A stretch of DNA of 63,846 nt, filler included, from Gemmatimonadota bacterium (GCA_003697105.1; 5 parts of 5 records of this genome joined end to end with filler, not necessarily neighbours in it), one strand, 5' to 3'; shown: positions 1-63,846, counted from the whole stretch's first letter. Notes: generated from the letters alone by a model not told the origin. Translations and numbers: made by a program.

Positions 1-66
1 AGTTTTACTACTTGCGATTTGGCGCAGCTCGCTCATCACAGATTTGACCAGTTCTTCCACTGCCAT
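1..66 (-). CDS. N-terminus of a small protein, probably GerW/YtfJ family (runs off the window)
   Basis: ATG at 66-64 with GGAGG RBS at 80-76. Translates MAVEELVKSVMSELRQIASSKT, resembling YtfJ-type starts. Only 22 codons visible. Confidence 0.5.
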   Translation of the reverse strand, partial: MAVEELVKSVMSELRQIASSKT

Positions 67-95
67 GCTGACTACCCTCCTTGAAAAAGGATTTG

Positions 96-656
96 TTAAA
101 GAGTTTCAATTTTGATATTGGAGTTGGTGTAAATACAGATTCCCGCGGCAATTTCCAGCGATTGCTGCACCACCTTTTCCACGGAAAGCCGCGTTTTTGC
201 CCGGATGAAGGCTTGTGCCGCCGCTTGAGCATAAGGTCCACCGGAGCCAATCGCCAAAATGCCATCATCCGGTTCGATCACATCGCCATTACCGGAGAGG
301 AGAAAGGCGTGTTGCGTATCCATCACCGCCAGTAGGGCTTCCAACCGCCGCAGAATACGGTCACTGCGCCAATCTTTTGCCAGTTCAACTGCCGCCCGAG
401 GGAGATTTCCGTTAAATTCCTCCAATTTGCCTTCAAAATGTTCGACCAACGCCATGGCATCTGCCGCCCCGCCGGCAAAACCCACCAGTACGGAATCATT
501 ATATAATTTCCGGATTTTGCGGGCGTTGTGTTTCATGATGGTTTCATCAAAACTGACTTGACCATCAGCGCCTAACGCAACTTTGCCATTATAATGAACG
601 CCTAACACTGTTGTGGCACGAACAATAGGTGATTTTTTACGTTTAGTTCGGTACAT
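96..656 (-). CDS. hslV: ATP-dependent protease peptidase subunit HslV
   Basis: ATTVLGV...GADGQV, GFAGGAADA, AAVELAKDWRSDRILRRLEA, AIGSGG, IAAGICIYTN motifs. Confidence 0.97.
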   Translation of the reverse strand: MYRTKRKKSPIVRATTVLGVHYNGKVALGADGQVSFDETIMKHNARKIRKLYNDSVLVGFAGGAADAMALVEHFEGKLEEFNGNLPRAAVELAKDWRSDRILRRLEALLAVMDTQHAFLLSGNGDVIEPDDGILAIGSGGPYAQAAAQAFIRAKTRLSVEKVVQQSLEIAAGICIYTNSNIKIETL

Positions 657-1890
657 ACACGTCCTGTTCTTCTTGCACTTTTTTAATCAATTCGGAAGCC
701 GCTTGGCGGAGTTTTTCCGAACGGTCTTTACCGATATTATCTTGCGTTTCCAGATACATTTTCAGCGCTTGCATCGGTCCCAATTCTTCCGTCAGTTGGG
801 ATTGGCGAATGCGGAACTCCCGTTGGGTAATTTGACGGACAATCGGTGCAACATAATGCGCCGCGTTAAGGGCATCCATGATTTTCTTTTCGTCGATTTG
901 GTGAACACGGTGTTCAGAAATCTCATAAATCAAACGCACCACGGCATCTTTTATCTCGTGATTCTGAATCGCGTCCAAAATTTCTTCTGTCGGATTGCTC
1001 ACATCGGCATCTACCCGAATCGTCAAAAATTTACGGGTTGGAATTTCACGAAATTCGTAAGTGGTTTTACGCGTGCTCAGGTTGACGACCACAAACCCCT
1101 TTTCTTCTTTTTCTTCACTAAAATCGACCCGTTCTATACTCCCACTATAAATCACCGGGGGGTTGCCGCTCGGGTTCAGATTTTGGAATTGGTGGATGTG
1201 CCCTAAAGCGACGTAATCAAATGCGGGTAAAGTCAAATCTGCTAACATTAAGGTCAAATCCTGCCCGATCATGATGTTCTGTTCCGTACTGAGCCGGGCA
1301 TTATTAACGCTGGCGTGGCAGGTCAAGACCGCCGGTATTTTAGGATTCACGTTTTCGGCAAAATTGCGAATAATTTCACTACATTTGCGGCTGATTACAT
1401 CATTTAACTGATCCAGCGTCATGTTTTTGTACTCATCGCGAGTCATGACATGACTTTTGGTCACCCAAGGCAATGCCGCAACTTGTACACTGCCGCTTTT
1501 GGTTTTTATCGTATGAATCTCCGGTTTATCCGCCACGATGACGTTTTCAACCCCTAAGGTGCGAAAAATTTCCAGCGCGGTCGCCCGTCCAGCACTATTG
1601 GGCAGATCATGATTTCCGACCAGCAGGACGACAGGGATTCCGTTTTCCGTCAACCGGCGTATGCACGTGGCAAATTCCCGTTGGTGAGTTTGACTGGGAT
1701 CGCGGGAGCGGTAAGCATCGCCGGCAAAAACCATCAGATCAGCTTTCATTTGAAGCGCTTGATCGATGACATAATTAAATGCATTCCGAAAATCAATTAA
1801 ACGGGTATTGAGCCCTGTCTCAGGGTCAAGCCGTCCGTAATTTTCCATCCCAAAATGAATATCAGCGACATGAACAAGTTTAATGGCCAT
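643..1890 (-). CDS. sbcD: SbcD/Mre11 family nuclease subunit
   Basis: HVADIHFG, AGDAY, VGNHD, DYVALGHIH, YSGSIERVDFSE motifs. Start taken at ATG 1890. Confidence 0.93.
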   Translation of the reverse strand: MAIKLVHVADIHFGMENYGRLDPETGLNTRLIDFRNAFNYVIDQALQMKADLMVFAGDAYRSRDPSQTHQREFATCIRRLTENGIPVVLLVGNHDLPNSAGRATALEIFRTLGVENVIVADKPEIHTIKTKSGSVQVAALPWVTKSHVMTRDEYKNMTLDQLNDVISRKCSEIIRNFAENVNPKIPAVLTCHASVNNARLSTEQNIMIGQDLTLMLADLTLPAFDYVALGHIHQFQNLNPSGNPPVIYSGSIERVDFSEEKEEKGFVVVNLSTRKTTYEFREIPTRKFLTIRVDADVSNPTEEILDAIQNHEIKDAVVRLIYEISEHRVHQIDEKKIMDALNAAHYVAPIVRQITQREFRIRQSQLTEELGPMQALKMYLETQDNIGKDRSEKLRQAASELIKKVQEEQDVYVPN

Positions 1891-1944
1891 AATGTTGTTC
1901 GACTCCAAAAGTCACAAATAGTCTTAGTTTTCAGTTTGTTGTCG

Positions 1945-1973
1945 ATATTACACCGGCGCTGGGGGTTTGTCAA
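1945..1973 (-). promoter_or_regulatory. sigma70-type promoter for sbcD-hslV
   Basis: TTGACA (1973-1968), 17 nt, TAATAT (1950-1945). Confidence 0.65.
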
Positions 1974-2031
1974 CGCTTTTTTAGGTATTATCCGGCATGG
2001 GACATGCCCCGGGACGGCGGTAAATATCTTC

Positions 2032-2060
2032 TTGCGAATCTGCACTATTTATGATACTAT
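2032..2060 (+). promoter_or_regulatory. sigma70-type promoter for galT
   Basis: TTGCGA (2032-2037), 17 nt, TACTAT (2055-2060). Confidence 0.5.
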
Positions 2061-2115
2061 CTCCCCACGAATTTTTGGTTTTCACGGAACGTAGCTGGTA
2101 GAATACAATATCCGA

Positions 2116-3123
2116 ATGATGTCTTCTGAATTTCGCAAAGACCCTATTTTAGACCGCTGGGTGATTATCTCACCGTCACGCAGTGAACGACCGATCCAGT
2201 TTCGGGATGAGGAAGTCCCCCAAGGAGACGCAGATTGCCCGTTCTGCCTGGGGCGAGAAAACGAAACACCCGAGGAAATCTTAGTATACAGTGATGACCC
2301 GCACCGCCAACCCAACACAAGTGGCTGGAAAACACGGGTTGTACCGAACAAATTCCCCGCGCTCTCTAAAGGACAGTTAAAACGGCGAGGGAACGGCATC
2401 TACGACTTCATCAATGGTATCGGGGTTCATGAAGTCCTGATCGAAACACCAGACCATGCCCTTGAGTTAGCGGATTTGCCTATCGACCATGTAGAAGCCG
2501 TTATCTGGACGTATTACTACCGTGCCCGGATGCTACGCGACGACCACCAGTTACGGTACACCATGATCTTCAAAAATAAAGGAGCGGCAGCCGGCGCCTC
2601 ATTAGAACACCCCCACAGCCAACTTATTGCAATGCCCATCGTGCCCAAACGGGTGATGGAAGAATTAGACGGGGCACAACGACACTATCACCAAAAAGAA
2701 CGGTGTATCTACTGTGACATCATCAATCAAGAATTGCAGGATCAGTCCCGCGTCATCATGGAAAACCCCTATTTTGTGGCGTTAGCACCGTTCGCACCGC
2801 GATTCCCGTATGAAACCTGGATTTTACCCAAAGATCATCAAAGCCATTTTGAACAAGACCCGACCCAACGGTATTTGGCAGATTTGGCATCAATCCTGAA
2901 AGAAACCTTGACCCGTATCAACCGACTCTTGCAGTATCCCCCCTATAATTATATGATCCATTCTGCCCCCCTGAATGAACCGGAACTGGCTTACTATCAC
3001 TGGCATCTTGAAATTATTCCCAAACTGGCGAAAGCCGCCGGATTTGAATGGGGCACCGGATTTCATATCAATTCCGTTTCCCCCGAAGATGCCGCCCAAC
3101 GGTTACGGGAAGTCGCTCTGTAA
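2116..3123 (+). CDS. galT: Galactose-1-phosphate uridylyltransferase family (GalT/HIT)
   Basis: RKDPILDRWVII, CPFC, PNKFPAL, GAAAGASLEHPHSQ catalytic motif, AGFEWGTG. Confidence 0.92.
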   Translation: MMSSEFRKDPILDRWVIISPSRSERPIQFRDEEVPQGDADCPFCLGRENETPEEILVYSDDPHRQPNTSGWKTRVVPNKFPALSKGQLKRRGNGIYDFINGIGVHEVLIETPDHALELADLPIDHVEAVIWTYYYRARMLRDDHQLRYTMIFKNKGAAAGASLEHPHSQLIAMPIVPKRVMEELDGAQRHYHQKERCIYCDIINQELQDQSRVIMENPYFVALAPFAPRFPYETWILPKDHQSHFEQDPTQRYLADLASILKETLTRINRLLQYPPYNYMIHSAPLNEPELAYYHWHLEIIPKLAKAAGFEWGTGFHINSVSPEDAAQRLREVAL

Positions 3124-3211
3124 ATTTGGGAAATCAGGGTTGACAGCCGTTTATATCTGTGATACTTTAATCGATGAATATCCACACAACGTTTTGTCGG
3201 GAGATAACCTC

Positions 3212-3766
3212 ATGAAAACCTGCCTCCGGTGTGGTACGGAAGTACCGGTGGGACACTCCTTTTGCGGACAATGCGGTTACTGCTTTGAGCTACCCCTATT
3301 GGCAAACCGGTTGGTAGCAGGTTTCATCCGCTTTCTTAAAAGCATTTCTGGGGTGGCTAGTTTCGTCGCCGGAATATTTACAGATAGTTACGACCTGTTT
3401 TTAGCCAAAAGTGCCGTCCAGCGTTCTCTATTCGGGCGGCAAGATGCAACGCTGCGAGAACTGTTCGGTATGGATACCGTCTTTTTGACCCAAAATGAGC
3501 GAATTTGTGCCTTTTTGGAATGCTGCCTGCGCCACGAAGTCGTGGATGACATCGAACCGTGGACGGCACACAAAATCAGCCCCAAAACATTTATTGTTTC
3601 CTACCGGATCCGCTATGTGGACGGGCGGTATCAAAGCTGGTATTGGGTGGTGAACCTCCGCCGGAAAACGGTTCGTGAAATCACAGAAAACCCGGAAGAA
3701 CTCAAAAAATATCACATCCGCCCAAATGAAGATACCCATATTTTAATCCCTCAATATTCATCTTAA
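3212..3766 (+). CDS. Zinc-ribbon domain protein of unknown function
   Basis: Start MKTCLRCG after GGAG RBS; CxxC...FCxxCG zinc ribbon. Confidence 0.7.
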   Translation: MKTCLRCGTEVPVGHSFCGQCGYCFELPLLANRLVAGFIRFLKSISGVASFVAGIFTDSYDLFLAKSAVQRSLFGRQDATLRELFGMDTVFLTQNERICAFLECCLRHEVVDDIEPWTAHKISPKTFIVSYRIRYVDGRYQSWYWVVNLRRKTVREITENPEELKKYHIRPNEDTHILIPQYSS

Positions 3767-3792
3767 CTTCATGATAAAAAAGGAGCTTTACG

Positions 3793-4881
3793 TTGAAAAT
3801 CGGAATTATCGGACTGCCATTGACGGGCAAAACGACCATTTTTAATGCGCTCACCGGCAGTGACGAAATGACCGCCAATTTTGCCTCCCAAAGTACCGAG
3901 CATCATGTCGGCGTGGTGGAAGTCCCCGACCCCCGTTTTGAGACCTTGGTCAACATGTATGAACCGAAAAAGCAAGTCCCGGCAACCATTGAATTTGTCG
4001 ATGTCGCTGGGATTTCTAAAGGTGCCGGAAAGCAAGGCTTGAGTACGGAAATGGTGCAGTTTATCCGCGATGTGGACGCCCTGTTGCATGTGGTACGGAG
4101 CTTTGAAAATGAATCCGTGCCCCATACCGAGGGTTCCATTGATCCGGCACGTGATATTGAAACAATTGATACGGAGTTGATCCTCAACGACTTGATGTTT
4201 GTCGAAAAACGATTGGAAAAGCTGGAAAAAGACCTGCTCCGGTTACCCAAAGATAAACGTCCACAACTCGAACATGAAAAAAAGGCACTCTTGCGCTTTC
4301 AAACCCAACTGGAAGCCGAAAAACCCTTACGATCACTCGATTTGGACGCGGATGAAGCCAAATGGTGCCGCCAGTATGCGTTGCTCAGTGTCCAACCCAT
4401 GATGATCTTGCTCAATGTGGGGGAAGACCAACTAACCGCTATCGATGACCTCGCACAGCAGTATACCCCCAATGCGGAAACACCGACCATGGCAATCTGT
4501 GGTAAAGTTGAAGCAGAAATCGCCCAATTGGATGATGATGACAAAGCCCTGTTCATGACGGAAATGGGCATCACCGAACCCGGTCTAAATCGTGTGATCC
4601 GGGCATCCTACGACTTGTTAGGTCTGCACTGCTTTTTTACGGTCGGTAAGGATGAAGTCCGGGCGTGGACGATCCGCAAGGGGGATAATGCCGTCACGGC
4701 GGCGGGCAAAATTCACTCGGATTTGGCACGCGGTTTTATCCGGGCAGAAACGGTGGCGTATGAAGACCTCATTCAAGCCGGTTCGTGGGCAAAAACCAAA
4801 GAAGTGGGCACGTTTCGTCTGGAAGGAAAAGAATATATCGTTCAAGATGGGGATATTTTATCCATCCGGTTTAATGTCTAG
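3793..4881 (+). CDS. ychF: Redox-regulated ATPase YchF (Obg family)
   Basis: GIIGLPLTGKTT, EFVDVAG, AAGKIHSDLARGFIRAE, EGKEYIVQDGD; AGGAG RBS before TTG start. Confidence 0.96.
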   Translation: MKIGIIGLPLTGKTTIFNALTGSDEMTANFASQSTEHHVGVVEVPDPRFETLVNMYEPKKQVPATIEFVDVAGISKGAGKQGLSTEMVQFIRDVDALLHVVRSFENESVPHTEGSIDPARDIETIDTELILNDLMFVEKRLEKLEKDLLRLPKDKRPQLEHEKKALLRFQTQLEAEKPLRSLDLDADEAKWCRQYALLSVQPMMILLNVGEDQLTAIDDLAQQYTPNAETPTMAICGKVEAEIAQLDDDDKALFMTEMGITEPGLNRVIRASYDLLGLHCFFTVGKDEVRAWTIRKGDNAVTAAGKIHSDLARGFIRAETVAYEDLIQAGSWAKTKEVGTFRLEGKEYIVQDGDILSIRFNV

Positions 4882-4893
4882 CAGGTTCAAACC

Positions 4894-6147
4894 ATGAAAG
4901 ATGCAACGCTCATTATTTACAACGCGAATGAAGTCTGCACCCTTGATAATGGGGGTCAAGGTCTCCGGACTGGGGCAGCAATGGACAACCTAAATGTGAT
5001 TGAGAAGGGCGCAATTGCCCTTGTAGAGGATGTCATCGTAGGCGTCGGTACCACGGAAGAAATTTTGGATAGCTTCCGGGCAGAGACCCAAATCGATGGT
5101 ACCGGCACGGTTCTCATGCCCGGCTTTGTCGATCCCCATACGCATGTGGTCTTCGCCGGATCGCGGGAGCATGAGTTTGAGATGCGCCTGCGGGGGGAAT
5201 CTTACATGGAAATTGCCGCCGCCGGCGGTGGAATTCGCTCCTCCATGCGGGCAACCCGAGCGGCATCGGTTACCCAGCTAATTGAGGAATCCATACCCCG
5301 GTTGAACCGGATGCTGGCGTGGGGCACTACCACTATCGAAGCAAAAAGCGGCTACGGGTTAGAACTAGAGACCGAACTCCGCCAGTTGGAAGCGATTCGG
5401 GAACTCCACAAACAACATGAAATCGATCTGGTGCCCACCTTCTTGGGAGCCCATGAAATCCCCGATGAATATCGGGACCATGTCGATGAATATGTGCGAA
5501 TCGTCATTGAAGAGATGATACCAGCCGTCGTGGAACGGGGTCTGGCGGCATATTGTGATGTCTTTTGTGAGGCGGGCGTTTTTAATATTGACCAATCCCG
5601 CGCCATTTTGCAAGCCGCTAAAGCCGCCGGTTTGAAAGTCCGCCTCCATGCGGATGAGTTTGTCGATTTAGGCGGCGCCATGTTGGCGGCTGAATTGCAA
5701 GCCATCTCCGCGGATCATCTGCTCGCCATTTCCGATGAAGGAATTCAGGCAATGCAGGAGGCGGGTGTCATTGCCACCTTACTGCCGGGCACTACCTTCA
5801 GTCTGGGTAAAAAAGAGTACGCCCCCGCACGGAAAATGATCGACGCCGGACTCCCCATCGCCTTGGCTACGGATTGCAATCCGGGAAGTTGTTATACGGA
5901 ATCCATGCAAATCATTATCGCTTTGGCATGCACCCAAATGCGGATGACTCCGGCAGAAGCGATCACTGCCAGTACCCTCAATGCCGCTCATGCGCTGGAA
6001 CTGGGGGATCATATCGGCAGTTTAAGTGTGGGCAAACAAGCAGATATCGTGGTTTTTGATATGCCCAGCTACCGCACTCTGCCGTATCACTTTGGCGTAA
6101 ATCACGTCCGTTTCGTGATTAAACGGGGCGAGGTTATCACGGTTTAG
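4894..6147 (+). CDS. hutI: Imidazolonepropionase
   Basis: PGFVDPHTHVVF, AAAGGGI, GTTTIEAKSGYGL, FLGAH, LHADE, ALATDCNPG. Confidence 0.97.
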   Translation: MKDATLIIYNANEVCTLDNGGQGLRTGAAMDNLNVIEKGAIALVEDVIVGVGTTEEILDSFRAETQIDGTGTVLMPGFVDPHTHVVFAGSREHEFEMRLRGESYMEIAAAGGGIRSSMRATRAASVTQLIEESIPRLNRMLAWGTTTIEAKSGYGLELETELRQLEAIRELHKQHEIDLVPTFLGAHEIPDEYRDHVDEYVRIVIEEMIPAVVERGLAAYCDVFCEAGVFNIDQSRAILQAAKAAGLKVRLHADEFVDLGGAMLAAELQAISADHLLAISDEGIQAMQEAGVIATLLPGTTFSLGKKEYAPARKMIDAGLPIALATDCNPGSCYTESMQIIIALACTQMRMTPAEAITASTLNAAHALELGDHIGSLSVGKQADIVVFDMPSYRTLPYHFGVNHVRFVIKRGEVITV

Positions 6148-6161
6148 GTCATTTTTTTTGC

Positions 6162-6190
6162 TTGATTAAACCCTGTGAAACATGTATTAT
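6162..6190 (+). promoter_or_regulatory. sigma70-type promoter for ftcD
   Basis: TTGATT (6162-6167), 17 nt, TATTAT (6185-6190). Confidence 0.55.
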
Positions 6191-6285
6191 ATAGCTCGAA
6201 AGGGACTTGTGAGTCCGTTTATAAATTCTATCTATTTTATAACTATTTTTTATTTTTTCATCCTTAACGATATGATGGTGAACGA

Positions 6286-7812
6286 ATGGCAAAACTTGTA
6301 GAATGTGTCCCGAATTTTAGCGAGGGACGCCGACCAGAAATTATCGAACAGATTGTAGAAGAAATCCGAAAAGTGGATGATGTCCAACTGCTGGACTACG
6401 AAATGGATGCCAACCATAACCGTGCGGTCGTCACGTTTATTGGTACCCCAGAGGGCGCCAAGATTGCCGCATTTAATGCCTGTAAAAAAGCCGCAGAATT
6501 GATCGATTTAAATCAACATTCTGGAGAGCACCCGCGCATGGGCGCCACCGATGTGATCCCGTTTGTGCCTATCTCCGAAATTACGATGGATGAATGTGTC
6601 GCGCTGGCACACGCTGTGGCGAAAGAAATTGCCGAGAAACTGGATATTCCCACCTATATGTATGAACATGCCGCAACAAAAGTCTCCCGCAAAAAATTAC
6701 CCAATGTTCGGAAAGGGGAATTTGAAGGTCTGCGGGAAGCGATTCAAACAGATCCCAAACGGGCGCCGGATTATGGAAAATGTGAAGTCCACCCCACTGC
6801 GGGAGCGACGGCGGTTGGAGCACGGGAATTTTTGATTGCCTACAATGTGAATCTGGCTACAAAAGATGTGGATATTGCCATGAAAATCGCGAATGCGATT
6901 CGAGGTATTAAAGGGAATCTAAAATATGTCCGTGCCTTGGGATTTGAACTGGAAGATCGAGGCATCACCCAAGTATCGATGAATCTAGTCAATTATAAGC
7001 AAAATCCCATGTATCGCGTGTTTGAAATGATCAAAAGCGAAGCGGAACGCTGGGGAGCACCCATTGTGGGGGGCGAAATCGTCGGGCTGGTACCGATGGA
7101 TGCCTTGATTGATGTCGCCGATTTTTATTTGCGATTAGAGAACTTCGATAAAAATCAGGTGATCGAAAATCAGCTCTTAGCGGGCGGTGCGACCGGTGGA
7201 GGAAAAATGGGACCCACCGCTTTTTTGGATGAGGTGGCGTCGGATTCGCCCGCGCCGGGCGGAGGGAGTGTCGCCTCCTTAGCCGGTGCACTAGGTGCCG
7301 CTTTAACCGCGATGGTCTGTAACCTTACCCGCAAGAAAAAAGCATACAAAGCCGTTAAAGAAGAGATGCTTGCCGTGTTAGGTGAAGCGGAAACCTTGCG
7401 TCACCGGCTGACAGACCTTATTCAAGAAGATGCCGATGCCTTTGATGAAGTAATGGCAGCGTTCAAAATCGCGAAAGATGACCCGGAGCGGGAGGCGGCA
7501 ATCCAAAACGCCTACAAAAAAGCCGCCCAAGTCCCGCTGGAAACAGCACGAACCTGCAAACAGGTGTTGGATTTAGCACGGGTTGTCGCTGAAAAAGGCA
7601 ATGTAAATTCGATCTCTGATGCTGGAGTGGCGGCACTAATGGCACAATCCGGAGTGCGCGGCGCGATCATGAATGTCAAAATCAACCTGACAGAAATTAC
7701 CGATGAAACCTTCAAGGCGGAATTACGCCAGGAACTGGTGGAACTGGAAACAAATACCATCTCCCTTGCAGAGGAAATTCTGGCAATGGTGAATGGTAAA
7801 ATTGAAGGGTAA
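6286..7812 (+). CDS. ftcD: Bifunctional glutamate formiminotransferase / formiminotetrahydrofolate cyclodeaminase
   Basis: LVECVPNFSEGR, GEHPRMGATDVIPFVP, then C-terminal SPAPGGGSVA and GNVNSISDAGVA. Confidence 0.95.
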   Translation: MAKLVECVPNFSEGRRPEIIEQIVEEIRKVDDVQLLDYEMDANHNRAVVTFIGTPEGAKIAAFNACKKAAELIDLNQHSGEHPRMGATDVIPFVPISEITMDECVALAHAVAKEIAEKLDIPTYMYEHAATKVSRKKLPNVRKGEFEGLREAIQTDPKRAPDYGKCEVHPTAGATAVGAREFLIAYNVNLATKDVDIAMKIANAIRGIKGNLKYVRALGFELEDRGITQVSMNLVNYKQNPMYRVFEMIKSEAERWGAPIVGGEIVGLVPMDALIDVADFYLRLENFDKNQVIENQLLAGGATGGGKMGPTAFLDEVASDSPAPGGGSVASLAGALGAALTAMVCNLTRKKKAYKAVKEEMLAVLGEAETLRHRLTDLIQEDADAFDEVMAAFKIAKDDPEREAAIQNAYKKAAQVPLETARTCKQVLDLARVVAEKGNVNSISDAGVAALMAQSGVRGAIMNVKINLTEITDETFKAELRQELVELETNTISLAEEILAMVNGKIEG

Positions 7813-7858
7813 TTTACCGAGTCTCTGCCGGAATGCCGGTGTTGAATTGAGGTGAACC

Positions 7859-10732
7859 GTGGCGAAAGCAAAGTCCAAACTCATTTCCGATGCCCGTAAA
7901 GAAGCTAAAAAAGGGCGATACGAAAAAGCCGCCGACTTATACAAACAGGCATTAGAAGCGGATCCAACGGACTATAATTTATGTATCACCCTAGGGGATA
8001 CCTATGTCAAACTAGAGCGCAACTTCGATGCGGTGAAATCGTATGAAATGGCGGCGGATATTTGCCAACGGGAAGGGTTGCTCGTACCGGCAATCGCGAT
8101 CTGTAAAAAGATCACGCGGGCACGTCCCAACCATGCCCCCGCATACAAACGGTTGGGAGAGTTATACGGTGAGCGCCATTTGCTCAAAGATGCGATTGAC
8201 AATTACAGCCAATACGCAGATTTGATGCTCAAAGAAAATAACATGAATGAGGTCTTGAATGCCTATAAACAGGTGGTAGACCTCGCCCCAACTAACGTGA
8301 CCATTCGCACCCGGCTGGCAGAATTGTATGTCTCCCAAAAGCAAATTGACCGTGCACTTGTTGAATACCATACCCTGCTGGACTTGTATAAAAAACAAGG
8401 AAATGATGATAAAGTTCAGGAGATCGAATCCAAAATCAGAGAATTAGGCTCTACCCCAGACGCCGCACCACCGCGCCCGGCCCAAACAGAAGCACCGGGT
8501 GCCTCCGCCCCTCCCCCCAGTGAGGGTCCTATCGAAATGGATTTGACAGATTTGGATTCATTGAACGATCTCGATAATGATGTGACGATTGGGACACCAT
8601 CGATAGAAGATAGCCCCTCTCCCGATGAGGTGAGCGAGGGTATTCCGGTGGATTTATCGGGTTTAGACGATTTAAGTGCTCCAGAACCCACCGGCGAAAC
8701 CGGTGCCAGTGTACCCGGGGGACTGGCGGATGAAGCACCTGCAGAAGCCGGAGGTACGTTTGAGATTCCAGCCGAAGACCTACCGCCAACAGAAGACCTT
8801 GAGACGGATGATGAACCTGTTCTTTCCATTGATGAAGACCTCCTGATTGGGGGCGATATTTCCTTTGAAGCGGAAGAAGAACCCCCGGCAAGTACCCCAC
8901 CCCCCGTGGAAGATACACCCGAACCGGATGCGGCCGATATCTTGGCAGAGATGGGGCTTTTTGGGGATATGGCTACCTCCACGGAAGATGAGGATGAAGA
9001 GGAAGAACCGTATGAAGCGGAGGAAGAAGACGTCGTTTCCCCACCCATGCCGGAGATTCTGGATGATACCCAACCCGAACCGGAAGAACCGGAAGAACCG
9101 GAAGTAAAACCAACGCCTCCTCCCTCCCAACCGGCAGTAACGGCTACAAAACCGGTGCCTCCCTCAGAACCCGCAGAGTCAACCCCGACCACCATCCCCG
9201 AAGCAACGGCATTGTTGGAGGAAAATCCCAGAAATTGGCGAATATATCTAATTTTGGGAGACTTGTTTGAACAGGAAGCCGCTCGATCCGGTAATTTCGA
9301 TCTGGTAATGAATGCCGCCGTAGTGTACCAGCGCGGCGCCGAAGGCTACGAGCAAGATGAGGACTTTGAAGGTGCGGCGCAAGGCTATATCCGGTGGATG
9401 AAGATCGCCGGTGAAATTGATGCACCAGACGCCATTATCCAATCCATCTTGCAGAAATTATCCATGTTCGCCCAGCGGATTACCAATAACAAAGTCAACG
9501 CCCAAATTTATGAACAAATCGCCTTGCACTATGTCAATGACCAAGACTTGGATTCAGCAAGCGCCTACTACCAAAAGATGGTTGAATCGGCGTATTCGGT
9601 TATGGAGCGGGAGCTAATCAGTAACGGTTACGTCGGGCTTGCCAAAGTGCTGATCGCGAAAAATGAGGTGGAAACTGCCCGAAAACGCTTGGAAACCGCT
9701 TTGAAGTTTAATAAATCGCACTCGGAAGCCGCCCAATTGCTCATGAAAATCGATATGGGAGAAATTGGTGCTCCTGCGCCCGCACCCCCGGTAGCGCCTC
9801 CAGCGACACAGCAAGCCCCACCCGCAACACCATTATATTCTCCCCCCAAAGACGAAGGGTATGTCAATGTTCAGGACTGGTTTCAAGATGACTCTGATGA
9901 CTCGGAAGTCATTGATATTCGTCAGGATGCGCCAGATTTTCTGGATAGTGACTCGGTAGAAGACATCATCAAAGGATTTCGTGCCGGACTGGAAGAAACT
10001 ATCTCCGAAGAAGATTATGCCATGCGCTACGATCTAGGAGTTGCCTACAAAGAAATGGGTCTGTTGGATGAGGCCATCAGCGAATTTCAAAAGGCAACCA
10101 GTGGCGGCGATCAACAGTTAAAAGCGTATGAAAATATCGGGGTCTGTTTTCTGGAAAAAAATGAACCCCGTTTTGCCATCCGGCAATTACTGAAAGGGAT
10201 GGAAGTACGCGGCTACCCCGATGAGCAATATATTGGCTTGCATTATTATATGGGACGAGCCTATGAAGAGTTGGGGGATACTCAAAAAGCACTTGCGGAA
10301 TATGAAGAAGTCTATGTCATGGATGTCGCCTTTAAAGATGTACAAGAACGGATTTCCCGGCTGAGTAAATTGAAGGATGCCGGCGCCAAGCCAGCATCCC
10401 CGGCTCCATCTCCCCCCACAGGGAAGAAAACCTCTCCTGATGTGGGTGCAGGGGCACCCACACCGGCAACGGTGCCTCCCGCATCTGCACCGCGACGCTT
10501 CCAACCACCCGGTATGAAAGGCGCACCTACCCCCAAACCGGTCGGCCCGCGCACACCAGCTAAACCCCCAGCCGTAGATGATACAACAGAAACCAAAAAC
10601 TCTTTTTTCGATGAAGATGACTTGGATATCCCGGCATTGGATGGCATCGCCGGCGATAAAGATGATGCCGATAAAAGTAAGCGACCTTCTAAAAAGAAAA
10701 ACGACCGTGACAAACGGATTTCATTTCTATAA
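7859..10732 (+). CDS. Large TPR protein with acidic Pro-rich linkers
   Basis: N-terminal, central and C-terminal TPR clusters (RYDLGVAYKEMGLLDEAISEFQKA) separated by D/E/P-rich low-complexity segments. Confidence 0.85.
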   Translation: MAKAKSKLISDARKEAKKGRYEKAADLYKQALEADPTDYNLCITLGDTYVKLERNFDAVKSYEMAADICQREGLLVPAIAICKKITRARPNHAPAYKRLGELYGERHLLKDAIDNYSQYADLMLKENNMNEVLNAYKQVVDLAPTNVTIRTRLAELYVSQKQIDRALVEYHTLLDLYKKQGNDDKVQEIESKIRELGSTPDAAPPRPAQTEAPGASAPPPSEGPIEMDLTDLDSLNDLDNDVTIGTPSIEDSPSPDEVSEGIPVDLSGLDDLSAPEPTGETGASVPGGLADEAPAEAGGTFEIPAEDLPPTEDLETDDEPVLSIDEDLLIGGDISFEAEEEPPASTPPPVEDTPEPDAADILAEMGLFGDMATSTEDEDEEEEPYEAEEEDVVSPPMPEILDDTQPEPEEPEEPEVKPTPPPSQPAVTATKPVPPSEPAESTPTTIPEATALLEENPRNWRIYLILGDLFEQEAARSGNFDLVMNAAVVYQRGAEGYEQDEDFEGAAQGYIRWMKIAGEIDAPDAIIQSILQKLSMFAQRITNNKVNAQIYEQIALHYVNDQDLDSASAYYQKMVESAYSVMERELISNGYVGLAKVLIAKNEVETARKRLETALKFNKSHSEAAQLLMKIDMGEIGAPAPAPPVAPPATQQAPPATPLYSPPKDEGYVNVQDWFQDDSDDSEVIDIRQDAPDFLDSDSVEDIIKGFRAGLEETISEEDYAMRYDLGVAYKEMGLLDEAISEFQKATSGGDQQLKAYENIGVCFLEKNEPRFAIRQLLKGMEVRGYPDEQYIGLHYYMGRAYEELGDTQKALAEYEEVYVMDVAFKDVQERISRLSKLKDAGAKPASPAPSPPTGKKTSPDVGAGAPTPATVPPASAPRRFQPPGMKGAPTPKPVGPRTPAKPPAVDDTTETKNSFFDEDDLDIPALDGIAGDKDDADKSKRPSKKKNDRDKRISFL

Positions 10733-10753
10733 TAGCTCAGGGAGATGGTGTGA

Positions 10754-11716
10754 ATGACGTATGAACAGTTTTATAATCTAACAATGCAACCATTTTCCAA
10801 TTCACCGGACGGTCGTTTTTATTGCCCTACCAGCCAACACCAACAGGCAATTATTCGGATGATGTATGCGGCATATGCCATGAAAGGGTTGGCACTGCTT
10901 GTCGGTGGTATTGGGTGCGGCAAAACCACGCTTTCCCGCCGCCTGCTGAACGAACTCTCGCCGGATGAATACGAAACTGGTTTGCTGGTAATCGTACACG
11001 CCAACATTACGGCACACTGGTTGTTGCGCAAAATTGCCTCTCAATTGGGCGTACAAGACCCCAAAGAAGAAAAAATCGATCTCCTCAATCAAATTTTTCA
11101 CCGCTTGATGGAAATCCATGACGAGGGAAAAAAAGCCGTTATCATCATTGATGAAGCAAACATGCTCAATACCCGAGAGTTAATGGAAGAATTTCGGGGA
11201 CTGCTAAACATGGAACTTCCCGGACGGAAACTGATTACATTTATTTTAGTCGGTTTACCGGAACTTGAAGACCATTTGGCGTTAGATGAACCCCTCAAAC
11301 AACGCGTTGCTGTCCGGTTTTCCTTACAAGCATTGCTACCGGATGGCGTTAAAGAATATATTCAACACCGGTTATCCGTGGCAGGAGGAAATCCCAACAC
11401 GTTTTCGGATGAGGCGATTAAATTGATTTACCGCACCTCACGGGGAGTTCCGCGGGTAATTAACACGATTTGCGATAATGCCCTGTTTGAAGGCTATCTG
11501 CTGCAAAAGCCGATCATTGACGCCGAGCTGATACGCACCGTCTGTATTTCGTTAGGGCTAATTCAACCAGAATACCAACGGAAAGTAGCACAATTAAAAA
11601 CGAAGGTTGCTAAACTGAAAGCCACCCGGCAACACCGGCAAAAAGCTACCCCAGCGGGTTCAGGAGAGTCTGGGGCACGGCAGCAGGTGCGGGTGCCGGC
11701 TTCAAATTCGCAATAG
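10754..11716 (+). CDS. ExeA/GspA family AAA ATPase, short cytoplasmic form
   Basis: PFSNSPD, Walker A GGIGCGKTT, Walker B IIIDEA, GVPRVINTICDNAL. Confidence 0.92.
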   Translation: MTYEQFYNLTMQPFSNSPDGRFYCPTSQHQQAIIRMMYAAYAMKGLALLVGGIGCGKTTLSRRLLNELSPDEYETGLLVIVHANITAHWLLRKIASQLGVQDPKEEKIDLLNQIFHRLMEIHDEGKKAVIIIDEANMLNTRELMEEFRGLLNMELPGRKLITFILVGLPELEDHLALDEPLKQRVAVRFSLQALLPDGVKEYIQHRLSVAGGNPNTFSDEAIKLIYRTSRGVPRVINTICDNALFEGYLLQKPIIDAELIRTVCISLGLIQPEYQRKVAQLKTKVAKLKATRQHRQKATPAGSGESGARQQVRVPASNSQ

Positions 11717-11922
11717 GCTAATGTTTTCGAGAGCCAGAAAGCTAAAAAGACTACCTCGGGCTTTGGTATCCCAACCAAAGCCCGATTTTTTAAACGACCG
11801 GCACAGATTATCCCCCGTACAGAGACAGCTCTGAAGAATGAGTACATGTATAAAGTTACAGTGCAGATTTGAGGCTAGCCAAAAAAATATTTTTTCGCAG
11901 ACTGTTGTAATACTTTCTATGA

Positions 11923-12022
11923 NNNNNNNNNNNNNNNNNNNNNNNNNNNNNNNNNNNNNNNNNNNNTTAATTAATTAANNNNNNNNNNNNNNNNNNNNNN
12001 NNNNNNNNNNNNNNNNNNNNNN
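11923..12022. other. Assembly gap with TTAATTAATTAA linker
   Basis: N runs around an all-frame stop linker. Confidence 0.99.
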
Positions 12023-12382
12023 GAAGCCTTGATCAAAATCATTAACCGCGAGTGCTTACGCTGGTATTTGATGACGCATCACAAAGAGCAATTTCAATCG
12101 ATCTCGGAATTGCAAGAGGCGCTGGATACCTTTGTCGAGTACTATAATTGGTATCGGGGACACCGCGCGATCTCGTATCATACGCCCGGAAGTGTTTATG
12201 CCGGATATCAGCCCAAACGATACCGATTAGGTGCCTTACCGGCAGCCGATATCCTGCTCGGACATCTCCCAGGACTAGAAGGAAAAAGCAAAGAACCACC
12301 ACCCATTGTCGATCACGCCTTTAGAAAAAGGCATCTGGCACTTGTGACGGTCTAAAATTCTCACAGGTCAGGTGATAGAACA
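12023..12382 (+). mobile_element. 3' end of an IS481/IS3-type DDE transposase (ORF ends 12355) with possible right end
   Basis: EALIKIINREC...LQEALDTFVEYYNWYRGHRAISYHTP integrase-core C-terminus; a candidate ...GAACA end at 12382; truncated by the gap. Confidence 0.75.
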
Positions 12383-12385
12383 GGC

Positions 12386-12425
12386 TATATGCCTGCCAGT
12401 CCTTTGAAAGGGTGGCAGGCATATA
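12386..12425. terminator. Hairpin between convergent genes
   Basis: TATATGCCTGCCA / TGGCAGGCATATA 13-bp inverted repeat. Confidence 0.6.
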
Positions 12426-12456
12426 ACACCAACAATAACGAAGCATCCAAAGCACG

Positions 12457-13605
12457 CTATCCTTGCTCCCGGTAACGACGTTCACACTCCCGAATGATAC
12501 GAATCGCCGCCTCGTGCCCATCCCATCCTTCTACACCGACCTTTTTCTCCTCTAAGTCCTTGTAAATAGTAAAGAAGTGCTCAATTTCTTTGAGCAAATG
12601 AGGTGGCACATCGTCCAGCGATTCCAAATGATTCCATAGGGGGTCCAATACCGGAACACATAAAATTTTCTCATCCGGACCCTTTTCATCCCACATTTTG
12701 AAGAGTCCCACCGGTTTTGCTTCGATCATACAACCGGGGAAGGTCGGTTCCCAGACCAGCACCAGGGCATCTAACGGGTCACCATCTTGGGCTAAGGTAT
12801 TGGGAATAAAGCCATAATCACTGGGGTAATGGACGGCAGAAAACAACATCCGGTCAAACTTAACCACATTATGCTCTTTATCGTATTCATACTTGTTGCG
12901 GCTGCCTTTGGGGATTTCAATCAAGACGGTTACCGTGATGTTCTCATCCTCTTTTAGTTGTCCAATGCTCATCTTTTTCAAGAGATCGGGGCGATCTTCC
13001 AAGGCGATCCGGGCAATTTCGACAAAATCATACAACCAATCCTCAAACTGATCCAGAGCTTGATCCCGTTTTTGGGTGGCGGTTTTTAATTCCTGCCGCT
13101 CAGTTTCCATCGTTTGATATGCTTGTGCCACCCGGTCTAGTCCCGGCAAATCGGCTTCCAGTTTCGCGGCGCTAATCCCAAACGAGCTTAATTTGGTGAT
13201 AATCTTCTCATGGGACAAGGCAGTGGTATAAAAATGACGAGCTTGGGTCAGCCACTCCTTAAAATCGCGCTCTCGTGGCGATTCCAAATCCAGTATTTGC
13301 AATAACTTTGGCTCGTTTTTCAAAGCGATTCTTGCGACGCGTAAATGTCGCCGGTAGTTTTTTTCCACGCTCTCGCGGACCAGCTCATAATTTTGGGTGG
13401 CTTCTTGATAGCCTCCGGATTCATTCAATTGGTGCAGATGCCGTTCAACAGTGGTATCATAGAGCGCTTTACCCGCCGCTATTGTGGTCAGATCGTAGCC
13501 AAATTCCGCCAAATAGGGCTGAATCTCCCGGTCCGTGAGAGCGGTTTGCAAGGCAGTTTGCGCCAGTGCTAAATGTTCATCTAAGGTTAATTTGTGTTTT
13601 GCCAT
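12457..13605 (-). CDS. ppa: Family I inorganic pyrophosphatase fused to an N-terminal helical domain of about 215 aa
   Basis: C-terminal IEIPKGSRNKYE, YPSDYGFIP, DGDPLD, DEKGPDEK, FFTIYKDLE. GAGGA RBS before ATG 13605. Confidence 0.88.
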   Translation of the reverse strand: MAKHKLTLDEHLALAQTALQTALTDREIQPYLAEFGYDLTTIAAGKALYDTTVERHLHQLNESGGYQEATQNYELVRESVEKNYRRHLRVARIALKNEPKLLQILDLESPRERDFKEWLTQARHFYTTALSHEKIITKLSSFGISAAKLEADLPGLDRVAQAYQTMETERQELKTATQKRDQALDQFEDWLYDFVEIARIALEDRPDLLKKMSIGQLKEDENITVTVLIEIPKGSRNKYEYDKEHNVVKFDRMLFSAVHYPSDYGFIPNTLAQDGDPLDALVLVWEPTFPGCMIEAKPVGLFKMWDEKGPDEKILCVPVLDPLWNHLESLDDVPPHLLKEIEHFFTIYKDLEEKKVGVEGWDGHEAAIRIIRECERRYREQG

Positions 13606-13622
13606 GTATCTATCCTCATTCA

Positions 13623-14597
13623 TCAAGGGGTAATCTCCGTTAACTTTGTAATCTCATTGCCCTCACATGTCCAGCACTGCAGGGAATCCAACCTCCGTTT
13701 TTTCATGGACTTGAATGGTGCTGGCAACCGGCGTTTGGTGAGTCTTTTTTCGGCGACGCCATTTTGAGCACAACCTAGCAGTAAACCGTATCCTTTGTGC
13801 CATCGCGGGCGGCCTAGCACTCGCACGGCGTTTCGGGGCAAGGCGGGAAAGGGTCGTTTATCCAGTACCAAATAGCTAAGCGGCAAACTGCGCAAATCCA
13901 CCCCAGCCAGCCGCGCAAATTTGCTCCAATTTGGGTCGTGGAAAATCTCCGGCGGGGAATCCGCAAAAAAATGACACCAATGGGGTTGATGTTCCGGTAG
14001 CAACAAGCCGCAGGTCATTTGATGGGGACAAGGGGCAATGATGTTAAAATCGGGTGTGAGGCGCTCCCGAATATCAATTAATTGGTGGCTCACGGCATAC
14101 GTACCCGGCTCCACCCAGATGATTGCCGTCGCTTGGCGAGCCAAAGTTAGCAGGTCACTCACCCGATCTGGGGAAAGTTCCGTCAACACATGGCTGATCA
14201 GGCAGATACCGCCGGTAATGCCGGACCGAATCTCGACGTTCAGCTTGGGGAAAGCGTGCTTCGCGCGATTCGCGGCGAAATGCCGGGCACGGGGTGAGCG
14301 ATCCCATAAACAAAGGGATTGCACCCGGTCTGCCCCAAATTGGTCGAGAAAGGTACGATGTGCCACACCACTACCGCAACCCCAATCCAGCAACATACCG
14401 GTTGGGGGTTGCCAATTCCGGCGCACCAATTCGCGCAAGACATATTGCCACTTCCAGCGGATACGTTGGGCAAACGTTTCGTCGTAGTGGTGCAGGTCAT
14501 CTTCTGATTGCCAATAATCATGTGTGCCGGCAGTGCCGGTTAAAAATGCCTTGCGCAATCGTTCGAGTGTTTTCCAGTTGATAGTCGTCCAATCCAT
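13623..14597 (-). CDS. Rsm22/METTL17-like SAM-dependent methyltransferase-fold protein
   Basis: LLDWGCGSG SAM motif, SHVLTEL, VEPGT, APCPHQMTC...WCHF. Confidence 0.8.
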   Translation of the reverse strand: MDWTTINWKTLERLRKAFLTGTAGTHDYWQSEDDLHHYDETFAQRIRWKWQYVLRELVRRNWQPPTGMLLDWGCGSGVAHRTFLDQFGADRVQSLCLWDRSPRARHFAANRAKHAFPKLNVEIRSGITGGICLISHVLTELSPDRVSDLLTLARQATAIIWVEPGTYAVSHQLIDIRERLTPDFNIIAPCPHQMTCGLLLPEHQPHWCHFFADSPPEIFHDPNWSKFARLAGVDLRSLPLSYLVLDKRPFPALPRNAVRVLGRPRWHKGYGLLLGCAQNGVAEKRLTKRRLPAPFKSMKKRRLDSLQCWTCEGNEITKLTEITP

Positions 14598-14655
14598 AGT
14601 GACCGGTATTCAAAATAGAGCAAGTAAACATCGTTGAAATCCGCCGGGTATGGGC

Positions 14656-14687
14656 AAAAAAACACCCGCTGACGGACTCAACGGGTG
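14656..14687 (-). terminator. Intrinsic terminator after fbaB
   Basis: Minus strand CACCCGTTGA-GTCCG-TCAGCGGGTG followed by T7. Confidence 0.8.
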
Positions 14688-14718
14688 CTTCTTTTGAACC
14701 TTAAAACCGGGAACCAAT

Positions 14719-15780
14719 TTACGCTACAGTAACTTCATCTGTCAGATAAACATCCTGAATGGCGTTCAGCAGTGCGACGCCCTCATCCATGGGGCGTTGG
14801 AACGCTTTCCGCCCGGAGATCAAGCCCATACCCCCCGCACGCTTGTTGATAACAGCGGTCTTGACGGCTTGTGCCAAGTCTCCCGCACCACTGGAAGCGC
14901 CACCGGAGTTGATCAACCCAATGCGACCCATGTAGCAATTTGCCACCTGATAACGGGTCAAGTCAATCGGATTGTCAGAGGTCAAATCCTCATACACTTT
15001 TTTGTGGGTTTTGGCAAATTTAAGGGCATTAAAACCGCCATTAGTTTCCGGTTGTTTTTGTTTAACAATATCGGCTTCGATAGTTACCCCCAAATGATTT
15101 GCCTGACCGGTCATATCCGCCGCAACGTGATAATCCGTGCCATCCTTTTTGAACGCCGAATTGCGCAGATAGCACCACAAAATAGTACCCATCCCCAATT
15201 CGTGCGCGTATTGAAAGGCTTCGCTAACTTCAATGATTTGGCGGCTTGATTCTTCCGAACCGTAGTAAATCGTGGCACCAACCGCCACCGCCCCCATATC
15301 GAACGCCTGCTCCACCGAGGCAAACATAATTTGATCGTACTTATTGGGATAGGTCAGCAATTCGTTGTGATTGATTTTAACAATAAACGGAATCTTGTGG
15401 GCATATTTCCGCGCAACCGCACCCAACACCCCCAACGTGGAAGCGACGGCGTTACAACCCCCTTCAATGGCTAATTTGACGATATTTTCTGGATCAAAAT
15501 AGATCGGATTGGGTGCAAATGACGCCCCGGCAGTATGCTCAATCCCTTGGTCAACCGGTAAAATAGAGACATAGCCTGTACCCGCTAACCGGCCATGATT
15601 AAACAATTGCTGTAAACTGCGTAAAACCGGTATTGGGCGGTCAGATGCCATAAAGATACGATCCACAAAATCCGGTCCCGGCAAGTGAAGTTGGTCTTTA
15701 GGGATGGTTGTACACTCATGACCGAGCAGGTCATCTGCTTCATCCCCTAACAGTTCGCGAATATGATCGATCATCGACAC
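14719..15780 (-). CDS. fbaB: Class I fructose-bisphosphate aldolase (DhnA type)
   Basis: [44 protein letters not shown]. Confidence 0.97.
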
Positions 15781-16013
15781 ATCCTCCTTTAAAAAGTAAT
15801 GGAAAAAAAGAGTAAAAAGACGGTTATGACGTTATCAAAAACAAATGGGAAAATCAAGGAAAAAATAGCGATTTATCCGAAAATTTCTCGTTGCGTTTTT
15901 AGGGGGAAGCCTCTATTATTGAAGCCATCTTCCGGCAAGGGGTATCGAGACCTCAACCCCGGAATCCAGCATATTTTTTCCATCCGAATACTTAATTAAT
16001 GATAGCATAATAG

Positions 16014-17417
16014 ATGAATCACATTCATTTTATCGGTATTTGCGGCACGGCAATGGCCTCCGTAGCCGTGATGTTCAAGCAATGTGGCATTCAGGTCACG
16101 GGGTCGGATCAAAACGTATATCCTCCGATGAGTACCTTTCTCGCCGAGAATGGCATTGACGTGAAAACGGGCTACAGTCCGGCGAATTTAGAACCGGCAC
16201 CGGATATTGTCGTGATTGGCAATGCCATTTCACGCGGGAACCCGGAAGTGGAAGCAGTGTTAGAGCGGCATCTGAATTATGCCTCTTTGCCGGAAATGTT
16301 GCGCGAAAATTTTATCCGCGGGCGCACCTCAGTTGTCATAACCGGTACTCACGGCAAAACGACAACCACCAGCCTCGTCGCATGGCTGTTACACTCAGCC
16401 GGAAAGGCGCCGGGGTTTATGGTGGGCGGTATTCCGCTCAATTTTGGCACCAGCGCACGCCTTCCACGGGGTGAAATTTTCGTCTGTGAAGGCGATGAAT
16501 ACGACACTGCCTTTTTTGACAAGCGTTCTAAATTCCTGAACTACCTACCGGATATGGTGGTGATTAACAATCTGGAATTTGATCATGCCGATATTTTTGA
16601 TTCCCTGAAAGATATTCAAAAGTCTTTCCGCCAGTTGGTCAACTTAATTCCCCGAACAGGGCGGATTTGGGTCAATGGAGACGATGAAAATGCACTCGCC
16701 GTTGTGGATCATGCCTTTTGTCCCGTCGAGACTTTCGGATTTTCGGCAGGTTGTGATTGGCAGGCTGTTGGTATTCACCCAACCCCTACCGGCACTCGTT
16801 TTAACATTCGTTACCGGAAGTACACCTTCCCGGAATTGACGCTCCCGCTATGGGGCAATCATAATGTTAAAAATGCCTTGGCGGCAACGGCACTGAGCTA
16901 TCATCTCGGCTTGAAAAAAAATGATATTCGACACGGGTTAGCCACGTTTCAAGGGGTTAAACGTCGTTTAGAACAGCTCGCTGAGATCCATACGATAACC
17001 CTTTATGATGATTTTGCCCATCATCCGACCGCCATCCGCGAAACCTTGATTGCTTTGCGCCACAAGCATCCCAACCGGCGGCTCGTCGTTGCCCTCGATC
17101 CCCGTAGCAATACGATGGTACGGCACTTCCACCAAGAGACCTTACCGGTCGCTCTGGCACAAGCGGATGTTATTCTATTTAACGATTTACATCGCAAAGA
17201 CACCATTGAGGTGGGTCAACGGTTACACCTCGATCCAATCGTTCAGAAATTAACCCGTCAAGGTAAGATCGCCCATGCTTACGCCTCAGCAGATGAGATT
17301 TTAAGCGCGTTGAGTACCATGCTTATGCCCAACGATGTGGTTGTTCTGATGAGCAATGGTGGCTTTGGCGGGATTCACCAGCATCTTATTAACCACCTCC
17401 AAAGGAAACCCTCATGA
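16014..17417 (+). CDS. mpl: Murein peptide ligase Mpl
   Basis: HFIGICGTAM, GTHGKTTTT, EGDEYDTAFFDKRSKF, NNLEFDHADIF, DDFAHHPTAI, MSNGGFGGIH. Confidence 0.95.
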   Translation: MNHIHFIGICGTAMASVAVMFKQCGIQVTGSDQNVYPPMSTFLAENGIDVKTGYSPANLEPAPDIVVIGNAISRGNPEVEAVLERHLNYASLPEMLRENFIRGRTSVVITGTHGKTTTTSLVAWLLHSAGKAPGFMVGGIPLNFGTSARLPRGEIFVCEGDEYDTAFFDKRSKFLNYLPDMVVINNLEFDHADIFDSLKDIQKSFRQLVNLIPRTGRIWVNGDDENALAVVDHAFCPVETFGFSAGCDWQAVGIHPTPTGTRFNIRYRKYTFPELTLPLWGNHNVKNALAATALSYHLGLKKNDIRHGLATFQGVKRRLEQLAEIHTITLYDDFAHHPTAIRETLIALRHKHPNRRLVVALDPRSNTMVRHFHQETLPVALAQADVILFNDLHRKDTIEVGQRLHLDPIVQKLTRQGKIAHAYASADEILSALSTMLMPNDVVVLMSNGGFGGIHQHLINHLQRKPS

Positions 17418-17965
17418 CCACCAAACGAACGCCTGCCGAAAATATCGAAATTGTCTGGCAAAATGTTGAAGCCGCATTTCTCGCGGATGCGCGAGCCCGG
17501 CTTCAGAAAATGTACTTACCGTGGATTTGCCAATCGTTGGAAATGCTCTCCGAGGAAGACATTTGGTGGCGACCGAATCCACACTCCAACAGTGCGGGGA
17601 ATTTGGTGTTACACTTATGTGGGAATATCCGCCAATGGGTCATCACGGGGCTAACCGGAGCAGACGATCAGCGCCAACGAGACGCCGAGTTTGCACCGGG
17701 TCAACATCCATCCCGGGCGGAATTAATCGAGCTTCTCCAGCAAACATTGCAAGAAGTGGATCAGGTGCTGGAACATCTTTCACCGGATAAACTCCTAAAA
17801 TACCATACCATTCAGGGATTTCGGGAGACCGGTCTGACGGCAATTTTTCATGCGGTGGAGCATTTTTCATATCACACCGGACAAATTGCGTATATCGCCA
17901 AATTACGCGGTGGAAAGCCAACCCATTTTTATGATGACAACCAATTGAACACCCCGAAATCCTGA
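17414..17965 (+). CDS. DinB/DUF1572 family protein
   Basis: NSAGNLVLHLCGNIRQW, RQRDAEF, HFSYHTGQI; 4-nt overlap with mpl. Confidence 0.85.
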   Translation: MTTKRTPAENIEIVWQNVEAAFLADARARLQKMYLPWICQSLEMLSEEDIWWRPNPHSNSAGNLVLHLCGNIRQWVITGLTGADDQRQRDAEFAPGQHPSRAELIELLQQTLQEVDQVLEHLSPDKLLKYHTIQGFRETGLTAIFHAVEHFSYHTGQIAYIAKLRGGKPTHFYDDNQLNTPKS

Positions 17966-17979
17966 AGGGAGAACCCTAA

Positions 17980-19716
17980 ATGCTTGAAAACTATAATGAA
18001 TTAATCACCGGTTTAGATCATGTTATAGGGGACATTTTACAGCTCGCCCACCAACGGCATTTGACGACGCTTACTCAATTCCTGACAGATCATGTTCGCT
18101 TAAAATTGCAAAAAAACGAGTTTTACATTGTCGTTTTAGGAGAGTTTAACGCCGGTAAATCTTCGCTAATCAATGCGTTACTTCAGAAGGATGTCCTTCC
18201 CACATCGGTTCGTCCGACGACGGCAACACTCAATGTGATCACCTATGGCGAATCTGCCCAAGCCACTGCCGTGGGTTATGATGGAACAACGACACCCATT
18301 GAACTTGACCAGTTGCGGAATTACGTGACCGTAAGCGGCAGCCACACGGAAAAAGTCGCACAGGTGAACATCGAATATCCCCTAGATATGTTAAAAAATG
18401 GGGTCATCCTCGTGGACACGCCGGGAGTGAATGACATCAATCTGCAACGCACCGAGATCACGTCACACTACTTACCCAAAGCCGATGCCGCGTTATTTGT
18501 AATGGATTGTAAACAACCGATTAGCCTCTCCCAACTCCAATTTTTAAAGGAAAACGTGTTGGATAGTACCATCCAAAAGATATTTTTTATCCTGACCAAG
18601 ATCGATCAGGTGGAAGAAGGGGAACGCGATGAGGTGCTAGCTTATGTTCGCGAAGAATTGAGCCGGGTGGTGGATCAACCTAAAGTATTTCCGTTTTCAG
18701 CAACCCGCGCCATAGCAGACCCGACCGACTACTATTACCAATATTTTCGGGATTCTCTGAATCAGTTTTTGGCACAAGATAAGGGTAACTTGGTACTCCT
18801 GAGCGGGCTAGCCAGTGCTCAGAATGCCATCAACACACTGAAACGGAGCGTGGCACTGGAAGAAAAAACGGTAAGTGACACGCTGGCAGATTTAGATGCA
18901 AAGATTGAAGCTATCCGCCCCCAAATTGAAGCCAAACAACGCGAAAAACAGCAATTGATTCAAGCAATTGACGATAAAATTGAGGAAGTAAACGGGTATT
19001 TTGTTTCCAGTTTACAGGTATTTACTCATGAATTTTCTCAAAAAATAGAAGATGAAATTCAAACAGCGAATGTGGATGATCTGAAAAAGTATTTGGCGGG
19101 GTTTGTGGAAAGCCGGTTTCGGGAGTGGCTCGATACAGAAAACCAGCGAATTCAAGACGAATTACGGAATTTTACTGCCGGAATTTTGCAACAGACCGGA
19201 GAAATTTTGAAAGAATTAGAAGACCAATTTGCCCAACTCACGGAAATTCCGGCAAAACTTGACCTTGATATGACATACTTCACTCATGATGTCGCACTAT
19301 TTGTGGGCGAGGGGCTGATCATCTTGTTTAGTTTTTCATTACTCTCCGCACCATTCGCCATCATTAGCACCATTTTAGGTGGTGGAGCGCTTTATACCTA
19401 CATGCGGGATTTGCGTCACGAAAAATTTCGAGAAGAATCGATCAAACGCACCCGGCAAGCCATTACCGAAACAAGTGAAACGCTGAAACCAAATGTTTAC
19501 CAGCAATTGAGTGAATATGCCAATCAACTAAAAACGTATGTGAATGATACGATTGAAACATCCATTCACTCTTTGGAAACCACCGTGGATCATATTCGCC
19601 AGCAAAAAACGCGTGAGGGCACGCCGGTAACAGAACAGCGCCGGCAACTGGCAGAGCTGAACAATCAAATCGCCCAATTAGAGGACAAACTCCGGTCAAT
19701 CCGTCAGAAAATATGA
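17980..19716 (+). CDS. Bacterial dynamin-like GTPase
   Basis: G1 GEFNAGKSS, G2 PTT, G3 DTPG, G4 TKID; helical stalk with hydrophobic paddle. Confidence 0.9.
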   Translation: MLENYNELITGLDHVIGDILQLAHQRHLTTLTQFLTDHVRLKLQKNEFYIVVLGEFNAGKSSLINALLQKDVLPTSVRPTTATLNVITYGESAQATAVGYDGTTTPIELDQLRNYVTVSGSHTEKVAQVNIEYPLDMLKNGVILVDTPGVNDINLQRTEITSHYLPKADAALFVMDCKQPISLSQLQFLKENVLDSTIQKIFFILTKIDQVEEGERDEVLAYVREELSRVVDQPKVFPFSATRAIADPTDYYYQYFRDSLNQFLAQDKGNLVLLSGLASAQNAINTLKRSVALEEKTVSDTLADLDAKIEAIRPQIEAKQREKQQLIQAIDDKIEEVNGYFVSSLQVFTHEFSQKIEDEIQTANVDDLKKYLAGFVESRFREWLDTENQRIQDELRNFTAGILQQTGEILKELEDQFAQLTEIPAKLDLDMTYFTHDVALFVGEGLIILFSFSLLSAPFAIISTILGGGALYTYMRDLRHEKFREESIKRTRQAITETSETLKPNVYQQLSEYANQLKTYVNDTIETSIHSLETTVDHIRQQKTREGTPVTEQRRQLAELNNQIAQLEDKLRSIRQKI

Positions 19717-19876
19717 CACAATTTCCATAGGTTGGCTGAATTTTACATCATAACAAAGCATTCGTTCAATGGAGGAAAAGCGACCAATAAAAACATAACC
19801 TTTTTATTATCAATAAATTAGAAGATATAAACTGCACACGACTAAATAGGTATTAGATTTGCAAATGTCATCCGGT

Positions 19877-19953
19877 GGCGGGTTGGAGAAGTTAGGTATC
19901 TCGTCTGGCTCATGACCAGAAGATCCCCCGTTCGAATCGGGGACCCGCTACCA
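19877..19953 (+). tRNA. tRNA with CAT anticodon (Met; atypical initiator-like)
   Basis: Full cloverleaf: acceptor GGCGGGT/ACCCGCT, D stem GAGA/TCTC, anticodon stem TCTGG/CCAGA with loop CTCATGA, T arm CCCCG-TTCGAAT-CGGGG, encoded A-CCA. Confidence 0.93.
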
Positions 19954-19954
19954 T

Positions 19955-19991
19955 AAAAAAGCCTCTCAATTTTGAAATTGAGAGGCTTTTT
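19955..19991. terminator. Bidirectional intrinsic terminator
   Basis: AAAAAAGCCTCTCAATTT / AAATTGAGAGGCTTTTT between the convergent tRNA and the HAMP gene. Confidence 0.88.
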
Positions 19992-20020
19992 GTTATGCCG
20001 GAACGGTGAATAGGGTACAT

Positions 20021-21535
20021 TTACCGCTTTGCCCGAGCGCGGGTCAGCCGCTTCATTGCCGCCTGTAAGCTGGTCGCCAAGCGGGAGATAGAATCGGCTA
20101 ATGCCCCGATTTCATCTTCAGATTGGACATCAATTTTTAACTCCAAATCTCCCATACTGATTTTGTCGGCAAGTTCTGTCAAACGCACAATTGGACGTGT
20201 AATTCCTTGAGAAAATTGGTACGCAAGCCCGATTGCAATTAAACCGAAGACGGCAATAAAAATGATGGTAATCAAGCGGGTATTCCGTGTGGTTCTATCG
20301 ATTTCTGCGGCGGTTTCGGTCGCTTTCTTGTAGAATTCTTCCACACTGGCGCCAACACCCACCCAACCGAAACCTTCCGGGTACGTATATCCCCCGTTAA
20401 AGTAACGGATGGGGGCATATGCCACGAACAAGTTTTTACCTTCCCAAAAGTATTCAATGGAGCCGGGTTCACCTTGGGCAACCCGGTTTGGAATTTTCAC
20501 GATCTCTGTAAATTGCGGAAATTCAGCCAGCACATCTTTCAAAGCAACTAAATTCACTGGGTGGCTCAGGAACGGGTCTTTCAAGTGGTTTGATGCAGAC
20601 GCTGCCGGAAAAGGATTACCATTTTTATCCACACCCCGAATAAACCAATGTTGGTTATTGGCAATAAACCATCCTTCGTTATCCACAATGTAGGCTTCAT
20701 TTCCGGCTTCAGGGTCGGGGATTAAACTGTATCGTTTTTCAGTGGGCACAATATGCGCCACAAATTCCATCAGGTGGGTATGGTTCAAAGCAAGCCCAAT
20801 GACCCCATCAAACGTACCATCATTTTTGAAGACAGGCATCGCAAAGCGGACAATGCCTTGGAAGGGTTTGCCTTTTGCCTCACGCAGATTGGGACCACGT
20901 GTGAGCACATCATCTTGCATCAATACATCATCCATTGTCCGGTAGCGCCCAATCACATGCGAGACAAAAATTTCCCCTTGGCGTGTTCCCGTTAGTTTTT
21001 TTGCCTCCTCAAAATACGTTTCTGCCTTAAAATTTGTATTTTGGCGGACACTCACATTCCGCAAACGCGGCGGATTTTCATCCAGAACAATTCCATCGAT
21101 AACGCGCACCTGTTCCCAACCGGCGGCATCTACATACACTACTTCCGCATAGATGGGTAGGTCAACCCGTTCTTCTTCCCCCGTATTTGGATTGCGGCGC
21201 CATACCTCGCGGACCCGGGTACGAGCGAAGTTCTCATAAACTTCCACATCGCGTGGCAGAAGCGCCAAGGCCCGCAGGTCATCTTCGCGTTCACGCAGGA
21301 AATCCGCTATCTGTTCCGCAATTTCAAACGTACGCAGTTCAATAGCTTCGGTGGACTTTTCATTGAGCGCGGCTTTACTATCTTCAACTGCCCGTGTACC
21401 CACATCCGTGATCCGACTGAGTGCAAACCAGCCAAAGATCATCAACGGCACCAATGAAAGAATAATAAATAGGGAAAATACCCGGAATGAAATGCTTTTG
21501 GGTAGAGAAAAGGAAAAACGCTTGCCTTCAGCCAT
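20021..21535 (-). CDS. Membrane sensor: TM, large Cache-like periplasmic domain, TM, HAMP; no output domain
   Basis: Two TM helices, VAYAPI...GWVGVG Cache-type strands, ITRPIVRLTELADKISMGDL...DEIGALA HAMP, stop about 15 aa later. Confidence 0.85.
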   Translation of the reverse strand: MAEGKRFSFSLPKSISFRVFSLFIILSLVPLMIFGWFALSRITDVGTRAVEDSKAALNEKSTEAIELRTFEIAEQIADFLREREDDLRALALLPRDVEVYENFARTRVREVWRRNPNTGEEERVDLPIYAEVVYVDAAGWEQVRVIDGIVLDENPPRLRNVSVRQNTNFKAETYFEEAKKLTGTRQGEIFVSHVIGRYRTMDDVLMQDDVLTRGPNLREAKGKPFQGIVRFAMPVFKNDGTFDGVIGLALNHTHLMEFVAHIVPTEKRYSLIPDPEAGNEAYIVDNEGWFIANNQHWFIRGVDKNGNPFPAASASNHLKDPFLSHPVNLVALKDVLAEFPQFTEIVKIPNRVAQGEPGSIEYFWEGKNLFVAYAPIRYFNGGYTYPEGFGWVGVGASVEEFYKKATETAAEIDRTTRNTRLITIIFIAVFGLIAIGLAYQFSQGITRPIVRLTELADKISMGDLELKIDVQSEDEIGALADSISRLATSLQAAMKRLTRARAKR

Positions 21536-21558
21536 AAGTCCCTGGATCTCCTTTCGGC

Positions 21559-22560
21559 TCAGTCTAAGATAATCTGCTTAAAGCGTCGGATTGTTTTGAT
21601 TCGATTCGAACTGACCTCATTCCAATCGATCACGAGCGCACGGTCTAATGCGTTTTTAACAGTTGCTCGATCAACACCTGTTGGGGGCGCCACATCAGAA
21701 CGGGCGGATAAAAATGAACCCTCACGTGCCAGAAGCTCTTGGCCTTCCGGGGATAACACATAATCGATAAATGTTTCCGCACCCTTAATATTATCCGAAG
21801 TTTGGGTAATCGCAATCGGACTCGGAATCAAGACAATACCATCTTCAGGATAGATAATTTCCAAGGGGCTTCCCGCCACTTTTTTGGAACGTGCCACATA
21901 ATCCAGCAAGATCGCCACTTGGAATTCACCTTTTTCCAACCGGTCGGCGACTTCACCATTACTGTTTGCAATCACAATGTGGTTAGCGCCTAATGCCTCA
22001 ATAAATTCCCAGCCTTTTTGCTCCACCATTGCCGCTAACCATGCCAACGCCGATCCGGAACGGCGCGGGTCGGGTGAGATAATATTATCTTTCCAGACCG
22101 AATCCTGTAAATCGGACCATAACCGCGGTGCCGCTTCGGGTCGAACTTGATTTGTGTTATAGACAATACACATACTGATCAGACGACCGCCGTAATAATA
22201 ATTATTGGCATCCTTAAATTTTGTCGGAATATGGGAGCCTTCCGGCGAATCATATTGCCGTAAAAGACCCTGATCGATCAGCCGCAAATACTCAGAAGGG
22301 TCTGCCGCCCACACCAAATCCGCTTGTAACCCTTGGGGAGATTCAATTTCCAGCTCAATCCGGGAGCGTAGCGCGGTCGTTGATTCCCGAATAACTTCCA
22401 AATCCAGATCGGGATATGCCTTTTCAAACTCCCCTTCAATTTTTTCAATAATGGGTTGCGGCATGGAGGTATATAATGTTAGCATATTATCATTTTGTCC
22501 ATCGCATCCCCCTAGCCACAGAATAACGAGTCCTAATAGACCATAAGCCGCCCGTCTCAA
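21559..22560 (-). CDS. Lipoprotein solute-binding protein (Fe3+/AfuA-like cluster D)
   Basis: Lipobox LGGC, LTLYTSM, ADLVWAAD, IVYNT, PDPRRSGS, AETFIDYVLSPEGQ. Confidence 0.88.
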   Translation of the reverse strand: MRRAAYGLLGLVILWLGGCDGQNDNMLTLYTSMPQPIIEKIEGEFEKAYPDLDLEVIRESTTALRSRIELEIESPQGLQADLVWAADPSEYLRLIDQGLLRQYDSPEGSHIPTKFKDANNYYYGGRLISMCIVYNTNQVRPEAAPRLWSDLQDSVWKDNIISPDPRRSGSALAWLAAMVEQKGWEFIEALGANHIVIANSNGEVADRLEKGEFQVAILLDYVARSKKVAGSPLEIIYPEDGIVLIPSPIAITQTSDNIKGAETFIDYVLSPEGQELLAREGSFLSARSDVAPPTGVDRATVKNALDRALVIDWNEVSSNRIKTIRRFKQIILD

Positions 22561-22573
22561 GATTCATCCCTCC

Positions 22574-23449
22574 CTAATAGTTCTTTAATAGTGCGAAGAA
22601 GGTTTCTGTAAATGCTTTCATTTTTTCACCATCATCAATTTCCGGTTCTAGCAATTCTAGCAATTGGTTGGTCTTACTTTTGGGAAACTGGTCTAAGGAA
22701 GCATCAAGTTCTTCGACTTTTTCTTCCACAATGATGGGACCCATGGGACCGACCAATTTGGTCAGTTCATCGGAAATTTGGTCCAGAAATGCCGGGTCAA
22801 TCATCTCCTCATCCTGCGAAACCGCCTGCTGGGACTGAAGCATATAGGCATGTTCAATATCCGTTTTGTACACACTGAAAACCGCACCATGCTTCTCGGA
22901 TAGCTCTAGCAATTTCTCAAGGGCGGCATCCCCCTCAATGATATTTCCACTGCTATCGGCATAGGCATTTTCCCGCAGAATACCTTCCCCAAAAAAGATC
23001 GACCCTTCCCCTTGGTCATCATTGATCAAAATTTCAATATATCCCCAGTTTTCCTCATCTTGAACTTTGCTGATCAGCTTATTCAGCTTGACATAATCGG
23101 TGGTTAAACCTTCATGAAGGGGTTGCCGACCCGTCACCATTGCGCAAGTAACGGTTTGTTCACTTTCTAATTGATGAACACTGATCTGCCCATCGTTATC
23201 CCGGCATTTATGAAGCAAATTTTGGTAAGCAACTTTACCCCCCTTTAGCTCCTTTTTGGTGGTGCCTGAAACTTCCATGGCATTGATAATATTACCATTA
23301 TCCAGAAAAATATAGCCATAATATTCCCAGAAGCTCAATTTAACATATCCGGTAAACTCCTCGCTCACTAGATTGTTAATAAATTGAGTAATTTCAATAT
23401 AGCTCGTATATAAATTATCTTTCAGGATAACCCCGTTTGGAAATATCAT
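22574..23449 (-). CDS. Cytoplasmic protein with two tandem DUF4388/DUF2226-like domains and a C-terminal helical domain
   Basis: Internal repeat NLYTSYI...FTGYVKL...GYIFLDNGNI / GLTTDYV...NWGYIEI...GSIFFGEGIL; tail LTKLVGPMGPIIVEE. Confidence 0.65.
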   Translation of the reverse strand: MIFPNGVILKDNLYTSYIEITQFINNLVSEEFTGYVKLSFWEYYGYIFLDNGNIINAMEVSGTTKKELKGGKVAYQNLLHKCRDNDGQISVHQLESEQTVTCAMVTGRQPLHEGLTTDYVKLNKLISKVQDEENWGYIEILINDDQGEGSIFFGEGILRENAYADSSGNIIEGDAALEKLLELSEKHGAVFSVYKTDIEHAYMLQSQQAVSQDEEMIDPAFLDQISDELTKLVGPMGPIIVEEKVEELDASLDQFPKSKTNQLLELLEPEIDDGEKMKAFTETFFALLKNY

Positions 23450-24318
23450 TACTCAAAGGCTCCTTTAGAGAGTTTATCATAAATATAATGAATCTGCAAA
23501 GCTGGAATATCCAGATCGGGCATGTAGGTTTGGAACAGCGCCCAACCCGGGCAACCATTAATATCGACCATATAATAGGCTTGCTTACCAGCCTCAATCA
23601 AATCAAGCGCGGTCACACCCAAATCAAAGAGATTCACAATGGCGAGTGCAAGCTGTTTCAATTGGGGTGACGCCACACCCGGTTCTACCTGAATAGGTTG
23701 CGACCGGTTTGTGCGCCAATCTTCGGTCTGGCGGTACCGGTACAACACACCCGCAATGTCCCCGCCAATAACAAATACGCGAAGGTCTCGGGTATGGGGG
23801 AGATATTCTTGCAAATAGTAGGGCGCCGGAAGGGCTAAGAGCCGATCCCCTAATCCTGCCGTGTCTGCCTGAAAAAGCAACTGACCTCGCCCCCCTTTTG
23901 CCCGATCCGGTTTTGAAATGACGGTGTGTACCCGCTGAATGAAATCCACGGCACACCTGACATCCGAAGTAACAAGAGTACGAGGCACCAAAAACCCATA
24001 TTGAGCCAGAATAGAAGTCGAAACAATCTTGCTACTGCTATAAAAAAGAGCTTCCGGGGTATTAATGAAAAAAGCCTGATCCGAAAGCCAGATTAGTGCT
24101 TTCAGAATAATGGGATCAGACTCAAGCAAATCTAAAAACCCTTTAACAATTATCGCATCAACCTGTTGGTAATTAGTCCGAGAATCCGCTAAAAACGCGG
24201 AGACCAGTTCCCCCGGCGAAATGTAAACTGCCCGACCGTACTTTGCGGCAGATTGAAGCAACTGCGTGGTGCCCCAACCCAGTGTAGGGCTAATAATTCC
24301 AACGGTGTACGACGTCAA
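23449..24318 (-). CDS. RimK/LysX-like ATP-grasp ligase
   Basis: VPRT, KPDRAKGGRG, YLQEYL, DLRVFVIGG, DWRTN, DINGCPG; TAATG overlap with the next gene. Confidence 0.85.
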   Translation of the reverse strand: MTSYTVGIISPTLGWGTTQLLQSAAKYGRAVYISPGELVSAFLADSRTNYQQVDAIIVKGFLDLLESDPIILKALIWLSDQAFFINTPEALFYSSSKIVSTSILAQYGFLVPRTLVTSDVRCAVDFIQRVHTVISKPDRAKGGRGQLLFQADTAGLGDRLLALPAPYYLQEYLPHTRDLRVFVIGGDIAGVLYRYRQTEDWRTNRSQPIQVEPGVASPQLKQLALAIVNLFDLGVTALDLIEAGKQAYYMVDINGCPGWALFQTYMPDLDIPALQIHYIYDKLSKGAFE

Positions 24319-24345
24319 AGAATTTCAGACCTTTACTTCTGATCA

Positions 24346-24374
24346 ATACTATCAAAATTACGAGAGGTTGTCAA
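24346..24374 (-). promoter_or_regulatory. sigma70-type promoter of the ATP-grasp operon
   Basis: TTGACA (24374-24369), 17 nt including extended TG, TAGTAT (24351-24346). Confidence 0.7.
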
Positions 24375-24452
24375 GTAGTAAATTCAAAGCTACTTAAAAA
24401 GTTTACATTAGGCTACGACACTTAATGTAATACATGAAATACATCGGAAAAG

Positions 24453-26219
24453 TTATTCAATATGAACTAGATAGGGCGGAAACAGCATCACAGGATGATC
24501 CTGAGCCAGCCGCCATACCAGCGCGCTTTGGAAAAGCCCCGCGGCATCTGGAATGGCGGCCGATTCCACCAGTTGAGCGGAAGGAGACCCCTGAACCTCT
24601 ACTTCACGAAGAATTTCCGTCAGTAAATTAGGTTCTTTGGTCAGCGTCACCACATGAATTGGGTCGTCATCCTTCATCCCCAATTTCCGTTTGGCAGCTA
24701 AAATAGCACGATCTACGCCACCTAGGGCATCCACCAAGCCGGCATCATACGCTTGTTGTCCCGTCCAGACCCGTCCTTGGGCAACAGCATCCAATTCGGC
24801 ATAGCTCAGACCCCGATTATCCGCCGCTTTTTGGACAAAAATCTTGTAAAAATCCATCACCATTTCGCGGAATTTTGCCCGCTCTTCTGCCGACATCGGC
24901 TTGGATTCGTCAAAAATCGCGGCATATTTCCCACGTTGGATGGATTCCACCGTCATCCCGAGTTTTTCCTCGTACAACTCTTCCATATTCATTTTGACTG
25001 CAAGAACCCCAATCGACCCGGTGAGCGTATTCGGTTGGGCAATAATGCTATCCGCACACATGGAAATATAATAGCCCCCCGATGCCGCCACATCTGACAT
25101 AGAGACGATGACCGGTTTTTTCTCCTTTGTAATCATCAGTTCTCGCCAGATCAAATCCGACGCTAGCCCAGAACCCCCCGGGCTATTCACGCGGTAAATC
25201 ACCGCTTTAACATCCTTATCGTCTCGCGCTTTTCGGATCAGCGAGATCGCATCATCAGCCCCTAAAATTCGCCCCATGAGCGGGTCATAATCATCTGAAC
25301 CGGTGGTAATAGCACCCATCCCATAAATGAGGGCAATCTTTTTACCGGGGACGAAATCGTCCACTGGAGAAGCCGTGGCTAGGGTGTATTTTTTCAATTT
25401 AATGGATGTTAGCGACTCTTCATCGTTATTTTTCTCACGTAACCGCGCATTCACTTCATCTTCATATTGACTCCCATCAATGAGATCAAGCTCAATCGCT
25501 TCTTCTGCATCAATAAACCCATCCTCATTAATCAACCCCAGAACATCATTGACATCAACATGGCGCCGGTCTGCCACTGCGGCGGTAAACCGCTCGTAAA
25601 ATTCATCCAAAATGGAGTTCAAAACTTCCCGTTGGGCATCGCTCATCGTCTCCCGATTAAAGGTATCCGCGGCACTTTTGTACTTACCCACCCGCTCCAC
25701 TTCCGGTTGGATACCGATTTTGTTGAGAGTACCTTTGATAAAACTAACCCGCGCTTGCAGTCCATCCAGATAGAGGTCACCGGTGGGACACAAGTAAATT
25801 TCATCTGCCGCGAGAGCTAAATAATACTCCTTTTCACTACCGGAGATCAGATAAACCACAATCCATTTACCGGATTTGCGAAATTGTGCCAATTTATCCC
25901 GCAATTCTTCAATTTTTGCCCAGCCGCAATTTAAACCGCCCAGTTTTAGATATATCCCGGAAATCCGGTCATCTTTCTGAGCAGTCTCAATGGTCTCCAG
26001 AATACGGCTCAAGGTCAGTTTTTTCTCTCCGAGAAGCGTTTCCAGATAATTTGTTGGGAGATGCTCCGGTAAGTCCCCTTTGATCGTTAATTCCAGTACA
26101 GAATTGTCCTCTACTTTGGGTGGTTTACTCAGAAAATAGATTGCGACGCCGGCAATGATGACAAACAAGATAAATTGAACCAACGAGATAATCAAAAACC
26201 GTTTGATAAATTTAAGCAT
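24453..26219 (-). CDS. sppA: Signal peptide peptidase SppA, long form (protease IV)
   Basis: Two S49 domains; VGKYKSA, RVNSPGGS, SMSDVAASGGYY, TGSIGV, AQGRVWTG. Confidence 0.95.
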   Translation of the reverse strand: MLKFIKRFLIISLVQFILFVIIAGVAIYFLSKPPKVEDNSVLELTIKGDLPEHLPTNYLETLLGEKKLTLSRILETIETAQKDDRISGIYLKLGGLNCGWAKIEELRDKLAQFRKSGKWIVVYLISGSEKEYYLALAADEIYLCPTGDLYLDGLQARVSFIKGTLNKIGIQPEVERVGKYKSAADTFNRETMSDAQREVLNSILDEFYERFTAAVADRRHVDVNDVLGLINEDGFIDAEEAIELDLIDGSQYEDEVNARLREKNNDEESLTSIKLKKYTLATASPVDDFVPGKKIALIYGMGAITTGSDDYDPLMGRILGADDAISLIRKARDDKDVKAVIYRVNSPGGSGLASDLIWRELMITKEKKPVIVSMSDVAASGGYYISMCADSIIAQPNTLTGSIGVLAVKMNMEELYEEKLGMTVESIQRGKYAAIFDESKPMSAEERAKFREMVMDFYKIFVQKAADNRGLSYAELDAVAQGRVWTGQQAYDAGLVDALGGVDRAILAAKRKLGMKDDDPIHVVTLTKEPNLLTEILREVEVQGSPSAQLVESAAIPDAAGLFQSALVWRLAQDHPVMLFPPYLVHIE

Positions 26220-26236
26220 AAAACCTCCTCATGTAG

Positions 26237-28366
26237 TTAATAGTGCCACTCCACCATGGTGTGAACCCACTGTTGAACATCTTGAATATCAATTTTACCA
26301 TTCTGATTATAATCCAAATACGGTATATCGTAACCCCATTCATCCAGTAACACATTCACATCCTGAAGGGTAATTTCCCCATCCCCATCCACATCAATAA
26401 TAATGGCATCGATGCGGGGCAATACCATGTGGCTCCAACCACCCACTTGACCTTGAGCATCTACAGCCCGCAACCGGTAGCGCGCGGTGGGATCAAAATG
26501 ATGTGGTAATGCCAGATAACCCGAAGCAAACCCGCGCCAAACTTCCGTCACCTGAGATGCCGTACCGCAAATTGAAATATCATCGATATACCAACCTTCA
26601 TATTGCGTTTCACCCCACGCCCCATTAAACACAAAGCGCAAATAGACTTCCTGCCCGGCATAGGTGGCGAGGGGGAATTCCACCAACTGCCAGTCCGAAG
26701 AACCAGTAATACCGTTCCCCCGGTTATTACGCCAATTATAGGAATTGGTGGTGATTGTTCCCGCAAGCGATTGGTACGATGCGCCCCCATCAGTGGAAAT
26801 CTCCACATAAGCCCAATCATTATTGGGATAAATCTGATAATAGGTCCAAAACTGAAGCACATCATCGCTATTGATGAGTACTGGCAATTTTGAGGTTAAG
26901 GTCTGGCGAGTACCGTGCCCCGAATAAAACGCCGTCGAGCCGCTATGGGAACGCTCTTCGCTCACCGTAAATCCGGAGGCAATCCAGTTATTCAGTGTTT
27001 CGGCAGAATCCACCGTAACCCGATAATCTTGAATTTCCTCCACCACAAATTCAACAGGCGGATTGTCGGAATCTTCTGGTATGCTCCATGAAAGGATCAG
27101 TGAGTCCACCGTTTGGGTACTGGTCAGCTCGGGTTGGGGGGGCACAAACAGATGATAGGGGTTTTCTTGAATTTGCAGAGCCGCTTCTGCCGTGACATAC
27201 AAGGAGGGTAAATTTTCGGCACATATAATCGGAACTTGCCATTCGGGGGGCCAAAATTCATCGGCGGTTTCCGGGGTGATGCCAAAAAAGCGGTTTTTCT
27301 CCTGATCTTCGCCATAAAACCAATCATCGGTATCACCGTTTGTGTTGTAAACCAATCCATTGTACGGGTTTCCTTGCCGGTAGCCATTATAGGCGCGCAT
27401 ACGATTTGCCCACTCGTAAAAAATCGGATGATCCGGGGTGTTGGCATCCCTGTAACCCCAGCCGTAAAGTAACATCCGCCCGTAGCTGTGGTAGGAAAGC
27501 GAAAAGGAAAAATTATGAGCAAGGCACAACTGCCGGATCGCCTCGGTTTCCGGCTCAGAAAAAGCGGCGGGTCCCCGGTATGTTTGCGAACTACTAGAAG
27601 GGCTTGACCCGTAGTTGTCATATCCCCACATGTACCCAAAATTGCGATTGAGATCGACACCATCGGTGTACATCTCGTGAAAATTGCCGTTATGGTTATT
27701 ATCACGGGTGTTTTTACGCCACCAACTCTGACCCGATTCTACCCGAAGGTGTCCATCTGGGTTCGCCATCGGTACAAACCAAAATTCTAATTGATTGACA
27801 TAGGCAGTTGCCGTGGAATCCACCCCATACCGGGAGGTAAGATCATCGATCATGTGTAGCACGATCTCGGTTGTGACCACTTCCCGCGCGTGCAAATTGC
27901 CGATCAGCAGAATTTCGGATTCGGTTTCTTCCTCTAACGCTGGATTGTCAGAGACCTTCACTGCCCAGATGGGATTACCCTCTGTAGAAGTACCAATGCT
28001 TTGCACTTGTAAAATCTCTGGAAAAAGTAAACTTAGCGAATCCAATTTGACGACCAGTTCCTCATACGTATGGTAAACCCCCATTGCGGTACGCCCGCCA
28101 AACCGCTCTTGGTACCGGGCAGGCATATCCTCGATGACGACCTCCCATTCAAAACCGGCTTCGGTTAACCGTTGGCGGTCTGCGTCATCGGTAACCACAT
28201 CCCAACCGTGATGGCACGGAACATCACTCAAATCTACACCTAATTTGACCAGCCGGTCTATTTCATCTGAAGTGGAGATAGGCACACGCACCAACGAAAT
28301 CTGCCCGCGAAGTGGCGCCGTGACCGCCAGCACACCCAACACTATAAAAATAAATAATCGATTCAT
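26237..28366 (-). CDS. Secreted M14 zinc carboxypeptidase (CpT-like) with beta-sandwich and dockerin-like C-terminus
   Basis: Signal peptide from MNRLFIF; HARE, NPDG, WRKN, GVDLNRN, SYHSY; paired DVDGDGEITLQD / DYNQNGKIDIQD loops. Confidence 0.88.
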   Translation of the reverse strand: MNRLFIFIVLGVLAVTAPLRGQISLVRVPISTSDEIDRLVKLGVDLSDVPCHHGWDVVTDDADRQRLTEAGFEWEVVIEDMPARYQERFGGRTAMGVYHTYEELVVKLDSLSLLFPEILQVQSIGTSTEGNPIWAVKVSDNPALEEETESEILLIGNLHAREVVTTEIVLHMIDDLTSRYGVDSTATAYVNQLEFWFVPMANPDGHLRVESGQSWWRKNTRDNNHNGNFHEMYTDGVDLNRNFGYMWGYDNYGSSPSSSSQTYRGPAAFSEPETEAIRQLCLAHNFSFSLSYHSYGRMLLYGWGYRDANTPDHPIFYEWANRMRAYNGYRQGNPYNGLVYNTNGDTDDWFYGEDQEKNRFFGITPETADEFWPPEWQVPIICAENLPSLYVTAEAALQIQENPYHLFVPPQPELTSTQTVDSLILSWSIPEDSDNPPVEFVVEEIQDYRVTVDSAETLNNWIASGFTVSEERSHSGSTAFYSGHGTRQTLTSKLPVLINSDDVLQFWTYYQIYPNNDWAYVEISTDGGASYQSLAGTITTNSYNWRNNRGNGITGSSDWQLVEFPLATYAGQEVYLRFVFNGAWGETQYEGWYIDDISICGTASQVTEVWRGFASGYLALPHHFDPTARYRLRAVDAQGQVGGWSHMVLPRIDAIIIDVDGDGEITLQDVNVLLDEWGYDIPYLDYNQNGKIDIQDVQQWVHTMVEWHY

Positions 28367-28782
28367 GGTTCTTGAATGGAGTTTAAATGAGTCATTAATC
28401 GTTCCTGAATAATCGCCGGTAGTTCCGGTGGATTCGCCGGGCACACCCGATGACGCCGTGTCGCAATGACATCATAAACATAATCTCGCACCCTCTGGGG
28501 AACAATAATAAAAACAAATCCGAGCGATAAAGGAAACCGCAAATAACGGACAATGTGCAAAATCGCACTGGATTTCAGGTAAACCCGGTCACCCCGGAGC
28601 AACACCACGCTTTTTGCATAATCAGGGGATAAACCCGAATGCATTAGCAATGCCTGCCCTGCCTCAGATTGTACCGGCACAAACCGGAATCGGCGTTGGA
28701 GGTCATGCTTCGCCACAAACAAAACACTCCGCTGACACAGCCCACACGTTCCATCAAACAGAATCATCAAAACGTTTGCCAT
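28363..28782 (-). CDS. DCC1-like thiol-disulfide oxidoreductase (DUF393)
   Basis: ILFDGTCGLC DxxCxxC motif, RDYVYDVIATRRH. Confidence 0.88.
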   Translation of the reverse strand: MANVLMILFDGTCGLCQRSVLFVAKHDLQRRFRFVPVQSEAGQALLMHSGLSPDYAKSVVLLRGDRVYLKSSAILHIVRYLRFPLSLGFVFIIVPQRVRDYVYDVIATRRHRVCPANPPELPAIIQERLMTHLNSIQEP

Positions 28783-29002
28783 ACGTTTCGGGAACCTCCC
28801 GCACAAAAAAGTGCCGTTGCGATCAAAAAATTTTTCACCCGTGTTGTCAATAAAAACTTCTAAAAGCAATAAAAAATGATAACCACATGATAAATAAGCA
28901 GTTAATTGTGTGGGAATCAAAGTGGTATTGTGCTTGCAGAAAAGAGTATAAATTGATGAGTTCAACCTTTCTGAGAAAAATTTTTGTGGGGGGATACCAT
29001 CC

Positions 29003-30103
29003 ATGAACAAAATTTTAGTTGTCGATGATGATGATGCGATCCGCCGAAGTCTCGCTCAAACCTTGGAATTTGCCGGATTTAATATTTTGGAAGCGGAAAA
29101 CGGGCGCGTGGGGCTTGAACAAGCCAAAGCACACCAACCAGACCTCATTTTGTGTGACATCATGATGCCCGGTGTCGATGGTTACACCGTGTTGAACGAA
29201 CTCCGGCAAGACCCTCTCACCGCCACCACACCCTTTATTTTTCTGACCGCTAAATCCTCCCGGCGCGATCTACGATACGGCATGGAACTGGGCGCCGATG
29301 ATTATATTGCCAAACCATTTCAGGCAGACGAGGTCATTTCTGCCGTCAAAACCCGATTGGAAAAACAACGCGAACTCCGCCGCCGTAGTGAGGCACAAGT
29401 CAAACATCTCCAAAACACGATCAATTATGCTCTGCCACATGAACTGCAAACGCCACTTTCAGCCATTCTGGGCTTTTCCGAAATTCTACTCGACCAAAAT
29501 GCGTCACTCCGGCGAGAAGAAATCACTCAAATTGCCCGGATTATCAACAATTCCGGCATTCGATTAGACCAGTTGATCAAAAACTACGTGCTTTTTGCCC
29601 AATTGGAAGCCCTGACAAACAATGCGGAAGAAATCCAAAAGCTACAAACAGAAGTCGTTGAAAATACAGAGCATCTGATCGAAATCGCAGTTGCTCATAA
29701 AGCGGAAGAACACAACCGGGGTGCAGATGTGATCACCCATTTAGTCAATGCCAAGCTCACCATCTCGGAAAACGGATTGACCAAAATCATCGAAGAACTA
29801 ATTGACAACGCCCTCAAATTCTCCGCAGCCAAAACACCGGTCACGGTTTATAGCGAAACACAAGAAAATTTGTACATCCTCAAAATCAAAGACCAAGGTA
29901 GTGGGATGAACCGGGAACAAATCGCTCAAATTGAGGCGTATATCCAGTTTAACCGCGACCACCGGGAACAACAAGGGTTCGGGTTGGGTCTGGCGATTGT
30001 GAAACGGTTGGTTGAACTTCACGGGGGCGAATTGATGATTGAGAGCCAACCAAATCAGGGAACATTGGTTACAGTCGTACTCAAAACTGCCGAACCAAAA
30101 TGA
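29003..30103 (+). CDS. Hybrid receiver-histidine kinase without sensor domain
   Basis: REC (ILVVDDD, CDIMMP, FLTAK, KP), HisKA HELQTPL, HATPase NALKF, DQGSG, GFGLGL. Confidence 0.93.
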   Translation: MNKILVVDDDDAIRRSLAQTLEFAGFNILEAENGRVGLEQAKAHQPDLILCDIMMPGVDGYTVLNELRQDPLTATTPFIFLTAKSSRRDLRYGMELGADDYIAKPFQADEVISAVKTRLEKQRELRRRSEAQVKHLQNTINYALPHELQTPLSAILGFSEILLDQNASLRREEITQIARIINNSGIRLDQLIKNYVLFAQLEALTNNAEEIQKLQTEVVENTEHLIEIAVAHKAEEHNRGADVITHLVNAKLTISENGLTKIIEELIDNALKFSAAKTPVTVYSETQENLYILKIKDQGSGMNREQIAQIEAYIQFNRDHREQQGFGLGLAIVKRLVELHGGELMIESQPNQGTLVTVVLKTAEPK

Positions 30104-30170
30104 AACCTGGGCCCTAGCCCCTGCCACCGTTAGGTTAACGGTAGCATTTTTCCGTAAAAATGCAAGCAAT

Positions 30171-30214
30171 AACAAAAATGCCAGTATCCCCTTTGTGGTA
30201 CTGGCATTTTTGTT
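30171..30214. terminator. Bidirectional terminator
   Basis: AACAAAAATGCCAGTA / TACTGGCATTTTTGTT 16-bp inverted repeat between convergent genes. Confidence 0.8.
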
Positions 30215-30248
30215 GAGAATCTTCGTAAACGGAATCACAGTCCATCAT

Positions 30249-30821
30249 TTATCCGTATAGTCCATATTGAACCAGATCACACAGAATATGCCCAATGAGA
30301 ATGTGGGACTCCTGAATCCGGTTTGGGTTCTCCGAATCCACACAGATAATAACATCACACACGTCTTTCATTTTACCGCCGCTTTTACCCGTGAGTCCCA
30401 GTGTGGTTATCCCTCGTGTTTGAGCGGCTTCCAATGCCAGAATCACGTTTTTGGAATTACCACTGGTACTGAGCCCCAACAGCACATCCTCTGGTTTGCC
30501 TAATGCTTCCACTTGCCGGGAAAAAATAAAATCATAACCATAATCATTCGCACATGCCGTGATAGTAGAGGTATTGGTTGTCAACGCCAACGCCGCAATT
30601 GCAGGGCGTTCAAAAACGGAACTCAACCGGATCGTGAGTTCCGTGGAGAGATGTTGCGAATCCCCGGCACTGCCGCCATTCCCGCAGATCATCAATTTTC
30701 CACCATTCTGAATCGACTGCGTTATTACATTCGCCATCAGCTCGATTGGTTTCGTTTGATCGAGTAAAAGCTGTTTTACCCGGATACTTTCTTGAATTTG
30801 GTCTTGAATGGGTTGCATCAT
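30249..30821 (-). CDS. gmhA: Phosphoheptose isomerase
   Basis: CGNGGSAGDSQH, ANDYGY, FSRQVEALG, STSGNS, IQESH. Confidence 0.95.
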   Translation of the reverse strand: MMQPIQDQIQESIRVKQLLLDQTKPIELMANVITQSIQNGGKLMICGNGGSAGDSQHLSTELTIRLSSVFERPAIAALALTTNTSTITACANDYGYDFIFSRQVEALGKPEDVLLGLSTSGNSKNVILALEAAQTRGITTLGLTGKSGGKMKDVCDVIICVDSENPNRIQESHILIGHILCDLVQYGLYG

Positions 30822-30827
30822 ATCAAG

Positions 30828-31613
30828 TTACTTTCGGCTAAAAATGAGGTCAAAGGTATCTTTTACCACTTCTTTTAGAGAATTTCGAATCGGTTCAGGT
30901 TCATATGTGGGCACGAATTTGCCTTCAATGATTAGCTTTGGGTTTCGCACAAATAGGTCATCAGCATCTTGTTCGTCTTCCAGTACATCTGCGGCAATCC
31001 CCTTGGCATCTGCCAAAATCAGCGGGCGTTTTTGGGGATGATGCGCATCACTAGCGATAACATGTACCAAATTATGGCGTAGCAATTTTTTGGAAAGGCG
31101 TTGTACCAACGGACCCCCGAACCCCAACAAGCTGGCGGCGGTCAATTGGGACAAAATCCCCCGTCGAACAAAATGATACAGAACATTCGGATTCTCCTGA
31201 ATGGACCCGTTCCGTTCGGGATGGGCAATAATTGGGGTGACTCCTTGTAACTGAATCTGGAAGAGGAGTTCATCCGCCCCGGAGGGAATTGAGGTCATGG
31301 GAAATTCCACCAAGGCGTATTTGCCGGTACCATTTAGGGTAAATGTTTGATGTTTTACCGCCTCAAGCGCTTCTGGATCACAGAAAATCTCAGCGCCTAG
31401 ATACACTGTAACATCGATTCCGATTTCAGCCAGTTTTGCTTGAAGTTGACTTTGTTTCAGGAGTAGCTCGGCTTCATAGTCTGCCCCCATCTCACCCCGA
31501 ACATGGGGAGTTGCCACGATCCCGGACAACCCTTGTTCGTACCCCTGACGGATCAGATCAACAGCTTCTTCATACGTCTCTACGCCGTCATCACCCGGAA
31601 TATCGGGTAACAC
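30828..31613 (-). CDS. PHP-family protein-tyrosine phosphatase (CpsB/YwqE), 5' end lost in gap
   Basis: LPDIPGDDG, VATPH, GAEI, IIAHPERN, IASDAH. Confidence 0.9.
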   Translation of the reverse strand: MLPDIPGDDGVETYEEAVDLIRQGYEQGLSGIVATPHVRGEMGADYEAELLLKQSQLQAKLAEIGIDVTVYLGAEIFCDPEALEAVKHQTFTLNGTGKYALVEFPMTSIPSGADELLFQIQLQGVTPIIAHPERNGSIQENPNVLYHFVRRGILSQLTAASLLGFGGPLVQRLSKKLLRHNLVHVIASDAHHPQKRPLILADAKGIAADVLEDEQDADDLFVRNPKLIIEGKFVPTYEPEPIRNSLKEVVKDTFDLIFSRK

Positions 31614-31713
31614 NNNNNNNNNNNNNNNNNNNNNNNNNNNNNNNNNNNNNNNNNNNNTTAATTAATTAANNNNNNNNNNNNNNNNNNNNNNNNNNNNNNN
31701 NNNNNNNNNNNNN
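31614..31713. other. Assembly gap with linker
   Basis: N runs and TTAATTAATTAA. Confidence 0.99.
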
Positions 31714-31818
31714 AATAGGTATCGTTTCATTTTTCGGCAGGTTTACAATACCCTGCCAGAGCGTATCCGCCGCCCAGCCAGTGCTATCCTGCGGGACTAC
31801 GGTCACCTCCTGCCCGTC

Positions 31819-32461
31819 ATGGTGCAACAGCCGAACGTGCGCCGGGAGAAGAAGGGCAAGCGCATCCCGCGCTGTCCCAAAGCCACGTGCGGGCTGCTCA
31901 TGACCGCCAACGGGTACGATGAACAGCGCGAGCGGCTGACCTACACCTCCAAATCACGAGATCAAAGTTTAGAGTTGAAAGTTCAAAGATATAAGCCGAA
32001 TCCGGCTCCAAATCACACTCCAACTCACGAGATCAAAGTTTAGAGTTGAAAGTTCAAAGATATAAGCCGAATCCGGCTCCAAATCACACTCCAACTCACG
32101 AGGTAAGGTGGCTCATTTTTATCTGAAAGATGATCTGATGGTCTTCAGCCCGATCCCGCGCGGGTCCGCCACGGAAAAGGACGCGCAAGGGCTTCGTTCC
32201 GGCTCGGAGCGAATCAATTCCATGATGAAAGGCGTCAACGGCGACCGTTGTACGCTGCATTCGGGCTCGGCGGTGATCTGCTGGGGCATCTTCTGTATGG
32301 CCGCTATTCTCGTTAGAAAAGTGTGGTATTTCATGGTGAAAGTCCGGAACCGGCTGCGGTGGGCGCAACACTTCCACCTCCCGTGGCATCGCCTTAAATT
32401 TAATAGAGAAGTACCGCGGTGGCTTCAGCGCTTCTTCAAAGACAAGGTGACGGATACCTGA
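31819..32461 (+). pseudogene. Disrupted DDE transposase remnant (IS5/IS1182-like)
   Basis: Fragment 1 IPRCPKATCGLLMTANGYDEQRERLTY and fragment 2 FSPIPRGS...RSGSERINSMMK (YREK-like), separated by a tandem repeat. Confidence 0.55.
31954..32102 (+). repeat. Perfect 71-bp tandem direct repeat (2 copies plus 7 nt)
   Basis: Unit TCACGAGATCAAAGTTTAGAG...CAAATCACACTCCAAC starts at 31954 and 32025; TCACGAG recurs at 32096. Confidence 0.95.
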
Positions 32462-32522
32462 GGTAGCTAAGGATAAATACGCTCTTTGACAGTTAATAAC
32501 ATATTATTTATGAGGGGATTAT

Positions 32523-32564
32523 AAAAAAACAGACCTTCCTGAATAGGGGGAGGTCTGTTTTTTT
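32523..32564. terminator. Bidirectional intrinsic terminator
   Basis: AAAAAAACAGACCT...AGGTCTGTTTTTTT. Confidence 0.8.
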
Positions 32565-32917
32565 AACCGGATGGGTTCAAATTAGGGCTAAAATAATTAG
32601 AAAAGCCGTGCTTCATGGGCTGGAAGGCATAAAAAAAGAGCCATTGATACAAATAGGGGTCTCGGGAATACGGGAAAACCGGCAGTGATGAGCAATGTCC
32701 GTAAACATTGGCGAGTCAAACGGCGAAACAGACCCCTACAGGTTTTTGACGCAACGACGATACATGGAATCCTCCTATGGGATAAGAAAAAGCCTAAATA
32801 TATCAATAACTTGCGTAATATTCAAGTAAAATAATATGCATAATGGGTTCAAACTAAACGAGTTACCCCTACTTGGGTATAAACTTTAGTCTTGAGATAA
32901 CGTCTTTTGCACGCTTG

Positions 32918-34723
32918 TTAATCGGTTGTCCCCGATTTAATTTTAAATTGCCGCACATGCATTCGCAGTTGTTCTGCCATATCTGCTAATATTTGGCTAG
33001 ACGCGCTCATTTCTTGCATGGATGCCGTTTGTTCTTCAACGACGGAGGAGACGTTCTCGGAATTGGAGGCGTTCTCTTCCGCGATAGTAGCAATTGCTTC
33101 AATGGCGGTGACCAGCTCTTGAATTTCGTTCTGTTGATTTTCCGCCGATTGTAAAATTTTACGCACCATCACACTACTCCGTTGGACTTCATCCGCAATA
33201 TGTTTCAGCACATTTCCGGCTGATTTGATCACTTCTTCGCCGTAACTGACTTCTTTTGAGACGTTTTGAATCCCATTGACGGTCTGTTCGGTGGCTTGTT
33301 GGATTTCTTTCACCAGTTTGCTGATTTCTTCTGTTTTTTGTTTGGTGTCATCTGCCAAAGAGCGGATATTAGAGGCAAGTACCTTAAATCCGCGTCCATG
33401 TTCTCCGGCGCGGGCGGCTTCGATGGCGGCGTTGAGTGAAAGCAGGTTGGTTTGCTGCGAAATACTGGCAATGGTACTGACAATCTTCCCAATTTGTTCG
33501 GATTTTTCACCTAAATTACTAACTAATTGTACGGTGTTATAGGTGACTTGGGAGATAGCGCTCATACGATTCAGCGCTTGTTCTGCAGAGGCGGTGGCTT
33601 CTCCGGCGGAGGATGAGACTTCTCCCACGACCTGATCGGCCTCGCGAGCACTTCCGGCCATTTCCATGGCGGAATGGGAGACCTTCTCGGAATTGGACAT
33701 CACGGAAATCAGTTGTTCCGATTGGCGATACGCGCCTTGAGCAATTTGCTCAATGGAACTGGACATTTCCTCTGTACTGGCAGTCACTTCTTCTGAAGAG
33801 GCAGACAGTTCCTCGGCGGTTGATGCCACTTCATTGGCGATCTGCGAAACGCGTTCCAAAATCAATGATATGTTTTCTAACATGGCGTTGAAGTTACTCT
33901 GGAGGTCGCCGATCTGATTATGCGAGGTCACTTTGGCTCGAATTGTCAGGTCGCCGCTTCGTGCCGCTTTCATAATTCGTGACATTTCCGTGATCGGGTT
34001 GATGACCCACCAAACGGTCATCAGGGGCACGATAATCCCAAATGCCAACAAGACCAGAGCAAAAATGGAAAGTGCCCACAGCATGGACTCCCGGGTTTGT
34101 TCGTTGACTTCATTCAAAGAGTACCCTACCCGGACGATCCCAATGGGTTTATCTTCTGTGATGGGTTCGGCTTCCGGTTCGGTGTAGCTTTCATCTGTGT
34201 AATAGGTTGTGATCTCATCCAGATAGGTATTTTCCGTGTCGAGTGCTGTTGTCGATTCGATTTGGACAAGATAGGCCATATCCAGTAATTTTTCCCCATC
34301 GGGGCTTTCTTCGATGTTAATATATTGTTTGTCTAGGGTGACGGCGCGCAAGATGTCTGGGTCGATCGTGCGTTGCACAATTGGGCGGTAAAACTCGACA
34401 TTTTCACTTTCTTGGATAGGTTCGGCGGGGGTATAGGTGTAAAAAATAATATACCGGATGTTTGTATCCCACGCGGTACCTACGATCAGACTTTGCAGAT
34501 CGGCAGTGTTATGGCTGTAAACGGCGTACCAACTATTATGAGCTAAATTGCGAGTGATGGATTTTGCCCGGATTTCCAACTGCTTCTGGATAATATTTTT
34601 GCCTTTCACAATGGTTGCCGCACCGACCAGAACACTGGTTAAAAAAACCCCGACCAGCATCGTCAGAAAAAAGACGATGACCAGATTCTGAGTAAACCGA
34701 TTGCGTTTCTTTTTTTTCGCCAT
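32918..34723 (-). CDS. Methyl-accepting chemotaxis protein (TM, periplasmic domain, TM, HAMP, MA)
   Basis: [23 protein letters not shown] hairpin tip, [11 protein letters not shown] methylation helices; GAGG RBS before ATG 34723. Confidence 0.95.
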
Positions 34724-34731
34724 TAGTTGCC

Positions 34732-35694
34732 TCAATGTATCTCTGAATTGGTTTGGATCGTTGGGGGAAGCTCAATATTCAAATATTTGGCGGTATTTTC
34801 ATTGATATGCCGGAATCCGCGGGCACTGACATAGGGAATCTCAGCCGGCGGAGTTCCTTTCAAAACCTGATCGACCAATTCCGCGGCTTGTTTGCCCATG
34901 TCTTTATGATCCACGGTGAGGGCGGCAAAGGCACCTTCCTTGACCTGAAAGTCGGCATAACCAAACAAGGGTATCTGGTTTTGCAAGGAAAATTTCATGA
35001 TAAATTTCCAAGATTCTTTACCGACGGGTTTTGTCCGATTTGCCACATTCAAATCAGGGATGACCCAGATGGCATCGACATTCCCTTCCAAATCCCGGAA
35101 AGCTTGCGGAACTTCCGCTTCATCCCGAATCTGTTTAGCGACCAGTGTTATACCTAAATCGGTAGCGATGGTTTTGGCGTTTTCAATCAGGGGGATATTG
35201 CGTTCACTATAAACGACACCCACGTTTTGAACCGAGGGCAGAACGCGTTTAATATCTTGTAATTTTTCCGCTACCGGGATTTCCATATCCACCCCCGTCA
35301 CATTTTGGCGATCCTCCGCAAAAATACGTTCCGGGTGGAGGAGAACCACAAACACAATCGGTATCTCTGGCGGGAGGTGTTTCTTAGCCAACATTGCCGC
35401 ATGTCCGCCGATGGCGACCACTACCGATGCCGGAATGTCCTGAATCTCCTTCACATATTGGATGCCTTTCTCTTTATCACGATTCATGTCAAAATAGCTG
35501 ATGCGCATATTTTCGCCATCTGTGTAACCCATTTGACGGATGGCATTGACAAATCCGCGTTCGGTTTCATCATAATCCCGTCGGGATTGAAATTTGAGGA
35601 TCGCAATTTCATGCTCATAGGCAGGTAAGGTCTCGGCAAAAATCGAAAATAGAAGAACCAAAGGTACGATTCGTGAAAATAACCGGTTATGCAT
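34732..35694 (-). CDS. Periplasmic solute-binding protein (ABC_sub_bind type)
   Basis: Signal peptide, [59 protein letters not shown]. Confidence 0.88.
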
Positions 35695-35768
35695 GATTTA
35701 ATAACCTATAGGCAGTTTGAAAATCGGGTGGAGATTGGATAAACCGCAGATTGTCCGTGTTTACGCCA

Positions 35769-35797
35769 AGAATACCATATTTTTAGAGGTTGTGCAA
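35769..35797 (-). promoter_or_regulatory. Candidate promoter for the SBP-MCP pair
   Basis: TTGCAC (35797-35792), 17 nt including extended TG, TATTCT (35774-35769). Confidence 0.5.
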
Positions 35798-36017
35798 GGA
35801 ATTTATTCGCTTTGGAACAGGAGAGATCGGGGGCAGTGGTTTTCACCAAATTTGCCCGTATGGATGGTGAATTGGCTGAAGACGTTGGTATTAGGGTAGC
35901 TCTTTGGTTTGGGTTAAAAGAGGTGTCACGGTGTGGCAGGAAACCGCTGGGAGTCCATGTGCGACGCAAGTGTAAACCGGCACCGCACATGGAACTATTT
36001 AAGAAAAATTGGCGGGT

Positions 36018-38129
36018 CTAAAACCGGTATCCGATCGTGGCTAAAAGCCACCGACCCGGTTGGGGATACGGGTGAACCACACTCCCTCCCTGCTCGTACT
36101 CCTCATCGAGCAGGTTATAGATACGGAAGTCAACGGATACCCCGCTATCATGGATATTGTTATAACGGACGCCCGCATTGAAGAGCACAACCGCATCCAC
36201 TTCGTTTTCTGGAAAATTATAGCTCACTTCGGGTGAGGCTACAATATTGATCGGGGAGAGTTGTTTCCCCACATAACGTGCCGTCAGATTCACCCATAAA
36301 TCGCGTTCTTGACGGTAAAATGGTTTCACGTCCACAATAAGATTGCCAAACAGATTGGGGACGTTGTGGATTTGTTCGTCGGTTACAGCATAATTGACGG
36401 CATCCACTGCCCGTTGGTAGGTAAAATTTGCCCGAATTTTATAGGCGGGGTGGAGATAATCGATTTCGCCTTCAATGCCCCAACTTTCCAAACTACCGGC
36501 GTTTTGATATTTAATTTCTGCCTCTGGATCGTTGTTTCGCCAGATAAAATCGGTCAATTCGCTGTAATATAGATTTAAGCGGTTGACCAGCCGTCCGTTC
36601 CACCACCGGAAGGTGGGGGTCAGTTGGTAGGCGGTCAAATATTCCGGTTTCAGGGATTCTGCGCCTTGATAGCTTGCAAGGGAATTATATCGGTACCAGT
36701 ACGGACCATCCACAAAGGATTCGGCGTAGGATGCCCGAATTTCCATCTGGTCAGATGGCAGAAAAATCAGTGCCAAACGCGGTGAAAAATCCGTGAGATT
36801 GTCTCCTTTGTGCCGGTCTTTATTATCAAACCGGAAGCCGGTGTTGAGAATCCATCGGTCGTTAAACCGGTGTTTGATCTGACCAAAACCGGAATACACG
36901 ACCTCCTCACCCAGTTCTAAAAGGGGGTTCTGGCTATTTCCGATGAAACCCGACCATTCCCCCGGATTTTCAGCATCGTTTCCGATAGGGAAACTGCTAT
37001 CATAGACGCGCATTTTATCAATTTGCGCACCGAGCAGGACATTACCGGAGCCGAGGCGCCACTGGTAATGTCGATTCAACTGAAGTGTGCCGCCGGTACT
37101 GTATTCATCCCAGCGAGGTCCCGCGTACATTTTGACCGCCGGAGCTAAGATCAACACCGTGTTTAGATGATTCAGATTGTAGTAGGTTTGGACATCCACG
37201 CTCATCATCTCTGAAAGCTGTTTATGGTACTCTAGCCCGAAATGAGCGGATTGGGAGCTTAAGCCTGGACCTTCACCATCAAGGGTATTATAATCCGCGT
37301 AATGATAGAGTTGACCAGTTGCGCCGCCACCGGAAAACGGTTCGATGTAATGGTTGTAGCGTTGGGTGGCTAATAATTTGAAGTCCCCAAAGCGATATTT
37401 AACGCCCACATCATAAGCGGGGCGGTCTGTGACGCCACCGACAATTGCCTCTCCTCCCTGCGGATTTGCGGTGTAGTCCTTTTCGGCAGGAACATCCACT
37501 TTTTCCCCTTTGGCTTCATAAAACGTACCCCACAGCAGAACCTCATGGGACGCATCAAACGTTTTGCCGCATACAAAACTTCCTCTTTTTTGCCCGTAAT
37601 TGCCGGCACTAACCGACACCTGTGTCCCGTTTAGATCATTACCGGATTTGGTGATGATATTAATCACCGCGGTGAGTGCCACGTTGCCGTATAGTGGGGA
37701 GCCGGGTCCGCGCAGAATTTCAATCTGTTTGATTTTATCCAAACTGATGGAAAAATCCGGGTTGGCTTCGGAATAGGCACGGGAATTCAATCGAAAACCA
37801 TCCAAAAAGATGAGGACTTTTTGCTGGGAGGAGGCGTAAATACCGCGCATAGCAATATTAATCTCATTATGATCCTGACTGAAGCTGAAGCCCGGGACAT
37901 AAGTGATCAGCAAATCTTTTAAGGTTAATGCTCCGCTATTCTGGATCATCTCACTGGTGATAACGGTTACCGGCACCGGGACTTCTTGCACCGGTTCGCT
38001 CTGTTTAGATGCCGTCACCACAACGACTTCTTCCACAACTTCTAATAATTCATCCCAATCATCCTGGGCGAGACCCCCCACAGGAAACGCCAACCCACTT
38101 ATTAGACATATTAACACAAGACGTAACAT
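36018..38129 (-). CDS. TonB-dependent receptor (plug and barrel)
   Basis: Signal peptide from MLRLVLIC; VVVTASK, plug IKQIEILRGPGSPLYG, NLLDEEY...PGR, C-terminal YRF. Confidence 0.92.
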   Translation of the reverse strand: MLRLVLICLISGLAFPVGGLAQDDWDELLEVVEEVVVVTASKQSEPVQEVPVPVTVITSEMIQNSGALTLKDLLITYVPGFSFSQDHNEINIAMRGIYASSQQKVLIFLDGFRLNSRAYSEANPDFSISLDKIKQIEILRGPGSPLYGNVALTAVINIITKSGNDLNGTQVSVSAGNYGQKRGSFVCGKTFDASHEVLLWGTFYEAKGEKVDVPAEKDYTANPQGGEAIVGGVTDRPAYDVGVKYRFGDFKLLATQRYNHYIEPFSGGGATGQLYHYADYNTLDGEGPGLSSQSAHFGLEYHKQLSEMMSVDVQTYYNLNHLNTVLILAPAVKMYAGPRWDEYSTGGTLQLNRHYQWRLGSGNVLLGAQIDKMRVYDSSFPIGNDAENPGEWSGFIGNSQNPLLELGEEVVYSGFGQIKHRFNDRWILNTGFRFDNKDRHKGDNLTDFSPRLALIFLPSDQMEIRASYAESFVDGPYWYRYNSLASYQGAESLKPEYLTAYQLTPTFRWWNGRLVNRLNLYYSELTDFIWRNNDPEAEIKYQNAGSLESWGIEGEIDYLHPAYKIRANFTYQRAVDAVNYAVTDEQIHNVPNLFGNLIVDVKPFYRQERDLWVNLTARYVGKQLSPINIVASPEVSYNFPENEVDAVVLFNAGVRYNNIHDSGVSVDFRIYNLLDEEYEQGGSVVHPYPQPGRWLLATIGYRF

Positions 38130-38172
38130 GCGATATAACCTCCTTTTCCCCTTTGAAGTGGACAAAATACAG

Positions 38173-38742
38173 CTATTCACAGCCGTTTCCGGTGAAATAC
38201 GGCTTACTACGGAGCTTTTTGGAGTATGACAATGGTGAAATTTCACAGTTGGCAATCAATTTGACCAATCGCCAACGCTCGATGGTGGGATCATCACTTT
38301 TGTTTTCATATATCAACGTGGTGAACAAAAAATTTTGGTAGTTTTCGTCCAACATTCCGATGGTAAAAATGCCTTTTTCGGTGTACGTTTTCAATAACTT
38401 CAGGGATTTCGGAGTGGCATCCAAGACCCAGATGATTTGTCCTTCAAATGTTTCGAGGGTTGTTGCCTGCAATGGAATGACTTCAATGTGGTTATGCTGG
38501 GTTACGTTCTGCACCAATTCCGCATCCCACGTTTTTAAGGATTTAAAGACATCTAAATCCGCGGCGGGAACGTCCGATTCGCTAAATACGCCAATTGTCA
38601 GTGTGTCCGTCTGACTTTGGATGCCGGCAGACGCGGCGAATACCGGCAGGCTGTTGGCGAAGCGTTCCAATGTGTTTGCCGGTGCGCCAGCGAACCAGAC
38701 CAGGACGAGTAGTCCGACGTTGAGGATTCGTAATATTGCCAT
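38173..38742 (-). CDS. Periplasmic protein, YfiR/HmsC (DUF4154)-like
   Basis: Signal peptide, 189 aa; LTIGVF, QIIWV, GIFTIG, LSYSKKL follow the YfiR pattern; next to a TonB receptor. Confidence 0.55.
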   Translation of the reverse strand: MAILRILNVGLLVLVWFAGAPANTLERFANSLPVFAASAGIQSQTDTLTIGVFSESDVPAADLDVFKSLKTWDAELVQNVTQHNHIEVIPLQATTLETFEGQIIWVLDATPKSLKLLKTYTEKGIFTIGMLDENYQNFLFTTLIYENKSDDPTIERWRLVKLIANCEISPLSYSKKLRSKPYFTGNGCE

Positions 38743-38765
38743 GATACGCCTCCACAGATGGGGGA

Positions 38766-40343
38766 TTATACCTTAAATTTGTCTATTAGTGCCGCTAACT
38801 TTTGCGCACATGCCACTGTGTTTTGGACCCGGATGCGAATATCGGTCATCGAAGTGGTTTGGTGTTGGGTGGCGGTGGATACATGTTGTGACAAATTGAG
38901 GTTGGTTTCTGCGGATTGTGCCACATTTTCTAAGGTTTTCACAAACGTTTGCACCATCTCTTTTTGCTGTGCCGCTAATTCACTAATATGGTGGATCACC
39001 TGAGCGGATTGATCGGTTTCGGAGGCAATGGTTTGGAAGATGACGGTTGTTTCTTCAATGGCTTTTTTTCCTTCGCTGACTTTTGCGGTGACCACATCGG
39101 TTTGTTGCACCGTTTCGGCAGAGATTTTCTCAATTTCTTCGATGTAACGGGCAATATCTTGGGTAGCGTGTTCGGTTTGACTGGCTAAACGCCGGATTTC
39201 TTCAGCGACCACGGCGAACCCCCGCCCTTGTTCGCCGGCATGTGCCGCTTCTATGGCGGCGTTGAGGGCGAGCAAATTGACTTGCCGCGAAATGTCATCA
39301 ATGACGCGCACAATCGATTGAATCCGGCGGGATTTCTCGCTTAATGCTTTTACGGTATGCACTGCTTGATGAGAGACCTGCGACATATCCGCTATTTTCT
39401 GGGCAAGCGTCTGGATCGCCGTTGACCCGGATGATGCCGATTGGGTCACCGTCACCGAAACCCGCTGCGCTTCCTGTGCCGAGCGGTTGACTTGATCCGA
39501 AAATCCAGAAAGATGACCTGAATCCTGAAGCATGTGTTCCACCCGGCGGGATTGCTGTTCCGCCCCGGCTGAAATGGATTGAACAACTTGGGTAACTTCT
39601 TGGGATTCCTCACTAAGTTGGCTACTCGTTTGGCTCAAATCTACCATATTCTGGGTGATGGTTTCCGAGACGCTCACGACTTCCTGCACCAGTGCTTGCA
39701 AATGTGTCATAAATTCATCAAATGTTTTTGCTAATAGCCCAATTTCATCGCGGGAATCCATATTTAACCGTTGGGTGAGATCGCCTTCACCTTTGGCAAT
39801 TTCGCGTAAGCGTCTTATCACCTGCATAATTGGTTTGACGGCGATCAGGTTTAAAAATAGGGATAAGATGATTGCTACGATTAAGGTTGCCAGCGCCCCA
39901 TAGCCCATAAATTTGAGTTCCGTGAGCCAAATTGAGCGGAAATCGCGGCGAAGTTTAACCCACAATGCGGTGCCACTCTCCGGGAGATAATGCTGGAGGA
40001 TCACCTCTTCACCATGATAATAGACCGTATCTTGCGGGACAATTGTCCTCTCAAAAGAACCCCAGTCTCCGGCAAGGGCAATACCCGGCTCAAACTCGGA
40101 ATCAAACGCTACGGCAATATTCAGACGTTCGGCGGTCGTTTCCAGACGAATCTGTATCTCATCATATGCCTCAACATTGTACAACCCCTCGGCAATGTCT
40201 CCCAGTAGTAAGGCCTGGCTCATTCCTTCAGTGATGGTGCGTTCCCGTAAATTGGTAGCACCTTCAAAAAGACGAATCCCGTGCAGCACCAATAGGGTGA
40301 GAAACATGCCGCAAATGGTGGCTAAACTGATCTTTAATCGCAT
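38766..40343 (-). CDS. Methyl-accepting chemotaxis protein
   Basis: Two TM helices, [13 protein letters not shown]...[41 protein letters not shown]. Confidence 0.95.
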
Positions 40344-40391
40344 CAAACCATCCGGTTAAAGGCAACTATAGTCTGTATCTCCGTCTATTTC

Positions 40392-40420
40392 ACCGTATCA
40401 TAAATTTCGTATTTCGTCAA
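40392..40420 (-). promoter_or_regulatory. Candidate promoter for MCP-YfiR-TBDR
   Basis: TTGACG (40420-40415), 17 nt including extended TG, TACGGT (40397-40392). Confidence 0.45.
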
Positions 40421-40567
40421 ATAAAAAATATCGCTTCAAGCCAAAAAGCGATAGAGGCAAGAAGCGAATTATGTCCCGAATTCCACGGGCGGTGTTGGTG
40501 GGTGAGCCTGCCGAACTCTTCGTTAAAATGGCAGTTCACTGGTGGCGGTTAGGTGGTACGTTTGATC

Positions 40568-41413
40568 CTAAAATGTAATATTGTCTCCAATTTCCATCCC
40601 TTTTTTACCCTTTTTCAAGCGGACTGCAGGGGTATGGGGGTCATGTTCGGAGAATAAAATCCAGTTTTTTTCGAGAGCTTGGGGGAGTATCGCTTTTTTT
40701 TCGGCGAGGGTTACCAGCGGGCGCAAATCATACCCCATAATCCACGGATAGGGCAGATGGGCAAAGGTTGGGATCAGATCACCACAATAAAACAGGGTAG
40801 TTTCGTCGTCAAAAATAATGGGATGCTGTTGGGCGGCGGTGTGACCATAACAGACCTTGACCCGAATGTTCGGAAAAATTTCTCCTTCACCCTCGATGAG
40901 GTTGACCATGCCTTCCGCGCCGAGGGGGGCAAAATCTGCTTTCAGGTAGCTGGCTTGATCGCGTTCTGTGGGATTGTGTGCCCATTCCCAGTTTTCCTTT
41001 TGAACATGATAGGTGGCATTGGGGAAGGTGGGGATCAGATTCCCGACGGCATCATATTGGGTCGATCCGCCGGCGTGATCAAAATGGAGGTGGGTCAAAA
41101 TGACGTCGGTGATGTCCGCTGGAGTGAGTCCGTGCTCGGCTAATGCGGAGGTGAGGGAGCATTGGTGCGGGTCGATCTTGTAAATTTGAGCGAGTTTTGT
41201 TGTCCATTTATCCCCACAGCCATTGTCGATCAAAATCTTCCGGTCTGGACTGATCAGCAACAAGTTGCGGGTGGCCAATGGAATTCGGTTCCGTTCATCC
41301 GGGGGGGATGTCCGTTCCCAAAGCACTTTGGGGACCACGCCAAACATGGCGCCGCCGTCCAGCGCAAAACGTCCACTATCCACAATTTTAAGTTCGTAAT
41401 TGGCTATTTTCAT
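40568..41413 (-). CDS. Metallo-beta-lactamase fold hydrolase (YtnP-like)
   Basis: LDGGAMFGVVPK, THLHFDHAGG, GHT, GDLIPT, WIMGYD, HD. Confidence 0.92.
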   Translation of the reverse strand: MKIANYELKIVDSGRFALDGGAMFGVVPKVLWERTSPPDERNRIPLATRNLLLISPDRKILIDNGCGDKWTTKLAQIYKIDPHQCSLTSALAEHGLTPADITDVILTHLHFDHAGGSTQYDAVGNLIPTFPNATYHVQKENWEWAHNPTERDQASYLKADFAPLGAEGMVNLIEGEGEIFPNIRVKVCYGHTAAQQHPIIFDDETTLFYCGDLIPTFAHLPYPWIMGYDLRPLVTLAEKKAILPQALEKNWILFSEHDPHTPAVRLKKGKKGMEIGDNITF

Positions 41414-41428
41414 TGATCTTATCCTTAT

Positions 41429-42985
41429 TCAGGGGTTCGGGATTTTGTTCCGTTTAACGAGCAAACTTTCTCCGGTCATCTCTTGGGGTTGTTGGATGCC
41501 CATCAGCTCAAGCATGGTGGGGGCGATATCGCCTAATTTTCCCGGTTTGAGGGTTCCCTGATATTCATCGTCGATCAGGATCAAGGGGGTGAGGTTGGTG
41601 GTATGAGCCGTCCACGGTTTGCCGGTTTCGTAATCGAGCATTTTTTCGGCATTCCCATGATCTGCTGTAACAAGGACGATCCCACCTTGTCGCCGGACTT
41701 CCTCAATGATCCGGTTTGCGCATTCATCGACCGCTTCCACGGCTTTTACAGCGGCTTCCAGCACTCCGGTATGGCCGACCATGTCCGGGTTGGCAAAATT
41801 GAGGATCACGACATCATATTTTTCGGTTTTTAGCTGATTGAGGGTGGATTCTGTTAGTTCGTAAGCGCTCATTTCGGGCTTCATATCGTAGGTGGGTACT
41901 TTCGGCGACGGGATGAGAATCCGGTCTTCACCTTCAAAAGGGGTTTCTTCGCCCCCATTAAAAAAGTAGGTTACGTGGGCGTATTTTTCGGTTTCTGCCG
42001 TGCGGAGTTGGTTTAACCCGTGGGCGGCGACAACTTCTCCGAAAATCCGGGATAAACTTTGCGGCGGAAATGCCACCGGTAGATCGAATGTGTCCTCATA
42101 TTGGGTCATCATCACGTAGTGTACGTTGGGGTGTTGGGGGCGTTCAAACCCGTCAAAATCCGTATCTACCAAGGCATGGGTGAGCTGCCGTGCCCGATCC
42201 GCACGAAAATTGAAGAAAATGATACTATCCTGATCCCCAATGGTACCGGTTGGCTGGTTTTGCTCATCCACAATGACAATCGGGTGGGCAAACTCATCGC
42301 CCCGAGGGTCTTTGGTGTAAAATTCCCGGATGGCTTGTACCGGCTGGGTGGCTTTCGTACCCAGACCTTGAGTCATGAGATCATATCCCAATTTTGTGCG
42401 TTCCCACCGTTTGTCCCGATCCATCGCGTAATAGCGTCCTACAATAGATGCAATTTGACCCACACCAATTTGATGGATTTGATCTTGTAATGCGCGCAGA
42501 TACGCTTCTCCTCCGGTGGGAGAGGTATCGCGCCCATCCATAATGGCGTGGATATAGACGCGGGTCAGCCCCTGCGCTTTTGCCAATTTGAGGAGCGCGT
42601 AGAGATGATCTTGATGGCTATGAACACCGCCATCCGAGAGTAAACCAATCAGATGCAGGGCGGAATGATGGGCTTTGGCATGTTCTATCGCCCCCAAAAG
42701 TGCCGTATTGTGGAAGAATGAACCATCCTTGATTGCTAGGTTGATGCGGGTAATGTCTTGATAGACGATTCGCCCCGCGCCTAAATTAAGATGTCCAACT
42801 TCCGAGTTGCCCATCTGTCCCTCCGGTAGTCCCACATCATAACCGGAACACCGGATTGTGGTGTGGGGGTAACTGTTTCGCCACTGATGCCAATGCGGCA
42901 AATTCGCTTGTGCGATGGCGTTGTGGTCGGGATTATCGCTCAGCCCCCAGCCGTCAAGAATCATCAACATAATGGGTCGTCGCAC
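41429..42985 (-). CDS. gpmI: 2,3-bisphosphoglycerate-independent phosphoglycerate mutase
   Basis: ILDGWG, GQMGNSEVGH, GRYYAMDRD, AETEKYAHVT, NPDMVGHTG, TADHGN. Confidence 0.98.
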   Translation of the reverse strand: MRRPIMLMILDGWGLSDNPDHNAIAQANLPHWHQWRNSYPHTTIRCSGYDVGLPEGQMGNSEVGHLNLGAGRIVYQDITRINLAIKDGSFFHNTALLGAIEHAKAHHSALHLIGLLSDGGVHSHQDHLYALLKLAKAQGLTRVYIHAIMDGRDTSPTGGEAYLRALQDQIHQIGVGQIASIVGRYYAMDRDKRWERTKLGYDLMTQGLGTKATQPVQAIREFYTKDPRGDEFAHPIVIVDEQNQPTGTIGDQDSIIFFNFRADRARQLTHALVDTDFDGFERPQHPNVHYVMMTQYEDTFDLPVAFPPQSLSRIFGEVVAAHGLNQLRTAETEKYAHVTYFFNGGEETPFEGEDRILIPSPKVPTYDMKPEMSAYELTESTLNQLKTEKYDVVILNFANPDMVGHTGVLEAAVKAVEAVDECANRIIEEVRRQGGIVLVTADHGNAEKMLDYETGKPWTAHTTNLTPLILIDDEYQGTLKPGKLGDIAPTMLELMGIQQPQEMTGESLLVKRNKIPNP

Positions 42986-43035
42986 GATTATCTCTCCATC
43001 TTGATAGGGTTAAAATAGTTCTCAATGTTGCTAGT

Positions 43036-43064
43036 ATTGTATGCTTTTTAGGGAGGATTGTCAA
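43036..43064 (-). promoter_or_regulatory. sigma70-type promoter for gpmI
   Basis: TTGACA (43064-43059), 17 nt, TACAAT (43041-43036). Confidence 0.75.
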
Positions 43065-43145
43065 ATAAATACCGTTTCACCCATGTGATCTTTTTTAACA
43101 GGTCGTCAATTTCTACCGCACTTCAGGATACGCCCGGAAAATCAC

Positions 43146-43174
43146 TTGACATTTAACGCGTTAAAAAACATAAT
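43146..43174 (+). promoter_or_regulatory. sigma70-type promoter pointing into the gap
   Basis: TTGACA (43146-43151), 17 nt, CATAAT (43169-43174). Confidence 0.65.
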
Positions 43175-43224
43175 ATATATCATAATATACCTCCCTGTCT
43201 GATATACCCGAATCTTGTTGCGGA

Positions 43225-43324
43225 NNNNNNNNNNNNNNNNNNNNNNNNNNNNNNNNNNNNNNNNNNNNTTAATTAATTAANNNNNNNNNNNNNNNNNNNN
43301 NNNNNNNNNNNNNNNNNNNNNNNN
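43225..43324. other. Assembly gap with linker
   Basis: N runs and TTAATTAATTAA. Confidence 0.99.
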
Positions 43325-43326
43325 AC

Positions 43327-43488
43327 GTTGAGCGTGGAGAATCCCCCGCTGTTGAACCCCAAAGGGACGATACCGCACCGGAAGAATCCTCCGCAGATGA
43401 AGCTGAGCGTGGAGAATCCCCCGCTGTTGAACCCGAAGCAGGGGAAGCGCACGGGATCGTGGCGGACAGCGAAGAAAAACCTGCGTAA
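43327..43488 (+). CDS. Acidic repetitive C-terminus of a gene truncated by the gap
   Basis: VERGESPAVEPQRDDTAPEESSADEAERGESPAVEPEAGEAHGIVADSEEKPA*, directly followed by a terminator. Confidence 0.5.
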   Translation, partial: VERGESPAVEPQRDDTAPEESSADEAERGESPAVEPEAGEAHGIVADSEEKPA

Positions 43489-43496
43489 ACTGTCTG

Positions 43497-43544
43497 AGTT
43501 GCACCAAGGGAATACAATATAGAGTTCCCTTGGTGCAACTTTTT
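43497..43544 (+). terminator. Intrinsic terminator
   Basis: AGTTGCACCAAGGGAA / TTCCCTTGGTGCAACT stem then T run. Confidence 0.8.
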
Positions 43545-43726
43545 CCGCTTCTAATATTTTACCTGATTGCCCTGGTTCTGCCTGAATACATGGGGCTGTT
43601 TCCGGTCCCCAAGCCGATTCATCGGGTTTCCTCCCGTGGCGAGACCCGCCCGTCCTCCTTCCCTTCAGCACCGTTGCGAAAGAACTCTTTGAAGTAAACC
43701 GTTAACGTCTAATATCATCATGTGTT

Positions 43727-45802
43727 ATGAAGCGCCATCTAATCGCCATCCTGCACAGCTATTCTGAGATATTTTTTTTGCGGAGTATCGGGATGGGTGC
43801 CGGATTTATTGCTTTAACGTTTCTGGTTCCCAATATGGCATTCGCGGGATTATTAGCGATCCTTTCTGCTTATCTGTTTGCCTACTTTATTGGTATGAAG
43901 CCGGACTTCCTCAAAACGGGCTTTTATACATATAATCCGCTGTTAGTTGGGCTGGCGATTGGGTATTTGTTCAAGCTGACGCCCCTCACCATCTTTTTTG
44001 TGGTCTTCACCGGTATTTTTACGTTTGTGGTGACGATCATGCTGGACAGCCTTTTCTGGCAATATTTACGTCTCCCGATTCTAAGTGTTCCGTTTGTGGG
44101 GATTACTTCCATTGTCTATCTTGCGGCTTCCAATTATACCAATTTGTTTGTTACGGCGTTGTATCCGCATCCCGTTTTACCGGTAGTAGAGGCTCAATTA
44201 CCGTTTTGGGTTACCGGGTTTTTAAAGTCGTTGGGTGCGGTTTTTTTTCTACCCAACGTATGGGCAGGGCTAGGAATTGCCGTGATTTTACTTGTCGCTT
44301 CCCGGATTCTGTTCATGTTAGCGGTGGTGGGTTATTATAGCGGGTCGTTGCTGATCGCCCTTTTGGTAGGGTCACCGGCGCAGGCGTTTGCGGACATCAA
44401 TCATTTCAATTTTATTTTGATCGCGATGGCCGTGGGTGGGGTTTTCCTTATTCCGTCTCTCAAAAGTTATGTGCTGGCATTGATTGCGGTTTGTTCGGCA
44501 ACGGTGTTATTGGATGCGGCTAAAACCTTTTGGTCTGATTATGGTATTCCCGGCTTTACCTTGCCGTTTAATGTTGTCTCCCTCTCGTTTGTCTATGTTT
44601 TGGGCTTGATTGCACATCCTTTGGTGGTGAAGTACATCAAGCAGACGCCGGAAGAAACGCTGGATTACTATCTTTTGAACTTACGCCGGTTTCGCGGTTC
44701 CGAGCGGACCCTTAGTTTACCGTTTTCAGGAACGTGGCAGGTCTGGCAAGGTTTTGATGGCTCATGGACGCATCAGGGGAGTTGGCGTTACGCATATGAC
44801 TTTATCATTGTGGATGATAAGGGGAATAGCTACCAACATGAGGGAACAGTTCTCACCGATTACTACTGTTTTCGGAAGCCGGTGCTGTCGCCGGTGCGCG
44901 GGCGCGTGGTACGGGTTATTTCGCATTTGCCGGATAACCCGATTGGTGAGGTCGATAAAAGTGAGAATTGGGGTAATCTGATCATCATTGAAGACCCGCG
45001 GGGATTTTATGTGGAAATCTCGCATTTTGCTCACGATTCCATCCGGGTGAACAAAGGGGATTGGGTCGAGCGGGGCACGTTGTTGGGACTGTGTGGCAAT
45101 TCCGGCTATTCCCCCCAACCCCATTTGCACGTTCAAGTACAAGCCACCTCGGAAATTGGCTCGTACACCTTGCCCTTTAGCTTTGTAAGTTATACGATTG
45201 ATCACCAGTTTTACGCCAATGATGTGCCGCCGGAAGGCGCCCAAATTGAACCCATCTATCCCGATAAACATCTGGACGCTGTGACGGCATTTATGCTCGA
45301 TGACCGCTATGAATATCGGGTGCTTAAAAACGGTCAGCCGGTGGGGTACGTTAGGCTGACGGTGCGAATGGCTCCGGATGGCACGTTTTATCTGGATTCC
45401 GGTAAAGGACAACTTTATTTTGGCAAGCATGAAGGTACTTTTTATATGTACCGCCTCGAAGGGAATTGTCACTACTTGAAAATGATATTTTTAGCCCTGC
45501 CCCGGTTACCGCTAAGTGCAAAAGTAGGCTTATCTTGGCAGGATCATATCCCAGTGGGAGTCGTGGCACGAGGAATCACAAAAATGGGTATCCGCTTTTT
45601 AAGCTCCTTCTATCACGGGTTAGCCCATATCCAAACCACGTTGACGGTAACACCCGCGGGTATCGAGGGCAAAATCGAATCCAAGTTACTGAACTTAACC
45701 CAACATACCTACCTTGAACTGGATGATTACGCAGGGATTAAATCTGTGAGAATTGGCTCGCTCGAATTAAGGAGAAATGAAGATGAAACTATCCGTGGAT
45801 AA
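43727..45802 (+). CDS. Urea transporter-family membrane domain fused to an M23 peptidase domain
   Basis: About 10 TM N-terminus (SYSEIFF, GFYTYNPLLVGL, FTLPFN); M23 motifs THQGSWRYAYDF, WGN, SHF, GNSGYSPQPHLH. Confidence 0.88.
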   Translation: MKRHLIAILHSYSEIFFLRSIGMGAGFIALTFLVPNMAFAGLLAILSAYLFAYFIGMKPDFLKTGFYTYNPLLVGLAIGYLFKLTPLTIFFVVFTGIFTFVVTIMLDSLFWQYLRLPILSVPFVGITSIVYLAASNYTNLFVTALYPHPVLPVVEAQLPFWVTGFLKSLGAVFFLPNVWAGLGIAVILLVASRILFMLAVVGYYSGSLLIALLVGSPAQAFADINHFNFILIAMAVGGVFLIPSLKSYVLALIAVCSATVLLDAAKTFWSDYGIPGFTLPFNVVSLSFVYVLGLIAHPLVVKYIKQTPEETLDYYLLNLRRFRGSERTLSLPFSGTWQVWQGFDGSWTHQGSWRYAYDFIIVDDKGNSYQHEGTVLTDYYCFRKPVLSPVRGRVVRVISHLPDNPIGEVDKSENWGNLIIIEDPRGFYVEISHFAHDSIRVNKGDWVERGTLLGLCGNSGYSPQPHLHVQVQATSEIGSYTLPFSFVSYTIDHQFYANDVPPEGAQIEPIYPDKHLDAVTAFMLDDRYEYRVLKNGQPVGYVRLTVRMAPDGTFYLDSGKGQLYFGKHEGTFYMYRLEGNCHYLKMIFLALPRLPLSAKVGLSWQDHIPVGVVARGITKMGIRFLSSFYHGLAHIQTTLTVTPAGIEGKIESKLLNLTQHTYLELDDYAGIKSVRIGSLELRRNEDETIRG

Positions 45803-46733
45803 TCATCGTATTCAGATTGGAGTTATCATCTATTTAATAATGGTATCGCTCAGTTTTATGACAACGGCTGGTGCTCAAACCCCGGATCCCCCGGCTAAGT
45901 CTCCCATCCGGTGGGATGTTTTGCTCTATTATGTACCTTTGGATTATGGGGATTCACAATTTAAGAAGACAGGCGATATGACCGGTATGTACACCTATCT
46001 GGGGTACGGGTTGAACCATGCGTTTGAGGCAGAATTGGACTATACCCACGTGGATTATATTTGGATTGACGATATTAAGCAGTGGGATGTAACATTGGCG
46101 TACACCTATTTTACCCGGTTGAATTATAAATTTCGGTTGGGGGCTCACTATGTTATCTCGGATGAAGAAACCACAAATGATGTGTGGACTCTGTTTGGCG
46201 GGGTCAACCGCTATGTGTATCGCCAATGGAACGTGCAACTGGACGGATATTATTCGCGCTATCCAAACTACGCCGGTCTGGGAGTCGTACAATTAACCCC
46301 GCGCGCCGGTTTTTATTTTGGAAATCGGGTAACCTCGACGTTTTATTTTCAAACCCGGGGATATTACATCCATCTTTCGGATCGGTTGAAATTATACGAC
46401 CCAGTCCAGCTCCAGTTTTTTGCTTATACCGATCCAGATATGTTTTCGGTGGAAGAATCTATCACCTACTATCGAGGTCCCTGGACTCTGACCACTATGG
46501 GCTGGATCGGCGACCAAATGTTTGCCGTTAAAAGTGATGGTTTCTTGGTAAACAATGTGGAAGAGTTACATTCGGGGGGATACGGAATTTCGCTCAATTA
46601 TGCCCATAAGATGTCTAGCCTTACCGTGGGCTACTATGTCGATCACGTGGAGGAGCGCCATTGGAACAATCCGCGAGAACGGCGCGAGGTGCGCTTCCAA
46701 AAATATGTAATCAGCCTGGGACATACCTTTTAA
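45777..46733 (+). CDS. Putative outer-membrane beta-barrel protein
   Basis: Signal-like N-terminus, Tyr/Gly-rich amphipathic strands, C-terminal LGHTF. Confidence 0.7.
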   Translation: MKMKLSVDNHRIQIGVIIYLIMVSLSFMTTAGAQTPDPPAKSPIRWDVLLYYVPLDYGDSQFKKTGDMTGMYTYLGYGLNHAFEAELDYTHVDYIWIDDIKQWDVTLAYTYFTRLNYKFRLGAHYVISDEETTNDVWTLFGGVNRYVYRQWNVQLDGYYSRYPNYAGLGVVQLTPRAGFYFGNRVTSTFYFQTRGYYIHLSDRLKLYDPVQLQFFAYTDPDMFSVEESITYYRGPWTLTTMGWIGDQMFAVKSDGFLVNNVEELHSGGYGISLNYAHKMSSLTVGYYVDHVEERHWNNPRERREVRFQKYVISLGHTF

Positions 46734-46750
46734 CGAAAGGACGGAATGTT

Positions 46751-48016
46751 ATGAGAACGGTCTGTCTTCTCTGTTTTAGCTTGATGATGGCGACCGCCTA
46801 TGCCGGCACGCCGTTTCGACCCCAAGCTCACGAGGGGAGGGTCTCTCAACGGGCACTTGACCTGCAAGTGCAGATTCAACCGGATCGGGCAATACCTGAC
46901 CAATTTCCGTTGGAAACCGGTTACCGCGCCACGGAAATGCGCGGTCAGGAATGGCAAAATAATCAGTGGCAGGAGGCGTGGCGGTATTTGTACAGCTACA
47001 ATACCGAAGACCAACTGGTGCAGACCATGTTACAACTCTGGTATCAAGGTGTCTGGTATGATTACCAACGCTATACGTATAGCTATGATGACGAGGGGAA
47101 TCGCACCCAAACTCGGGTGGAAACGCTGGAAGGCACGGAGTGGAATAACACCGAACGCTATCAATACAGCTTTGATGCCAACCACCGCTGGTCGGCAACC
47201 CTCTATCAGGTATGGGAATCCAACGTCTGGGTCAATTCTTGGCGAGAAAGTTATACCTATGACCATGACGGCACCTGGATTGAAACCTTCGTGGTGGTTT
47301 GGTACGAAAACACATGGATCAATTACGAAAAATACCGGTACACCTACAATGATGAAGACCAATGGATTGAAACGTTGAATCAAGCATGGCTGGAGTTCGA
47401 TTGGGTCAATCAATGGCAGGAATTATATCACTACGGAGATACCGGGTTGTGGACGGAAACACAGGTGCTGTTGTGGGAAGATAACCAATGGCTTAATGAT
47501 TGGCGTTGGAGTTACAGCTATGATGACGAGGGCTACCCCGATCAAACCATTGGGCAGGATTGGGTAGATGAGTGGGTTAATGAGACCCGCTACCGTTATG
47601 AATACGATACCAACTCTAATCTGAACACCAAATTGATTCAAACGTGGGAAAACAACCAATGGGAAAACTCCGAACAATATCTTTATACCTACGAAGAATA
47701 CACGGCGGTTCCACTTGATCCGGAGGTATTCGTACCGGAGCAATCCCGATTCGTGGCGTATCCCAACCCGTTTAATCCCACAACGACCATCGAATTTGAC
47801 CTGCCCCAAGCGGGAACGGTCACCTTGCAGATTTTTGATGTGCGGGGCTATCTGGTAGCATCTTTGATTGCCAATCAGTTTTATAATGCCGGCTCATATC
47901 GTGTGCGGTGGGATGGTACTGGTGATACCCATCGTCTGCTACCCGCCGGAGTGTATACCGCTCGACTTCGCACGCCGTTTACCACGCAAACCATCCCCCT
48001 GATCGGGATGAAGTAA
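46751..48016 (+). CDS. Secreted Trp/Tyr-rich repeat protein with C-terminal FlgD-Ig/T9SS-like sorting domain
   Basis: Signal peptide, about 8-9 repeats of about 29 aa (W....RY.Y.YD..G....T...W), AYPNPFNPTTTIEF...WDG tail. Confidence 0.85.
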   Translation: MRTVCLLCFSLMMATAYAGTPFRPQAHEGRVSQRALDLQVQIQPDRAIPDQFPLETGYRATEMRGQEWQNNQWQEAWRYLYSYNTEDQLVQTMLQLWYQGVWYDYQRYTYSYDDEGNRTQTRVETLEGTEWNNTERYQYSFDANHRWSATLYQVWESNVWVNSWRESYTYDHDGTWIETFVVVWYENTWINYEKYRYTYNDEDQWIETLNQAWLEFDWVNQWQELYHYGDTGLWTETQVLLWEDNQWLNDWRWSYSYDDEGYPDQTIGQDWVDEWVNETRYRYEYDTNSNLNTKLIQTWENNQWENSEQYLYTYEEYTAVPLDPEVFVPEQSRFVAYPNPFNPTTTIEFDLPQAGTVTLQIFDVRGYLVASLIANQFYNAGSYRVRWDGTGDTHRLLPAGVYTARLRTPFTTQTIPLIGMK

Positions 48017-48032
48017 CCTTTAGGGAGGGATA

Positions 48033-48665
48033 ATGAAACGGATTGCCGGGCGAGTTATCGTTATCGTGATGATGTTCACCCAGTCCGCCCTCGGACTCAC
48101 GGGCGAGGAGATCAAAACAGCTTACGAGCGTTCCTACACCTATGAAAAAATCCAAGATTATCAAAATGCGATTAAAGCGATGTTGGCTGTCTTTAATGCC
48201 TACCCGGAAGGTTATACCGTCAATGTGCGGTTGGGTTGGCTCTATTATCTGAATCAAAATTATGCCAACGCTATCGATCATTATCAAAAAGCGATGAAAA
48301 CCGCGCCTTATGCGGCAGAAGCAAAGTTGGGATATTTATTACCGCTATTGGCACAGGGCAAATATAGCGAGGTGGAAAAAATCGCTTATCAAATTCTAAC
48401 CATTGATTATTACAATTATTACGCGAATTTACGATTAGCCCTTGCCCTACGGATGCAGGAGAAGTACGATCTGGCACAAACCGTCGTAGAACGGATGTTG
48501 TTGCTCTACCCGACGGATGTTCCCTTTTTGGTGGAACAGGCGCTGGTTAAACAGGCACAAGATGATCCGGAAGCCGCTACGGCCATCTTTTGGGATGTAC
48601 TCATTTTAGACCCCGAAAATGTAACCGCCAAAATGTATTTTCAACAAATGGATGCGCCCGAATGA
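48033..48665 (+). CDS. Periplasmic TPR protein
   Basis: Signal peptide, RLGWLYYLNQNYANAIDHYQKA and similar repeats; GGAGG RBS. Confidence 0.88.
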   Translation: MKRIAGRVIVIVMMFTQSALGLTGEEIKTAYERSYTYEKIQDYQNAIKAMLAVFNAYPEGYTVNVRLGWLYYLNQNYANAIDHYQKAMKTAPYAAEAKLGYLLPLLAQGKYSEVEKIAYQILTIDYYNYYANLRLALALRMQEKYDLAQTVVERMLLLYPTDVPFLVEQALVKQAQDDPEAATAIFWDVLILDPENVTAKMYFQQMDAPE

Positions 48666-49348
48666 GCGACTATCACATCAATATTTTTTACGATGATGCG
48701 GCGCGGGTCTATGTGGCGGACATCCCCGACCTGCCCAATTGTTCCGCTACCGGATCGACGCCGGCAGACGCCTTGGCAAACGTTGAACGGAAAAAACAGG
48801 CTTGGTTGAACACCGCTAAAGCGCAAAATTTACCCTTGCCGCCACCGGTCTATCGCCCTTCTCGCTATACCTTGGAGATTGTGCCCGCCCGGGAAGAGCA
48901 TCTCCCCGCCGTTATTCCCATCTGGCAAGAATTTATGGCGTATCATGCCGAAATTGATCCCTATTTTGCACCCAAACCCCGTGGCGAAGTGGAATTTGAA
49001 ACCCATTTGAAAACCCTGATCCATGCCCCCCAAGCACACGTCCTCGTGGCGGTGGATCGGGATCAGGTGGTGGGGTATGCCATTGCGGAGATATATCATT
49101 ATTCGCCGGTGTTTGCGCACCAACAGTACGGCTTTATCTCGGAAGTTGCCATCAGCCAGCCCTCCCGCGGGCGGGGAATTGGGCAGAAATTGGTCGCGCG
49201 CATCTATGATTGGTTCCGCGAACACGAGATTGAACGGGTCGAACTGCGAGTCTTTAGTGCCAACCGGAGCGCCTATCAATTTTGGCAAAAACAAGGTTTT
49301 CAGCCTTACCTCGAAGTGATGTACCGGAATTTGCAACCGGAAAAATGA
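48662..49348 (+). CDS. HicB-like domain fused to a GNAT acetyltransferase
   Basis: YVADIPDLPNCSATGSTPADAL...W...LPLPPP (HicB N-domain), then SRGRGIGQKL and NRSAYQFWQKQGF (GNAT); ATGA overlap with the TPR gene. Confidence 0.85.
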   Translation: MSDYHINIFYDDAARVYVADIPDLPNCSATGSTPADALANVERKKQAWLNTAKAQNLPLPPPVYRPSRYTLEIVPAREEHLPAVIPIWQEFMAYHAEIDPYFAPKPRGEVEFETHLKTLIHAPQAHVLVAVDRDQVVGYAIAEIYHYSPVFAHQQYGFISEVAISQPSRGRGIGQKLVARIYDWFREHEIERVELRVFSANRSAYQFWQKQGFQPYLEVMYRNLQPEK

Positions 49349-49394
49349 CTCACTCCCTGTTTTTATGTCACTGAATGTACCATTTAAGGAGGTT

Positions 49395-51425
49395 ATGATG
49401 GTGTCTTTCCCTCAGTTGAGGCAGAGTTTTGCACTCGTGATGGTGTTGATGGCGCTTGCCGGTGCACAAGATGAGTTACCGGTGATCGACCCAGCCACGT
49501 TGGGCTATGAACCCTACCTGAGCTATATTGGCAATGCGTTTAGTATCGAGCAAATTCAGCAATCGATTATGCCGGAAGGCACGGAAAAAGGCTTAATCGT
49601 AGATTTAACCCACCTGACCCGAACATTGGATCAAACCGAGATCGACCCCACCCACATTTATGGAATGATATACACCGGTCCCTATCCCTTTGAAGCAAAT
49701 GAAGTGCGGTATATCTACAAGCGCTTTCGGACATACGAATCGATTGACAACGGCAAAGGGCTGGTCTCGCTTTACCGGTTTCAACGGGATAAATATAATA
49801 GCGAGGGGGCGGCATGGTTGAAATCCGGTCAAGTGGCAGTGCGTTTGGTGCTTTATCTGGAGCAAGCCGGTAAAGATGATATTTTGGGAATATACGACAC
49901 ATTTGCCAATTTTATTTGGGATGGCGCGACCTACCATAAAGCCCCCACCCTCTATGAGGGACCCTTTGTCAGCATGATTCACAGTGGCGATCCGTCCCGG
50001 CTGGTCATCGCCTTTAAGGTGGATCGACCGGTGACTCCCACCGTGGTGGTGGAAGGTCTCGGTGAATTTAGCGGTACGTCCGGTAATCCCCTGTATGAAA
50101 TTGAAATCAGCGGGTTACAACCGGATCAGGAATATCGCTATTTTATTCAGATTGGTGACGCGGTGCGAACAAAATCGTTTACCTTTAAAACCGCTCCCAA
50201 AGCAGGCTCGCGGGCACCGGTTCGATTTGCTTATGCCGGCGATAGCCGCGAAGGGATCGGTGAAGGTGAGCACAATTTGATGGGTATCAATGCCGCCATT
50301 GTGGAACGCCAGTTTAACCAAGCATATCAATTCGGTACGGACTTCTTTTTGTTTGGGGGGGACTTGATCAACGGGTACACCTCCAGCGTCGAAGATTTTC
50401 GCACCCAAATTCATGCGTGGAAACAAGCCGCCGCCGGATATATGGCAGAACGTCCGGTTTATCCGGCAATTGGCAATCATGAGTCGTTGTTAAATCGGTT
50501 TCGCCGACCGGATAACCATCGAGACCGCATCCAACTCGACCGGTGGCCCTACGAGACCGAAAGCGCCGAAGCGGTTTTCGGGCAAGAGTTTGTCAATCCG
50601 ACCAATGCGCCGGAACGTTCCGATCCACGTCGCCCCCCGTATGCGGAAAATGTGTATTCCTTCCAGTATGGGAATATCAAATGTATCACCTTTAACAATA
50701 ATTATTGGGTCGCGTGGACTCCAGAAGTTTCCGGAGGTGCGCCGGAAGCCTATATCATGGCCGATCAGATGGCGTGGTTGGCACAGGAACTTGCCGCGGC
50801 GGAGGCAGATGAGACCGTCGATTACGTGATTTTATTCGCTCAAGAACCTATTTTTCCTAACGGCGGTCATGTGAAAGATGCCATGTGGTATCATGGTGAT
50901 AACAACGTGCGCGCCTACACGTATGTTGCCGGACAAGGATTAGTACCAGCGGAAAAGGGGATTATTGAAGTCCGTAATGACTTTGTGCGGTTGGTGGCAC
51001 GTCACCGCAAAGTCGCGGCGGTGCTTACGTCCGACGAGCACAATTACAGCAAAATACTAATCGATAAGACGGTTCCCATTGGGGATATAGTGACGGATGA
51101 CCCCAACGGCAATCAGATTATCTGCGAAACGGGCGAGGGATGTTCGCCGTTAAAGGACTTGCCGTATCCGGTCTGGTATCTGACCTGTGGGGGTGCGGGC
51201 GCGCCGTTCTATGCCCAAGAAGATACCCCGTGGAATCAATATTGGCAGGACCACCCCACGAACTGCCCGGATGAAAGTGAATGTTTTGTGTTTTCTTCCC
51301 AATTTAACTTCTTTCTGTTTGAAACCAGTGATGCGGGTCTGAGCCTAGAGGTCTGGACACCTTACGGCGAACGCATCGACCGGATTGAAAATCTCATGGA
51401 TGTAAAATCTGTGAAAACAGACTAA
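49395..51425 (+). CDS. Secreted metallophosphoesterase (purple acid phosphatase-like, FN3 plus calcineurin-like)
   Basis: Signal peptide, GLQPDQEYRY FN3, AGDSR, GGDLING, GNHE, GGAGAP; AAGGAGG RBS. Confidence 0.85.
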   Translation: MMVSFPQLRQSFALVMVLMALAGAQDELPVIDPATLGYEPYLSYIGNAFSIEQIQQSIMPEGTEKGLIVDLTHLTRTLDQTEIDPTHIYGMIYTGPYPFEANEVRYIYKRFRTYESIDNGKGLVSLYRFQRDKYNSEGAAWLKSGQVAVRLVLYLEQAGKDDILGIYDTFANFIWDGATYHKAPTLYEGPFVSMIHSGDPSRLVIAFKVDRPVTPTVVVEGLGEFSGTSGNPLYEIEISGLQPDQEYRYFIQIGDAVRTKSFTFKTAPKAGSRAPVRFAYAGDSREGIGEGEHNLMGINAAIVERQFNQAYQFGTDFFLFGGDLINGYTSSVEDFRTQIHAWKQAAAGYMAERPVYPAIGNHESLLNRFRRPDNHRDRIQLDRWPYETESAEAVFGQEFVNPTNAPERSDPRRPPYAENVYSFQYGNIKCITFNNNYWVAWTPEVSGGAPEAYIMADQMAWLAQELAAAEADETVDYVILFAQEPIFPNGGHVKDAMWYHGDNNVRAYTYVAGQGLVPAEKGIIEVRNDFVRLVARHRKVAAVLTSDEHNYSKILIDKTVPIGDIVTDDPNGNQIICETGEGCSPLKDLPYPVWYLTCGGAGAPFYAQEDTPWNQYWQDHPTNCPDESECFVFSSQFNFFLFETSDAGLSLEVWTPYGERIDRIENLMDVKSVKTD

Positions 51426-51481
51426 GCAAAAAGCTGCGATGACGAACCTGTTCCCTCCAATTTGAGGTCAGTACGGTTACT

Positions 51482-51530
51482 AAGGTGTCAAGACCCCTTG
51501 CTACCAAAAGTAAGGCATCTTGACACCTTT
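51482..51530 (+). terminator. Hairpin after the operon (terminator or REP-like palindrome)
   Basis: AAGGTGTCAAGA / TCTTGACACCTT 12-bp arms with further inner pairing. Confidence 0.6.
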
Positions 51531-51756
51531 AAAATTTAACCCATTCTTACTCTGATCCAAACCAAATCCTCATTTAATTCCCACCGGTTCTAAACATCCA
51601 CTTGCGATTCAGTTTACCGATCCGGTAAGTGGTGTGGTTTTCCCTTTATCAAAAGTGAACTGATGCTCAAAATCTGCCAAGATAGGGTTACCATTGTTTT
51701 ATCATTGATTTAATTCATAAAATTATATATCTACAGGCTCGGAAAGGAAGACCCCC

Positions 51757-52947
51757 ATGAAAATTGCCTATTTTACTGAGAGTTTACCTCCGAAAACCGA
51801 CGGGGTTGCCAAAAGTTTGACCAAACTGGCAGAAACCCTATTGCAACGTGAGATTGATTTCCGGTTTTATTGCCCGGCGAAGCCCGATGAAACGGTCGCT
51901 TGGCACCATCGAGTCCGTAAAGTGGTCTCTGTACCGTTTCCGCTGTACAGCTATTATGATATTGCCCTGCCAATGTTTGACCGGCTTGAACCGGAACTGG
52001 ATGAATTTGCCCCGGAAATTGTCCATGTTGCCAGCCCGACGTTGCTCGGTATTTTTGGGCAAGATTATGCTCGCCGGAGGCATATTCCGGTGGTGGGCAG
52101 TTTCCACACCAACTTTGTCTCGTATTTTCGTTATTACAACATTCAGTTTGCGGAACAATTCGGTTGGAATATCCTGCGCTGGTTTTACGGGCGGTGTGCG
52201 GTGGTCTATGCCCCATCCCGAAGCACTGCCGCCGATTTAGCTGCCCACGGGATTGGCAACGTGGAACTTTGGCAACGAGGTATTGAATTGGAACGCTTTT
52301 CGCCCCACTTACGAGATATGGAATTGCGCCGTTCTATCGGGGCAGAACATATCCCCATTGTGCTCTTTGTTGCTCGCTTGGTTAAAGAAAAGGATTTAGA
52401 TGATCTGATGGCGGCGGCGGAACTGCTAACGTCTTGGGGACATACCTTTAAGGTGGTGTTTGTCGGTGATGGTCCCTATCGTTCGGAGATTGAACAACGC
52501 TTGCCGGATGCCTATATCGCCGGATTTCAGTATGGAGAAGATTTAGCCCGCTGGTATGCCTCTGCTGATATTTTCGCCTTTCCTTCTACGACCGAAACTT
52601 TTGGTAATGTGATTTTGGAAGCCTTTGCCTCCGGTCTTCCGGTGGTGACGGTCAACAAAGGGGGTGTTCAGGATTTAGTCACTTCCGGTTTGAATGGATA
52701 CATTGCACAGGCAAATAATCCGCTGGATTTTGCTGAAAAAATTCAACTCCTGCTTGCCGATGAAGACCATCGCCGGACACTCGGTCAAAACGGGCTTAAA
52801 ACCGCCCGTAATTTCAGTTGGGACCGGATCAACGGGGCACTTATTGAGAGCTACCAACGGGTTATTGAAGTGCATCAGGACGCGTCACTCGCCACGGAAA
52901 CCTACCAGCCACCGACGGGATTGGTAGATAAAAAGAAGGCTTTTTAG
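51757..52947 (+). CDS. GT4 family glycosyltransferase (MgtA/PimB-like)
   Basis: FTESLPPKTDGV, SFHTNF, ARLVKEK, FPSTTETFGNVILEAFASGLP. Confidence 0.92.
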   Translation: MKIAYFTESLPPKTDGVAKSLTKLAETLLQREIDFRFYCPAKPDETVAWHHRVRKVVSVPFPLYSYYDIALPMFDRLEPELDEFAPEIVHVASPTLLGIFGQDYARRRHIPVVGSFHTNFVSYFRYYNIQFAEQFGWNILRWFYGRCAVVYAPSRSTAADLAAHGIGNVELWQRGIELERFSPHLRDMELRRSIGAEHIPIVLFVARLVKEKDLDDLMAAAELLTSWGHTFKVVFVGDGPYRSEIEQRLPDAYIAGFQYGEDLARWYASADIFAFPSTTETFGNVILEAFASGLPVVTVNKGGVQDLVTSGLNGYIAQANNPLDFAEKIQLLLADEDHRRTLGQNGLKTARNFSWDRINGALIESYQRVIEVHQDASLATETYQPPTGLVDKKKAF

Positions 52948-52954
52948 GGGTTTT

Positions 52955-54121
52955 ATGAAAATTTGTGACATCACTCACGCCTACACCCCCAGTAGTGGAG
53001 GCATTCGCACCTACATTGATGCCAAACGGCAGTATATTGAACGTCACACGGATGGGGAACATCTGCTGATCATTCCCGGAGCAACAGATCGTGTCAGTCG
53101 GGAGGGTCGTCTCACCTGTTATGAAGTCAAATCTCCCCTGATTCCAAACTGCGAACCGTACCGCTTTTTTCTGCGGTTGGGTCGTCTGGTCACTATTTTA
53201 CGCCACGAGAAACCGGCGCTGATCGAATTTGGCACGCCGTACACCTCCCCGTGGGCGGCAGTTATCCATCGCTGGCAACATACCTGCGCCCTTGTGGGCT
53301 ATTACCACACGGATTTTCCGACGGCTTACGTCGAACCTGTCATTGCGAAAGTCTTAGGGGATTTTTGGGGGACGCCTGCCCGGGCATTGGCAGTCAATTA
53401 CATTCGCTCGGTCTATAACCGCTGTGATGCGATTATCACGTCATCAGACCAATACTACGAAAAACTAGCAGAATACCGGATTGAACCGGTACATTACATC
53501 ACGTTGGGAGTCGATTTGGAGACCTTCAACCCGCGCCGGCGAGACCCTCACTTACGGCAGGAATTGGGTGTGGCAGAAGACGGATTTTTGCTGGTGTATG
53601 CCGGGCGCTTTGATAGCGAAAAAAAGGTCGATGTGATTGTGGATGCGGTGTACCAGTTACCGGCTACTCTGCCGGTCAAATTGGTACTGATCGGTGAGGG
53701 ACCCATGAAGCCGGAATTGCTCCGCCGGGCGGAAATGGATGACCGGCTCTCCATCTTGCCCTTCCAATCCGATAAACGCGCGTTAGCATCCTTGCTGGCT
53801 TCGGCAGATGTGTATGTCACCGCCGGTCCTTACGAAACATTTGGGTTATCGGTTATTGAGGCGCAAGCTTGCGGTCTGCCGGTGGTGGGTGTCAATGCCG
53901 GTGCGTTGACCGAACGGGTTCCGGCAGGAATAGGCTTTTTGGGGGCGGTGGATTCTTCGGAAGAGATGGCAAAAAACATCCTACGGGTGATCCACCACCC
54001 GCACCGCCACGAAATGGGGCAAAAGGCGCGTGAGTGGGTGGCCGCTCGTTTTTCATGGGATAAAACGTTTCGTGCCACATTTGATCTGTATAGCGAATTG
54101 GTTAGCGGTTTCCAGTTTTAG
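52955..54121 (+). CDS. GT4 family glycosyltransferase
   Basis: SGGIRTY, YHTDFP, AGRFDSEK, ETFGLSVIEAQACGLP. Confidence 0.92.
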   Translation: MKICDITHAYTPSSGGIRTYIDAKRQYIERHTDGEHLLIIPGATDRVSREGRLTCYEVKSPLIPNCEPYRFFLRLGRLVTILRHEKPALIEFGTPYTSPWAAVIHRWQHTCALVGYYHTDFPTAYVEPVIAKVLGDFWGTPARALAVNYIRSVYNRCDAIITSSDQYYEKLAEYRIEPVHYITLGVDLETFNPRRRDPHLRQELGVAEDGFLLVYAGRFDSEKKVDVIVDAVYQLPATLPVKLVLIGEGPMKPELLRRAEMDDRLSILPFQSDKRALASLLASADVYVTAGPYETFGLSVIEAQACGLPVVGVNAGALTERVPAGIGFLGAVDSSEEMAKNILRVIHHPHRHEMGQKAREWVAARFSWDKTFRATFDLYSELVSGFQF

Positions 54122-54245
54122 CCGTAAAACAGGTTACGAAAAAGGTGGTTTCTATGTTGTAAAAACAGGGGTTAACTCAGTTGTCATCTTTCCAATAATT
54201 TGATGATTTATTATAATTTGCATACCTAACCTAGGGAGTAAATGT

Positions 54246-55940
54246 TTGAAAACGAAGGCCTTAACCTTCAATCTACTACTAATACTAGCCGCGTACCAAT
54301 GGGTTTGGTCCCAAAGTAGTTACATTAATGTTGACGTTGATATTGGAAATAGTCAACTTGTTGTAACGGGTCGAGGTCACACTCAGGGGTCACCCGCTGT
54401 TACAGTTGAACCTCAAGACTATTGTGACTGGAATGGTACCCCACCTATGGACGAGGTTTGGTTACATTTGGATTTTAGGAAAGAAGGGCATATGAATCAT
54501 ACCCCTCCGGTTTTCATTGATAGTTGTGAAGACGAATATTACTTTGGACCTGAAAGTGAACATCATGATACATGGTTAGCCGGAAGAATTGATTATACTT
54601 CCGGTCAACAAACCGCTATATTTGAATACAGACTAAACTTTCGGCCAGAAGGCTTACCAGGGGGTGCTACGGATTACGATAGTGGTGTTTCGCTGGAATA
54701 TCCAGCATTAACACCTTTATCTTCAGTTGTTCGGTGTACGGAATTCTATGGAAACTTCGATGCGGTCTATCTTCGTGATCACACGGTCTCTGTCCTAGAA
54801 TACAATCATATTCACGACAATCGCCGGAACGGGGTTGCGGGATCACGCAGTGGAGGAATCATTCAAACTCTCAGAACTAATACATTCGCGAATAATATGG
54901 GTACTGAGATTTTGGCATGGGAACATGTTTTTCGACAAATGACCAATGGCAACAATCAGATTACGGATGTGGAAGATTCCCCCGGTTACGATCACTATTT
55001 ACTGCTCATGGTTGGTTGGGATGGTATTACTCCGGTTGATGTTCGAGGCAACAATTTTACGTATGACGATAACCCCGAACGATTTTATCCGAGTTACGAA
55101 GCCTTTATTTTTGATGAAGGCGGTGGCAGTGGCGACGAAGAACTGCTTCTGCAAGCCGGTGTTGCCCAAATGAACGAACAGCAATACGAATCCGCCGCCG
55201 GAACATTTCAGCAATTGATTGAGACATATCCGGCGACTTCGGAAGCACGGACAGGTTTGAATTATCTTTATTTTATCGAAAACTATACTGAACAGGATTT
55301 TGCTGCTTTGCGCGATTATATGACAAGTCTGGATGTGGGAGATAATTCCCTAATGCTGGCATTGATCGAAGAGATCGAGACCAAAACGTATCGGGATGAA
55401 AGGGACTATCTAACGGCAATTGAACGATTGGAAGCCATCATTGCCAACCCGCCAGATGAGGAAACGTTGTTGTACGCGCTGATCGATGAAGCATACTGCT
55501 ACCTGCGGTTAGAAGAAGGGGGCGGTTTGCGGTCAGCAAAGCCGCAGTGCAGCGTTCAACCTCAATCCTATGAGGAATATCAGGATATTACGCGAGAACT
55601 CCGAAAAGAACTCGCTCAATTACAAAGGTTTGTGGAACAAGGAAACACTCAAACCCAAACTCCTGAATCCTATTCCCTAACGGTATATCCGAACCCATTT
55701 AATCCACGCACCACCATTCATTTTGACTTGTCTCAGTCGGGTGAAGTGTCGCTAAAGATTTATGATTTAACCGGGCGGCTGGTTCGTGTTCTCGTCAGCG
55801 AAACAAGAGAAGCAGGCTCTTATTCTGCCAGTTGGTACGGCACTGATGAGCAAAATCAAGAAATGCCTTCCGGCATCTACATTCTGCATCTGGAAACAGA
55901 TCATCATAGTCAGTCTAAACCCTTGATCTTGTTAAAATAG
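54246..55940 (+). CDS. Secreted protein: short beta-helix segment, TPR-like helices, FlgD-Ig/T9SS-like C-terminal domain
   Basis: AGGGAG RBS before TTG, signal peptide, HIHDNRRNGV, FQQLIETYP, YPNPFNPRTTIHF tail. Confidence 0.78.
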   Translation: MKTKALTFNLLLILAAYQWVWSQSSYINVDVDIGNSQLVVTGRGHTQGSPAVTVEPQDYCDWNGTPPMDEVWLHLDFRKEGHMNHTPPVFIDSCEDEYYFGPESEHHDTWLAGRIDYTSGQQTAIFEYRLNFRPEGLPGGATDYDSGVSLEYPALTPLSSVVRCTEFYGNFDAVYLRDHTVSVLEYNHIHDNRRNGVAGSRSGGIIQTLRTNTFANNMGTEILAWEHVFRQMTNGNNQITDVEDSPGYDHYLLLMVGWDGITPVDVRGNNFTYDDNPERFYPSYEAFIFDEGGGSGDEELLLQAGVAQMNEQQYESAAGTFQQLIETYPATSEARTGLNYLYFIENYTEQDFAALRDYMTSLDVGDNSLMLALIEEIETKTYRDERDYLTAIERLEAIIANPPDEETLLYALIDEAYCYLRLEEGGGLRSAKPQCSVQPQSYEEYQDITRELRKELAQLQRFVEQGNTQTQTPESYSLTVYPNPFNPRTTIHFDLSQSGEVSLKIYDLTGRLVRVLVSETREAGSYSASWYGTDEQNQEMPSGIYILHLETDHHSQSKPLILLK

Positions 55941-55949
55941 ATAACCACT

Positions 55950-55989
55950 AAACCGCACAGGTTTTATCTACCTGTGCGGTTTTTCTTTT
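55950..55989 (+). terminator. Intrinsic terminator
   Basis: AAACCGCACAGGT / ACCTGTGCGGTTT then T-rich tail. Confidence 0.8.
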
Positions 55990-56001
55990 GAAGGGAAATA
56001 C

Positions 56002-57765
56002 ATGTCCAAGTGGCTGTTTTTTTGGATTATAATCTTGATACCCGCTTTATCCTGGGCAATAGAAGTGGGCGGGCATATTACTGAAGATACGGTTTGGAGT
56101 CCTGAAAATAATCCCTATCATGTGGTGGAAGACCTCTATGTAGATGAAGGCGTCACATTGCGCATTGAGCCGGGAACGATTGTTGAAATGAAATCCGCCG
56201 AATTGCTTTATCCAACGCAAATCGGCAGTTGGTACTGGGACAACAGCGGTACAGCACGAGCAAAAATGATCTGGGTTGACGGACGAATTCTGGCTGAAGG
56301 AACGGAACAGGACAGTATTGTCTTTACCCGCGATGTGAACCGGCAGTTTTACCGCTGGGGCTGTATCTTTGTATCCGAAAACAGTGAAGAATTATCGGTG
56401 TTTAAGCATTGTAAAGTGTTATTTCCACTCTTTATATCACCCACCGGATTTGAATCATATGACGGCATTTCCGCCGCCAGCGGTTCGCTGATGATTGAAA
56501 ATTGCCTCTTTCAGAATGTTCAAACCGCCATTGATATTCACGGGTCTTTAGACAACTGTTTGATCAAAGGAAATACATTTCAGATTACAGAACGAAATGA
56601 TATTCGGGATTATATCAGTTACATTTACTTTAATAACGGATTTAACAGTGACTTAACCTATATTGTGGGGAATACGTTTGAACGAACAGACAGTTCGAGT
56701 GCCGTTGGTATAAGCATCGGCAGTTTGGGCAGTAAGCCGATAGCTCTGGTTGACAATCGGTTTCAGGGTCAAGTTACACTGCGGTTACAAGGTTCAGACG
56801 AGCCAACATATATTTACAATAATCAGTTTTTGGATGCCCGCCATTCCATCATGTTTATTAGCCGTTTTGAAGCAGATACTATCTATATTCATCAAAATCA
56901 TTTAGAGATCGACCCCGATTTTTATGGATACGGCATTGAAGCCGACTTTAGCTATGTGGATATTGCCGATAATGACTTTTATCGTTGTGGAATTGACATG
57001 TATGCGAGTAGTGGGAATGTGTATAATAATTATGTCTATGATGATGTAATCAGGAGTTGGACATCTTCGGTATATAACAATATTGTTTGTTATAGCAGTT
57101 ATTATGGGTATAGCATGCGACTTGAAACCCCAATGTTTTCCAACAACATTAGCTATTTTAATCGTTTTGTATTTAGCAGTTTACCGTCAACGGTTAAAAA
57201 TTGTATTTTAATAGGCAGTGAAAGCGTTAATGAATTTAATAATTTTTATAACACACATCGTTTTCAAAACTGCGTAATTGACTTTGCCTTGCAGGATTCC
57301 TTGATTGACGGCGGAGGCAACATCTGGGAAGACCCACTTTTTGTTGATGCTGAAAACGGTGATTTTCATTTGCTACCCAATAGCCCTGCCATTGATGCCG
57401 GTTTTGATACGACTGCCGGTTATTATCCCTTTTTTGATATGGATTACCACGAACGTATTTTTAATGACATTATTGATATTGGGGTGTTTGAGTATGGGGC
57501 GCCATCTTTGGGTACACTCCGGGGTTATACCTTGACCACTCAAAATGGCGAACCGGTGGATTATGTGCTCCTTAAAATCAATAATCAAGACGGTTGGTTT
57601 GAATTCAGTGATAGCAGTGGTTACTATGAATTTAAGCTCCCTACCGGTACGTATGACCTCCATGCGGAACGAGTTTTTTATGATAATGCGGTTACATCCG
57701 GTATTGAAGTAGAAGCGGGGCAAATCACAGAAGTCGATATCGATCTCTTCTCATTGGTGAATGTG
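56002..57765 (+). CDS. Secreted right-handed beta-helix protein with carboxypeptidase-regulatory-like domain; 3' end lost in gap
   Basis: ITEDTVWSPENNPY, AEGTEQDSIVFT, Asn-rich repeats, DPLFVD...DFHLLPNSPAIDAG, SDSSGYYEF. Confidence 0.85.
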
Positions 57766-57865
57766 NNNNNNNNNNNNNNNNNNNNNNNNNNNNNNNNNNN
57801 NNNNNNNNNTTAATTAATTAANNNNNNNNNNNNNNNNNNNNNNNNNNNNNNNNNNNNNNNNNNNN
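57766..57865. other. Assembly gap with linker
   Basis: N runs and TTAATTAATTAA. Confidence 0.99.
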
Positions 57866-58129
57866 GCTTCAAAGAAGCAAGTCAAACGTAGAAAAAGAAA
57901 ACAAATCACCATCGCACTTACGTTTTTCACCTAACTGTCAAATAAATTCGGAAATAGTTTTGTCCGTCAATCAGCCCCAAATCCTCATAGTGTCGCTTTT
58001 CCCTTGGATAAATCCGCTTCCGGGCTGGATTCCATCGACCCTGAAAACCTCTTGACATTATCAATAAAATAGTTAATTATAAGCCTTGTGAAATCAATAA
58101 GTTACAGGACTTTTTTATATGAGGTTATT

Positions 58130-59068
58130 ATGAACAACATTTTAATCACCGGTGGTAACGGTCAAATTGGCAGTGAATTATATACCGTGTTGTCGGAGCG
58201 TTATGGGATTGGCAATATCGTCTCATTGGATATTCAACCTCCGCGGATGTTCGGTTCCCGACGGGAAGTCGAGCATTACGAAATTGTGGATGTTACGGAC
58301 TATAAAGCTTTAAGGAATACTATTAAAAAATACCAAATTGATACCGTTTTCCATCTGGCGAGTTTGTTATCTGCAACAGGGGAACTCAAACCCGACCTTG
58401 CTTGGAATGTCAACATGAATGGGCTTAAAAATGTGTTGGATTTAGCCCGAGACTATCAATTGCAGGTCTTTTGGCCCAGTTCGATTGCCGCTTTTGGACC
58501 TCATTCCCCCCAAATCAACACCCCTCAATTTACTGTCCTCGACCCCAATACCATGTACGGTGTAACCAAAGTCGCGGGTGAGTTACTCTGTAATTATTAT
58601 TTTGAGAAATATAACGTGGATGTGCGTAGCTTGCGCTATCCGGGACTGATCAGCTACAAAACACCCCCCGGTGGCGGTACCACAGATTATGCGGTCGAGA
58701 TTTTTTACGAAGCCATTAAGCATAAAAAATATAACTGTTTTGTGTCCGCGGAAACGCGCTTGCCGATGATGTATATGCCAGACGCCATCAAAGCGACTCT
58801 GGACATCATGCATGCCCCTGCGGAACAGATTAAAATTCGTACAAGCTATAATCTGGCGGCGATCAGCTTTTCTGCTGAAGAACTGGCTAACGAAATCAAA
58901 AAGCATATCCCAGAATTTGAATGCACTTATGAACCGGATTTTCATCAAGCCATCGCCGATTCCTGGCCCAAAAGTATTGACGATTCCCGGGCACGGGAAG
59001 ATTGGGGATGGTCGCACGAGTACGATCTCGCCGCCATGACCGCCGATATGCTGGAAAAATTAGCCTAA
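58130..59068 (+). CDS. tdh: L-threonine 3-dehydrogenase (SDR/GalE-like type)
   Basis: ITGGNGQIG, LLSATGE, PSSIAAFG, YGVTK, PGGGTTDYAV, PMMYMPD; upstream of kbl. Confidence 0.92.
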   Translation: MNNILITGGNGQIGSELYTVLSERYGIGNIVSLDIQPPRMFGSRREVEHYEIVDVTDYKALRNTIKKYQIDTVFHLASLLSATGELKPDLAWNVNMNGLKNVLDLARDYQLQVFWPSSIAAFGPHSPQINTPQFTVLDPNTMYGVTKVAGELLCNYYFEKYNVDVRSLRYPGLISYKTPPGGGTTDYAVEIFYEAIKHKKYNCFVSAETRLPMMYMPDAIKATLDIMHAPAEQIKIRTSYNLAAISFSAEELANEIKKHIPEFECTYEPDFHQAIADSWPKSIDDSRAREDWGWSHEYDLAAMTADMLEKLA

Positions 59069-59422
59069 TTTGGAAACAAGTGTCGCCCAAATAAGGGCGA
59101 AAATTGCGGTTTCCCGAGATGCTGGCGGGTGGACTTAAAGCCTTAGAGGCGTTTATTAAGGTGGATAAAAAATACAATATTTAGGGAAGTCCAAGAAGAA
59201 ATCCTTGAAATATGCGGGATGTAATGCTGTTTAGAGCAAAATTAACCATTGAATTTTAGAGATTTTAGTTGTATTCTGCAAGGGAACAATCCGCAGGGGT
59301 TGTTCCCTTCAGCCGTTTAAAGGCAATGGATACTCCCACAATAGATTTGCCGCGTTATACATCTCTTCGATTCAATAGTTATCAAACATTTACTAATTAT
59401 CCGTTTTTAGGAGGTTTAAACC

Positions 59423-60616
59423 ATGTATTCGGATCAACTCAAAGCCCGTTTTCAAGCCACCTTAGATGATATTAAAGCCGCTGGTTTGTATAAGGCGGAA
59501 CGGGTGATTCTCTCCAAACAAGGGGCTGACATTACAGTCAAACCCGATGATGCCGTGATTAACTTCTGTGCCAACAACTACTTAGGGCTAGCAAGCCATC
59601 CTAAAATGATCGAAACGGCGCAGGAAGGGATCGCCAAATATGGTTACGGGTTAGCCTCAGTGCGCTTTATTTGTGGTACGCAAGATATCCACAAACAATT
59701 AGAAGCCAAAATCGCTGAATTTTTGGGTACGGAAGATACCATTCTATATAGTTCCTGTTTTGATGCCAATGGGGGCCTGTTTGAGATTCTTTTAGATGCC
59801 GAGAGTGCGATTATCAGTGACCAGCTCAATCATGCCAGTATCATTGATGGCGTGCGCTTGTGCCGGGCGCGGCGTTACATCTATGCCAATAATGATATGA
59901 ACGCGTTAGAAGAACGGCTAAAAGAGACCCAAGATGCCAACATCCGGTTGATTGCCACCGATGGGGTGTTCAGCATGGATGGCACCATTGCCAAACTGGA
60001 TCATATCTGTGATTTAGCTGATAAATACGATGCGTTGGTGATGGTGGATGATTGTCACGCGACCGGCTTTTTTGGACCGACCGGACGGGGTTCGGTTGAG
60101 TATTGTGACGTGATGGGACGGGTTGACATCATCACCGGTACGCTGGGTAAAGCACTGGGGGGTGCCTCCGGCGGATTCACCACTGGACGGAAGGAAATTA
60201 TCGAATTACTACGGCAACGATCTCGACCCTATTTGTTTTCAAATAGTTTGGTGCCGATGATTGCGTACACCAGCTTAAAAGTGTTGGAAATGATTTCCCA
60301 AACTACGGAACTGCGCGATACCCTAGAACACAACACCCGCTACTTCCGGCAAAAAATGACCGAAAACGGATTTGACATCAAACCCGGCGTACATCCCATT
60401 GTTCCCATTATGCTCGGTGATGCGCGTCTTGCCCATGAGATGGCAGATGATCTGCTGAACGAAGGTATTTATGTGATCGGATTCAGCTTTCCGGTAGTGC
60501 CCAAAGGGGAAGCCCGCATCCGGGTCCAGATTTCTGCAGCCCATACCCAACACCATCTGGATAAAGCAATTGCGGCATTTGCTAAAATTGGGAAAAAGCA
60601 CGGCGTGATTCAATAA
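59423..60616 (+). CDS. kbl: Glycine C-acetyltransferase (2-amino-3-ketobutyrate CoA ligase)
   Basis: [50 protein letters not shown]. Confidence 0.97.
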
Positions 60617-60760
60617 TTCGTTGAAATTTCTTGGGAAATTAACCGGAGGAGGGGTCAATGATGAATAGTGAACGCGAAATTGAGACCGGTGGGCAAACCA
60701 CCGCACCCCGCAAAGGTCTTGACCCCTGGCTACTTCATTTTGAACGTTGGACGTAACATA

Positions 60761-62440
60761 ATGAAAATCCTTGTGATCGGGCTGGATGCCGGCACTTTTG
60801 ATGTGATGCAACCGCTATTGGATGCGGGCAAACTTCCAAATTTGCAAAATCTGATCGAGAATGGCGTATCGGGCGAATTGCAATCAACCTATCCCCCCAT
60901 TACCCCAGCGGCATGGACCACGTTTATGACCGGTAAATCCCCGGGCAAACATGGCATCTTCCATTTTGTGATGCGCAAGCCAAATTCATATGACTTGCGC
61001 TTTTGTACCGCCCGTGACATTCACGAACCAACCCTGATCGACCTGTTTGCTAGTCACGGCTGGTCGGTGGGGTCGGTCAATATGCCCATGACGTACCCCC
61101 CACGGGAAACCAACGGGTATATCGTTGCGGGGGTGCCGGTACCTCCCGGCGCACCGGATATTACCTATCCGGCTGACCTGAAAACTGAATTGGATCAACT
61201 GGCTGGTGGTTCATATCATGTAGAAATGGACTTCAGCCAGTTTGATTTTAGTCGGGGCATCAAAGAGACATGGCGTAAATATAGTAAAATCAAGCAGATG
61301 CTTTTTCAGATGGCGGAACTTCAACACCGTACTTTTTTACATCTGCTGGAAACACGCCCCACCGACCTTTTTTTTGCCGTGTATTACCTGCCGGATCGCG
61401 TCCAGCACTTTTTTTGGAAGTTTCAAGATAAACAGCACCCCGGTTACAGCCCCGAAGGCGCAAAACGTTTTGGCAATGTTATCGCCGAAGCCTATCAAAA
61501 AATGGATGCGTATATCGGTGAACTACTGACATATACGGACGAAAATACAACCATTTACGTGATGTCCGATCATGGTGCGACGGGCTATTATGCCGATCTC
61601 AATTTGATGTACTGGTTGGAGCAAGAAGGTTATCTGACAGTGAAACGTACCCCCAAAACCGAGCGGGTGAATGCGCCGACCATCCTACCGAGTTTGTTGG
61701 CAGAATGGGGCATCGGTAAAATCAATCGGTTTCTTCCGCAGTGGTTTTGGGAAAATCCCGTAATGTACCGGGAACAGGAGCACACCCGCTATATCCCGGA
61801 AATTGACTGGCAACACACCAAAGCCTATGCCACATTATTGGGTATCAGCGCCAATCTCAAAGGTCGCGAGCCGTTGGGTATTATAGAACCCGGCGCAGAA
61901 TACGACCAATTAATGACAGAAATCGCCGCTAAATTACGCCAAATTACAGACCCCACTAATCCATATCCGCTGGAAAACCATATCCTTCGGCGCGAAGAAC
62001 ACTGCCACGGCGATCACTGCCATGAATTCAGTGACCTGTTTTGTGTGTTGCGCAGTCCGGCAGGGTTTTATCTCCCCTGCGAACGGCTGGGCGCCGAGGA
62101 ACTTTTTACCCCGGGGATGAACGCCGGTATGTCCGGCACGCACGATTTTAACGGGATATTCATCATGCAGGGTAAAAATGTTCGTAAGTCTGTCAAATTA
62201 AAGGGGTTGCATATTGCCGATGTTGCCCCGACGATGCTGTATCTGGCAGGGTATCCCATATTGGAGGATATGGATGGTACCGTAATGACCGCCGGAATAG
62301 AAGAGGGCTACCAGATTGAACACCAAATCGATACCGTTACTGGGCATAAACAAACGCATCAGGATTCAGAATACCCGTACACCCCGGAACAACAAAAAAT
62401 GCTGGAGGATTCGTTGCGGCAACTTGGATATTTGGAGTAA
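60761..62440 (+). CDS. Alkaline phosphatase superfamily phosphodiesterase / nucleotide pyrophosphatase-type protein
   Basis: VIGLDAG, STYPPITPAAWTTFMTG, DRVQHFFW, MSDHG, SGTH, DVAPT, LRQLGYLE. Confidence 0.88.
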   Translation: MKILVIGLDAGTFDVMQPLLDAGKLPNLQNLIENGVSGELQSTYPPITPAAWTTFMTGKSPGKHGIFHFVMRKPNSYDLRFCTARDIHEPTLIDLFASHGWSVGSVNMPMTYPPRETNGYIVAGVPVPPGAPDITYPADLKTELDQLAGGSYHVEMDFSQFDFSRGIKETWRKYSKIKQMLFQMAELQHRTFLHLLETRPTDLFFAVYYLPDRVQHFFWKFQDKQHPGYSPEGAKRFGNVIAEAYQKMDAYIGELLTYTDENTTIYVMSDHGATGYYADLNLMYWLEQEGYLTVKRTPKTERVNAPTILPSLLAEWGIGKINRFLPQWFWENPVMYREQEHTRYIPEIDWQHTKAYATLLGISANLKGREPLGIIEPGAEYDQLMTEIAAKLRQITDPTNPYPLENHILRREEHCHGDHCHEFSDLFCVLRSPAGFYLPCERLGAEELFTPGMNAGMSGTHDFNGIFIMQGKNVRKSVKLKGLHIADVAPTMLYLAGYPILEDMDGTVMTAGIEEGYQIEHQIDTVTGHKQTHQDSEYPYTPEQQKMLEDSLRQLGYLE

Positions 62441-62588
62441 TTTGCCTTGCTGGGTGGAAACCGGTTTGAACTCTTGAAGTCCTCGCGTTAGTTACTTGAA
62501 AATAAGGATGTGAAACCTTTTTGCGAGTTAATCCAGAACATATTTGCTCAATGTGGGCGATCCCCCCTAACAGAACAGGTTGATGCAC

Positions 62589-63846
62589 ATGAAATCACCA
62601 AAATTATCCATTGTCACGTTGGGTTGTCCCAAAAATGATGTGGATAGCGAAGTTTTACGCTCCCAATTTAAATCCTTGAATTACGAGCTGATTCAGAATG
62701 TAGAACATGCCGACATCATCGTGGTCAACACCTGTGGATTTATTGAGGCGGCAAAAGAAGAATCGATTGAAACCACATTGGAATTGGCACAACTCAAAAA
62801 AGACGGCAACTGCAAAGCCATCATCATGACCGGTTGTCTGGCACAGCGATATGAGTCCGATCTCCCCCAATTGATGCCGGAAGTCGATGTGGTGATCGGA
62901 AATCGCGACTTGACCGCCGTACCCAAAATCGCCGATAAATTACTGGGGATCGACCGGACGTATGCCATGACGGAATCCGTCACTATGGGGATTTCCCACC
63001 GGATTGCCGAAGCCCCTCATGCTGCGTATATCAAGGTATCGGAAGGGTGTAATCATAAATGTACGTACTGCATTATTCCGGCGATAAGAGGCAGATACCG
63101 CTCGTTTACTATCCCCCAAATCACCGCAGAAGTGAGCCAACTGGCAGAGTGCGGCGTTAAAGAAATCTACCTGATTGCACAGGATTTAACGATGTACGGC
63201 AAAGATATTTACGGCTCCTACGAGTTGTTGAACTTGCTTCAGAATTTGGCGGGTATTGACGGTATCCGTTGGATTCGCTTAATGTATAATTATCCAATGC
63301 ATATCACCGATGATCTGCTTCATTTCATCACCGATCACAGCGAAAAATTCAATTATTTTGATATGCCGTTGCAGCATATCCATGACGATATGCTACGGGC
63401 GATGCAACGCCCGGTAAACTCCCGCACTGCCCGAAAAATTCTGTACCGCTTGCGAGAAAAAGCCCCCCATATGGCACTGCGCACAACCTTTATCACCGGT
63501 TTCCCCGGCGAAACGGATGACCATTTTGAATCACTTTGTGATTTTTTGGAAGAGATCAAATTTGATCGGGTGGGTGTGTTTACTTTTTCGGAGGAAGAAG
63601 GGACGCCAGCGGCAACGTATCGCGATCAAATTCCGCATGAGATCGCTATCCAGCGGCGGAATACATTGATGGAAATTCAACAAGCGATTTCCATGGAACA
63701 CAATGAAGCGCTCATTGGGACGGAACTGGATATACTCGTCGATTCATGTGATCAGTTTGGAACGTTAGGGCGTTCGTACCGGGATGCCTATGAAATTGAT
63801 GGGAATGTGGAAATTGAAGGGGTGGCAACTCCCGGTGAATTTATCC
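62589..63846 (+). CDS. rimO: Ribosomal protein S12 methylthiotransferase RimO (runs off the window)
   Basis: Read manually: MKSPKLSIVTLGCPKNDVDSE, NTCGFIEAAKEES, GCLAQRY, AYIKVSEGCNHKCTYCIIP, DAYEIDG. Confidence 0.95.
   Translation, partial: MKSPKLSIVTLGCPKNDVDSEVLRSQFKSLNYELIQNVEHADIIVVNTCGFIEAAKEESIETTLELAQLKKDGNCKAIIMTGCLAQRYESDLPQLMPEVDVVIGNRDLTAVPKIADKLLGIDRTYAMTESVTMGISHRIAEAPHAAYIKVSEGCNHKCTYCIIPAIRGRYRSFTIPQITAEVSQLAECGVKEIYLIAQDLTMYGKDIYGSYELLNLLQNLAGIDGIRWIRLMYNYPMHITDDLLHFITDHSEKFNYFDMPLQHIHDDMLRAMQRPVNSRTARKILYRLREKAPHMALRTTFITGFPGETDDHFESLCDFLEEIKFDRVGVFTFSEEEGTPAATYRDQIPHEIAIQRRNTLMEIQQAISMEHNEALIGTELDILVDSCDQFGTLGRSYRDAYEIDGNVEIEGVATPGEFI

Follow-up and report, generated by a model that had tools for sequence, protein, structure and literature searches.

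A candidate bacterial counterpart of the Af1503/Af1502 pair: a HAMP-only receptor encoded with a STAC-like, PATAN-like adaptor in a Gemmatimonadota bacterium

To what does a membrane receptor that ends directly after its HAMP domain pass its signal? This question is raised by a four-gene block of a Gemmatimonadota bacterium (GCA_003697105.1), which lies in a window of 63,846 nucleotides (the whole stretch of DNA analysed, filler included). The window consists of joined contigs, and the block falls within a single one of them, 12023-31613 (19,591 bases). Its four open reading frames are all on the minus strand, at 23449-24318 (289 aa), 22574-23449 (291 aa), 21559-22560 (333 aa) and 20021-21535 (504 aa), and code in this order for an ATP-grasp ligase, an adaptor, a solute-binding lipoprotein and the receptor. 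The stop codon of the ligase and the start codon of the adaptor overlap by 1 nt (TAATG), the following gaps are 13 nt and 23 nt, and a Shine-Dalgarno-like motif precedes each of the four starts. A sigma-70-like promoter (24346..24374, minus strand; TTGACA-17-TAGTAT, with TG upstream) lies in the intergenic region ahead of the ligase start; it matches at 10 of 12 positions and is the top site of the region scan, which found 12 promoter-like sites, not in excess of shuffles (9.0, sd 2.9). At the other end lies an intrinsic terminator, a hairpin with a T run behind it (19955..19991, minus strand); its predicted energy is -23.4 kcal/mol (z -6.55), and none of 200 shuffles folded as stably. The hairpin is absent from the list produced by the consensus scan. 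The block is flanked by an S49 peptidase gene upstream and by tRNA-Met and a dynamin-like GTPase downstream, and gene calls and Pfam found no permease, ABC ATPase, kinase, cyclase or MCP gene on the flanks. The first-pass annotation, which had described four co-oriented genes with gaps of -1, 13 and 23 nt between a near-consensus promoter and a terminator, with no adjoining permease or ATPase and no kinase, cyclase or MCP output, was correct on each of these points.

The receptor (504 aa; 20021..21535, minus strand) was delineated by Pfam, structural modelling and Foldseek, and is composed of TM1, a periplasmic double-Cache domain, TM2, HAMP and a 12-residue tail. Pfam recognizes HAMP with 42.1 bits and gives dCache_1 30.3 bits, below its cut-off of 45. 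For the sensor region (residues 43-415; 20291..21409, minus strand), Foldseek aligned the model to many dCache ligand-binding domains with probability 1.00 (lowest E value 6.8e-12, highest TM by target 0.68), and the modelled periplasmic domain is a double-Cache fold. HAMP occupies residues 444-492 of 504 and Pfam finds no output domain beyond it; in the model, TM2 continues into the two HAMP helices and the chain then ends. HAMP is the sole cytoplasmic domain of the receptor, and the Cache-like receptor with a bare HAMP tail that had been proposed for this gene is borne out by the Pfam match, the model and the fold.

Af1503 is a long-standing structural model of HAMP signalling, and the C-terminal part of our receptor (residues 442-504; 20024..20212, minus strand), which is classed as an Af1503-type HAMP with a short basic tail from the PDB search, conservation and the complex model described below, matches it with an E value of 4.5e-10, about half of the 58 aligned residues being identical as read off the alignment. 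Af1503 constructs fill the first 17 places of the PDB search, and no other HAMP scores better than E 0.012, so that by sequence the domain is specifically Af1503-like. Within the clade, the HAMP tail is the most conserved portion of the protein, with 71-81% identity versus 41-60% in the periplasmic domain. In relatives of the receptor, HAMP is followed by GAF, kinase, GGDEF or no domain at all.

The adaptor (291 aa; 22574..23449, minus strand), modelled with AlphaFold2 at pLDDT 93.8, belongs to a family with 983 representatives at E <= 0.001 and combines two PATAN-like alpha/beta domains with a STAC-like four-helix domain. The first PATAN-like domain (residues 1-107; 23129..23449, minus strand) is alpha/beta in the model and matches DUF4388 (PF14332, PATAN/PatA_N) weakly at residues 18-106, with 16.7 bits; since the Pfam cut-off of 25 is not reached, the adaptor is placed as a distant PATAN relative, outside the curated threshold. 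The second domain (residues 108-200; 22850..23128, minus strand) was defined by the model and by an internal repeat with the first (E 2e-4), and in the homologue L027:4593-5609 it is the second domain that DUF4388 matches. Other homologues score 31.6 (G034), 31.4 (L026) and 28.9 bits (L027) against DUF4388, and those of the sister genomes G001 and G002 score 22-23 bits. DUF2226 (PF09987) has no Pfam match in the adaptor and reaches 24 bits (cut-off 22) in the G034 homologue; the nearest Atlas clusters are annotated PatA_N/DUF2226, and the Atlas structure match is a DUF2226 cluster with a TM of 0.63. The repeat, the model and these clusters uphold the earlier description of a duplicated DUF4388/DUF2226-type adaptor. 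No solved fold matched the two N-terminal domains.

The C-terminal part of the adaptor (residues 215-291; 22577..22807, minus strand), in which Pfam detects nothing, was characterized by structure, profile and complex model. AlphaFold2 places helices at residues 219-233, 237-247, 257-270 and 274-290, which fits the pair of alpha-hairpins, 60-90 residues in all, that makes up a STAC bundle, and VIA-align superposes this bundle on Af1502 (5a1q_B) with rmsd 3.0 over 68/68 residues, a match that ranks 2 of 48,161 with a Z of 6.7 that is inside the background range of the tool for helical bundles. A profile built from 7 adaptor C-terminal domains has AF1502 as its top match among 177,635 PDB sequences, at a marginal E value of 0.065, with an alignment that extends through the GPxA motif. 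In the adaptor sequences, G, P and M of the loop are invariant in 7/7 and GPMA is found in 5/7; the loop of this adaptor, LVGPMGP (GPMGP), is without the alanine of LGPx(x)A. STAC domains have their motif between helices 1 and 2 according to the available part of the source (PMC4834066), and the position of the GPM motif in the h1-h2 loop fits that description. Taken together, these results give moderate support to the view that the C-terminal domain looks like STAC, with an Af1502 fold, and its loop is the predicted HAMP docking site.

That prediction comes from a model of two HAMP tails with one adaptor. Three runs gave a score of 0.65 (0.67, 0.65 and 0.62), and the best of three controls reached 0.02. 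In a calibration that holds roughly, because the job had custom alignments and differs from those calibrated, 116 of 157 solved complexes and 2 of 215 mismatched pairs attained 0.65. The runs share at least 97% of their contacts, with partner pLDDT of at least 84, and the modelled interface pairs residues 460-464 and 485-498 of HAMP with residues 230-243, 270 and 272 of the adaptor. The conserved STAC-like GPM loop is thus predicted to sit on the HAMP helices. A score of this kind expresses confidence in a complex, not binding. The recruitment of the cytoplasmic adaptor by the bare HAMP tail, which had been proposed with a multimer model as its check, gains support from this control-passing model and from gene neighbourhoods in other phyla.

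In the small phylum to which the organism belongs, the genes for the adaptor, the binding protein and the receptor are syntenic in 3/3 species genomes, with a constant order despite divergence of the proteins to 37-46% identity. Outside it, 40 adaptor loci were examined and the 19 with at least 3 kb of downstream sequence were counted by script: a HAMP protein is encoded downstream in 19/19, Roadblock in 16/19 and a GTPase in 14/19. A GTPase was also found beyond the script count in G034, by Pfam, and upstream in L060, and the three HAMP proteins checked by Pfam (L027, L030 and L007) have HAMP at the C-terminal end. The 19 loci are kin and not independent cases, because most represent one Anaerolineae-type operon. 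In two Anaerolineae genomes, the best match of our receptor is the HAMP-terminal protein of the operon itself, and the HAMP-terminal proteins of the GTPase operons have no specific likeness to Af1503. Operons of the adaptor relatives contain Roadblock, an MglA-like GTPase and a REC-PATAN-Roadblock regulator, and the co-occurrence with Roadblock/MglB and MglA-like GTPases that the first-pass annotation had suggested looking for was present in these distant relatives. Neither the locus nor the sister loci of G001 and G002 contain a Roadblock or small GTPase gene, so a downstream step through these proteins rests on distant relatives of the adaptor. Elsewhere in the genome there are six MglA-like GTPases, an MglB and a PilB-like ATPase.

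The third member of the triplet is a 333-aa solute-binding lipoprotein (21559..22560, minus strand; SBP_bac_6, 102.3 bits) of the Fe3+/AfuA/PhnS2/P5PA cluster, a proposed co-sensor. Its N-terminus resembles a lipoprotein signal with the lipobox LGGC at its end, it matches P5PA 6wce with E 6.8e-22, and its gene is kept in synteny in G001 and G002. Assignment as a PhnS2 2-aminoethylphosphonate binding protein was rejected by the equivalog threshold (TIGR03261; 134.7 bits against a cut-off of 392.75). A role in an ABC importer encoded at the locus was also discarded, as permease and ATPase genes are absent on both flanks. The first-pass annotation had named membership in an importer encoded elsewhere among the findings that would refute its proposal, and the outcome is divided: contig C53 does code for an entire ABC importer whose binding protein is paralogous to the lipoprotein (E 1.7e-66), but that protein is the importer's own.

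It is unlikely, in our assessment, that the lipoprotein is simply an additional binding protein for a remote ABC importer, operon-mate to a double-Cache receptor that senses its own ligand without contact between the two. Chemoreceptors bind small ligands directly at their double-Cache domains, and the PDB entries matched by our receptor are ligand complexes. The identity of the lipoprotein to importer-linked paralogues (35-38%) is about that to the triplet copies of the sister genomes (37-39%), and the tree does not settle whether the triplet copies belong together: the three triplet proteins form a single clade in 31% of bootstrap trees, a grouping that is not rejected (p-AU 0.384). On the other hand, the constant adaptor, binding protein and receptor order in the diverged triplets and the binding protein owned by the C53 importer speak for a link to the receptor, as do the 2 of 6 Anaerolineae loci with upstream DNA in which a gene of an unrelated binding-protein family immediately precedes a relative of the sensor domain.

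A role for the receptor and the adaptor in regulating solute uptake, with the lipoprotein common to, or competing with, the PhnS2-type importer of C53 and the module tuning that or another carrier, also seems improbable. In the available part of the source, transport components are over-represented around Af1503-like receptors, and STAC is proposed as a regulator of solute transport (PMC4834066), and the accessible text on CbrA describes STAC docking beneath the transporter domain (10.64898/2026.03.10.710862). A complete importer with a paralogous binding protein is, as stated above, encoded in the genome, and the locus has no GTPase. However, a permease or ATPase is adjacent in 0/3 genomes except for a lone MalG/UgpE-type permease in G001, which is not of the PhnU2 type, the one paired with such binding proteins. 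Elsewhere, the adaptor family is found beside Roadblock and GTPase genes rather than transporters, and the complex model puts STAC on HAMP and not on a carrier.

The first gene codes for an ATP-grasp ligase of 289 aa (23449..24318, minus strand; RimK domain PF08443, 56.6 bits, cut-off 21), which is lineage-specific and probably of the RimK/LysX family. It scores 98.6 bits against rimK_fam TIGR00768 (cut-off 143.4) and 28.2 against the RimK equivalog (cut-off 331); its top PDB matches are LysX/RimK (E 2e-8), and its nearest homologues are methanogen RimK/CofF-like proteins with 28-33% identity. The ligase is translationally coupled to the adaptor. However, it occurs in 0/19 of the related adaptor loci and the query had no match in G001 (99% complete), G002 (93%) or G034 (99%). 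The ligase is a local add-on to the operon of this organism, outside the conserved unit, and its earlier assignment as a part or output of the pathway is not supported for that unit; conservation in the gene neighbourhoods extends to the adaptor, the binding protein and the receptor only.

We consider it fairly unlikely that the ligase is an integral output or adaptation enzyme, adding amino acids to a pathway protein or making a small-molecule signal. The TAATG overlap, a Shine-Dalgarno motif within the 3' end of the ligase gene and the single upstream promoter would agree with such a role, and contigs from two DNA runs of one study span the junction, reaching 43 and 58 nt into the adaptor side; one of these runs may itself be where the present DNA came from. 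RimK/LysX relatives, the type of enzyme in its top PDB matches, join amino acids to protein C-termini. Against this role stand the distribution of the gene and its methanogen homologues, and none of the operon proteins other than the ligase ends in an acidic residue. No second RimK-like gene turned up in the genome, and the long acidic tail of ribosomal protein S6 finishes with Glu, so the ligase could instead be a plain S6-modifying enzyme.

On balance, we lean towards reading the locus as a bacterial version of the Af1503/Af1502 arrangement, in which a HAMP-only receptor works with a STAC-domain partner. In the periplasm, the lipoprotein would bind a small anionic ligand, probably iron or a compound that carries phosphate or phosphonate, and would, by analogy with LuxP and LuxQ, signal its state to the receptor's double-Cache domain, although it may be dispensable, because double-Cache domains usually bind ligands themselves. 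The signal would then pass via TM2 into the four-helix bundle of the Af1503-type HAMP, whose helices, as the complex model and the gene neighbourhood suggest, may grip the STAC-like bundle of the adaptor by its GPM loop. The PATAN-like domains would relay this state to partners encoded elsewhere, a step suggested by the operons of other phyla; the most likely partner would be one of the six MglA-like GTPases with Roadblock regulators, or a pilus motor. The ligase is a local addition to the operon. A more elaborate and quite unlikely proposal is a complete kinase-free route, from a receptor of the Af1503 type loaded by the binding protein through the STAC-PATAN adaptor to a Ras-like GTPase or pilus polarity switch, with the ligase covalently modifying a pathway component as adaptation or memory, as in methylation of chemotaxis receptors. 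The STAC-like domain joined to PATAN-like domains, with its loop modelled on HAMP, offers a testable partner for an output-less HAMP receptor, and the locus suggests a kinase-free way in which signals from extracellular chemistry could arrive at polarity or pilus switches.

In a literature search that mostly did not extend to subscription journals, we found no paper in which STAC is linked to PATAN, or in which a module of this kind is linked to a binding protein. Bacterial cases may be treated by Korycinski et al. 2015 (J Mol Biol). The first-pass annotation knew of no characterised pathway with this composition, which overlooks both the Af1503/Af1502 pair and the published MglA/Roadblock/PATAN neighbourhoods. 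Several known systems resemble the locus in part. LuxP is a periplasmic binding protein encoded beside LuxQ, a hybrid kinase whose periplasmic part is a tandem PAS/Cache sensor. The locus likewise has a binding-protein gene beside a tandem-Cache sensor, a pairing known here from gene adjacency, but our receptor is without an enzyme. In the actinobacterial conservons (CvnA-D), as described in the available parts of PMC4316618 and PMC13343842, the place of the response regulator behind a HAMP membrane sensor is taken by Roadblock proteins and a small GTPase; CvnA retains a histidine-kinase module, whereas our receptor lacks one, and CvnB-like and CvnD-like genes are not adjacent to it.

The MglA/MglB polarity switch and the PATAN proteins of Myxococcus, Thermus and, in the PatA-type form, Synechocystis resemble the present system through the operons of the adaptor relatives, which include genes for Roadblock proteins and an MglA-like GTPase. 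The occurrence of MglA and MglB genes near PATAN genes was already published (PMC4316618, accessible part), and PATAN of Synechocystis is described in the available text as an output domain that binds PilB1 and PilC (10.1101/2021.06.11.447907). Unlike those systems, the locus has no GTPase, Roadblock or receiver gene and its PATAN score is below the Pfam cut-off, and a HAMP-only receptor or a binding-protein link is not described in the accessible parts of these sources. The closest likeness in architecture is to Af1503/Af1502 of Archaeoglobus fulgidus: the receptor stops directly after an Af1503-like HAMP, the partner has a four-helix domain whose h1-h2 loop resembles the GPx(x)A type but lacks its alanine, with Af1502 as the top PDB profile match at the marginal E value given above, and, as far as the available source describes the archaeal pair, receptor and partner share one operon with a transport-type component. 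In contrast to that pair, the system described here is bacterial, its sensor is a double-Cache domain of about 370 residues, a STAC-like domain makes up the C-terminal end of a 291-residue protein that also carries two PATAN-like domains, rather than a protein of 60-90 residues, and a binding-protein gene lies between those of the adaptor and the receptor.

The four genes form one block on the minus strand, ordered from the RimK/LysX-type ATP-grasp ligase (23449-24318, 289 aa) through the adaptor (22574-23449, 291 aa) and the binding protein (21559-22560, 333 aa) to the receptor (20021-21535, 504 aa) in the ORF listing. The ligase and adaptor ORFs overlap by 1 base (TAATG), the remaining two spacings are 13 and 23 nt, and a Shine-Dalgarno-like motif precedes each of the four starts. 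The top site in the promoter scan (24374-24346) agrees with the consensus at 10 of 12 positions and carries a TG upstream; promoter-like sites across the region showed no excess, with 12 against 9.0 (sd 2.9) in shuffles. Folding placed a terminator hairpin at 19955-19991 (-23.4 kcal/mol, z -6.55), which went unlisted in the consensus scan. The block is flanked by an S49 peptidase, a tRNA-Met and a dynamin-like GTPase, with neither a transporter nor a kinase gene in these flanks. ORFs, scans and folding bear out the order, gaps, promoter, terminator and lack of a flanking transporter or kinase described in the first-pass annotation. The dynamin-like GTPase (Dynamin_N, 114 bits; 17980-19716, plus strand) converges on the operon terminator, and the tRNA-Met (19877-19953, plus strand) lies between the two.

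The whole block sits on a single contig of 19,591 bases within the contig chain. The runs of N at 11923-12022, 31614-31713, 43225-43324 and 57766-57865 are contig joins, and therefore genes flanking a join are not genomic neighbours. Logan contigs from two DNA runs, both belonging to one study, span the junction of ligase and adaptor; the stretches they leave without coverage (23342-23406 and 23216-23391) carry no weight either way. For RNA, no data set was listed as containing this stretch.

In Pfam the receptor shows a HAMP domain over residues 444-492 and a dCache_1 match below threshold, and its AlphaFold2 model (pLDDT 81.6) resembles numerous ligand-binding domains of the double-Cache type (Foldseek probability 1.00, best E 6.8e-12). 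Only 12 residues follow the HAMP. When the tail was searched against all PDB sequences, the 17 best matches were all Af1503 constructs (best E 4.5e-10), the first non-Af1503 HAMP appearing at E 0.012. This tail is also the best-conserved part of the receptor in its clade, at 71-81% identity versus 41-60% for the periplasmic domain; the closest relatives, P0158 and P0159, are 56-58% identical. In relatives of the sensor domain, the HAMP is followed by nothing, a coiled coil, GAF, a histidine kinase, GGDEF or PAS, and in one Anaerolineae copy by an MCP domain, and therefore the sensor domain is a portable module serving many outputs. A tblastn search of plasmids with the sensor domain gave no match, and the kinase-bearing relative P0207, used as a query against 201 genomes, drew so many kinase-domain matches that the search was uninformative. 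HAMP-only relatives (510-544 aa) and GAF-bearing relatives share a C-terminal motif, LRIEIDE..K...V.EITE.EYF (columns about 1000-1065 of alignment A4), which the clade of the present receptor lacks. Three Anaerolineae loci (L104 3892-10296, L106 149-5325 and L105 4660-8668) encode sensor relatives ending in HAMP and a coiled coil. The genes that come next specify very large HEAT-repeat proteins carrying a cyclic-nucleotide-binding domain, which gives another case of a receptor lacking an output beside a conserved cytoplasmic protein.

The adaptor belongs to a sizeable, uncharacterised family: from 1.84 billion searched, a profile of eight homologues retrieved 983 representatives at E <= 0.001, of which 186 reached E <= 1e-30. 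A close relative, P0002, is 72% identical, and PF26309 is a precomputed annotation on relatives. In its model (pLDDT 93.8), residues 1-107 and 109-195 each fold into an alpha/beta domain. The two domains form an internal repeat (E 2e-4), and their DUF4388/PatA_N matches are sub-threshold or weak, in this adaptor as in its homologues. Structural searches matched these domains to no solved structure, and the clamp and GFP matches from a Foldseek comparison of the model with the PDB were spurious (TM at most 0.16). The C-terminal 77 residues are modelled as a four-helix bundle, for which Af1502 (5a1q), the stand-alone STAC protein of Archaeoglobus fulgidus, ranked 2 among 48,161 chains (Z 6.7, rmsd 3.0, 68 of 68 residues aligned). 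A profile of seven STAC-like domains, on which Pfam found nothing meaningful, placed AF1502 first among 177,635 PDB sequences, with an E of 0.065 that is marginal and an alignment that passes through the GPxA motif. The GPM motif of the adaptor (G234/P235/M236) sits between helices 1 and 2, where the authors of the Af1502 structure place the STAC motif (PMC4834066). Each of these lines is weak alone, yet structure, profile and motif position are mutually consistent and also fit the Af1503-type HAMP and the coupling of receptor and adaptor genes in the genome, suggesting that the bundle is STAC-like.

Recruitment of the adaptor by the HAMP tail, as proposed in the first-pass annotation, was supported by a complex model, which predicts a contact only. 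Two copies of the tail (residues 440-504), modelled with the adaptor from separate alignments, scored 0.65 (runs 0.67, 0.65 and 0.62), against 0.02 for the best of three controls. In the calibration of the tool, 116 of the 157 solved complexes reached this mark, as did 2 of the 215 mismatched pairs; these counts apply only roughly here because the job, with own alignments and three chains, was unlike the calibration. Contact agreement among runs was at least 97% and partner pLDDT at least 84. In the predicted interface, the GPM loop of the adaptor (residues 230-243, 270 and 272) would touch the HAMP at its connector (460-464) and along its second helix (485-498). We know of no solved HAMP-STAC complex.

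The binding protein falls in the Fe3+/AfuA/PhnS2/P5PA cluster, and its ligand is therefore likely to be a phosphate- or phosphonate-bearing compound, or iron, judging from sequence. On another contig, C53, a paralogue (E 1.7e-66) is the first component of a complete PhnS2/PhnU2/ATPase importer. A tree of 11 binding proteins, from which a 272-aa fragment was excluded, leaves its basal forks open; it neither demonstrates nor rejects a single clade of the three triplet copies. Adaptor, binding protein and receptor occur in that order in all three species genomes of the phylum in the collection, and at 2 of 6 Anaerolineae loci a different binding-protein family lies directly upstream of a sensor relative; on these grounds we infer a sensory role for the binding protein. 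A lone permease beside the triplet in the sister genome G001 was rejected as the cognate transporter on account of its MalG/UgpE type.

Scans of genome and metagenome contigs with a 7-row adaptor alignment gave 11 and 29 related loci. Forty loci were examined, the fragments L034 and L035 and a repeat of L006 (L025) being set aside, and neighbourhood counts are based on the 19 in which 3 kb or more follows the adaptor. Each of the 19 has a HAMP protein downstream, the HAMP being C-terminal in the three checked by Pfam (L027, L030 and L007). The suggested association with Roadblock proteins and MglA-like GTPases held in distant relatives, with downstream Roadblock proteins at 16 of 19 loci and a small GTPase at 14 of 19 by script, counts that overstate independence since the loci are largely of one lineage; Pfam added a GTPase in the more distant genome G034, and L060 has one upstream. 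A binding protein lies downstream at two loci, both from sister genomes. At least four arrangements occur, the commonest being an eight-gene Anaerolineae-type operon that encodes a REC-PATAN-Roadblock protein, the adaptor, a 125-aa protein and a PATAN protein with a winged helix, followed by a HAMP-terminal membrane protein, Roadblock, GTPase and Roadblock. In two Anaerolineae genomes, the best match of the receptor is the HAMP protein of this operon. In the Anaerolineae and G034 operons, the proteins that end in HAMP show no preference for Af1503: HtrII and Tsr score alike.

The ligase did not follow this pattern. Supposed to be integral to the pathway, it is coupled to the adaptor here, yet it is absent from all 19 related loci and was not found in G034 or the sister genomes G001 and G002. 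The sister genomes instead carry an SLT lytic transglycosylase directly upstream of the adaptor (L005 1400-2107 and L006 7185-7883), the position of the ligase here. The ligase is a divergent enzyme whose nearest homologues are methanogen proteins (28-33% identity), with Methanomicrobiales among the sources of its homologues, and its base composition resembles that of the neighbouring genes. It may possibly modify ribosomal protein S6 instead: it is the only RimK-like gene found in the host genome, and S6 (G000:C101:43023-43544, minus strand) has an acidic tail of about 45 residues ending in Glu, as a substrate of a RimK-type enzyme might.

As for potential downstream partners, the host genome encodes six MglA-like GTPases (contigs C172, C119, C54, C59, C67 and C147), one adjoining MglB and a PilB-like ATPase, the latter on C54, and another adjoining a strong DUF4388 protein. 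A cluster at G000:C119:6445-14257 (L020) comprises a TPR protein, an MglA-like GTPase (371 aa, with a long extension), a strong DUF4388 protein of 378 aa (92 bits; it also matches Roadblock weakly), an unknown of 447 aa and a second TPR protein, 837 aa long. At G000:C14:41397-42857 (L018 6398-7858), neighbouring genes encode two paralogues of the adaptor N-terminal domain, one of 280 aa (E 1.5e-13 against the adaptor family profile) and one of 200 aa (E 2.1e-12); the pair has a DUF58/VWA gene on one side and a gene for an NtrC-type sigma-54 response regulator on the other.

Of the signalling interpretation, the HAMP-adaptor link and the synteny of the triplet are supported, while the ligase as a part of the pathway is not. 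Paper searches, in a library that covers few subscription journals, gave no description of STAC together with PATAN, or of a binding protein with such a module. In CbrA, STAC is docked on a transporter domain (10.64898/2026.03.10.710862), whereas here the STAC-like bundle is modelled on HAMP. The operon appears to be a variant of the Af1503/Af1502 kind, which it resembles in the Af1503-type HAMP tail that ends the receptor, the putatively STAC-like bundle in the adaptor and the coupling of the two genes, and adaptor homology links it to the MglA/Roadblock/PATAN operons.
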